Assembly: GCA_007131635.1 (NCBI GenBank)
Contig: SLQE01000063.1
Coordinates: 1 to 42,556, forward strand
Source of the DNA: Bacteroidota bacterium
GTDB taxonomy: Bacteria; Bacteroidota; Ignavibacteria; T3Sed10-11
Length of the DNA stretch: 42,556 nucleotides
Reading direction: 5' to 3'
Shown here in pieces: positions 1 to 42,556 of the stretch (positions are counted from its first letter, which is position 1; each line of letters starts with the position of its first letter). Position numbers and translations under genes: made by a program. Below the pieces are notes generated by a model that worked only from the letters and a program-made list of their open reading frames with translations, searched no databases and was not told the origin of the DNA.

Positions 1-44
1 AGGGTGATATTGTTACACCGGCAGCACGGGACAGAGCAAAGGTA

Positions 45-575
45 TTGCGCATAGAAATTTCTAAAGATACGCCACGGGAGTCAATGACATCCCAGAATAA
101 AAATTCCGGTGAAGAAAAACAGGGCAAGGTTGTCATCGGATCCGACCATGGGGGATTTTCTATGAAAACGGAGCTTATACAATATGTAAATAAGCTCGGC
201 TATGAAACCGTGGATGTCGGAACATATAGCGATGAATCGTGCGACTATCCCGAATATGCATATGCCGTTGCGTACCCCGTGTCAAAAGGAGAGGCCTGGC
301 GAGGCATTATGATCGACGGTGCCGGAATAGGTTCCTCTGTAGCGGCAAATAAAGTGCCGGGAATAAGAGCGGCAAACTGTTATAATGAATTTACCGCACG
401 AAACAGCCGTGAGCACAACGATGCAAATGTGTTGACGCTCGGCAGCAGAGCGATAGGTATCGAAGTGGCAAAGTCGATTGTGACAATTTTTCTGAAGACC
501 TCTTTCGCCGGCGGACGCCACAAAAAGAGAGTGGATAAAATTATTGAACTGGAAAAAAGATTTTCAACAGAGTAG
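45..575 (+). CDS. rpiB: RpiB/LacA/LacB-family sugar-phosphate isomerase (ribose-5-phosphate isomerase B-like), possibly 5'-truncated by the window edge
   Basis: Matches E. coli RpiB along its length, as I recall that sequence. GSDHGGF vs GCDHVGF; GIGSSVAANKVPGIRAA vs GVGISIAANKFAGIRAV; EHNDANVLTLGSR vs QHNDTNVLAFGSR; GGRHKKRV vs GGRHQQRV. The start is uncertain: candidates are TTG 45 and ATG 84 (GGGAG just upstream), and the frame stays open back to nt 3. Confidence 0.85.
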   Translation: MRIEISKDTPRESMTSQNKNSGEEKQGKVVIGSDHGGFSMKTELIQYVNKLGYETVDVGTYSDESCDYPEYAYAVAYPVSKGEAWRGIMIDGAGIGSSVAANKVPGIRAANCYNEFTARNSREHNDANVLTLGSRAIGIEVAKSIVTIFLKTSFAGGRHKKRVDKIIELEKRFSTE

Positions 576-644
576 TACATGCTTCATTCATCAGGAAACG
601 GGGAATCATGCTGTTCCTCAAGTCCGTAAAAGGAGATATCCCTT

Positions 645-989
645 ATGCCAGATTGTATATTTTGCGAGATAGTGCACAAGCGGATGCAAAGCGATATCGT
701 TTATGAAGACCCGGAGGTCGTTGCGTTTCACGATATCAATCCACAGGCATCCGTTCATATACTGGTTGTTCCGCGTTTACATATCGAATCCGTTCAGGAA
801 GTCACCACGGATCAGGTCGAGCTTATGGGTAAAATGATATTGGTTGCGCAGCAGATCGCCAAAAAAACCAACGTCGATGAAGGTGGCTTTCGTCTCGTCA
901 TCAATAACGGCGTCAATGGAGGTCAAACGGTTTCTCATCTGCATCTCCACCTGCTTGGCGGCAGACGAATGACCTGGCCCCCGGGCTGA
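645..989 (+). CDS. HIT-family (histidine triad) nucleotide hydrolase/transferase
   Basis: N-terminal CIFCEI motif and C-terminal histidine triad HLHLHLLGG. Size of 114 aa is typical for the family. AAGGAG Shine-Dalgarno site lies about 9 nt upstream of the ATG. Confidence 0.9.
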   Translation: MPDCIFCEIVHKRMQSDIVYEDPEVVAFHDINPQASVHILVVPRLHIESVQEVTTDQVELMGKMILVAQQIAKKTNVDEGGFRLVINNGVNGGQTVSHLHLHLLGGRRMTWPPG

Positions 990-1156
990 TGTTGATTTAG
1001 AGCTTTAAAAACCCAAATTTACTTGATTTTCTCGTTTTTTAATAATATATTTTTAGATATTTAAGTACGGTATTTAATCATTTTTTTGGTGTGCCTATTA
1101 TTCGTTCGTTAGAAGTTAATTTGTTTTAGTTGGGTTAAAATTATATAAGGGTAGGT

Positions 1157-4100
1157 TTGTCTTTTAACGAATATATCAGATTAATGGGTGCACGTCTTGA
1201 AAATGTGACCGGATGTATTACAAATCCGTACAGAGTAATACATACGGTCTTTTGTTATTATAGACGGGTTTTGGTTGCAATTCCCGCAATCATACTGCTC
1301 TGTACTCTGGTTTCCTTTTCGCAAGGTCCGGGCCATTCGAACCCCGCATATCCCGATATTGTAATCCTCGACTCCGATAATCGTAGTATTACCCTTGAGT
1401 ATCGAATGAAGGATATTCATTTTGATACTGTTTCATTGGATTCCCGTGAATATACCGATATTTTATATTTTGGAGCGCAAACTCCCGAACGCGTCAATCC
1501 GGGTTTGCCTGATCTTAAATTTCGTGCGGTGACGATCGCATTGCCGTCGGCTCATAAACCGGTGATAGAAGTGATTCAAACAGATTATCGAAATGAGCGC
1601 GGTGTGAGACTCCCACCGCTGGGAGATATACGAAAAGATAATGAAGATGAACTGTACAGGACACTTGAAGGTATTGAACGATCTGCCGGGGACCACAGAC
1701 CACTCGCTGATATCCATGATATCGGAAATGTCCGCGGTGTTTATCTCGGAACACTGCATATTCACCCGATTCAACTTGCAGAAGACGGCGGAACGGTAAG
1801 AATACACAATCGTATTATTATCCGGCTATCGTTTGATACGGGCAGCTATACTACCATCGACCAACATACCTACGATGCACTCAGTACCACTGTCCTGAAC
1901 ATCGATCGCGTACCGGTCGCTCCCGAAGCACGGTTGAGATTGGAAAGTCTGAGGACTCAACCCGCTGCCCCTCAGAATAGTGTCCTCGCGGGCGGTTCAT
2001 GGTATAGAATAGATATAGAACAAGAGGGTATGTACCGGATCAATGCATCGACGCTTGAGGAAGCCGGTATCCCGGTAAATAATCTGGACCCGCGAACGAT
2101 AAAGATATACAACAACGACGGTCGAATGCTGCCGGAAAATATTGCCGATGATCGGGCGACGGACCTCGTCGAAATAGCAATATACGTGCAGGGTGAAAGT
2201 GACGGCACCTTCGGAGCAAACGATTTTATTTTATTTTACGGGACCGGTACGACTTTGTGGGATTATGATCCGGGCTCGCGTACCTATACGCATCAGTATA
2301 ATTACTACACCGATGAGAATTTATATTTCCTGACCTATGGAGGAGCTCCCGGAAAGCGAATGCAGGCCGCACCGTCAGTACAGCAGTCCGATCCTGTTCG
2401 ACCGCAATATTTTATATCGCATATTGTACATCGAAATCCTAAAATTAATTTATTAGGATCAGGCAGAGAGTGGATGGGAGAATCATTCCAACCGGGCGGT
2501 GTACAGGTGTTTACGAATATGCTGCATGGGTTTAATCCCGTGGTGTCCACCCGGTATCGTATACAGGTTGCCGCGCGCGCACCGACACAGACCCGTTTCA
2601 GGATCAGTGACCAGGGTACAAATGTCGGAACCATCAATATTGCCGGTGTCAATCTCGGAACAAATATAGGTAATTATGCTTCGCGAGCAACACCTGCCCT
2701 GCTGGCGAGATCCGGGTCATTTCCCGAGAATAGAAGTACCTTGAGACTGGAATATGATGGCGGAACACAATCAGAAGGGTTCCTTGAATGGTTTGAAATA
2801 CATTACCCGCGGCGGTTTGAAGCGAATGATGATTACCTGAAGTTCTCGGCTCCGGATACAACCGGCGTTGTGGAGTTTACCGTAAGCGGGTATTCATCTT
2901 CCCAGATAACCGCGTATGATGTTACCGATTATGCTTCGGTCATGCGTATAACAAATGCCGTTATAGAGGGAAGTGCAATTCGATTTCAGCGTCAACAAAC
3001 GGGCGGTACCCCTTCACAATATATCGCCGCATCACCGACCGGCTATTCGGTGGTGGAAAGTATTACCCCTGTTGATAATTCCAACCTGCGCGGCATAGTG
3101 TCTGGTGCGGAGTTCATAATAATATCGCCGCCCGATTTTCTCGGTGAAGCCGAACGGTTGCAACAACATCGCGAATCGTTTTTACCGAACCGACTGTCGA
3201 CAGTCGTTGTAAACGTAAACCATCTCTATAACGAGTTCTCCGGCGGCATGAATGATCCGACCGCGATACGCGACTTTTTATACCATGCCTACAATACCTG
3301 GCAGGTAAAACCGATGTACGTCCTTTTACTCGGTGCAGGTTCATTTGACTACCGCAGAGTGCTCGGACAAAGAAATAATTATATACCGTCCTGGCAGACG
3401 CAGGAATCCTTCAGTCAGATAAATACCTATACAACCGATGATTTCTTTGTGCAGTTCACTCCAAATTCGAGACGTCCGTCGCTTTCAATCGGAAGATTGA
3501 ATGCAATTAATCAGGATGATGCCCGTGTGATGATCGATAAAATTATTGATTATGAAACGGGCTCGGATTTCGGACCGTGGAGAAATTTGATTACCTATGT
3601 TGCAGACGACGGGCTTACCACGAGGGGTGGCGATGACGGAAATATACATACATGGCAGTCCGAGCAGCTTGCGCTGAGATTTACTCCGGACCCCTTTGAA
3701 AAAAATAAAATTTATATGATAGAATATCCGGCTGAAAATACCGCCCTCGGAAGAAGAATGCCGGAAGTAAACAAAACGATTGTAGATAGAATAAACAGGG
3801 GAACTCTCATATTAAACTGGACAGGACACGGTAATCCAAGGGTGTGGGCGTATGAATGGATCTTTGTCAAAGAAAATACCATACCTCAGCTTACGAACCG
3901 TGACCGTTTGACATTCATTACCGCGGCTACATGCGATTTTTCCCGCCTCGATGATCCAAGAGAACAAAGCGGAGGGGAATTGCTTGTCAGCTGGGAACGG
4001 GGAGGCGCTATAGGACTTCTTTCATCGTCACGCATTGTCTGGTCAACCGATAATGCTCAGTTTAACAATTTATTTTATACAAATCTGTTATCACAACCTC

Positions 4101-5272
4101 AAAGCGGTGTCTATCGTCGTGTGGGTGATGCACTCTTTGCAACAAAGCAATCCCGGCACAATATTAACGATACAAAATTTGTTTTACTCGGTGACCCGAC
4201 GATTAGATTACATATTCCGAGCTATAGGGCCGATGTGGAGGAAATTAACGGATTACCTTTCAGTAATGTTATAACATTAAAAGCATTACAGAAAGTAACT
4301 ATCGACGGTATTATCAGACGACCGGACGGCACGGTTAAAAATGATTTTAACGGAAGGATGTTTGTCGTCGTGTATGATTCAGACAAGGTTGTAACTATAC
4401 CGCGTTGGAACTGGTCTTTTACATCGCCGGGGAATACTCTCTTCCGGGGTGAAAGTTCGGTCACACAGGGTATGTATTCTTCAACGTTTGTGATACCAAA
4501 GGATATAAGCCATGAGGGTAGAGAGGGGCGCATTGCGCTCTATTTCTGGGATGATACATACGATGGACGTGGATTTACAAGAGATATATTTATCGGAGGA
4601 ATAGATACAACGGTCGTACCGGATACGGAGGGACCGGAAATTACAATATATCTTGAAGACAGGAATTTCCGAAGCGGAGATCTCGTAAGCGATCAACCGC
4701 TCTTGCTGGTGGATCTGTTCGATGAATCTGGAATTAATATATCCGGGGGCGGGATCGGCCATAGAATTGAAGCCTGGCTAAATGACGGAGCAGAAATAGA
4801 CCTCACCGATTATTACACCGGTGCCGTTGACAGTTACCGGGAGGGAACTATAGAATATCAGTTTGAAAATCTTGGAGCAGGTCCTCAACACCTTCTTTTA
4901 CGTGCGTGGGATGTATATAATAATTCATCGACCGGCGAGGTTTTCTTCGATGTGGCATCAGGGGAAAAACTTTCGGTACAGCAGGTTTATAATTACCCGA
5001 ATCCATTCCGGCAGGAGACCGTGTTTACATTCCAGCATAACCAGAATGTGCCTATAGACGTGAGCATAAAGGTTTATACGGTAGCCGGACGGATGATCGC
5101 CGAGCTCAATGAATACAGTGTAACCGATCGGTTCGTTCGTATTCCATGGAATGGTATCGATGCAGACGGAGACCGTATTGCAAATGGTGTCTACTTCTAC
5201 AAAGTGGTGGCACAAACAACGGACGGAGAGTTTGCGAGTGAAGTGATCGGTAGAATGGCTGTACTTAGATAG
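1157..5272 (+). CDS. porU: PorU-like T9SS C-terminal signal peptidase/sortase (gingipain-type C25 cysteine peptidase with its own T9SS C-terminal domain)
   Basis: The C25 core reads EFIIISPPDF...VVVNVNHLYNEFSGGMNDPTAIRDF...YVLLLGAGSFDYR. Catalytic His context is NWTGHGNP and catalytic Cys context is TAATCDFS. An N-terminal hydrophobic signal/anchor is present. The C-terminal about 90 aa (YNYPNPFRQETVFTF...GVYFYKVVA) fits the Por_Secre_tail type-A CTD pattern. It sits directly upstream of a PorV-family gene, as in characterised T9SS loci. The start (TTG 1157 vs ATG 1184) is uncertain. Confidence 0.85.
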   Translation: MSFNEYIRLMGARLENVTGCITNPYRVIHTVFCYYRRVLVAIPAIILLCTLVSFSQGPGHSNPAYPDIVILDSDNRSITLEYRMKDIHFDTVSLDSREYTDILYFGAQTPERVNPGLPDLKFRAVTIALPSAHKPVIEVIQTDYRNERGVRLPPLGDIRKDNEDELYRTLEGIERSAGDHRPLADIHDIGNVRGVYLGTLHIHPIQLAEDGGTVRIHNRIIIRLSFDTGSYTTIDQHTYDALSTTVLNIDRVPVAPEARLRLESLRTQPAAPQNSVLAGGSWYRIDIEQEGMYRINASTLEEAGIPVNNLDPRTIKIYNNDGRMLPENIADDRATDLVEIAIYVQGESDGTFGANDFILFYGTGTTLWDYDPGSRTYTHQYNYYTDENLYFLTYGGAPGKRMQAAPSVQQSDPVRPQYFISHIVHRNPKINLLGSGREWMGESFQPGGVQVFTNMLHGFNPVVSTRYRIQVAARAPTQTRFRISDQGTNVGTINIAGVNLGTNIGNYASRATPALLARSGSFPENRSTLRLEYDGGTQSEGFLEWFEIHYPRRFEANDDYLKFSAPDTTGVVEFTVSGYSSSQITAYDVTDYASVMRITNAVIEGSAIRFQRQQTGGTPSQYIAASPTGYSVVESITPVDNSNLRGIVSGAEFIIISPPDFLGEAERLQQHRESFLPNRLSTVVVNVNHLYNEFSGGMNDPTAIRDFLYHAYNTWQVKPMYVLLLGAGSFDYRRVLGQRNNYIPSWQTQESFSQINTYTTDDFFVQFTPNSRRPSLSIGRLNAINQDDARVMIDKIIDYETGSDFGPWRNLITYVADDGLTTRGGDDGNIHTWQSEQLALRFTPDPFEKNKIYMIEYPAENTALGRRMPEVNKTIVDRINRGTLILNWTGHGNPRVWAYEWIFVKENTIPQLTNRDRLTFITAATCDFSRLDDPREQSGGELLVSWERGGAIGLLSSSRIVWSTDNAQFNNLFYTNLLSQPQSGVYRRVGDALFATKQSRHNINDTKFVLLGDPTIRLHIPSYRADVEEINGLPFSNVITLKALQKVTIDGIIRRPDGTVKNDFNGRMFVVVYDSDKVVTIPRWNWSFTSPGNTLFRGESSVTQGMYSSTFVIPKDISHEGREGRIALYFWDDTYDGRGFTRDIFIGGIDTTVVPDTEGPEITIYLEDRNFRSGDLVSDQPLLLVDLFDESGINISGGGIGHRIEAWLNDGAEIDLTDYYTGAVDSYREGTIEYQFENLGAGPQHLLLRAWDVYNNSSTGEVFFDVASGEKLSVQQVYNYPNPFRQETVFTFQHNQNVPIDVSIKVYTVAGRMIAELNEYSVTDRFVRIPWNGIDADGDRIANGVYFYKVVAQTTDGEFASEVIGRMAVLR

Positions 5273-5383
5273 GGGCCATTGGTGTTGATGATAAGGCAGA
5301 ATAGTTGCTATTAAAAAGAAAATAGGTTAATTTAATAAGTTATGACAGAAAATAACATAAAACGATCCAGCGGAGGTTGAATT

Positions 5384-6463
5384 ATGAGAACAATATATTC
5401 CATTATCGCAGCTCTATTGTTGATCTGTTTCATGATCAACGGACCGGCTGAAGCGCAAGGTGAGTCGGCTGTACCGTTTCTATTGATTTCACCGAATTCC
5501 CGTGCATCGGGAATGGGAGAATTCGGGACAGGTATAGCGGACGATGCCGCTGCGATTCATTGGAATCCTGCAGGGCTTGCATTTCAAAGGGGTCAGGAAA
5601 TCAGTATAACTCACACGAACTGGTTACCCCAATTTGGCATGTCCGATTTATTTTACGATTATATCAACTACAGGAACCATTTTAATTCATTGAACGGTAC
5701 ATTTGCTGCCGCAATAACATACCTGAACCTCGGAGAACACACGAGAACATCTTCACTCGGTCCCGAACCGATTGGTACCTTCAGAAGTTACGAGTTTGCC
5801 GTAACAGCGGGATATGCTACAAAGATAATGGAAAATCTGGGACTGGGTGTTAATTTACGAGTGATCCACAGTGCATTGTCCCCGATCGGTACCGAACAGG
5901 AAGAGGGTAGTGGCGTCGGTACCACCGTCGCGGGAGATATTGGCGTTCTTTATAAAACCTCTGTTTTCGATATGCCGCTTTCGCTGGGTGCGAATTTGCA
6001 AAATCTTGGCCCGAAAATCACATATATTGATGCCGCTCAGGCAGATCCGATTCCGACTAATCTGCGTGTCGGATTCGCGCTGAAACTACTTGAGAGTGAG
6101 GCAAATACGCTCACTTTAGGTGCCGACTTCAGCCGCATACTGGTACGAAGATACGAAGCACCCCCCGGGGGGGAAACTCCGCAGCCGGATCCTTTTTATA
6201 AAGCGATATTTACTGCCTGGGGAGATCAGGGTTTAAAGAAAGTTATTATATCGGGCGGGCTTGAATACTGGTATACCGATCTCATTGCGCTGCGCGCGGG
6301 GTATTTCCACGAAGAAAGAGTCGCCGGCGGACGAAAGTTTTTGACCTTCGGTGCAGGATTACGCTACGATATCTATGGATTTGACTTTAGCTATATCGCG
6401 ACGCTTGAAGAAGATCACCCGCTTTCAGATACGCTGAGATTTACGCTCTTGTTATCATGGTAA
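5384..6463 (+). CDS. porV: PorV/PorQ-family T9SS outer-membrane beta-barrel shuttle protein (PorV by position)
   Basis: Signal peptide ends ...INGPAEAQG. The family hallmark SARASGMGEFGTGIADDAAAIHWNPAGLA follows. Alternating beta-strand patterns run to the C-terminus (TLRFTLLLSW). GGAGG Shine-Dalgarno site lies 7 nt upstream. It is adjacent to the PorU-like gene. Confidence 0.85.
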   Translation: MRTIYSIIAALLLICFMINGPAEAQGESAVPFLLISPNSRASGMGEFGTGIADDAAAIHWNPAGLAFQRGQEISITHTNWLPQFGMSDLFYDYINYRNHFNSLNGTFAAAITYLNLGEHTRTSSLGPEPIGTFRSYEFAVTAGYATKIMENLGLGVNLRVIHSALSPIGTEQEEGSGVGTTVAGDIGVLYKTSVFDMPLSLGANLQNLGPKITYIDAAQADPIPTNLRVGFALKLLESEANTLTLGADFSRILVRRYEAPPGGETPQPDPFYKAIFTAWGDQGLKKVIISGGLEYWYTDLIALRAGYFHEERVAGGRKFLTFGAGLRYDIYGFDFSYIATLEEDHPLSDTLRFTLLLSW

Positions 6464-6474
6464 GATAAAAATAA

Positions 6475-9400
6475 ATGAAGTATTATCGAGCTTTTCTTTG
6501 TGCGGGTGCCGGAATTGTTTTTCTTACTTTGGGTCTGTTCGGTCAATTTTTACCTCATCCCTTGAGTATAGCCGGGGATGAGATACATTCTTATATACAA
6601 CGCCCCGATGTACCGGATACCCTTCGCACACTCGCAATTATGGTACAGTTTCAACCCGATCAGGATTCCCGTACGACAGGGAACGGACGGTTTGATTTGT
6701 CGGAAACGGATACAGATATCCTCAATCCACCCCCTCATAATGCAACATATTTTGAGTACCATCTCGAATTTGCACGCCGGTACTTTCATGAGGTCTCAGG
6801 GGAGAAGTTAACCATCGAATACACTGTATGGGATCAAATCTTTACGCTTTCTGAAGTTATGGAAGCATACAGCCCGAAAAACCCAGGAGATTTCACCGAA
6901 ATAGGAAAACTCTTCAATGAAGCTTGGCAGCTTGCTTCTGCTGAGGCACCGGATATTCCTTTTCATTCATTTGATACCTTTATTATTTTCCACGCGGGTG
7001 TAGGCCGCGATATCGATCTTACAAGCATCTATGGATTTGATCCGACTCCGCTGGATATTCCTTCGTTATACCTCGGACCCGAAGGATTGAGACGCATTTT
7101 TGGTCCGAACTATACAGGTGTGGAAGTGGGATCCGAGGGATTCCTGATCAACAATTCCATGATATTGCCCGAGACCCAAAATCGCGAGCTCGATCTCATT
7201 ACCGGCAGACAATTATTACAACTGGGTATGAACGGCCTTGTATGTGCGATGTTCGGGAGCCGGCTCGGCCTTCCGGATTTATTCAACACCGATACCGGTC
7301 GGTCGGGTATAGGAAGGTTTGGTTTAATGGATGGACAGGCGATATTTAGCTTTCTCGGACTTTTTCCGCCGGAATTATCGGCTTGGGAAAAATATTATCT
7401 CGGCTGGATCGAACCGCTGACCGTACAACCGGGTGAGCATACTCTCGAATTACCCGCTGTCGCATTACGCCAACCGGGGAGCATCCTCCGCGTACCGATC
7501 AATGAACGTGAATACTATCTTGTCGAGAATCGGCATCGAAATCCATTTGGTACGGGACAAATTCTCACACTCATACAAAACGGCGAAGAGATCACGATAA
7601 ACATCCCGCGCGACCGGAGAGGTTTTAATGCGTTTGATATTAACGACATATCAGGTATCGTACTCGATGTTGCTGTATATGACTGGAGTTTACCGGGAGG
7701 ATATGTAGAAGCGGACGATATATTCTATGATGGAGGCATCATCATCTGGCATATTGACGAACGTATTATCGACGCGCGAATTCAGGAAAACCGTATTAAC
7801 GCCGATATCGAAAATCGCGGGATTCGGGTTGTCGAAGCCGACGGGTCGCAGGATATAGGTCGCGAGTTCGGCTTCCTCCAGGCGGGACAGGGCTCCGAAG
7901 ACGGAACACAGTTCGATTTCTGGTATGAAAACAACCCCGCTCCTATTTATCAGAATCGTTTCGACCGTAATACCATACCGTCGTCAAAAAGCAACACCGG
8001 CGCACCGAGCCACGTAGCAATGTATGATTTCTCACCGCGAAACCCACGTATGCAAGTAACAGTCAGGATCGGTTCGGATGAAGTGAAACCTGTAAAAGGA
8101 TTCCCAATTCAACTGGAGTCGGCTACCCGAAATACGTCACCCGTTCCTTTTCTCGATGGTATTTTATTTGTGGACAACGGAGAGTTACGTGCAGTCGATA
8201 AAAACGGTATTATTACTCACATTCAGGATCCATACGATAAACCGGTTACCGGTACTCCGGCATGGCACGAACCGGAGGGTGAAATTGTCTTGTTTACAAG
8301 GTCCGGTAACTCAACGGTAACGAAGTGGAATATCGAATCGGCCGGTACCGGAGAACCACATGTCTTTATACCGGTTACATCCTTTGATATCGGTGGAGGC
8401 ATAACGGCAGGTCCGGTTCTGTTGGAAAACGGAGAGTGTTTGGTTGGAACCGATACCGGGGACATCATATCGATAGACGATTCGGGACAAAGGACGATAG
8501 GATCGATATCGGACGGTAGCAGTGTTATCGATCTCCACATAATCGATGAAAATCATTGGGCTGCAACCACTAAAACAAAGGTACTATATATCTCCGATGA
8601 GATGTTTGAACTGGGACTTCAGGAAGATATCTACCGAAGTGTTGCGTATTCAGACAGAGGAAGGCTTCGTATTGCTGGAATCGGAAGAAAAATTGTATTC
8701 ATTACACTTCCGGTAATTGTAGAAGAGCCGAATCAGATCGGAAGGACGATGAATAATTTTTATAGCGAAATTACCGGTACCGAAATATTCGGACAACCGA
8801 TTGCACTCGATCTCGACAAAGACGGTGTTATGGATATTTTACCGACATTTGATAATAAGTTGTATGCAATAAATCGGAGTGGTGCCGTTCTGGATTATTT
8901 CCCCGTGAAAGCCGGCGATCATCCGCTTCGGGATGTATATCCCGTAGCTGCCGATTTTGACGGTAATGGTATTATGGATGTAGCACTGAGCGATAATGAT
9001 TCCAGGATTATCTTTCACAACGGCAAAGGTGCCTCGGTCGCGGGGACACCGCTTGCGGTGGGTGAGAAAATAGTCGGCTCACCCGCTGTGTTTGAATATG
9101 ACGGTAAAATGGCGCTCGCTTTCATTACCGATGATCATGTATTGTATGCATATAGTTTTTCCGGCGATTGGTCCGGAGATCGTGTTGCGTGGGGTCAGGA
9201 ACGGTTTAACAGCCGACGGACAAACGTACAGGTTGCCACATATCCCTTAGAACCGATAAGTGAAGAGTTTCTCCCCGAAAATCGTGCCTATAACTGGCCG
9301 AATCCCGTGTATGACGGTATTACACATATTCGCTATTACCTGAGTGAACATGCCGATGTCTCGATAGATATCTATGAAATGAACGGAGATAGAGTATCGT

Positions 9401-9549
9401 CGTTCAGCGGGCCCGGTATCGGTGGTGTGGACAATGAAATAGCGTGGGATGTATCCGGTCTGCAAAGCGGTGTATACCTCGGACGGATAGAAGCCCGTGG
9501 CGAAAATAAAACCAATGTTGTTTTTATAAAGATAGCGGTGGTGAAGTAG
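6475..9549 (+). CDS. Secreted T9SS cargo-type protein: M6 (InhA-like) metalloprotease-homology domain with degenerate active site, propeller-like/FG-GAP repeats, and a T9SS C-terminal sorting domain
   Basis: Has a signal peptide. M6-domain landmarks are present: TLAIMVQFQPD, YFHEVSGEKLTI, FIIFHAGVGRD, and the segment LVCAMFGSRLGLPDLF where InhA-type enzymes have xxxHExGHxLGLPDxY. FG-GAP/Ca-binding-like repeats are present (LDLDKDGVMDILP, ADFDGNGIMDVAL, FEYDGKMALAF). The C-terminal about 85 aa (NWPNPVYDGITHIRYYL...GVYLGRIEA...IKIAVVK) fits the T9SS type-A CTD pattern. Confidence 0.7.
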   Translation: MKYYRAFLCAGAGIVFLTLGLFGQFLPHPLSIAGDEIHSYIQRPDVPDTLRTLAIMVQFQPDQDSRTTGNGRFDLSETDTDILNPPPHNATYFEYHLEFARRYFHEVSGEKLTIEYTVWDQIFTLSEVMEAYSPKNPGDFTEIGKLFNEAWQLASAEAPDIPFHSFDTFIIFHAGVGRDIDLTSIYGFDPTPLDIPSLYLGPEGLRRIFGPNYTGVEVGSEGFLINNSMILPETQNRELDLITGRQLLQLGMNGLVCAMFGSRLGLPDLFNTDTGRSGIGRFGLMDGQAIFSFLGLFPPELSAWEKYYLGWIEPLTVQPGEHTLELPAVALRQPGSILRVPINEREYYLVENRHRNPFGTGQILTLIQNGEEITINIPRDRRGFNAFDINDISGIVLDVAVYDWSLPGGYVEADDIFYDGGIIIWHIDERIIDARIQENRINADIENRGIRVVEADGSQDIGREFGFLQAGQGSEDGTQFDFWYENNPAPIYQNRFDRNTIPSSKSNTGAPSHVAMYDFSPRNPRMQVTVRIGSDEVKPVKGFPIQLESATRNTSPVPFLDGILFVDNGELRAVDKNGIITHIQDPYDKPVTGTPAWHEPEGEIVLFTRSGNSTVTKWNIESAGTGEPHVFIPVTSFDIGGGITAGPVLLENGECLVGTDTGDIISIDDSGQRTIGSISDGSSVIDLHIIDENHWAATTKTKVLYISDEMFELGLQEDIYRSVAYSDRGRLRIAGIGRKIVFITLPVIVEEPNQIGRTMNNFYSEITGTEIFGQPIALDLDKDGVMDILPTFDNKLYAINRSGAVLDYFPVKAGDHPLRDVYPVAADFDGNGIMDVALSDNDSRIIFHNGKGASVAGTPLAVGEKIVGSPAVFEYDGKMALAFITDDHVLYAYSFSGDWSGDRVAWGQERFNSRRTNVQVATYPLEPISEEFLPENRAYNWPNPVYDGITHIRYYLSEHADVSIDIYEMNGDRVSSFSGPGIGGVDNEIAWDVSGLQSGVYLGRIEARGENKTNVVFIKIAVVK

Positions 9550-9550
9550 G

Positions 9551-12500
9551 ATGGTTTTTATAATACGTTTACTGTGCAGTCTTCTCCCGGTGTTTATCCT
9601 TATAATGCCGATTACACTCTTTTCACAATGGGGTTTCCCGGAAAATCCAAAAGACGGCTGGTATACAATCGAAACCGACAACTTTTATGTGCACTACCAT
9701 GACGGTGCTGAACGCACCGGCCAACTTGCCGCAAAGATAGCGGAAGATGTTTATCTGCCGATCACATCACTTTACCGATACGAACCGTTTTCAAAAACAC
9801 ATATTGTCGTTCGCGACCATGGGGATTTTTCAAACGGCGCCGCCTTTTTCTATGACAACAAAATCGAAATATGGGCAAGTGCGTTGGATTTTGATATGCG
9901 CGGCACGAACAACTGGCTTAGAAATGTCATCGCACACGAGTTTACGCACATCGTGCAGATACAGGCATCGATGAAATTCGGTCGCAGAATCCCTGCGTTC
10001 TACATACAATGGATGGGGTATGAGGACGAACGGCGACCGGACGTTCTTTATGGATTTCCCAATATATTAGTTTCTTATCCTGTGTCCGGATTTATAGCGC
10101 CGAGCTGGTTTGCCGAAGGAACAGCGCAATTTATGCATCCCGGACTAGCATATGACTCGTGGGACTCACATCGTGACATGATACTGCGAATGTATGCTCT
10201 CGACGATAATATGCTGACATGGAACGAGATGTCGGTATTCGGAAAGACAAGCCTCGGTAACGAATCGGCTTACAATGCAGGATACTCGCTCGTGAAATAT
10301 ATAGCGACTGTATACGGTAAAGACGCACTGAGAAAAATATCGGAAGAGCTGGCATCGTTCAGTGTCGTTACTATAGATCAGGCATTCCGCCGGACACTGG
10401 GGATATCCGGAGGTAGAATTTATAACGATTGGCGAAATGCAGTGAAGAGTGATTACCATATCCGTACTGCATCGATACAAGAGAATAAAATCCGGGGAGA
10501 GTCGATCGAGGAGGAAGGGTTCGGTAATTTTAATCCGATGCATTCACCGGACGGTAAATATATAGCGTATGTATCAAATAAGGGGAGTGATTATTTCGGT
10601 CTTTCATCACTTTATGTCCGTAACCGCATAACGGGTGAGACCAAACGAATTGCTCCTAATGTCAGATCGCGAATCAGCTGGTCGCCGGAAAGCGATAAAA
10701 TATATTTCTCCCGTATTACCCGGAAAAATCCTCACTGGCAGGGATTCAGTGATCTTTTCGTTGTTGATGTTGAATCCCGTAATGTAGCCCGGCTCACGAA
10801 CGGATTACGGCTCCACGATCCCGATATTTCCCCCGACGGGAAGACTATAGCGGCTGTTATCGGATCAGACGGAACACAGAATCTTGTCTTGTACGACATC
10901 GCAGATGAGCGAATTACCTATATCACAGATCATAAGCACGGGGAGCAGGTGTATGCTCCCAGATGGTCGGTTTCCGGCGATGAAATTATATTTGCGACAT
11001 CCGAGGGGTTCAATCGTAGAATTATTGAATACTCATTTATCTCAAAAGACTTTTCTTATATCGTTGGCGGCGGGAATTTTGATGCCCGCGATCCCTCATA
11101 TTCTCCGGATGGGATATACATATATTATGCGTCCGAAAAGACCGGAATATATAATATATACAGATTTAATCGTATAAATCATGCGGATGAACGGGTTACT
11201 AATGTACTCGGCGGTGCATTTATGCCCTCGGTTAGTGAAAATATACTGGTTTATGCAGGATATGAGTCCACAGGGTATAAATTGTTTCAAATCAATGAGT
11301 TAAAAGCGGTTAATGAAAGTAAAAAGTATATAGCCGGGTCGCCTTCCTGGTTCGACGATGAGCTTCATACCGCATATAATCCCGGTATGGATGACGAGGA
11401 GATCAACTGGAATCGCATTCGAAATTACGATGACAGGGAGATACCCGGATACCCTTCCGATAACTATTCTTCCGTATTTACAAATACAATGCTCGTACCG
11501 CTTGTCAGGTTCGATAATTACATCCCTGAGAGGGGTTTTGCCGATATGATTAAACCCGGATTATATCTTATGACCCGGGATATCCTGGAGCATCACGCGT
11601 TGTTCGCGGGAGCAACTATTAACAGGAAGCTGGAGCGTGATCTATTCGGGATCTTTGAATGGAATCGCGGGCTGCCGCCTTTTTCACTATTTGGTTGGTA
11701 TCCAAGAATTTCCTTTGAGGTATATAACATAACCCGAAAAACCGATGCACGTATAGAACTGCGCGAAGACCTGAATATTGACGTCGATGTGACGTATAAT
11801 CTAACCGAGTTTAACGTAATCCTGAAAGACCATATATTTAATACTTTTAATGAGCTGGAGATATTCTATCGACATAGCCGGTATGGATACGATGTAAGCA
11901 GTTTCTTTATACCGGAAACAAACCGGCTTGTCGGTGCGTTCGGGGAGCTCTACCTGGTTGGAAATACCCTGCAGGCTCAGTTTACGCATCGAGGTATTAT
12001 TCCGACTATACAAACCGAGATCAACCCGGTCGGAAGATTCGTTCAATTAAAGTACGGTTATGAGTTTAATAAATTTAATCCGCAACTGGAATACAATGAA
12101 TCGGAAAATATCCTTTTTACCAGTTATGACAGACCGAGCTTTCACCGGGTCGAGGGAGAATGGCGGGAGCATCGGCGATTATCCCGGTACCATACTATTA
12201 GTGCCCGGCTTCGCGGCGGATCGATAATCGGTGAACAGGTTGACGATTTCTTTAATTTTTATATCGGCGGTTTAATGGGTATGCAGGGTTATCCGTTTTA
12301 TTCTCTTGGCGGAAACGAATACGGTGCTTTAAACGTAACATACAGATTTCCGCTATGGGAGGGAATAGGTTTTAGGATCGCACACGTACAATTTGAACGG
12401 TTATACGGATCCGTCTTTGCCGATGTAGGAGATGCGTGGACGGGTTCGTTCCCCGGTGTCGACGAATTGAAAAAAAATGCCGGGATCGAACTGCGGCTTG

Positions 12501-12676
12501 AATCTTTTTCGTTTTATTCATATCCCACACGAATATTTTTTAGCGCTGCGTATGGTTTCGACGAATTTACCCGGGTATTCAGGAATGAGCCGGTGACATA
12601 CGGAAAACAGTGGAATTTTTATTTTGGAATTCTTTTTGGATTTGATCTGGGAACGGGATCCTTATGGAAAAAATGA
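9551..12676 (+). CDS. Outer-membrane fusion protein: MA-clan (gluzincin-like) HExxH peptidase-like domain, TolB-like PD40 beta-propeller repeats, and an Omp85/surface-antigen-type beta-barrel
   Basis: Has a signal peptide. HEFTH is followed by WFAEGTAQF, matching the Peptidase_MA-like HExxH...EGxA pattern. Repeated PD40 signatures are present: HSPDGKYIAYVS, WSPESDKIYFS, ISPDGKTIAAV, WSVSGDEIIF, YSPDGIYIYYAS. The C-terminal about 400 aa has Omp85-barrel-like motifs (FYIGGLMGMQGYPFYSLGG, GSVFADVGDAW, AGIELRLE). The start codon lies 1 nt after the upstream stop. Confidence 0.7.
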   Translation: MVFIIRLLCSLLPVFILIMPITLFSQWGFPENPKDGWYTIETDNFYVHYHDGAERTGQLAAKIAEDVYLPITSLYRYEPFSKTHIVVRDHGDFSNGAAFFYDNKIEIWASALDFDMRGTNNWLRNVIAHEFTHIVQIQASMKFGRRIPAFYIQWMGYEDERRPDVLYGFPNILVSYPVSGFIAPSWFAEGTAQFMHPGLAYDSWDSHRDMILRMYALDDNMLTWNEMSVFGKTSLGNESAYNAGYSLVKYIATVYGKDALRKISEELASFSVVTIDQAFRRTLGISGGRIYNDWRNAVKSDYHIRTASIQENKIRGESIEEEGFGNFNPMHSPDGKYIAYVSNKGSDYFGLSSLYVRNRITGETKRIAPNVRSRISWSPESDKIYFSRITRKNPHWQGFSDLFVVDVESRNVARLTNGLRLHDPDISPDGKTIAAVIGSDGTQNLVLYDIADERITYITDHKHGEQVYAPRWSVSGDEIIFATSEGFNRRIIEYSFISKDFSYIVGGGNFDARDPSYSPDGIYIYYASEKTGIYNIYRFNRINHADERVTNVLGGAFMPSVSENILVYAGYESTGYKLFQINELKAVNESKKYIAGSPSWFDDELHTAYNPGMDDEEINWNRIRNYDDREIPGYPSDNYSSVFTNTMLVPLVRFDNYIPERGFADMIKPGLYLMTRDILEHHALFAGATINRKLERDLFGIFEWNRGLPPFSLFGWYPRISFEVYNITRKTDARIELREDLNIDVDVTYNLTEFNVILKDHIFNTFNELEIFYRHSRYGYDVSSFFIPETNRLVGAFGELYLVGNTLQAQFTHRGIIPTIQTEINPVGRFVQLKYGYEFNKFNPQLEYNESENILFTSYDRPSFHRVEGEWREHRRLSRYHTISARLRGGSIIGEQVDDFFNFYIGGLMGMQGYPFYSLGGNEYGALNVTYRFPLWEGIGFRIAHVQFERLYGSVFADVGDAWTGSFPGVDELKKNAGIELRLESFSFYSYPTRIFFSAAYGFDEFTRVFRNEPVTYGKQWNFYFGILFGFDLGTGSLWKK

Positions 12677-13572
12677 AATATATATTAATTATGTTATTGC
12701 TGCCCGCTGTTTCAATTGCGGCAGACCCGCCATGGCAGACAAACCCTGTTTACCAATCGGTGTTCGACCGGAATGTTTTACAGTATCACTCCGGTACATT
12801 TTCTGAAACGATCAATATAATTGATGATAGCTATTCAGAAAAAAATATACAAAAGAAATCACCGCTGTTGGCCGGAATTATGTCAGCTGCCGTTCCGGGA
12901 GTAGGGGAGATCTATGCCGGTTCATGGTGGCGCGGTCTCCTGCATGTAGGAATCGAAATAGGGAGCTGGGTGGCATATTTTCATTACGATGCAAAGGGAG
13001 ATGACCAGACGGCTTTATTCGAGACATATGCTAACCAACACTGGGATGTAACCAGGTACGTACAATGGTTGAACGTTTACTGGGGAGGCAGTATACACGT
13101 AAATCCAAATCATAATTTACCGCCCTGGGAACGTGTCGATTGGCAGCAAATAAATGAGTTTGAACGTACCATCTCGCAGTTCTCACACCGGCTGGAACCG
13201 TTCGGGACGCAGCAATATTATGAACTTATCGGAAAATACCCGCAATATAATCGCGGCTGGGAAGATTCACACCCGATCGGAAATTTTGAACCTGTCGAGA
13301 ATCAAATACGTGCCGAGCAGGACGCGTATTTTGATGATATAAGCGATATGTTTTCATTGTATTCGGGTAAACGCGGATATGCGAACACCCTATATGCCCG
13401 CGCGCACAATGCCGTCCTCGTGGTGTTTTTAAATCACTTTATCAGTGCGTTCCATGCTGCTTTCCTCGCGCATTCATACAACCAGGCTCATATTGCCGTC
13501 GATATCGAAAACCGCAAGGATCTTTACGGTGAACGATTTGTTCCGACGATGCGGTTGCAGGTAGAGTTTTAA
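12664..13572 (+). CDS. Hypothetical envelope protein, DUF5683-like
   Basis: Signal peptide reads MKYILIMLLLPAVSIAA. The hydrophobic motif SPLLAGIMSAAVPGVGEIYAGSWW resembles the DUF5683 signature (xSAxxPGxGQxY) as I recall it. A second hydrophobic helix lies near the C-terminus. The start overlaps the upstream stop (ATGGAAAAAATGA), which suggests translational coupling. Confidence 0.5.
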   Translation: MEKMKYILIMLLLPAVSIAADPPWQTNPVYQSVFDRNVLQYHSGTFSETINIIDDSYSEKNIQKKSPLLAGIMSAAVPGVGEIYAGSWWRGLLHVGIEIGSWVAYFHYDAKGDDQTALFETYANQHWDVTRYVQWLNVYWGGSIHVNPNHNLPPWERVDWQQINEFERTISQFSHRLEPFGTQQYYELIGKYPQYNRGWEDSHPIGNFEPVENQIRAEQDAYFDDISDMFSLYSGKRGYANTLYARAHNAVLVVFLNHFISAFHAAFLAHSYNQAHIAVDIENRKDLYGERFVPTMRLQVEF

Positions 13573-13674
13573 CAGCAGGCAACCACGCTCATCGGTTTTA
13601 CCGGAAGTATCCGTTTTGTGTAAATTCTAAGAATTGCCGTCGTTTGTGAATGGTTTTGCATGTTTCCGCCTTCA

Positions 13675-14763
13675 TCATTTCCGGACCCGCAATAAATTTA
13701 ACACTCCCACTCCGAAGAAAATAATATTCGGAAGCCATGCCATAAATAAGGTGTTATAATTGCCGCTTTGACCGAGTGTTTCGCTCATTGCCATCGATGC
13801 TATGTAGAGAAACGTAATGAGTACACCGACTGCAAATTGGAGTGCAAGACCTCCGCGTCGCTTCTCCGAAGAAAACGGGACTCCGAAAAGAATGACGACG
13901 AGACTCGCGAACGGGAAAGCTATTTTCCCATAGTAATCAACCTCCCATCGGGCAGTCTGTTGGCCCGCCCGCCTCTGGGATTGTATAAAATCACGGAGTT
14001 CAAAATAATCCATTTCATCCGGCTGTAGTTGTTTTCTTGCTATATCGTCCGGATTAAAAAAAAGTTTTCCCATCGGAAGTCGATCAAAAGAAGTGAGAGT
14101 TTCCGCGTCGTTTTTGAATTCACGCATCACTCCCCGGTGTAAAGTCCAGATTTTATCCTCAGGAATCCACTCCATTCTTCCTGCATCGTACCTGCGTTCG
14201 AGCACGGTGAAGTTTGTATCTGAAAATTCCTGAATACTGACCCGGGACACGGTGTTGGTAGTTTCGTCAAAAAAACCGAGTGAGAGAAAACGAACCGGAC
14301 TATCCTGGATGAAAATATTGTAACGTGCAAAGTCGGATCTGCCGCCTTTTGCGAGGTGTTCCCGCTCGATTTGATATTTTTCTTTATTTGCCGTCGGGAC
14401 AATCCACCCGTTAAAATATATCGAGGCGCAGGTAACGAATACTCCGATGGCGAGAAACGGGAGCATGAACCGGTATAAACTGACACCGCTTGCTTTTAGT
14501 GCGACAAGTTCGTTTTGATTGGAAAGCTTTCCCGTTGTAAATAAACTTGATAGCAGCATCGCGACCGGTATCATTGATTTGATCATTTCGGGTATAAAAA
14601 AGATATAGTATTGTATCACTATACCGACCGGGGCTTTTCGATCGATAAAATCGTCTACATTCTCCATCAGATCGATGATAATGAAGACCATAATGATTGC
14701 AATCAGTGCAAAGTTGAAGTGTGAAATGAATTGTTTGATTATGTAGCGATCAATCAATTTCAT
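13675..14763 (-). CDS. LptF/LptG-family LPS export permease (second gene of the pair, LptG-like by order)
   Basis: N-terminus MKLIDRYIIKQF... followed by a TM helix is the YjgP/YjgQ family hallmark. There are three N-terminal TM helices, a periplasmic beta-rich insert and three C-terminal TM helices. The ATG overlaps the upstream stop by 1 nt (TAATG). Confidence 0.85.
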   Translation of the reverse strand: MKLIDRYIIKQFISHFNFALIAIIMVFIIIDLMENVDDFIDRKAPVGIVIQYYIFFIPEMIKSMIPVAMLLSSLFTTGKLSNQNELVALKASGVSLYRFMLPFLAIGVFVTCASIYFNGWIVPTANKEKYQIEREHLAKGGRSDFARYNIFIQDSPVRFLSLGFFDETTNTVSRVSIQEFSDTNFTVLERRYDAGRMEWIPEDKIWTLHRGVMREFKNDAETLTSFDRLPMGKLFFNPDDIARKQLQPDEMDYFELRDFIQSQRRAGQQTARWEVDYYGKIAFPFASLVVILFGVPFSSEKRRGGLALQFAVGVLITFLYIASMAMSETLGQSGNYNTLFMAWLPNIIFFGVGVLNLLRVRK

Positions 14764-16175
14764 TATTGATCACCATGCACATCATTTTTGAGGGTTTCGA
14801 TACGGAATCTTTTCGGGACGATCGTTTTCAGTTTATTCCAATTTATGAGTAAACGTTCTTTTTGAGTACGGATTGTTAAATAGATACCGGCGGGGAAGAG
14901 GAGTATATTTGCACCCCACATACCGATAAATGGTGAGATGAATCCCCGATCGGCGAGTTTTTCTCCGCCGATCAGAAACGACCAGTACAGTAGGAAGAAT
15001 CCCATGCTGATACCGGTGGCGACACCAAAACCGCCTTTTCTGGTCATAATACCGAGCGGTGCGCCTATTAATATGAAAATAACACATGCTATGGGGATAG
15101 CATATTTTTTGTGTACTTCAACCATATATTGATCGATACGGCGTTCGTTGCTGCGCATCCTTCTCAGGTCGGAATCGACCGAGGATGAGAGCGCCCGTGC
15201 ACGCGCAAGCGCGAATTGAATTTTCGCACGGTCCGGATCAACTTCATAGGCCGGCAGTGTTGGGGGAAAATGTCTGAATTCGCCATACAGGAAGGACCTG
15301 TTATAAGTATCGATTGTATTAATAACTGAAATAGATGTCCGGTAATTATGAGCTCTCAGGCTATCGGCGCGTTCAAGCATAACCTGAGCACTCAATTCGC
15401 GGTCACCGCGCTGGAAAACATTGTCAGCCGTGCGTTCGAAATCGTATCCCTCATAAGGTATAAGAATTCGATGCCTGTTGAATTTAACACGTCGGTACTC
15501 ATTATTGTTTGTTTCAGTCGATATTTCGTGGATTTCGCCTTGATAAAGGTCAAGAATAAGATTTGAAAAATCAGGTCCGTATGCGATAAATCCCCTGTCA
15601 GCTGATATAAGAACATTGCTGTTCGGATCGCTATGATCGTAAATGGTCAATCCTTCGAGTTCATTGGTTTCTTCATAATTTTTTCTTGCTATTATCGTAT
15701 AACCTTTAATCTCTTGTGAGAAGATCCCCGGTTCAAGTGAAAGCGTCGGTCGTGCCCTCCGTATATCAATACCCAGTGTTTTCGCGCGGTGATTCGCATC
15801 CGGGAGCACTCTGTTGTTGAACTCCATTAAACCATACGCGAGCAGTAACGATACGATCAACGGCGCAGTTATCATTCGATAAACCGATAAACCGCTGGAT
15901 TTCATAACGGTTATTTCGTTATTGGCCGACATGCTGCCATAAGCCATTAATGTCGCTATGAGCACCGACATCGGTATAGCCAACACAAGCATCCAGGCGA
16001 GATTCATTATAATTACTTCAATCACAATGCCGATGCCAAATCCTTTTCCGACCAGATGATCGATGAATTTCATTAAAAACTGCAAAATAAAAATGCCGAT
16101 CAGTACGAATAAAGACATGAAAAAGGGGGCTATATGCGCTCTCAATATGTATCGATCAATTATCATTTTATTCAA
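14763..16175 (-). CDS. LptF/LptG-family LPS export permease (first gene of the pair, LptF-like by order) with an enlarged periplasmic domain
   Basis: N-terminus (MNK)MIIDRYILRAHIAPFF shows the same YjgP/YjgQ architecture. At 470 aa it is longer than the E. coli paralogues, owing to a longer central soluble region. It is translationally coupled to the downstream paralogue. Confidence 0.85.
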   Translation of the reverse strand: MNKMIIDRYILRAHIAPFFMSLFVLIGIFILQFLMKFIDHLVGKGFGIGIVIEVIIMNLAWMLVLAIPMSVLIATLMAYGSMSANNEITVMKSSGLSVYRMITAPLIVSLLLAYGLMEFNNRVLPDANHRAKTLGIDIRRARPTLSLEPGIFSQEIKGYTIIARKNYEETNELEGLTIYDHSDPNSNVLISADRGFIAYGPDFSNLILDLYQGEIHEISTETNNNEYRRVKFNRHRILIPYEGYDFERTADNVFQRGDRELSAQVMLERADSLRAHNYRTSISVINTIDTYNRSFLYGEFRHFPPTLPAYEVDPDRAKIQFALARARALSSSVDSDLRRMRSNERRIDQYMVEVHKKYAIPIACVIFILIGAPLGIMTRKGGFGVATGISMGFFLLYWSFLIGGEKLADRGFISPFIGMWGANILLFPAGIYLTIRTQKERLLINWNKLKTIVPKRFRIETLKNDVHGDQ

Positions 16176-16455
16176 TATACCAATATTCCATTAATCTCAC
16201 AATCACAAAATTTGTACAAGCAGAAAATCAGATTTAGTATTGCAATTAAGTTGCATTTTTCCTAATTTATTTGATTATAGACACCGGATTACACAAATAT
16301 TTTAAGGGTGACTCCACGGAAGATTGGTATAGATTAAAGAATGAATAACGAATTCCGATCCGGATTAACCGGACGGTTAAGTTAGTAAACGATTGATTGC
16401 AGTACGAGCAGTGGAAAATTCCAAGGGATCACTCTCTAAATATTTACGCCTTATT

Positions 16456-19400
16456 ATGAGTCCGGCCTTCGGAACTCCCCTCGTACTACTTTGTCTATTT
16501 CTCCTTCCCGGGACCCTTACTACCAAAGCAAACAATTCTTTCTTTATCAGGGTTTCTGAAAACGATTCTGTAACACAGGATACCCTCGGCGTCATATATG
16601 AAGATATCGACAGGCGTCCTTCGCGTTTTCGCGGCCGGAGAATCGGTGAAGTCCGTCGACCCGGTGAAAGCGTTACCGATTTTGAAACCGATACAACTCT
16701 GACCCGTGAGGAACTTCAGGAACGACTGCTTGCTCCGACAGATTCAACGGCACGTATAAAGCATTTTACCTATCGCAGAAAAGATGCACCATTTGCATCT
16801 TTATTATCGCAACCACGCCGGCATGCCCTTTTTCTGGAGAACAGAAATCGCGTATACAATAAATCCGTTGCGTTAGACTCGCTGGGAAGATCGGTTACTG
16901 TACGCGAGACTGTTAACGGTGAAGATATAAAAATACCGGTTTCCCTCTCTCTTGACGATTACATTCAGCAGCGAGCTATGACTATCAGACGGGAAGGCTG
17001 GGTACGACTTGCACAGAATTACCGGCTTGAAGAACAGGAGGACCGACAGGCAGACCTGGAAGATTTTCTGCGAGGTATTACGACTATCGATATACCCATT
17101 CCCCCAAATCCGCTGTTAAATATTTTTGGAAGACCCGGCATCCGTCTGAATATCTCCGGCGCGGTGGATATCCGGGCAGGATTTCGAAGACAGGCCGCAG
17201 ATCAGACATCTTTATCCAGATTAGACCAAACACGCAACGAACCGGATTTCAAACAGGATGTACAGATAAACGTAAGCGGACTGGTGGGTGATAAACTCAA
17301 CATCCTCGCGGATTGGAACACGCAACGAACATTCGAATTTGAGAATCAGCTCAACATCCGATATGACGGTTACGAAGATGAAATAATTCAAAGGATCGAA
17401 GCCGGTAACGTATCACTACAAACACCGACGCAGTTTATAGGCAGTAGTCAGGCGTTATTCGGCATCAAATCGTTTATGCAATTCGGTCCTATGAAATTAA
17501 CCGCCATTGCATCACAGCAAAAAGGACGATCTGAAGAATTGACACTCTCCGGTGGAGCGCAGGAACAAACGTTCGAGATACGGCCTTATGACTATGCCAG
17601 AAATCACTTTTTTATCGATGAAGAGTATATCGATGAATACGAACCGGCGATGGCGCTTGAACCCCGGTATAATCCGCAATTAGAAATAACAGATATCGAA
17701 GTTTGGGTTACGCGAAGCGGTATCGTAACCGATGTTGACGAGCGCCCCGTTACCGCTCACATTAATCTGCCACGGTTGCCACCCGGTGGCTATGATGACG
17801 GAGAATGGCGCGACATTACCACCGGTATTTCCGGGGAGCTTGAGATAGGTCAGTTTGTTTTATTGCGACAGGGTGAAGATTATAATATAGGTTCCAGAAC
17901 CGGACGCCTCACCTTATTAAAACAAATTGCGAACGATCAGGCTGTTGCGGTAGCCTACAGACGAGCAGACGGTTCGGTGTTCGGAGATTTTATCGCAACC
18001 GTAGATGATGATTCGAGCCGGATGGTTTTAAAACTTGTTCGTCCGCGTAATCTCATACCGCAATACAGCGATGCCTGGAAATTACAACTCAGAAATATCT
18101 ATTCGATCGGCGGTAGAAATTTACAACGGGAAGGATTTGAATTACGTGTCGAATACGATACGCCGGGTCAGGAACCGGCCGATCAGCTTGACGGACAACC
18201 GTTACTGCAGGTCCTGGGGTTAGACGAAACCGATGACTCGGGGTCACCCACTCCCGATAACAGGTTTGACTGGCGACCCGGTGTCACCATCGATCCAACA
18301 CGTGGAGAATTGATTTTCCCATCGTTACGTCCCTTTGATTTAAAATTGGCAGCGGCCGGTCTTGATGATTATCGTTATCCCGAAATATATGATACTACCG
18401 TAGCGGCTGCACGTAATCGCACCGATAAAGATAGATTTCGTATACGCGGTCAATACTCGTCAACCGTAGCTTCTTCGTACAATCTCGGGTTCAATGTCGT
18501 TGAGGGGAGTGTGACCGTATTTCATGGAGGTACACGACTCCAGGAAGGGGTTGATTACAGCGTTGATTATATGCTCGGTCAAATCACTATTCGTAATGAA
18601 GCCGCGTTACAACCCGGCGCGGATCTTCGTATAACATACGAACAAAATGAACTTTTTCAGATTGCATCGAAAACGCTTCTCGGTATGCGTGGCGAAATGC
18701 CGTTTGGACAATACTCGGATCTTAATTTTACAATCATGAGTTTACGCGAAGAAACTCTTGCAGATAAAGTACGGGTCGGTGAAGAGCCGATCAGCAATAT
18801 GATTCTCGGGTTCGATGGGAGAACACGGATTCCGATTAACTTCGTGACGGATGCAATGAACCGGCTTCCTTTCTATAATTCACTGGCGGAATCCAATCTG
18901 CAGCTGAGCGGTGAGGCTGCTTATATCAACCCGAATCGTAATACCAAGCGATCAAATGTAGAAATCGATGAGGGGAAAGGTGTTGCTTATATCGACGATT
19001 TTGAAGGTTCCAGACGTAGTGTCCCGATCGGAATTTCTTTCGGAAGCTGGAAATATACCAGTCCTCCGGTTCGTACTGCACATCTCGGGGAATTAGCTCC
19101 GGAAATAATGGCTGAGTATAAGGCGAAAGCATTCTGGTACAATGCGTTGTATAACGACGAAGTAACACTTGTCAGCGACATCTGGCCGGAACGGCAGGTG
19201 CAACGGGGTGATGAACGTGTCCGTGTGTTGCAGGTTCAGTATCATCCGCGTCAAAGAGCAGAATATAATTACTCCTGGGATCTCATGGAGACCGTCTATA
19301 ATTCCCCTCATAATTCCTGGGGAGGTATGATGCGGGCGTTAACGGGATCCACGAATAATCTCATAAACGAAAATTTAAACTTTATCGAGTTCTGGGCTCG

Positions 19401-22400
19401 CATCGATGGTGATGTAAGCGGCGGGAAGATGTATATAAATTTAGGACAGGTAAGCGAACGGATTATATATGAAGATCGCCTGCGCAGTTTTCGGGTAAAC
19501 GGAATTCATCAGGAAGACGGCAGCCGCGGGCGACAACCGACCGGTGTCCTCAACGAAGGTGAAGACGTTGGCATCGACGGTATACCGACAAGTGAAGAAC
19601 AGGAGCTCTTTGCCGATTGGATCGAACATTATCGTGATACACCGTTTTATAATGAATTGCTTGAAGATCCTTCGGGTGATAATTTCCGCCAACCGCGTCC
19701 GGGTGACTATTCGGGAGTTATCGGAACGGAAGGAAATTCCGCGCTCGAAGAGTTCGCCCGTATACCCGATAGTGAAGATCTCAATCGCAACGGCATTGTT
19801 GATCTTACGAACAGTTATTATGAATATGAAGTGAGTCTCGATACTACAAATGCATTCAGGGATAACCCGTATATAGTCGGTGGCGGACATAACGGATGGT
19901 ATCAATTCCGTATTCCTATTCGATCGTATGAAAGAGTAATCGGTAATCCTTCATTCGATAATGTCGAGTTTTTCCGGGTATTCTTTACCGGATTCGAAAA
20001 TAACATTCATATTCGATTTGCCGAATTTTCATTTACCGGAAATCAGTGGGAAGAGGAACAACGGGATGATGAAACGATGGTTGTTTCGGTGCTGAACAAG
20101 CAGGAGAATCCCGAATACTATTCACCACCGGGTGTTCGTCCGCCCCGCGAACGTTTGCCCGACGGTGATGTCATCGAAGGTAATGAGCAATCGCTCGTGC
20201 TTACCGTGAATAACATGCAGCCCGATGACAGCAGGCAGATCTTTCGCTATTTTGCAGCCCGTGCCCTCGATGTATTTCATTACCGATCACTGAGAATGTT
20301 TGTTCATGGTGATCTTTCCTGGTTTGTCAGCGAAGATGCATCACAACGGGACGCAGAATTTTTTATTCGTCTAGGTGCCGATACTTCGAACTACTACGAG
20401 TACCGTCAACCGATTTGGCCCGGATGGGACGAAAATAATTTTGTGCATATCGACTTTGCACAGATGACAGCGGCGAAAGCGGTCCGTGATACATCGACGA
20501 ATATAAGCCAACTTATACCCGTGCAGGACGGACCGGAGGGAGCGACGTATCGTGTCGTACGCGATCCGTCATTAACACGAATACGGTATATCTCCATTGG
20601 CATTGCAAATCCGGGCGACGAAACGGGAACTGCAAAACCGTTAAACGGACAGGTATGGGTGAACGAAATGCGATTAATTGACGTCGATGACACACCCGGC
20701 TGGGCCTATCGTCTCAGCTCGTCGGTTAATTTTGCCGATTTTGGTACCGTTCGCTTTAATGTAACACAGACCGATCCGAATTTCCATCGTCTTGACCGGC
20801 GTTTCGGAACCCGTGAAACAAGTCGAAACTGGGAAGTGGCAGCAAACTTCTCACTACAAAGGTTACTGCCCCAGAGCTGGCAACGCGGTACTGAACTTCC
20901 GATAAATTACACACGAAGTGAACGCATTGTTGATCCGCAATACATACCGGGAACCGATATACGAATTACGAATGCAATGGAACGCCAGCGTGAGCAACTT
21001 GAGGAAGCAGGTATTGATCCTGCGGAAGCACAACAAATGGTGGAACAAATTCGTATCGAATCGCAAACTGTGCGTATTGCCGACACGTATTCAGCACCGA
21101 ATATTCGCATACAGATTCCGTCCGAACGCTGGTATCTGAGAGAGACCATCAACAATCTGCGTTTCGGTTTTAATTATAATAAAACAAGCGATCGAAGTCC
21201 GACGGTTGAAACCCGTGAGAGCTGGTCGTGGCAGGCACGTTCGACTTATCAATTGTCGTTCAGCCGCGAGAATTACTGGCAACCGTTTAAGAATCTATTC
21301 GATGGGGTTCCGTTGCTCGATCATTATAAAGATGTTCGCTTTAACTACTCTCCTGCGAATTTTAATACGGGATTGAACCTGCAGCGTACACGTACAGATG
21401 AACGCCTGAGACGTCAGGATCGGGAACGTCCGACCGTACGGAATTTTACCGCTAATCGTAATATGGCCTTCTCGTGGCGCTTCGTCGAAAATGCTTTTAT
21501 CAATCCTGCATTTGATTATCGGTTGAATGTTGCGAGTTCGCTGGTGCATCTCGAACTCGACGAACTTGGACGACAGAGAGAATTTTCATCCATCATGAGT
21601 GATATGGTCGGAGGTTCACGACTGATCAGTTTCGGAATTGACAACAATTATAACCAGGATATTCGTCTCGAAACACGACCGAGACTACCGGCCCTCTGGG
21701 GTATAAATCGCTTCTTTGAAATGAATGCCGGTTACAATGCAGGTTATCGCTGGACCCGCAATCTCGCGCAGGAAACGCTCGGACGAAGTGCCGGCGTCAA
21801 TGCGAGATTCGATGCATCTATGGGTATTAATCTTAAAGATCTTGGAAATAAAATATTCGGTGTCGAACAACAACCGGCAGGACGCGGTGGCCAACAGCAG
21901 CCGGCGAGGGGAAGAACACGCGATGAACCCCGACAGCAACCGAGGGGAGAAGAGGAGACTGCTGAGAAAGAAGTAAAAGATGAAGGCGCGTCCGGTTTCG
22001 AAGCCATTAAACAGGCACTTACCTATTTAATAAAAGTACCGTTTCTGGATTATGACCGGATCACCGTTAGTTTCAACCAAAACCGAAATATACAAAATAG
22101 CGGCCTGGTCGGCGGAACCGGTCTGAATAATTTCTGGGGAAAAATTCCTTTTATAGATGATCCGAACATCGAAGACGGTCCGTCAAGAATGTATCAACTC
22201 GGTTTGTCATCGACACCGGCTGAACTGCGCGCACCGAATGGCAGTCTTATGGACACCTTTTCGGAATCTAATCGGGTCTCGATGCGTACACAGCGACAGC
22301 TCTGGCAGGGAGCCCGCATCGATCTGGCATGGAATTACTCATGGAATTTTAACCGAAATCATAGCTTAATTACCGACGAGGATGGCATACCGACCATTGC

Positions 22401-23277
22401 CAGTAAAAATCAGGCGGGTGATATCGACAGATCGTTTTTAACACTGCCGCAACTTCCGGGATTAAAAATGCTGGGCGGTAATCTCGATGATGTGGTATCT
22501 CTATTCCAGGAATCGCTCAATGATCCTAACGATGACCGGAGTGAAGGTGAAAAGTTATCAGACGCTTTCGAAAGAGGAATGGAATCATTTTCATTACTCA
22601 GTCAGTTTTTCGGAGATGCATTGCCGCGAATGAATTGGACGTTCAGGTGGGAGGGCTTAGAGAGACTCGGAATATTCCAGAGCTGGGCGCGCAGGGTATC
22701 ACTCGATCACGCATATAACTCAAGTTATTCCACCCGATGGCGGGCACGACCCGATATGACGGGTAAACAAACCGAAATGCAGCGTATCAGTATGGTATTT
22801 AGTCCGTTCATCGGTATCAACATTACATTTCAGGATTTCTTTAAAGGGAATCTCTCCGCGAATGCACGATATAATACGACGACTCACTATGATCTGAATT
22901 ATTCTTCACGAATTATTGTACAAACTACTTCTCAGGAAGTTTCCTTCACTGCATCCTATGGAAGAAGCGGTTTCTCCGTTCCACTTTTCGGCCTTGCCTT
23001 GAGCAACGATATTAATCTCAGTATGACGTTTTCTATGTCCCGGAATGAACGTCTGCGTTACACAATCGAATCGCTGCGCGGCGACGGTATAGGTCAAACC
23101 GATGACGGTGCAACACGCATCAGCTTCGAACCCCGCATTCGCTATGTTCTCAGTCAACGTGTCACTGCTACAATATTCTATCGTCATATGAAAACAGCAC
23201 CGAATAAAGACGGCTCGCGTACGCCCGGTATGACGATCAATGAAGCGGGAGTTGATATTAATATATCTATCCGGTAG
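16456..23277 (+). CDS. sprA: T9SS outer-membrane translocon SprA/Sov
   Basis: Size of about 2270 aa is typical. The N-terminal conserved block reads NIFGRPGIRLNISGAVDIRAGFRRQ...DFKQDVQINVSGLVGDKLNILADWNTQRTFEFENQLNIRYDGYEDEIIQRIEAGNVSL, typical of the SprA N-terminal domain. Beta-strand-rich sequence runs to the C-terminus. The ORF opens at TTG 16393, but ATG 16456 gives a proper signal peptide (MSPAFGTPLVLLCLFLLPGTLTTKA). Confidence 0.9.
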   Translation: MSPAFGTPLVLLCLFLLPGTLTTKANNSFFIRVSENDSVTQDTLGVIYEDIDRRPSRFRGRRIGEVRRPGESVTDFETDTTLTREELQERLLAPTDSTARIKHFTYRRKDAPFASLLSQPRRHALFLENRNRVYNKSVALDSLGRSVTVRETVNGEDIKIPVSLSLDDYIQQRAMTIRREGWVRLAQNYRLEEQEDRQADLEDFLRGITTIDIPIPPNPLLNIFGRPGIRLNISGAVDIRAGFRRQAADQTSLSRLDQTRNEPDFKQDVQINVSGLVGDKLNILADWNTQRTFEFENQLNIRYDGYEDEIIQRIEAGNVSLQTPTQFIGSSQALFGIKSFMQFGPMKLTAIASQQKGRSEELTLSGGAQEQTFEIRPYDYARNHFFIDEEYIDEYEPAMALEPRYNPQLEITDIEVWVTRSGIVTDVDERPVTAHINLPRLPPGGYDDGEWRDITTGISGELEIGQFVLLRQGEDYNIGSRTGRLTLLKQIANDQAVAVAYRRADGSVFGDFIATVDDDSSRMVLKLVRPRNLIPQYSDAWKLQLRNIYSIGGRNLQREGFELRVEYDTPGQEPADQLDGQPLLQVLGLDETDDSGSPTPDNRFDWRPGVTIDPTRGELIFPSLRPFDLKLAAAGLDDYRYPEIYDTTVAAARNRTDKDRFRIRGQYSSTVASSYNLGFNVVEGSVTVFHGGTRLQEGVDYSVDYMLGQITIRNEAALQPGADLRITYEQNELFQIASKTLLGMRGEMPFGQYSDLNFTIMSLREETLADKVRVGEEPISNMILGFDGRTRIPINFVTDAMNRLPFYNSLAESNLQLSGEAAYINPNRNTKRSNVEIDEGKGVAYIDDFEGSRRSVPIGISFGSWKYTSPPVRTAHLGELAPEIMAEYKAKAFWYNALYNDEVTLVSDIWPERQVQRGDERVRVLQVQYHPRQRAEYNYSWDLMETVYNSPHNSWGGMMRALTGSTNNLINENLNFIEFWARIDGDVSGGKMYINLGQVSERIIYEDRLRSFRVNGIHQEDGSRGRQPTGVLNEGEDVGIDGIPTSEEQELFADWIEHYRDTPFYNELLEDPSGDNFRQPRPGDYSGVIGTEGNSALEEFARIPDSEDLNRNGIVDLTNSYYEYEVSLDTTNAFRDNPYIVGGGHNGWYQFRIPIRSYERVIGNPSFDNVEFFRVFFTGFENNIHIRFAEFSFTGNQWEEEQRDDETMVVSVLNKQENPEYYSPPGVRPPRERLPDGDVIEGNEQSLVLTVNNMQPDDSRQIFRYFAARALDVFHYRSLRMFVHGDLSWFVSEDASQRDAEFFIRLGADTSNYYEYRQPIWPGWDENNFVHIDFAQMTAAKAVRDTSTNISQLIPVQDGPEGATYRVVRDPSLTRIRYISIGIANPGDETGTAKPLNGQVWVNEMRLIDVDDTPGWAYRLSSSVNFADFGTVRFNVTQTDPNFHRLDRRFGTRETSRNWEVAANFSLQRLLPQSWQRGTELPINYTRSERIVDPQYIPGTDIRITNAMERQREQLEEAGIDPAEAQQMVEQIRIESQTVRIADTYSAPNIRIQIPSERWYLRETINNLRFGFNYNKTSDRSPTVETRESWSWQARSTYQLSFSRENYWQPFKNLFDGVPLLDHYKDVRFNYSPANFNTGLNLQRTRTDERLRRQDRERPTVRNFTANRNMAFSWRFVENAFINPAFDYRLNVASSLVHLELDELGRQREFSSIMSDMVGGSRLISFGIDNNYNQDIRLETRPRLPALWGINRFFEMNAGYNAGYRWTRNLAQETLGRSAGVNARFDASMGINLKDLGNKIFGVEQQPAGRGGQQQPARGRTRDEPRQQPRGEEETAEKEVKDEGASGFEAIKQALTYLIKVPFLDYDRITVSFNQNRNIQNSGLVGGTGLNNFWGKIPFIDDPNIEDGPSRMYQLGLSSTPAELRAPNGSLMDTFSESNRVSMRTQRQLWQGARIDLAWNYSWNFNRNHSLITDEDGIPTIASKNQAGDIDRSFLTLPQLPGLKMLGGNLDDVVSLFQESLNDPNDDRSEGEKLSDAFERGMESFSLLSQFFGDALPRMNWTFRWEGLERLGIFQSWARRVSLDHAYNSSYSTRWRARPDMTGKQTEMQRISMVFSPFIGINITFQDFFKGNLSANARYNTTTHYDLNYSSRIIVQTTSQEVSFTASYGRSGFSVPLFGLALSNDINLSMTFSMSRNERLRYTIESLRGDGIGQTDDGATRISFEPRIRYVLSQRVTATIFYRHMKTAPNKDGSRTPGMTINEAGVDINISIR

Positions 23278-23427
23278 TTTACTATTCCCTTTTCATCGGC
23301 AAATTTGTTATATTTGTATTATCGGAATTATCCAATCAATGGTAAGTCCGTTCTTTGTAACAAATCTATGATCGTCAGTAAAGCAGCAACTGATGGGAGA
23401 GGCACAATTTATACATAGGAGTCAGCC

Positions 23428-24852
23428 ATGAACTCAGAAGATTTCCGTACGTATGCACATGAAGTTGTCGATTGGATGGCAGACTACCTGGATTCGATCG
23501 AATCATATCCGGTAAAAGCCCGAACTAATCCCGGTAGAATACTCGAACAGTTACCGATACATCCGCCGAAAAACGGCGAATCATTTCAGACCATCTTCAA
23601 AGATTTTCAAAATGTTATATTACCCGGAATAACTCATTGGCAACACCCCAAGTTTTTCGGTTACTTTCCGGCAAACAGCAGTCGTGTCTCGGTTCTTGCC
23701 GAGATGCTGACGGCTACTCTCGGTGCGCAATGTATGAGCTGGCTGACATCACCCGCCGCAACCGAACTTGAGGATCGGGTCATGGGGTGGTTGAGAGAAA
23801 TGATCGATTTACCGGAACATTTCACCGGAGTAATTCAGGATACGGCATCAACGGCAACCATATGTGCCCTGTTAACCGCACGTGAAAAAAAATCAGATTT
23901 TCAGGTAAATAAAACAGGGTTGCAGCGGCCTCATAAATATATGGTATACTGTTCATCGGAAGGGCATTCCTCCATAGAAAAGGCGGTCAAAGTTATCGGT
24001 CTCGGATCGGATAATTTAAGAAAGATTCCGGTTGACGATACATATGCTATTCTAACGGGGAGATTGCATAATCAAATAGAGGACGATAAAGAGAAAGGGT
24101 TCATACCACTTGCAGTTGTAGCGGCACTCGGTACTACCGGTTCGACTGCTATCGATTCGCTGAAAAAGATCGGTGAAATTACCTCTAAGCATGACATCTG
24201 GCTCCATGTCGATGCCGCGTATGCCGGTACAGCCCTCGTGCTTCCTGAATACCGCTGGATGATAGACGGAATCAAGTATGTGGATTCATTTGTTTTTAAC
24301 CCGCATAAATGGATGTTTACAAATTTCGATTGTTCGGCATATTTTGTAAAAGATCCCGAGGCACTGGTCCGAACGTTTGAAATATTACCCGAATATCTGA
24401 AAACGAATGAGGGAATACCGGTGAAAAACTATCGTGATTGGGGGTTGCAGCTCGGGCGACGCTTCCGGGCATTGAAGCTCTGGTTTGTCATCCGGAATTA
24501 CGGTGTCGCCGGATTACAGGACAAGATCCGTAAGCATATCAGTATGGCACAGGACTTTGCCCGGACAATCGATAATACATCAGACTTCGAGTTGATGGCT
24601 CCTGTGCCGCTCAACACAATCTGTTTCCGATATCATCCTCATAGAATCGATGAACCCGAAAAGCTCAATGAAGTAAACGAAGCGTTATTAGGGCATCTCA
24701 ACGCATCGGGGAACCTGTTTGTAACGCATACCCGGTTAAACGGTGCATATGTTATACGTATGGTCATCGGGCAAACGGAAGTGGAGCCCCGACATATTGA
24801 TGAAACGTGGGAACTGATCTGTGAAACGGTTGAGTTGATTGAAGTGGAGTAA
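23428..24852 (+). CDS. Group II PLP-dependent decarboxylase, aromatic-L-amino-acid/tyrosine decarboxylase-like
   Basis: N-terminal FR..A..VVDW.ADYL pattern is present. THWQHPKFFGYFP is the DDC-family signature. The PLP-lysine motif FNPHKWMFTNFDCSAYFVKD compares with eukaryotic DDC NPHKWLLVNFDCS. AGGAG Shine-Dalgarno site lies upstream. Confidence 0.85.
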   Translation: MNSEDFRTYAHEVVDWMADYLDSIESYPVKARTNPGRILEQLPIHPPKNGESFQTIFKDFQNVILPGITHWQHPKFFGYFPANSSRVSVLAEMLTATLGAQCMSWLTSPAATELEDRVMGWLREMIDLPEHFTGVIQDTASTATICALLTAREKKSDFQVNKTGLQRPHKYMVYCSSEGHSSIEKAVKVIGLGSDNLRKIPVDDTYAILTGRLHNQIEDDKEKGFIPLAVVAALGTTGSTAIDSLKKIGEITSKHDIWLHVDAAYAGTALVLPEYRWMIDGIKYVDSFVFNPHKWMFTNFDCSAYFVKDPEALVRTFEILPEYLKTNEGIPVKNYRDWGLQLGRRFRALKLWFVIRNYGVAGLQDKIRKHISMAQDFARTIDNTSDFELMAPVPLNTICFRYHPHRIDEPEKLNEVNEALLGHLNASGNLFVTHTRLNGAYVIRMVIGQTEVEPRHIDETWELICETVELIEVE

Positions 24853-24905
24853 ATCGTCGATTTGTCGTACACTAAAAATCATACCGGAAAAATAAACTAA
24901 AAAAT

Positions 24906-25805
24906 ATGGCAACAGACGCACAAACAATTCTTCAACCCGATGTTATCTCGCGGATCGAAAACCTCGAACTCCGTGCGAAGCTGGTAGTAGAAGGGTTTAT
25001 CGCCGGCTTACATCGCAGCCCGTATCATGGATTCAGCGTCGAGTTTGCCGAACACCGACAATACATGCCCGGCGACGATATCAGGCATATCGACTGGAAA
25101 GTGCTTGGCAGAACCGATCGATATTATATTAAGCAGTATGAAGAAGAGACAAATTTAAAAACATATCTTGTTATCGATGCAAGCCGCTCGATGGCATTCC
25201 AGACCGAAAAGCATCCTACTAAATTCGAGTATGCAACATCCGTCGCGGCGGCGCTCGCCTATTTAATGGTGAGACAGAGAGACGCTGTGGGGCTGGGCAT
25301 CTATGATGAGAGCATCCGGACATTTCTGCCTCCGCGCTCAAAACAATCCTACCTCAAAATACTTTTTAAAACTTTACTTGAAACCCGGCCCGGTAAAAAA
25401 ACCGGTACCGGGATTTCACTTCATAGAATGGCCGAACGAATCAAACGAAGAGGACTGGTAATCATATTCAGTGATTTGTTCGATAATCCGGACGAGGTTC
25501 TCGGAGCGCTGAAGCATTTCCGACACAACCGGAACGAAGTTATAGTTATGCAGGTGCTCGATCCGTCGGAACGGTCGTTCGCATTCGGAAGAGATGCAGT
25601 TTTTAAAGACATGGAAACCGGGGAAAAAATGACCACGCAGCCATACCAGATCCAAAAAGCATACCAGTATGAAATGCGCCGCTTCCTCGACCGGTACAAG
25701 CGGGAATGCCGGGAGCAGGCAGTCGATTACGTTCTGCTCGACACCGCCACGCCGTTTGACGTCGCGTTGTTTCAGTATTTGAATAAACGCAAAAAATTAG
25801 GATAA
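24906..25805 (+). CDS. DUF58 (vWA-like, MoxR-associated family) protein
   Basis: Hallmark SPYHGFSVEFAEHRQYMPGDDIRHIDWKV is followed by a vWA-like LVIDASRSM segment and a later IFSD segment. Confidence 0.8.
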   Translation: MATDAQTILQPDVISRIENLELRAKLVVEGFIAGLHRSPYHGFSVEFAEHRQYMPGDDIRHIDWKVLGRTDRYYIKQYEEETNLKTYLVIDASRSMAFQTEKHPTKFEYATSVAAALAYLMVRQRDAVGLGIYDESIRTFLPPRSKQSYLKILFKTLLETRPGKKTGTGISLHRMAERIKRRGLVIIFSDLFDNPDEVLGALKHFRHNRNEVIVMQVLDPSERSFAFGRDAVFKDMETGEKMTTQPYQIQKAYQYEMRRFLDRYKRECREQAVDYVLLDTATPFDVALFQYLNKRKKLG

Positions 25806-25988
25806 GAGCGGTGGATCAGGGTTAGTATTACCTCCGCGGGCGCATTGACAGCGTGCTTTTATAACCCTCATAAGTATTTGATTTTCAACGAATATTTTGC
25901 TAATATATGCTGTTTATGTATATAATTTTTAATTTAAATTCCAACGGTACAGGGAATGTAATTTTTATGAGAAGCGGAGGCGGTTCAT

Positions 25989-26642
25989 TTGATTACCAGA
26001 TACGGTTATGATGTGGTGTTTACGGTGGCAGGAATTACTGTAGCCGGAATTATTGCCTCCTATTTTCTGATAGGAAATGTTTATATAAAATTCCCCATTA
26101 TAGGCGTTTTATTAGCTTTTATACTATTTACATTATATTTTTTCCGCGATCCGGAAAGAACCATTCCTGAAGGTGATACTATAATTTTATCTCCTGCAGA
26201 CGGAAAATTAGTGCTTATCAAAGACCTTGATTATACAGATTATCTCGAAGCCCCTGCTACACAACTGAGTATTTTTCTCTCTCCTTTGAATGTCCATGTG
26301 AACAGAGTCCCCTGGAGCGGTAAGGTTGGTTTTTACCGGTATATTAAAGGAGATTTTATGGTTGCTTATGATCATATGGCGTCTGAAAAAAATGAACGGA
26401 CCGAGATCGGACTTGAACGGAACGGACAGAAGATATTGTTCAAGCAAATTGTCGGTTCGATTGCACGCCGCATAGTATGTCCGCTGAAGGAGGGAGATAA
26501 CCTCGTGAAAGGGGAGCGATTCGGTATGATAAAATTCGGATCACGTATGGATGTCATACTTCCGCGAAATGCACAAATACAGGTAAACGTCGGGCAGAAA
26601 GTTGTAGGCGGAGAAACTGTCCTGGCTACTATGGCGGAATAA
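25989..26642 (+). CDS. psd: Phosphatidylserine decarboxylase, short membrane-anchored type
   Basis: Two N-terminal TM helices. Motifs LSPADGK, FLSPLNVHVNRVP and the self-cleavage/pyruvoyl motif KFGSRMDV are present. TTG start with GGAGG 8 nt upstream. It is followed by pssA. Confidence 0.85.
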   Translation: MITRYGYDVVFTVAGITVAGIIASYFLIGNVYIKFPIIGVLLAFILFTLYFFRDPERTIPEGDTIILSPADGKLVLIKDLDYTDYLEAPATQLSIFLSPLNVHVNRVPWSGKVGFYRYIKGDFMVAYDHMASEKNERTEIGLERNGQKILFKQIVGSIARRIVCPLKEGDNLVKGERFGMIKFGSRMDVILPRNAQIQVNVGQKVVGGETVLATMAE

Positions 26643-26700
26643 TACCGGTTATGAATAAGCAGAGAAACGCGGGCAAAAAGGTTTGGATGGTATTCAATAC

Positions 26701-27465
26701 ATGAAAATAACCAGAGCATTTGTACCGAACATGTTTACGACTTTAAACATGTTCAGCGGTTTTATGTCGATAATATCCTCAACACAGGGGAATTATATCG
26801 TTGCCGCGTGGTTTATTATCCTGGCCGGGGTATTTGATGCTCTGGACGGTGTTATGGCCCGTATTACCAAATCGTCGAGTGAGTTCGGTGTGGAATTTGA
26901 TTCACTGTCGGATATTGTGTCATTTGGTGTCGCACCATCCTTTCTCGTATATGCTATTGCCCTGCATGAATTTAACAACATCGGCATTTTAGTCAGTGCG
27001 CTCCCTTTAATCTTCGGCGGTATACGCCTCGCAAGATTTAATGTTCAGCTTACCGGTTTTGATAAGGACTATTTCCGCGGTTTGCCGATACCATCGGCTG
27101 CGGGATTGATCGTGACATATGTGTTTAATTTTTACGACGAGACGAGCGGACTTACCGGTTTCTGGGGAAGTATGCTTATCCCAATGATTATTATCTCATC
27201 GTTATTAATGGTGTCATTGATCAGGTATGATGCATTACCGAGACCGAATAAGGAGTCCCTTAAAAAGAATCCGGTGAAGTTTTTGTTACTGTTTCTGGCA
27301 ATTTTAGCTGCAGTCATAACAAAAGGATACGCGCTGTTTTATATTTTTATTATCTATGTATGTTCCGGTCCGGTCAGAGTTCTGGTTGAGAAAATTCTAC
27401 AGGCCGTCGGGATGGGAGAAATGAACCGGGAATCATCGGAGGAGATTACAAGTCTCGATGCATAA
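26701..27465 (+). CDS. pssA: CDP-diacylglycerol--serine O-phosphatidyltransferase
   Basis: CDP-alcohol phosphatidyltransferase motif DALDGVMARITKSSSEFGVEFDSLSDIVSFGVAP (DGxxARx8Gx3Dx3D). Multiple TM helices. The ORF opens at TTG 26683, but ATG 26701 gives the usual short N-terminus before PNxxT. Confidence 0.85.
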   Translation: MKITRAFVPNMFTTLNMFSGFMSIISSTQGNYIVAAWFIILAGVFDALDGVMARITKSSSEFGVEFDSLSDIVSFGVAPSFLVYAIALHEFNNIGILVSALPLIFGGIRLARFNVQLTGFDKDYFRGLPIPSAAGLIVTYVFNFYDETSGLTGFWGSMLIPMIIISSLLMVSLIRYDALPRPNKESLKKNPVKFLLLFLAILAAVITKGYALFYIFIIYVCSGPVRVLVEKILQAVGMGEMNRESSEEITSLDA

Positions 27466-27516
27466 ACCGGCTATTGAAGTTAAGCAGATTTTAAATATAA
27501 ATATAAATGAAAAAGT

Positions 27517-27783
27517 ATGTATAAAGCCAATATAACAATAACTCTCCGGCCCTCTATTCTCGATCCGGAGGGGAAAACCATTGAGCAAAGTTTACATCAA
27601 CTCGGATATGGAGATGTCCATAATATCCGTATGGGTAAACACGTGGAAGTTGACGTTGATGCAGGGACGGAAAAGGAAGCGCGTGAGATAGTTGATACTA
27701 TTTGCTCTAAATTACTGGCAAATCCCGTGATGGAGGATTATACTTTTCGTGTCGAGAAACTTCAAGTAGCGGTGGAAAGATGA
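27517..27783 (+). CDS. purS: Phosphoribosylformylglycinamidine synthase subunit PurS
   Basis: 88 aa. [24 protein letters not shown] is the PurS signature. Its stop overlaps the purQ start (ATGA). Confidence 0.9.
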
Positions 27784-28490
27784 GTGAGAAACCCCGTGCC
27801 GCAGTCGTTGTGTTTCCGGGATCAAATTGTGACCACGATACTTTCTATGCATTACGGAAAATTATGAACGCCGATGCACGGTTTGTGTGGCATAAGGAAG
27901 AGAAACTTGAAAATACGGATATAGTTGTTCTCCCCGGTGGTTTTTCGTACGGTGATTACCTGCGATGCGGTGCCATTGCACGATTTTCACCGATTATGAA
28001 GGATGTGGTCCGTTTTGCCGGTGAAGGTGGTGTCGTTTTGGGGATTTGCAATGGTTTTCAGGTCCTTTGTGAAGCAGGACTATTACCCGGGGCGCTGCTC
28101 CGAAACGATCATGTAAGGTTTGTGTGTAAAGATGTTTATATCCGTGTCGAAAATGCGGACACGAGATTCACGGCTACGTGTCATGAGGGCGATATTCTGA
28201 AAATACCCGTCGCACACGGAGAGGGTAATTACCTCATAGATGAAGCAGGACTTGAAGAGTTGAAAAAAAATCACCAAATTGTATTTAGATATTGTAATCA
28301 ACAGGGTGAGTTAACCGATAGTGCAAATCCCAACGGTTCGATTGAGAATATTGCAGGTGTGATCAACCGTGAAGGAAATATCCTCGGAATGATGCCGCAT
28401 CCCGAACGGGCGATGGAAAAGTTGCTCGGTAAAAGTGACGGCAAGAAAATATTGCAATCGGTCCTGGAGAGTATTTCAAACTCAAAATAA
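27780..28490 (+). CDS. purQ: Phosphoribosylformylglycinamidine synthase glutaminase subunit PurQ
   Basis: [19 protein letters not shown], the nucleophile elbow GICNGFQ, and HGEG plus MPHPER (His/Glu of the triad). Confidence 0.92.
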
Positions 28491-28532
28491 ATAACTATAA
28501 TGACGAAATAATCCGTCAGGGAGAGAAATTGT

Positions 28533-28775
28533 ATGTTTGGAAATCTTGGTGCAACAGAAATTATTCTCATTCTCCTCGTCATCCTGATTTTTTTCGGTGC
28601 ACGAAAAATTCCTGAACTCGCTCAGGGACTCGGGAAGGGTATGCGTGAATTCAGGAAAGCGGCACGGGAAATTCAGGATGATATCAATGAAGAGAAGCGG
28701 CATATAAACGAGCCGTCATCGACGAGGAAAACCGAAAAATCGTCATCTGAAACCGACAATACCGATAAAAGTTAA
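28533..28775 (+). CDS. tatA: Twin-arginine translocase subunit TatA/TatE
   Basis: [43 protein letters not shown] shows the canonical TatA TM helix, hinge and amphipathic helix. An acidic/polar tail follows. Confidence 0.9.
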
Positions 28776-28804
28776 CATCCATAGGAATGTAAAATTACCG
28801 GAGA

Positions 28805-30229
28805 ATGATTGTAGAACAATCTGATTACAGCTCGCTGAGGAACGGAATCCTTAACGGCACACCTTCCGTCTTAAATCTCGTATCAGATTATCTCAAACGG
28901 ATAAAAGAATACGCTGATCTGAATGCATACATTACCGTATTCGATGAATGGGCGCAAGAGCAGGCAGTCGAGGTAGATCAGAAAATACGGGGTAATAAGG
29001 ATCTACCGTTGGCCGGTATGATACTTTCCATCAAAGATAATATTTGTATCCGGAACAGTCGTGTTACCTGCGGTTCAAAAATGTTGGGTGAATTTTCATC
29101 ATTATACGATGCAACTGTTATTGAACGGTTGAGAGATGCCGGAGCTGTAATAATAGGCAAAACGAATATGGATGAATTTGCCATGGGCTCGTCGAGTGAG
29201 AATTCTCATTTTGGTGCAGTCCTCAATCCTCGCAATACAGATTATGTACCGGGAGGATCAAGCGGCGGGTCAGCGGTTGCGGTTGCTGCAGACCTCGCCA
29301 TCGCAGCACTTGGCAGCGATACCGGTGGGTCTATCCGGCAACCGGCGGCATATACGGGGGTATATGGATTCAAACCGACCTACGGAAGGGTGTCGCGATA
29401 CGGGTTGGTTGCATTTGCATCTTCATTCGATCAGATCGGTCCGTTCGCACGGTCGGTTTACGATACCGCGTTGTTGCTAAAAACCATCTCCGGATATGAT
29501 CTCTCCGATTCGACGTCGGTGAATCTACCCGTTCCGGATTATACCGGTAACCTTACACGGGATATAGCAAATATCAGGATAGGTTTGCCTGAGGAATATT
29601 TTACGCAGGACCTGCAGGAAAATATTCGTGTGGTTATCGATAAAAAAATTCAGCATTTGAGGGAGAACGGGGCTCAGATCGAAAAAATATCCTTGCCGCA
29701 TACGGAATACAACATCGCTACGTATTACATTTTAACGACGGCAGAGGCCTCTTCCAATTTAGCGCGATATGACGGCGCACGGTATGCCTATCGCGCGGAT
29801 AATGTAGCCGATCTGAAGGATATGTATACACGCTCAAGATCCGAAGGGTTTGGTGAAGAGGTAAAAAGACGCATTATGCTCGGCACATATGTTTTATCTT
29901 CCGGGTATTATGAAGCATATTACCGCAAGGCGCAGAAAGCGCGAAGATTAGTTAAAGAGGATTTTGATAAGGCGTTTTCACGGGTTGATTGTATTATCAC
30001 CCCCACCTCACCCACAACCGCTTTTCGCCTCGGCGAGAAAATAGAAGATCCGCTCCGGATGTATCTGTCGGATATTTACACGACATCGGCAAATCTCGCC
30101 GGCATTCCTGGCTTTAGTATTCCTGCGGAAACCGATCAGAACGGACTACCGATTGGTATGCAATTGCTCGGGAAACAGTTTGACGAACAAACACTGCTCA
30201 ATGTAGCATATGCACTTGAAAATAACTAA
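28805..30229 (+). CDS. gatA: Asp-tRNA(Asn)/Glu-tRNA(Gln) amidotransferase subunit A
   Basis: Amidase signature [13 protein letters not shown]...[13 protein letters not shown]. The GatA-like N-terminus (LNAYITV) and its length of 474 aa fit the family. Confidence 0.88.
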
Positions 30230-30262
30230 TCCAGTAACCCGAAACAAAGAACGAGTAAAATC

Positions 30263-31216
30263 ATGAGTGTACTTGTAGACAAGAAAACGAAACTTGTAGT
30301 GCAGGGAATAACAGGAGGTGAAGGAAGTTTCCATACCCAGCAAATGCTTGAATACGGAACGAACGTCGTCGCGGGAGTTACTCCCGGCAAAGGAGGCATG
30401 TTTCATCAGGATATTCCGGTGTTTAATACCGTTGAAGATGCAGTCAGAGAAACCGGTGCAAACGCATCGGTTATATTTGTACCCGCCGCGTTTGCCGCGG
30501 ATGCCATTCTCGAAGGTATACAGGCAAATCTTCCATTGATCGTCTGTATTACCGAAGGCATACCCACCCGTGATATGATGCGTGTCAAAACCGCACTCGA
30601 TGCGAGCGATACCCGGCTCATAGGGCCGAACTGCCCCGGTGTTATATCACCGGGAAAGGCAAAAATAGGTATTATGCCTGGCTTCATTCACAAGAAAGGT
30701 AATGTAGGCGTCGTTTCGCGGAGCGGTACGCTCACCTATGAAGCTGTACATCAATTAACCCAACTCGGTATAGGCCAGTCGACCTGCATCGGGATCGGAG
30801 GCGACCCGATTGTCGGGACACAATTTGTTGACGCAATAAAACTTTTTAACGATGATAAGGATACCGATGCGATTGTCATGATTGGTGAGATAGGCGGGAC
30901 CGCGGAGGAAGAAGCTGCAGAATACGTGAAAAAAAATGTTAAAAAACCTGTCATCGGTTTTATTGCGGGACGCACTGCTCCTCCGGGAAGAAGAATGGGG
31001 CATGCCGGAGCAATTATTGCAGGCGGAAAAGGAACAGCGATGGAAAAAATGGAAACCATGCGCAAAGCCCGCATAACGGTTGTCGAGAACCCCGCTGTTA
31101 TAGGTGAAACGGTGAAACGCGTTATGAAACGCCGGGGTTTGCTGAAATCAACGACGGCGACGAAAAAACCGGTCAAAAAAGCAACTGCTCCACCAAAGAA
31201 AATGTCAGGAAAATGA
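30263..31216 (+). CDS. sucD: Succinate--CoA ligase (ADP/GDP-forming) subunit alpha, with a basic C-terminal tail
   Basis: [45 protein letters not shown]. The phosphohistidine loop RMGHAGAII and [10 protein letters not shown] are present. About 27 extra Lys/Pro/Ala/Thr-rich residues follow the normal end. Confidence 0.92.
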
Positions 31217-31234
31217 TTTATTGAAAGGTAATGT

Positions 31235-31666
31235 ATGGCAGTAGAAAGAACACTTGCAATATTAAAACCGGACTGTGTAAGAAAAGATCTTATTGGTGCG
31301 GTTGTTAAACAAATTCAGGAAAATGAATTTAAGATCGTATCGTTGAAAATGGTTCGCCTGTCTAAGGAGGGAGCAGAGGGTTTCTATGAAGTACACCGGG
31401 GCAGGCCGTTTTTTGAAGATTTAACGGTTTTTATGAGCTCAGGAGCATGTGTGCCAATGGTTCTCGAAAAAGAGAATGCTGTGTCGGATTTCCGCAAGCT
31501 TATCGGTGCTACCGATCCCGCGGAAGCGGAGCACGGCACGGTACGGAAATTATACGCCGATAGCAAAGGCGAAAATATCGTCCATGGCTCTGATTCTCCG
31601 GAAAACGCGGGAATTGAGATCGCGTATTTCTTTCCCATAAGTGAATTAGTTCAAATGCATAAATAA
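31235..31666 (+). CDS. ndk: Nucleoside-diphosphate kinase
   Basis: [10 protein letters not shown], active-site NIVHGSDS, and a length of 143 aa. Confidence 0.93.
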
Positions 31667-31678
31667 ACTCTTCAGTAA

Positions 31679-31725
31679 GTGGTCTACCTGATAGCGATGC
31701 CCGGAAGGTAGACCACATTATTCTT
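31679..31725 (+). terminator. Putative intrinsic terminator downstream of ndk
   Basis: Perfect 11-bp inverted repeat GTGGTCTACCT (31679-31689) / AGGTAGACCAC (31706-31716). It starts 13 nt after the ndk stop and is followed by A/T-rich sequence (attattcttaaaatttt). Confidence 0.55.
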
Positions 31726-31820
31726 AAAATTTTCCCACATCGGTTCATTTTTTACTTGATTTATTTGTAGTATTTCCTTAGATTATAACATTTTACCGTA
31801 ATACGAAATCTTGAAAGCCT

Positions 31821-33764
31821 ATGCGCATGGCACCGTCATCCGGCAAAATCACCTTTTATGATGTATTACGTACCCTTACCGCAAAAGATGTATTGCTGGC
31901 GGTGATCGGTGCAATTTTATTAGCACTTGGAATAATAAACGGAACGGCAGTTATAATAGTCGCCGTTATTTTTATTTCCATTGGCCTGTGGGGTTATATT
32001 TATTTTTCAATAGCTGCAAAAATTGCTTCATCGGAACCCCATCGCGCCGCAAATGAGAAACCCGAAATTCGGCATTCCTCCGGGTCTGCCGGTTTTGATG
32101 ATCTGCCGTACATGAATGAAGATGCCGAAATTCAAGATGACACGAAAGAAATGTATGATGCCGTAGGGGAACGAAAATTCAGTATGCAAAATACCGGACC
32201 GGTAAAGTACAAGAAAAAAGAACAATTGACGACCGCGGATCTCACGGAGTTTTTCGATCTTGAGTCGGAGATATTTCCCAGCAGCAGTGAACCGCGTAGT
32301 GAGTTTGAATTCTTGCTCGGGAAAGTGCTCGCGGCAATAAAAGAGTCTCTGATAGCACATACCGCAGCATTCTTCTGGGTGAACTTTGATAAAAAACAAC
32401 TCGTGTTTCAGGGCAGGGCGAGCGATAGCCAGAATCTGGTGGCTGAACGGAAATTACCGCTTGGAAATGATATCGTTAGTCAGATAGCACGAAACGGTAA
32501 GCCGGAGTTCATATCGCACATCAATCCCAGTTCGGAACGGGATATTTTACATTATTATCGTGATATCGATTTTGTGAAATCCTTTATCGGTGTCCCCGTC
32601 CATTACCAGGGAAGAGAATCCGAAAAAACGGTGGTCGGCGTACTTGCTATCGACAGTAAAGCCGAAGATGCATTCGGCTCGGAAACACTCACGTTGCTCG
32701 GTCAATTTACAAAATTGCTGACTGCGCTGATAAAAAGTCATACTGAAAAGTATGATCTACTCCTCGATTCGGAACTCGTACTGGCAATTCGTAAAATGCA
32801 CGAATCAATGCGGGAGAATCTTGAACTTCGTACCATCGTGCAGACACTGATAGATCATACGAAAAGATTGATCGGGTATGATTACATCGCTATTACGATG
32901 TTTAATGATGATAAACGATCCTGGGTCATTTATCAGGTCGATATATCCGAGGGAGGTACGTATATTTCACCGCATCAGATTATCAACACCGAGAAAAGTC
33001 TGGTCGGTGCGGTACTTGAAAACAACAAACACCTGCTTGTCGATGATCTTTCTACTGTTGATATACCCCGATTCAATGATGAGGAAAAGATCGATAGCAA
33101 CGGTTCGATCTTAATAGCTCCGATAAGTTCGTTCAAAAAGTGTTATGGGACAATAAGTCTCGAACGCCGGGATCGGTCCGGTTATTCAGCACGCGATATC
33201 GAGGTCCTCTACCGTCTGGTCGAGAATACAGCCTCGGCACTTGAGATTTTGTATATGGCGGACCTCGTTGATAAGTATGTAATTGTTGACGAGGAAACGA
33301 ATGTTCTAAAGAAAAATTTCTTTGAGCAAAGGTTAAAAGATGAAATTCGTCGGGCGGACGATTTTGGACATGACCTGACCTATGTCATGCTGTCGATCGA
33401 TTCTATGCAGCAAATTCTTGACCGTTTCGGGAAGGATGGTCTTGATTCGGCTATATATTCGTTTTCAAAGTTCCTGCAAAGTGCCGTCAGGCAATATGAT
33501 CTCATCGGAAGGCTCGATTATAACAAATTCGGTGTTATCCTGCTGAATACAGCAGCAAGCGATGGGTATTTGTGGGCCGAGAAAGTACGGAAAAATTTCG
33601 CCAGCCAGGTTCTGAAGTTGAATAATAAAACGACCTCGATTACAATTAGCTCGGGAGTTTGCGGTCTTACCGAATCAATGCAGTATTCGATGTTCACGAA
33701 ACAGGTCACTGCCGCATTGCAAAAAGCAATACAGAGCGGTGGCAACACAGTAAAAGTTTATTAA
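31821..33764 (+). CDS. Membrane-anchored GAF-GAF protein with a degenerate GGDEF domain (probable non-catalytic c-di-GMP sensor/effector)
   Basis: Two N-terminal TM helices. Two GAF-like segments follow (e.g. SFIGVPV...VVGVLAIDS and a second ...GTISLERRD). The C-terminal about 165 aa has GGDEF-domain topology, but the signature reads RLDYNKF instead of RxGGDEF. Confidence 0.7.
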   Translation: MRMAPSSGKITFYDVLRTLTAKDVLLAVIGAILLALGIINGTAVIIVAVIFISIGLWGYIYFSIAAKIASSEPHRAANEKPEIRHSSGSAGFDDLPYMNEDAEIQDDTKEMYDAVGERKFSMQNTGPVKYKKKEQLTTADLTEFFDLESEIFPSSSEPRSEFEFLLGKVLAAIKESLIAHTAAFFWVNFDKKQLVFQGRASDSQNLVAERKLPLGNDIVSQIARNGKPEFISHINPSSERDILHYYRDIDFVKSFIGVPVHYQGRESEKTVVGVLAIDSKAEDAFGSETLTLLGQFTKLLTALIKSHTEKYDLLLDSELVLAIRKMHESMRENLELRTIVQTLIDHTKRLIGYDYIAITMFNDDKRSWVIYQVDISEGGTYISPHQIINTEKSLVGAVLENNKHLLVDDLSTVDIPRFNDEEKIDSNGSILIAPISSFKKCYGTISLERRDRSGYSARDIEVLYRLVENTASALEILYMADLVDKYVIVDEETNVLKKNFFEQRLKDEIRRADDFGHDLTYVMLSIDSMQQILDRFGKDGLDSAIYSFSKFLQSAVRQYDLIGRLDYNKFGVILLNTAASDGYLWAEKVRKNFASQVLKLNNKTTSITISSGVCGLTESMQYSMFTKQVTAALQKAIQSGGNTVKVY

Positions 33765-33792
33765 ATTCATACAATAAATAAATGGAGATACA

Positions 33793-33990
33793 ATGGCAAA
33801 ATCACAAACATTTGCTGATAAGCTCAATAAATCGCAGAGAAAGTCAAAAGTGATTTGTACGAAGTGTGATACCGAGTTTTCATATATCTTATTAGTAAAC
33901 TCGAATAAATCGGAGAAGACGGGTGCGTACAGATTTAATCAACGTCAGGTCCGTGTGTGTAAATGTAATGAAAAGGAAGTTTATAATTAA
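33793..33990 (+). CDS. Small basic zinc-ribbon protein (possibly DUF4295-like)
   Basis: 65 aa. Cysteine pairs CTKCD and CKCN suggest a Zn ribbon. GGAGA Shine-Dalgarno site lies upstream. Its stop lies 2 nt before the deoB ATG. MAK... together with KSEKTGAYRF resembles the Bacteroidota DUF4295 small proteins, from memory only. Confidence 0.5.
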   Translation: MAKSQTFADKLNKSQRKSKVICTKCDTEFSYILLVNSNKSEKTGAYRFNQRQVRVCKCNEKEVYN

Positions 33991-33992
33991 GG

Positions 33993-35189
33993 ATGAAACG
34001 CTGTTTCCTCATAGTCCTTGACGGTGTGGGATTAGGAGAACTACCCGATGCCGATAGATATGGTGATCCGGGATCTGCAACGTTGGCTAACGTATCTGAA
34101 GCAGTGGGGGGAATGTCGTTACCGAATATGGAGAAGCTCGGACTCGGTAATATTATACCGATAAAAGGAGTATCACCGGTCTCAAAACCCCTTGCCGTCT
34201 ACGGAAAACTTCAGGAGCAATCGGCTGGTAAAGATAGCACGACCGGGCATTGGGAACTGGCGGGAATCATAACATCGAAACCTTTTCCGGTGTATCCGGA
34301 CGGGTTTCCAGAAAGCATTATTCGTTCATTTATCGATCGCACCGGATGCCAGAGCATTCTTGGGAATGTCCCGGCATCCGGTACGGAAATTATTGCCCGA
34401 CTCGGAAAACAACATCTCGAAACCGGTTACCCGATCGTGTATACGTCGGCAGATTCGGTTTTCCAGATAGCGACACACGAACATAGTATACCGCTCGAAC
34501 GTCTATATGAGTGGTGTCAGATAGCCCGTAATGAGGTCATGATTAACGAGCACGAAGTGAGCCGGGTAATTGCTAGACCGTTTGTGGGAAAACCGGACGC
34601 TTTCGAACGCACGGTGAACAGGAAAGATTTTTCAATCGAGCCGAAACGCAAAACAATTTTAGATCATCTTACCGATTCCGGTATAAAGACGATGACAATA
34701 GGTAAAGTGGATAACCTATTTGCCGGACGCGGGGTGCAGTCTTCCCTGCACACAAAAAATAATTCTGAAGGCATCGAGGCAATTATCGATACGCTTCATT
34801 CACTCGAAAGCGGTTTTGTATTTGTTAACCTTATTGATTTTGACCAGGAATTCGGGCATCGCAACGATGCGGTAGGTTTTGCCCGTGCCTTAACAGAATT
34901 CGACAGCGCCGTCCCCGAAATCCTGAACGCAATGCGCGAGAATGATTTACTCATTCTAACCAGCGATCACGGGAACGATCCAACGACACCCGGGACAGAT
35001 CATACCCGGGAATACGGTCTTTTCCTGGGATTGTTCGGGAAAAAAGGGGAGGGGACCAACGCAGGTACACGTGAATCTTTTGCGGACATTGCACAGACCT
35101 GTGCGGAATATTTTTCACTACCTGTCGAAATCCGCCGTGAATTGGATGGTACAAGTATCTATAATGTTTTTGAAACAGTAAGAAAATAA
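33993..35189 (+). CDS. deoB: Phosphopentomutase
   Basis: [20 protein letters not shown]...[27 protein letters not shown] and TSDHGNDPT are the metal-binding and catalytic motifs of DeoB. Length of 398 aa fits. Confidence 0.92.
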
Positions 35190-35202
35190 AAGGATTACAC
35201 AC

Positions 35203-35472
35203 TTGGTTCTCGGTAAAGTAGTCGGTACCGTTTGGGCTACCCGTAAGGATGAAAATCTCACCGGATTGAAGTTTCTCATTGTACAGCACGCCGATATGGA
35301 CTATACTCTCAAGGATCAATACGTCGTAGCCGTCGATAGCGTCGGTGCCGGTGTAGGAGAAGTCGTTCTGGTCGCAACCGGTAGTTCTGCCCGGCAGACC
35401 GATGTAACGAAAAATAAGCCTGTCGATGCAGTCATTATGGCGATTGTAGACAAGCTTGATCTGGCAAATTGA
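35203..35472 (+). CDS. EutN/CcmL-family bacterial microcompartment vertex (BMC-P) protein, copy 1
   Basis: [15 protein letters not shown]...[25 protein letters not shown]...[11 protein letters not shown] compares with E. coli EutN ...AVAIDNIGAGTGEWVLLVSGSSARQ...PVDLCVIGIVD. TTG start with AAAGGA 8 nt upstream. It begins 13 nt after the deoB stop. Confidence 0.88.
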
Positions 35473-35518
35473 AGAAACAAAATGCCCGTAAAAACGTATA
35501 TTTTAATACATTATCATT

Positions 35519-35791
35519 ATGTTTTTTGGTAAAGTAATAGGTACAATATGGGCAACAAGGAAAATTCCGGCACTCAATAATTTAAAATTACAGATTATTC
35601 AACCGGTTGATTCCCGGCGTTTGCCCAACGGAGCGCCAATAATAGCCGTCGATACCGTCGGTGCAGGTGTCGGAGAGACTATTTGTTATATCACTTCCCG
35701 TGAGGCAAGTATTCCGCTTCCGGAACCATTTGCGCCGGTTGATGCGGCCATTGTCGGTATTATTGACCGGATAGATTTAGAAAATTTTTGA
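35519..35791 (+). CDS. EutN/CcmL-family bacterial microcompartment vertex (BMC-P) protein, copy 2 (more divergent)
   Basis: MFFGKVIGTIWATRK...IIAVDTVGAGVGETICYITSREAS...PVDAAIVGIIDRID shows the same fold signature. The GSSAR motif is replaced by TSREA. Confidence 0.82.
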   Translation: MFFGKVIGTIWATRKIPALNNLKLQIIQPVDSRRLPNGAPIIAVDTVGAGVGETICYITSREASIPLPEPFAPVDAAIVGIIDRIDLENF

Positions 35792-35899
35792 AACTATGTG
35801 TTTTTAATTTTTGTTTATAAATTCTTAGATGGCCTTTTGTTATCATCCGCAACGGGGGACATCGAATTATTTAAAATTGTTCTAAAAATGAGGTGATGG

Positions 35900-36757
35900 A
35901 TGGTCAAGATAACCAAACAATACACTAATCGCGAAAGCCAGTCGCTGGAAAAGTACCTTCAGGAAATCGGTAAGGTCGATCTGCTTAAACCGGATGAAGA
36001 GATCGAGTTGGCCAGGCGTATTAAAAAAGGGGATCAGCTTTCGCTTGAAAAACTGACAAAAGCCAATCTGCGATTCGTGGTTAGTGTGGCAAAACAATAT
36101 CAAAATCAGGGTTTATCACTGGGAGACCTTATCAATGAGGGAAATCTCGGGCTGATAAAAGCAGCAAAGCGATTTGATGAGACACGTGGCTTTAAGTTTA
36201 TATCATATGCCGTGTGGTGGATCCGGCAATCAATTCTCCAGGCACTGGCCGAGCAGTCCCGTATCGTACGTCTACCGCTTAACCGCGTAGGTGCGCTGAA
36301 CAAGATCGGGAAGGCATTCTCCGCACTGGAGCAGGAATTTGAGCGCGAACCGAGTGCAAGCGAGCTTGCGGACGAACTCGACATGTCATTATTCGAAGTC
36401 GCAGATACGCTAAAGATCTCCGGACGCCACCTGTCTATGGATGCTCCATTTGCTCAGGGGGAAGATAATCGATTACTCGATGTGATCCACGATGACCGAC
36501 AGCCCTCCCCGGATAATTCACTTATGAAGGAATCTCTTAAACAGGAGGTGCGAAGAGCACTTTCGACTCTCTCCGACCGGGAGGCTGAAATCATCCGGCT
36601 ATATTTTGGATTGGACCTCGAGCATTCACTCACCCTGGAAGAGATTGGTGAACGGTTTAGTCTCACGAGGGAGCGTGTCCGTCAAATAAAGGAAAAAGCA
36701 CTCAGACGGCTGCGCGATAAAACGCGAAGTAAGACTCTCAAAGCTTATTTGGGATAA
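35900..36757 (+). CDS. rpoD: Primary-type sigma-70 factor (short Bacteroidota/Chlorobi-style RpoD/SigA)
   Basis: Region 2 reads [37 protein letters not shown]. Region 3 is present. Region 4 reads [28 protein letters not shown]. Length is 285 aa and there is no region 1.1. Confidence 0.88.
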
Positions 36758-36782
36758 TCTAAATCCTATTTTGATAAAATTT

Positions 36783-36819
36783 CCCGGTGGTTTTAAAAAA
36801 CTGCCGGGTTCTTTATTTT
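36783..36819 (+). terminator. Putative intrinsic terminator downstream of rpoD
   Basis: Imperfect hairpin CCCGGTGG (36783-36790) / CTGCCGGG (36801-36808) with two G-U wobbles and an A/T loop. A T-rich run (ttctttatttt) follows. Confidence 0.45.
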
Positions 36820-36826
36820 AAGACTA

Positions 36827-37432
36827 ATGAGAACGTGCGTATCAATAGTAATTTTTTATTTCCTTTTAATCCCGGTAGTCGGTTGTGGAAGTGGGACGCC
36901 ACGTCACACGCAAGCCGATAATAGAAATACCGGAACGGAAAGAAGCGTTGAGACTGAGAGGTTCACCAGGGAACTGGAAAGGGCAGGACACGAAGAAAGA
37001 ATCGAAGACGACGTTAGCGTTAACGTAACCGAGGTAGGCAGCAGAATTGTCCTGCCGACAAACCGGGAAACCTTAATACTCCGTGAAATACTCCGGCATA
37101 TCGGAACACCGTACAGATTGGGAGGGCTCGGATCGGAAGGAATCGACTGCTCTGCATATACGCGACTCGTGTTCCGTACATCGGTAAATATGGATCTTCC
37201 GCGATCAACTGCGGATCAGTTCAGACAGGGCCGTCCGGTCCGCGTGAACGACCTTAAATTCGGCGATTTGATCTTTTTTAATACGACCGGAAGAAACCCG
37301 TCACACGTTGGCATATATCTCGGTGATAATTTATTCGCTCATGCATCAGTGACGTCCGGAGTGACAATATCATCGCTCGATAGTTCATATTTTCAGCGAC
37401 GTCTGACCGGTGCAAGAAGAATCTTGGATTAA
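36827..37432 (+). CDS. NlpC/P60 (C40) family peptidoglycan endopeptidase lipoprotein
   Basis: Lipobox LIPVVGC. The catalytic-Cys context is GTPYRLGGLGSEGIDCSAYTRLVF and the His context is PSHVGIYLGDNLFAHAS. Confidence 0.88.
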   Translation: MRTCVSIVIFYFLLIPVVGCGSGTPRHTQADNRNTGTERSVETERFTRELERAGHEERIEDDVSVNVTEVGSRIVLPTNRETLILREILRHIGTPYRLGGLGSEGIDCSAYTRLVFRTSVNMDLPRSTADQFRQGRPVRVNDLKFGDLIFFNTTGRNPSHVGIYLGDNLFAHASVTSGVTISSLDSSYFQRRLTGARRILD

Positions 37433-37485
37433 TTTCACCAGGAACAAAAAGATTATAAAAACAAACTATCTTTGATAAAATAATA

Positions 37486-38040
37486 ATGGCAATCCTTCCA
37501 ATTGTTACATACGGTCATCCGGCATTACGAGAAGAAGCTAAACCGGTCGAAGCGAAAGAGGAAATTCGCCAACTGGTTGAAAATATGTTTGAAACAATGA
37601 AAAACGCACTGGGCATCGGTCTCGCGGGAAACCAGGTCGATGCCCTCAAGCGTATTATCGTCATTGATCTGTCCGAACTCGATGATTATAAAGATCAGAA
37701 ACCGCTTGTCCTTATTAATCCCGAGATTATCTCACAGGAGGGCGAGTGGGAAATGGAGGAGGGTTGTTTGAGTATTCCGATTGTCCGGGACATCGTTACC
37801 CGAGCTGAGAAAATTCGTATACGGTATAAAGACATTAATTTCAATGATGTTGAACTCGATGCAGACTATATTCTCGGAAGGGTTATTCTCCACGAAATCG
37901 ATCATCTAAACGGTGTTTTATTTATTGATCATTTACCTCCCGGACGGCGGAAATTTCACAAAGGGCTGCTCCTGGACATTAAACGGGGTGAGCTGGAAAT
38001 ACCGTATCCTGTCATGACCGGCTTCGAACACACTACCTGA
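37486..38040 (+). CDS. def: Peptide deformylase
   Basis: All three PDF motifs are present: GIGLAGNQV, EGCLSIP and HEIDHLNG. Confidence 0.93.
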   Translation: MAILPIVTYGHPALREEAKPVEAKEEIRQLVENMFETMKNALGIGLAGNQVDALKRIIVIDLSELDDYKDQKPLVLINPEIISQEGEWEMEEGCLSIPIVRDIVTRAEKIRIRYKDINFNDVELDADYILGRVILHEIDHLNGVLFIDHLPPGRRKFHKGLLLDIKRGELEIPYPVMTGFEHTT

Positions 38041-38045
38041 AGAAT

Positions 38046-38990
38046 ATGAAAATCATTTTTTTCGGCACGCCGGAATTTGCGATCCCCAGTCTTCGAATGA
38101 TTTTGCAGGAAGGGTATGAAGTAGCAGCCGTCGTCACCGCCCCCGATAAACCGGGAGGTCGCGGACAGCAAATCTTATCCTCCCCGGTAAAGAAATATGC
38201 TATCCAAAAGAGTATTCCCGTCCTTCAACCCCAAAACTTAAGGGATAAGGAGTTTATTGATGCAATTAAGAACATTACCCCGGATGTAATGGTTGTTGTA
38301 GCATATCGTATCCTTCCTCCTGAAGTATTCACTATTCCTCAAAGAGGTGCATTTAACTTACATGCATCGCTTCTCCCGAGATATCGCGGTGCTGCTCCGA
38401 TAAACTGGGCAATTATCCGGGGCGAAACAGAGACAGGCGTGACGACCTTTTTTCTCAAAGAAAAAGTAGATACCGGTAACATCATTTTGCAGGCGCGATG
38501 TCCGATCGGTGAACATGAAACCGCGGGTGAACTGCATGATAAACTCGCGGAAATAGGATCGGGAGTCGTATTGCATACGATTGGATTAATAGAACAAGGC
38601 AAAGCGAAACCAATTCCTCAGGATAATAGTCTGGCCTCATCGGCACCAAGACTTACCAGAGAAACCGGCCTCATCGATTGGACGGCCGATGCCACAGCCG
38701 TGCATAATCTTGTGAGGGGATTATCGCCGGTGCCGGCAGCCTATACATTCCTGGGTGACAGCATGCTGAAACTGTACCGGACGAGCATTATAGACAAAAC
38801 CGTTTCGGATAAACCCGGTACAATTATGAAAGCTGATACTCAGTTGCATATTGCAACGGGTAATGGTGTTGTTAATATTCATGAACTTCAAAAAGAGGGA
38901 AAAAAAAGAATGGATACGGCTTCGTTCCTTCGCGGAACGCAGGTAGCACCCGGACAACGATTACATTCAAAAAAGAATTCTCAACCCTGA
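38046..38990 (+). CDS. fmt: Methionyl-tRNA formyltransferase
   Basis: MKIIFFGTPEFAIPSL, NLHASLLPRYRGAAPINWAI (formyltransferase SLLP motif) and the C-terminal tRNA-binding domain are present. It is adjacent to def. Confidence 0.93.
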   Translation: MKIIFFGTPEFAIPSLRMILQEGYEVAAVVTAPDKPGGRGQQILSSPVKKYAIQKSIPVLQPQNLRDKEFIDAIKNITPDVMVVVAYRILPPEVFTIPQRGAFNLHASLLPRYRGAAPINWAIIRGETETGVTTFFLKEKVDTGNIILQARCPIGEHETAGELHDKLAEIGSGVVLHTIGLIEQGKAKPIPQDNSLASSAPRLTRETGLIDWTADATAVHNLVRGLSPVPAAYTFLGDSMLKLYRTSIIDKTVSDKPGTIMKADTQLHIATGNGVVNIHELQKEGKKRMDTASFLRGTQVAPGQRLHSKKNSQP

Positions 38991-39389
38991 AATCATTACT
39001 CCAAGTAATAGCAGACCGACGAACGTATGATAAAGATTTGGAACTACACCCCGTTGTGTGATACGGGGTAAAACCTTTATTGTGTTCCTGAATATTTTTT
39101 CATACTCCCTGCGGTAATCTTCCGGTGCACCTAAAACGTATGGAATCCAATGAGCTCGTACCTGAGCTATGAGCCATAAGAGTGCAAGTATGAGTGTAAA
39201 AACAACACCGCTTTTTTTCTCAAACAGAAGAAGTGAAATAGAAATGACCCAGAGGAACGTGAAAAAAAGGTTGATATTCCACATAGCCGTACGGGCTTTT
39301 GGACGCCGGCTGAATCTTTTTATACCGATGAATTCACCGATAAAAAATAAAATGAATAAACTGCTTGCGGTAATGGTCAGCACGTGCAT
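38967..39389 (-). CDS. Hypothetical small integral membrane protein (about 4 TM helices)
   Basis: Four hydrophobic segments and no recognisable motif. I prefer ATG 39389, which lies 1 nt after the upstream stop (TAAtATG), over the ORF-track start at 39416. Its 3' end overlaps the 3' end of fmt, which is convergent, by 24 nt. Confidence 0.55.
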   Translation of the reverse strand: MHVLTITASSLFILFFIGEFIGIKRFSRRPKARTAMWNINLFFTFLWVISISLLLFEKKSGVVFTLILALLWLIAQVRAHWIPYVLGAPEDYRREYEKIFRNTIKVLPRITQRGVVPNLYHTFVGLLLLGVMISGLRILF

Positions 39390-39390
39390 A

Positions 39391-40071
39391 TTATAGACGC
39401 CGCCGCCAGTTCTCAAGCGTGGCCAGGGGCACGCGGACCTCGTTGCCTACGATTTCACTGTTGATAGGGTCCGGATAATTATTCGGACAGCATGACAATG
39501 CCTGCATAGTACCCACTTCCCATTTCGCATTGCAATTGTCGCATTTGATTGCGCCGTCGATAATAGTAAATCGTGTTGCATTGCAGGGTTCACTTATGCT
39601 TATTGCGGTCACAAGCTTACCTTTTGGCGATATATATGAAAGAACGGGAATATTCGTTGTTCCACCCTCATACTCTACGCGAACGAGCTCGTATTCAAGG
39701 ACATCGTTGAGGGAGAAAATAAGGTAACCGTTATCGACCCTCGAATCGACATCTATCATCGATACTGTGCGGTTCTCATACAATCTGCCGTCACCGACAA
39801 CCGGTTGTGCTGCAATTACACTATGTTCTTCTATGGTGAGATAGTTATAAAATATGAAAAGAAGGATGACAATAATGAAAGCGAACAATCCGATAATTGC
39901 AAGTTTCGCTTTTGGCATAGGATCGCTTTTGGGAGGTGCCATCCTTTTGCTCATGGGTGTTTCGACGGCTCGTCCGTTTTTTTGCCGTGTGAATGCCTGT
40001 CCGCATTTTGTGCAAAAATTTGCATTTCCTTTCTGTTCAGATCCGCACTGAGGACAATAACGTAAAGTCAT
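39391..40071 (-). CDS. Zinc-ribbon, single-TM, Cys-rich DUF2318/FtrD-like extracytoplasmic domain protein
   Basis: N-terminal CPQCG...CTKCG zinc ribbon. One TM helix (LAIIGLFAFIIVILLFIF). The C-terminal domain carries PCNATRF, IKCDNCNAKWEVG and SCCPNNYPDPI. These resemble the DUF2318 pattern as I recall it (...CnnCgxxF...GgCNPxPl). Confidence 0.6.
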   Translation of the reverse strand: MTLRYCPQCGSEQKGNANFCTKCGQAFTRQKNGRAVETPMSKRMAPPKSDPMPKAKLAIIGLFAFIIVILLFIFYNYLTIEEHSVIAAQPVVGDGRLYENRTVSMIDVDSRVDNGYLIFSLNDVLEYELVRVEYEGGTTNIPVLSYISPKGKLVTAISISEPCNATRFTIIDGAIKCDNCNAKWEVGTMQALSCCPNNYPDPINSEIVGNEVRVPLATLENWRRRL

Positions 40072-40107
40072 ATTGTTCTTGCTCTCAAAATTGTTATTTT
40101 CTATTGT

Positions 40108-40130
40108 AGGGCGGACAGGGTGTCCGCCCT
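40108..40130 (-). terminator. GC-rich perfect hairpin downstream of fbaB (putative terminator)
   Basis: AGGGCGGACA-ggg-TGTCCGCCCT forms a 10-bp perfect stem with a 3-nt loop. It lies 29 nt beyond the fbaB stop on the minus strand. There is no strong U-tract immediately after it on the minus strand. Confidence 0.5.
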
Positions 40131-40158
40131 GGATTTAAGAAACGTAAAATTCCGTTTT

Positions 40159-41247
40159 TCAGGCAACAGTTACATCTTTGGAGAGAAAAACATCCTGGAT
40201 AGCATTTAAAAGCTTAACGCCATCCTCCATCGGTCTCTGAAATGCTTTTCTACCTGAAATTAATCCCATACCGCCTGCACGTTTGTTAATCACGGCAGTC
40301 TTAACGGCTTCGGCGAAATCGTTTTTACCGGAGGGACCGCCTGAGTTAATCAATCCGATACGGCCCATATAGCAGTTTGCCACCTGGTAACGTGTTAAAT
40401 CGATCGGATGATCTATGGCGAGTTCTTCATACACTTTTTTATGGGTCTTACCGAAATTAATAGCAGTATAACCGCCGTTGTTTTCGGGCATCTTTTGTTT
40501 GATTATATCGGCCTGAATTGTGACTCCGAGGTGGTTTGCCTGACCGGTTAAATCCGCTGCCGTATGATAGTCTACTCCGTCTTTTTTAAACCCGGAGTTA
40601 CGAAGATAGCACCAGAGGACGGTTACCATACCGAGCTCGTGGGCATAATCAAACGCTTCGGCTACTTCCTGAATTTGTCTGTTGGACTCTTCGGAGCCGA
40701 AATAAATAGTTGCCCCGACGGCTGCTGCACCCATTTTCCATGCTTGCTCAATGGTACCGAACATAATTTGGTCATATGTGTTCGGATAGCTGAGTAGTTC
40801 ATTGTGATTAATTTTTACGAGAAACGGTATCTTGTGCGCGTACTTTCGGGCAACACTTCCGAGCACGCCGAATGTTGAAGCTACGGCGTTGCATCCGCCT
40901 TCGATCGCGAGCTTTACGATATTCTCGGGATCAAAGTATATCGGATTGGGTGCAAAAGAAGCACCCGCGGCATGCTCAATGCCCTGATCAACAGGAAGTA
41001 TTGATAGATAACCTGTTCCCGCTAATCTGCCGGTTTGAAAGATCCATTCCAGATTCTTAAGAACATTGTTGTTTCGGTCGGTCAATGAAAATACCCGGTC
41101 GACAAAATCCGGTCCGGGAAGAGTGAGATCCTCTTTTTTGATTCCTTTACAGGTATATCCAAGTAGCGATGAAGCCTCATTTCCCAGATTTTCTTCGATG
41201 TCGGTGTTAATGTTTACGGTTTTATAGTTTTCCGCTTGTGTTGTCAT
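40159..41247 (-). CDS. fbaB: Class I fructose-bisphosphate aldolase, FbaB/DhnA type
   Basis: Near-collinear match to E. coli FbaB as I recall it: [112 protein letters not shown]. Confidence 0.93.
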
Positions 41248-41407
41248 AATACCTTCCTTTCAATTCGATTGGATGAGTTTTTCTCTTAATATTACGAATA
41301 AAATTTGAGTTATTCAATTCAATAATGTATTTTATATGTTTAATTAATTTTGCCTATCCGGCACATAGTCCGGTATAACTATATGTTCTGGGAGAGATCC
41401 ATATTCT

Positions 41408-42457
41408 ATGTTTAGAAATTTATTTCTGCTGCCGGTTTTATTTTTTCTGGTAACGGAGAATCCAACCGGTGATTCAATGCATCATACCGGATCCGGTTTT
41501 CAAAATCCGTGGGTGCGCGGGGAGGATGATAAAAATTTTTTTGACTTCCTCCGCTGGCGATGGAATAGATTGTTTTCAAACCAGGAGCCGAAACCCGATC
41601 GATATCAGTTCAATGTTATACCACCGGAATTTGTAAATCCCCCCCGACGGATTTATGGTGGTATGCTCACATGGGTAGGACACGCAACGTTTCTCATACA
41701 AATGGAAAATAAAAATATTTTAACCGATCCGGTCTGGAGTGACCGGGTAGGACCCTTCGGTAATCGTGTCGGACCGACTCGGTATACCCCCGCCGGAATA
41801 CCCTGGGAAAAACTACCTCCCATCGATATAGTCATACTGTCCCATAACCATTATGATCACATGGATCGTGAGACGATCGAACGGTTGGAAAAAGAGTTTG
41901 AACCGGTTTTTTTCGTACCGCTTGAAAATAAAAAATTTTTAGATGAATGGGGAGTTCAGCAAGTTGTAGAATTAGACTGGTGGGATGATTATGATATCGA
42001 TGGGATCAGAATAGTTTGTACGCCGGCGCAACATTTTTCACAGCGATGGCTCAATGACCATAATGAATCACTCTGGGCCAGTTGGATCATCGAGGGTGAA
42101 GATCATACCATTTATTTTGCCGGAGATACGGGTTATTTCCCCGGGTTTAAAGAAATAGGTGAACGGCACACGCAGATCGACATTGCGTTGATGCCTATCG
42201 GTGCATACGAACCCCGTTGGTTTATGAATCATGCGCATGTCAATCCGGCTGAGGCGTTGCAGGCATATCTCGATCTTAACGCCCGCTACTTTGCTGCAAT
42301 GCATTGGGGTACATTCGACCAGGCCGATGAATTACTCGATCAACCGCCGAAAGACTTGATAGCTGCGGTCGATTCATTACGTATAGATCCCGAGCTCATC
42401 TGGATTTTTGCATTCGGTGAATCGAGAGCAATACCACCGCACTCTGCAAATCAATGA
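41408..42457 (+). CDS. MBL-fold metallo-hydrolase (NAPE-PLD-like subgroup)
   Basis: Signal-like N-terminus. TWVGHATFLIQ...LTDPVWS, the metal motif LSHNHYDHMD, and later FAGDTGY and MHWGTF are typical of the Zn-dependent beta-lactamase-fold hydrolases related to N-acyl-PE phospholipase D. Confidence 0.8.
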   Translation: MFRNLFLLPVLFFLVTENPTGDSMHHTGSGFQNPWVRGEDDKNFFDFLRWRWNRLFSNQEPKPDRYQFNVIPPEFVNPPRRIYGGMLTWVGHATFLIQMENKNILTDPVWSDRVGPFGNRVGPTRYTPAGIPWEKLPPIDIVILSHNHYDHMDRETIERLEKEFEPVFFVPLENKKFLDEWGVQQVVELDWWDDYDIDGIRIVCTPAQHFSQRWLNDHNESLWASWIIEGEDHTIYFAGDTGYFPGFKEIGERHTQIDIALMPIGAYEPRWFMNHAHVNPAEALQAYLDLNARYFAAMHWGTFDQADELLDQPPKDLIAAVDSLRIDPELIWIFAFGESRAIPPHSANQ

Positions 42458-42556
42458 TATGAAGTCTTTACCGCGGTTAATAATTATATTTCTGTCTTTT
42501 GAATATTGTAATCAGTAAATATAGAATTAACCGAAAAATTTTACAATAATGAAAAA

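Follow-up and report, generated by a model that had tools for sequence, protein, structure and literature searches.

Do the three envelope genes that follow porU and porV in an Ignavibacteria genome belong to the T9SS (type IX secretion system), and are they, as a sequence-only reading of the locus had proposed, lineage-specific substitutes for or accessories of its cargo-attachment machinery? The locus lies near one end of the window, i.e., the whole stretch of 42,556 nt of contig SLQE01000063.1 that was analyzed (Table 1). The five same-strand ORFs, their coordinates and their spacing (gaps of 111, 11, and 1 nt, then a 13-nt overlap between genes 4 and 5) were all reproduced. Signal peptides were found on all five products, and a search for an intergenic terminator within the block gave none. 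The sprA gene was located 2.8 kb downstream of the five-gene block, past lptG-lptF. The initial reading had seen no clear PorZ or PorQ gene here, and the profile scan agreed with this: no other ORF scanned in the window reached the cut-off of either model, and neither PorZ nor PorQ was found in any fetched flank of related loci.

Domain content of the five gene products

Gene 1 was confirmed as PorU. It scored 1033 bits against NF033707 (cut-off 420) and contained a Peptidase_C25 domain (PF01364, aa 653–1018, E 5e-90), the catalytic His and Cys contexts GHG (aa 890) and TCDF (aa 925), and its own C-terminal sorting domain (CTD; TIGR04183, aa 1280–1353, 31 bits, cut-off 23). The TTG at position 1157 is probably too far upstream to be the start of porU, the true start lying downstream; an alternative ATG is present at codon 10, and a signal-like hydrophobic segment was found at aa ~36–55. 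Gene 2 was identified as PorV, in agreement with its first assignment, with 263 bits against NF033710 (cut-off 250) and E 9e-33 for PF19572. Its scores against the PorQ model (87.5 bits, cut-off 220) and the PorV2 model (40 bits, cut-off 325) stayed below the cut-offs, and the PorV hallmark motif cited for it begins at aa 43.

Table 1. Coordinates of the genes and predicted domains in the window.
Feature	Position	Strand	Description
porU (gene 1)	1157..5272	+	T9SS C25-type sortase, own C-terminal sorting domain
porV (gene 2)	5384..6463	+	Outer-membrane barrel that carries/shuttles type-A CTD cargo
Gene 3 (M6i)	6475..9549	+	Predicted T9SS-exported dead M6-like metalloprotease homologue, signal peptide
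Gene 3, M6-like domain, N-terminal, aa ~43–553	6601..8133	+	TIGR03296 M6, E 1.4e-12
Gene 3, eight-bladed beta-propeller, FG-GAP-like, aa ~555–930	8137..9264	+	Foldseek, PF13517
Gene 3, type-A C-terminal sorting domain, aa 941–1022	9295..9540	+	PF18962, TIGR04183
Gene 4	9551..12676	+	WD40-like Omp85: peptidase + propeller + barrel, signal peptide
Gene 4, MA-clan (gluzincin) zinc peptidase domain, aa ~38–310	9662..10480	+	PF13485 (Peptidase_MA_2), E 3.5e-7
Gene 4, TolB-like beta-propeller, aa ~317–581	10499..11293	+	PD40, E 3e-13; TIGR02800, E 1.4e-22
Gene 4, C-terminal Omp85-type barrel, aa ~647–1029	11489..12637	+	~16 strands, DSSP on AF2 model
Gene 5	12664..13572	+	Small DUF5683-related envelope protein, signal peptide
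sprA/sov, T9SS translocon	16393..23277	+	TIGR04189, 1155 bits

The gene 3 product (M6i) scored 840.5 bits (equivalog cut-off 600) against NF052323, an existing NCBIfam family named "T9SS-dependent M6-like inactivated metalloprotease", for which the I. album orthologue scored 1159 bits and remote homologues 232–1327 bits. The M6 site reads CAMFGSRLGLPD, with CAMFG-S in place of HExxH before the conserved LGLPD. HE..H was absent throughout the protein, no conserved H/E/H was present at the M6 site in an alignment of 46 homologues, and none of 8 distant homologues contained HExxH. Judged from these residues and the TIGR03296 match, the N-terminal half is an M6 metalloprotease fold that has lost its catalytic HExxH. 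In the AF2 model (pLDDT 83.9), the top Foldseek matches of the propeller were eight-bladed (Cake8, TMt 0.79; Tako8, 0.77), besides BamB, and PF13517 matched with E 0.0034. The CTD was modeled as a beta-sandwich and passed PF18962 (29.2 bits, cut-off 27) and TIGR04183 (23.8 bits, cut-off 23).

A PorZ-like architecture had been suggested for gene 3, of which the CTD and the FG-GAP-like propeller stood. However, the model combines an M6-like domain with one eight-bladed propeller and the CTD, compared to two seven-bladed propellers in PorZ, and the PorZ profile NF052228 did not match gene 3 at E <= 0.01. In the Foldseek search PorZ (PDB 5M11) ranked sixth (E 3.5e-12) but with TM-scores of 0.10/0.13, and this similarity is a generic propeller-plus-CTD likeness. 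Gene 3 was accordingly rejected as a homologue of PorZ. Among genes 1–5, NF052228 was touched only by the CTD of PorU.

The assignment of gene 4 as an Omp85-type barrel protein agreed with the AF2 model (pLDDT 75.7), with ~16 strands and an L6-like motif, but it had overlooked an HExxH peptidase domain and a TolB-like propeller. The barrel accounts for only ~40% of the protein, and the first ~580 residues comprise the peptidase domain and the propeller; this three-part architecture was common to 9/9 sampled remote relatives. HEFTH was found at aa 129–133 (nt 9935–9949) and the third ligand, E189, within WFAEG. H129, E130, H133, and E189 were invariant among 49 orthologues, and the remote full-length relatives contained HExxH in 57/57 and W[FL]xEG in 54/57 cases. 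The active site is, from these alignments, intact and strictly conserved, and the peptidase is predicted to be active. Thus the two protease folds appear to be under opposite selection, with HExxH kept in gene 4 and lost in gene 3. For the propeller, TolB gave the best Foldseek and PDB matches, and gene 4 also matched families of peptidases gated by a propeller (DPP-IV, tricorn, and prolyl oligopeptidase among them).

The barrel contains a long loop (aa 894–922, between the strands counted as 11 and 12 in the model) with an invariant GGxxGxxGYPxY that resembles the Omp85 L6 loop. The motif GGxxGx[R/K]GY was present in 46/57 remote relatives, and GGxxGx[R/K/Q]GY was also noted for the loop. The profile PF01103 did not match gene 4 itself and matched 3/44 orthologues (best E 1.6e-6); Phyre matches to BamA/TamA are listed for the WD40-like Omp85 family (PMC4104836). 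No POTRA domain was found in gene 4, and the linker at aa 582–646 contained no POTRA-like element in the AF2 model. With a TolB-like propeller and an aminopeptidase-like domain where POTRA would be, gene 4 fits the WD40-like Omp85 subfamily. This class had already been catalogued. Out of 1.84 billion representatives, no more than 381 clusters fell into the gene 4-type barrel subfamily. As a candidate PorQ, gene 4 was rejected: it showed no PorV/PorQ family match (NF033711, NF033709), and its barrel is predicted to be of the Omp85 type, not the PorV/FadL type.

Gene 5 had been described as DUF5683-like, which was borne out weakly. PF18935 (DUF5683) matched with 17.8 bits (E 0.0035), under the gathering cut-off of 26.7 and over profile positions 2–31 only; precomputed PF18935 matches were present in 63 of the 120 listed homologues, and also in the neighbors in loci L081 and L092. 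The sequence points weakly to a DUF5683-related but divergent protein. It has a hydrophobic hairpin (aa ~66–105) and ends in RLQVEF, and its gene is probably translationally coupled to gene 4.

Gene order in Ignavibacteria and in remote lineages

The first scan comprised 80 loci, all Ignavibacteria-like, and the counts on the T9SS neighbors of gene 4 refer to the loci with enough flank (n = 62). Gene 4 was found to adjoin a T9SS core gene in 62/62 of these. Whether genes 3–5 stay beside porUV in relatives had been put forward as a check, and porU-porV-M6i was located directly upstream of gene 4 in 54/62 loci, with gene 4 head-to-head with sprA in 8/62. In the sprA-adjacent loci, which represent one Ignavibacteria subclade, gene 4 lies apart from M6i and porUV; sprA was the direct divergent neighbor of gene 4 in L054, L055, L057, L058, L060, L061, L065, L073, and L075. 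Gene 5 was directly downstream of gene 4 in 58 of 69 loci. The median gaps within the block were 6, 30, and 9 nt, and the flanks varied by clade, with at least seven unrelated gene families on each side.

Beyond the Ignavibacteria, the order M6i, Omp85-peptidase, DUF5683-like gene was kept in 11 of 12 remote relatives (26–37% identity in the barrel region). One relative, P0492, was solitary, away from any T9SS gene. PorV was directly upstream of the trio in all eight remote loci with enough flank, and PorU was upstream in three of these and not adjacent in five. Homologues of gene 5 were found after the gene 4 relatives (phmmer E 1e-8 to 1e-25). Named members of eight remote clusters were from Marinimicrobia/Fidelibacter, Calditrichota, KSB1, or Rhodothermales, and the GC content of the remote loci ranged from 35 to 56%. 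One remote locus contained two tandem PorV genes before the gene in the M6i position (assigned as M6i by position). In Marinimicrobia loci a BamD/YfiO-like gene was found after the trio.

Shared order by descent could be expected, given that the 80 loci of the first scan were all Ignavibacteria-like, and the clustering might then be functionally meaningless, the outcome of chance or phylogenetic inertia alone. This reading is disfavored because the block holds together between reshuffled flanks, and the same order recurs at low identity and across the range of GC content; we consider it extremely improbable. The arrangement of genes 1–5 is far beyond chance, and very strong conserved synteny binds genes 3–5 to the porU/porV portion of the T9SS. 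In no fewer than five bacterial lineages, the trio is found beside porV. The same order across lineages with shuffled flanks therefore shows genes 3–5 to be a deeply conserved PorV-coupled module that is not specific to Ignavibacteria, and the earlier proposal that they are lineage-specific does not hold, as the trio spans several FCB lineages.

Possible roles of the PorV-coupled module

Because it is present beside porV in at least five lineages, the trio is probably an accessory of type IX secretion that was not previously described. No paper describing a module of M6i, Omp85-peptidase, and DUF5683-like protein was found, and no such component has been reported for the T9SS of P. gingivalis or F. 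johnsoniae, the extended translocon included. We consider it moderately probable, taking the whole account together, that genes 1–5 form one operon and that genes 3–5 encode a three-protein outer-envelope module kept attached to porV. We infer that the three proteins may form a physical complex with an effect on secretion. M6i would be exported through SprA on PorV and would stay surface-docked on a PorV-family barrel, like PorU and PorZ, as a non-catalytic binding platform. The Omp85-peptidase would be placed in the same membrane patch, with its propeller-gated peptidase facing the periplasm by default Omp85 topology and the gene 5 product as its small subunit. The peptidase might trim or clear unfolded polypeptide associated with T9SS export, for example cargo that has stalled or sorting-domain fragments left behind. 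This action would be like that of BepA at BAM, a precedent for a protease working on an Omp85 machine (PMC13478230). The substrate is speculative, because CTDs cleaved by PorU at the surface are out of reach for a peptidase that faces the periplasm. Against the account as a whole stand the solitary relative P0492, the Ignavibacteria subclade with gene 4 apart from M6i and porUV, and the occurrence of the WD40-like Omp85 class in bacteria presumed to lack a T9SS.

In a strict substitution, in lineages without PorZ and PorQ, M6i would take the role of PorZ (anchor glycolipid to PorU) and an extra barrel or PorV copy that of PorQ, so that the trio would be an alternative attachment complex. PorZ binds anionic LPS, feeds it to PorU, and retains its own CTD. 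M6i shares the propeller and CTD with PorZ and is, among all CTD proteins, the one encoded directly after porV; the tandem PorV pair would suit separate carriers for PorU and M6i, and the failure to find PorZ and PorQ in the window or the fetched flanks is consistent with substitution. We nevertheless regard it as unlikely, as neither NF052228 nor the TM-scores to 5M11 relate gene 3 to PorZ, the gene 4 barrel is not of the PorV/PorQ type, and PorU is not adjacent in five of the eight remote loci. Besides, it gives no reason for an active zinc peptidase in a complex that delivers an anchor.

Active enzymes are commonly paired with pseudo-enzymes, and the trio might be a self-contained surface or outer-membrane protease system merely using the T9SS, in which M6i, the partner of the Omp85-peptidase, would be an abundant type-A cargo like any other. 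The linkage to porV would then come from export dependence and not from acting in the secretion machinery. DPP-IV, tricorn, and prolyl oligopeptidase typically degrade peptides, one stand-alone relative exists (P0492), and the WD40-like Omp85 class also occurs in bacteria that we presume to lack a T9SS (Anaeromyxobacter, Geobacter, and Vibrio). The gene 4 peptidase may in this case be displayed at the surface, as in type Vd secretion (PlpD), to process peptides or nutrients, and surface display by analogy to PlpD has been raised for the Omp85-metalloprotease ("Metallo") subfamily (PMC4104836). Such a system is doubtful in our view: of many CTD cargoes, M6i alone has held the place directly behind porV in several FCB lineages, gene 4 when parted from M6i adjoins sprA, the gene of the translocon itself, and gene 4 has no PlpD-like POTRA or passenger-linker features.

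The barrel of SprA has 36 strands, and gene 4 could be a dedicated BAM-like assembly and quality-control factor (BamA, BamB, and BepA in one chain) for the SprA and PorV barrels. This would agree with the predicted Omp85 barrel and its L6-like motif, the link to porV or sprA in 62/62 loci, and the BamD/YfiO-like gene in Marinimicrobia loci, and the class was called reminiscent of a BamA-BamB fusion by Heinz and Lithgow (PMC4104836). It would not explain the invariant partnership with secreted M6i and DUF5683-like proteins, gene 4 has no POTRA domains, and the model T9SS organisms build SprA and PorV without such a factor, which makes this role quite improbable.

Returning to a PorV-coupled accessory, a more far-reaching form of it may be put forward only tentatively, namely that in non-model FCB lineages (Ignavibacteria, Rhodothermales, Marinimicrobia/Fidelibacterota, Calditrichota, and KSB1) the trio forms an integral sub-complex of the T9SS. 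It would act with PorV and PorU as an alternative or ancestral post-translocation station, in place of or predating PorZ/PorQ. If so, the components of the T9SS would include a member of the Omp85 family that bears an active zinc peptidase, and the orphan WD40-like Omp85 class would obtain its first function.

Comparison with known systems

Nearly all that is known of the T9SS mechanism comes from Porphyromonas and Flavobacterium, and a module welded to porV in other FCB lineages would mean that the cargo-handling end is built differently outside these model organisms. Compared to the PorU-PorV-PorZ-PorQ attachment complex of P. gingivalis, the operon has canonical PorU and PorV and encodes a CTD-bearing propeller protein (M6i) alongside, and all parts of the P. 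gingivalis complex are likewise outer-membrane or surface proteins. It differs in containing no PorZ or PorQ homologue and in having a dead M6 half and one eight-bladed propeller in M6i where PorZ has two seven-bladed propellers. The Omp85-type barrel with a predicted active zinc peptidase has no counterpart in the P. gingivalis complex.

With E. coli BAM-BepA, gene 4 would share an HExxH zinc protease that works on the periplasmic side of an Omp85 machine, and a propeller (BamB) as part of that machine. However, in E. coli the parts are separate, BepA being an M48 peptidase with TPR repeats, whereas gene 4 is one chain with another peptidase family; BAM-BepA serves general OMP assembly, and gene 4 is linked to the T9SS instead. 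The type Vd protein PlpD has an enzyme domain N-terminal to an Omp85-type barrel, as in gene 4, but it contains POTRA and a patatin passenger, whereas gene 4 is POTRA-less and would have a peptidase and a propeller, 600 residues together, as its passenger.

Gene 3 scores above the equivalog cut-off of NF052323, does not contain HExxH, and has a type-A sorting domain; the family name records export dependence on the T9SS only, with no role or partner given. A conserved intact peptidase beside a conserved dead one makes an attractive case for an enzyme/pseudo-enzyme partnership at the outer membrane, and genomic context and testable hypotheses are now available for two orphan families, the M6-like inactivated metalloproteases and the WD40-like Omp85 proteins, which were catalogued in 2014 with no function. 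The predicted architecture of gene 4 is exactly the one catalogued, in which an aminopeptidase-like domain and a TolB-like WD40 propeller precede a POTRA-less Omp85 barrel (Heinz and Lithgow, 2014; PMC4104836). The list includes proteins from Ignavibacterium and Melioribacter, and the tables also take in Anaeromyxobacter, Geobacter, and Vibrio (organisms read from the UniProt accessions), with neither function nor gene context given (PMC4104836). The present analysis shows that a sub-branch of 381 clusters is linked with porV, M6i, and a DUF5683-like gene.

Operon layout and surroundings in the window

ORF listing reproduced exactly the five ORFs and the spacing proposed in the sequence-only reading (gaps of 111, 11 and 1 nt, then a 13-nt overlap), and all five products showed a signal-peptide-like hydrophobic segment at the N-terminus. 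No terminator was found in the intergenic gaps of the operon by a consensus scan, which adds little, since promoter and terminator counts did not exceed the shuffled expectation and the scan was thus uninformative.

Gene 1 is PorU and gene 2 is PorV, as had been proposed. Gene 1 scored 1033 bits against NF033707 (cut-off 420) and contained a Peptidase_C25 domain at aa 653–1018 (GHG at aa 890, TCDF at aa 925) as well as a sorting domain of its own, while gene 2 scored 263 bits against NF033710 (cut-off 250) and 87.5 against the PorQ model (cut-off 220), with the previously quoted PorV motif beginning at aa 43. Assignment of these genes to PorU2 and PorV2 was rejected, as both fell well below the NCBIfam cut-offs. 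The 'putative PorU2' and 'putative PorV2' models are numbered consecutively with that for gene 3 (NF052323, NF052324, NF052325), a hint that related genomes had shown the curators a second pair of sortase and carrier; no genuine match for PorU2/PorV2 was found in the literature. The listed porU start is a TTG, and based on the ATG at codon 10 and the hydrophobic signal-like stretch at aa ~36–55, the true start is probably later.

The operon and sprA/sov are 2.8 kb apart, with only the LPS-export permease genes lptG and lptF between them. This lptG-lptF-sprA layout was also found in close relatives and in the clade of loci L007–L012, and was absent in Ignavibacterium-type loci. The LptF of the window is unusually long (470 aa), with an HMM match split into two stretches. 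The remainder of the window consists of housekeeping genes. The close relatives of the window come from soda-lake sediments and are MAGs assigned to Ignavibacteriales, with a gene 4 that is 83% identical.

Features of the window and of homologous loci (L-numbers, from genome scans)
Location	Coordinates	Strand	Feature	Remarks
Window	1157-5272	+	gene 1, porU	ORF list; start region 1157-1300
Window	5384-6463	+	gene 2, porV	ORF list
Window	6475-9549	+	gene 3, M6i	ORF list
Window	9551-12676	+	gene 4	ORF list
Window	12664-13572	+	gene 5	ORF list
Window	13675-23277		stretch behind the operon, up to and including sprA/sov
Window	downstream of operon	opposite to operon	lptG + lptF
Window	16393-23277		sprA/sov, 2294 aa	T9SS translocon gene, beyond lptG/lptF
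Window	24906-25805		299-aa ORF	between PLP-dependent decarboxylase gene and psd/pssA pair; no NCBIfam match
L005	699-1358		~218-aa ORF between M6i and gene 4	one clade, same position in L006-L012; weak CarboxypepD_reg-like match only, no NCBIfam family
L054, L055, L057, L058, L060, L061, L065, L073, L075	about 3100-13100 in each		sprA-head-to-head subclade	gene-5 homologue three genes beyond sprA in L057, L065
L082	14775-17144		second propeller-Omp85 gene, 789 aa	few genes downstream; shorter, clear PF01103 match
L084	13812-14564		BamD/YfiO-like TPR lipoprotein gene	directly 3' of DUF5683-like gene; Marinimicrobia/Fidelibacter-type
L086	13838-14632		BamD/YfiO-like TPR lipoprotein gene	as L084
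L092	6561-7316		BamD/YfiO-like TPR lipoprotein gene	as L084
L087	10001-12970		P0492, 989 aa	stand-alone gene-4 relative, HExxH intact

Domain content of genes 3–5

Gene 3 scored 840 bits (cut-off 600) against NF052323, the model for the T9SS-dependent M6-like inactivated metalloprotease (M6i), and its Ignavibacterium album orthologue covered the full model with 1159 bits; the M6 domain model TIGR03296 also matched gene 3 (E 1.4e-12). Where M6 peptidases have HExxH before the conserved LGLPD, gene 3 has CAMFGSRLGLPD. No HE..H was found anywhere in gene 3, nor a conserved H/E/H at this site in a 46-sequence alignment of its homologues. The AlphaFold2 model (pLDDT 83.9) opens with a mixed domain at the N-terminus, continues with one propeller and closes with a beta-sandwich at the C-terminus. 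Its top Foldseek matches were 8-bladed propellers (Cake8, TMt 0.79; Tako8, 0.77; BamB), and PorZ (5M11) was sixth by E-value with TM-scores of only 0.10/0.13, a likeness that is generic among propeller-plus-CTD proteins. The PorZ profile NF052228 did not match. Thus, gene 3 is not a PorZ homologue and differs in architecture from PorZ, given the missing profile match, the low TM-scores and the M6-like half; the 'PorZ-like architecture' suggested earlier did not hold, and of that description the CTD and the repeats stood, while the M6-like half of the protein had been overlooked. The CTD of gene 3 showed 26% identity to that of PorU, a generic resemblance that therefore carries no information on CTD retention.

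For gene 4, the earlier label 'Omp85-type' probably holds for the barrel, which makes up the C-terminal ~40% only, but the whole protein is a peptidase-propeller-barrel fusion. Aa 1–~310 comprise an MA-clan peptidase domain (PF13485) with HEFTH at aa 129–133 and E189 in WFAEG as the probable third zinc ligand; the His, Glu and His of HExxH and E189 are invariant in 49 orthologues. A TolB-like propeller follows at aa ~317–581 (PD40, TIGR02800), with TolB as the top PDB match by both sequence and Foldseek. In the AF2 model (pLDDT 75.7) the propeller is followed by a linker without a POTRA-like element and by a predicted barrel (aa 647–1029), in which about 16 long strands can be made out. A long loop at aa 894–922, between strands 11 and 12 by our count, contains an invariant GGxxGxxGYPxY, and we take this to be the position of the conserved Omp85 L6 loop, (V/I)RG(F/Y). 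Pfam Omp85 (PF01103) did not match gene 4 of the window, nothing in Pfam matched the isolated barrel even at E <= 10, and PF01103 matched 3 of 44 orthologues (best E 1.6e-6).

When genes 3 and 4 were compared as profiles with the PDB sequences, every match was a propeller, and no Omp85, M6 or PorZ entry came up. In Foldseek searches with the whole models propeller matches likewise dominated, leaving the M6-like domain of gene 3 and the barrel of gene 4 unclassified by fold.

Gene 5 matched DUF5683 weakly (17.8 bits, cut-off 26.7) over the first 30 profile positions only. Its earlier designation as DUF5683-like is in line with a precomputed PF18935 match in 63 of 120 listed homologues, although gene 5 itself is below the cut-off; none of these 120 has a functional name. 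In gene 5 a hydrophobic hairpin occupies aa ~66–105, and the C-terminus reads ...RLQVEF.

Profile search detected neither PorZ nor PorQ in the other scanned ORFs of the window, as had been noted earlier. Gene 4 as a PorQ-like protein was ruled out by its Omp85-type barrel fused to a peptidase and a propeller. That genes 3–5 strictly substitute for PorZ and PorQ seems unlikely to us.

Conservation of the gene block

A genome-collection scan with gene 4 as query gave 80 loci within Ignavibacteria (42–83% identity). The expected synteny with porU-porV was confirmed: among the 62 loci whose upstream flank was long enough, porU-porV-M6i was located directly upstream of gene 4 in 54, and in the remaining eight gene 4 was head-to-head with sprA. 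A gene-5 homologue was directly 3' of gene 4 in 58/69 loci. Median gaps were 6 nt (porV-M6i), 30 nt (M6i-gene 4) and 9 nt (gene 4-gene 5). The flanks comprised at least seven gene families on each side, the annotated ones being housekeeping (e.g., HD, AhpC, Der, upp, RelA), and the conserved unit is the five-gene block and no larger region. A T9SS-wide gene island was rejected on account of these flanks and the restriction of the lptFG/sprA adjacency to some clades.

An exhaustive HMMER search with the barrel region of gene 4 (aa 600–1041) against 1.84 billion representatives of clusters at 50% identity showed the family to be small (381 at E <= 1e-3, 83 at E <= 1e-30). Among 57 full-length representatives (950–1185 aa), HExxH was kept in all, W[FL]xEG ~57 residues further on in 54, and GGxxGx[R/K]GY in 46; Peptidase_MA_2 was present in 9/9 sampled representatives and PD40 also in eight of them.

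Gene neighbourhoods were examined for twelve representatives with 26–37% identity (GC content of the loci 35–56%). In eleven, a gene for a ~890–1070-aa protein lay directly ahead and one for a DUF5683-like protein came after; one or two genes intervened in three loci. In all ten loci (of the 11) where it was compared, the protein ahead proved to be an M6i homologue (NF052323, 232–1327 bits; phmmer E 1e-26 to 1e-136), and the downstream protein as a gene-5 homologue in all nine loci compared (phmmer E 1e-8 to 1e-25). Besides, a PorV-family gene was immediately 5' of M6i in all eight remote loci with enough flank, preceded by a PorU/C25 gene in three. Cluster-member names placed eight remote clusters in Fidelibacter multiformis or Marinimicrobia (five), Calditrichota, KSB1 and Rhodothermales (one each). 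These neighbourhoods show a conserved core of porV, M6i, the peptidase-TolB-Omp85 gene and a DUF5683-like gene, often with porU ahead, in several FCB lineages, and genes 3–5 were thus wrongly regarded as lineage-specific. Nothing similar was found in the known T9SS parts lists of Bacteroidia/Flavobacteriia.

In the P0485 locus the gene at the M6i position was preceded by two PorV genes in tandem, and the propeller-Omp85 gene was followed, a few genes downstream, by another of its kind.

The only stand-alone relative among the twelve, P0492, had housekeeping genes for neighbours, and a T9SS, M6i or DUF5683 gene was absent over 9 kb around it, which shows that the T9SS coupling of the gene-4 family is not absolute.

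Possible role of the module and comparison with known systems

The analysis establishes the operon structure, the domain content and a deep co-conservation with porV. Inertia or chance is scarcely credible as an explanation of the clustering. None of eight distant M6i homologues tested contained HExxH, and judged by such motifs the two protease folds are under strictly opposite selection, gene 4 always appearing active and M6i always dead. An autonomous surface protease system using the T9SS for export only we regard as doubtful.

Type-A CTD proteins are exported through SprA on PorV. PorU and PorZ, which carry a CTD themselves, remain docked on PorV-family barrels (PMC5562754, PMC8545088, PMC12365241). 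On these grounds M6i may reasonably be taken, by inference, for a partner of PorV that resides at the surface, as opposed to one cargo among many. With the default Omp85 topology, the N-terminal domains of gene 4 would face the periplasm, where a propeller-gated zinc peptidase would act on unfolded polypeptide. The Omp85-type barrel might instead suggest a BAM-like factor that assembles the barrels of the T9SS, which we find improbable for a protein lacking a POTRA-like element in its model. On balance, we lean towards genes 3–5 being a T9SS-coupled accessory envelope module.

The families of PorU, PorV, NF052323, WD40-like Omp85 and DUF5683 are each already catalogued; new here is the conserved linkage of genes 3–5 to porV, for which no describing paper was found. 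The predicted make-up of gene 4 is exactly that of the 'WD40-like' Omp85 subfamily, in which a BamA/TamA-like barrel is combined with a WD40 domain of the TolB type and a domain resembling aminopeptidases (Heinz & Lithgow 2014, PMC4104836). By our reading of the UniProt accessions, the tables of that paper list proteins of Ignavibacterium album and Melioribacter roseus, and also Rhodothermus, Salinibacter, Chlorobi, Cytophagia, Anaeromyxobacter, Geobacter and Vibrio, while Bacteroidia and Flavobacteriia, the classes of the model organisms, are missing from the WD40-like lists. No functional study of this class was found in the literature. To our knowledge, Anaeromyxobacter, Geobacter and Vibrio are without a T9SS. 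The specific quality-control mechanism is much less certain than the accessory-module reading; for the peptidase, the closest working analogy is BepA at BAM (PMC13478230).
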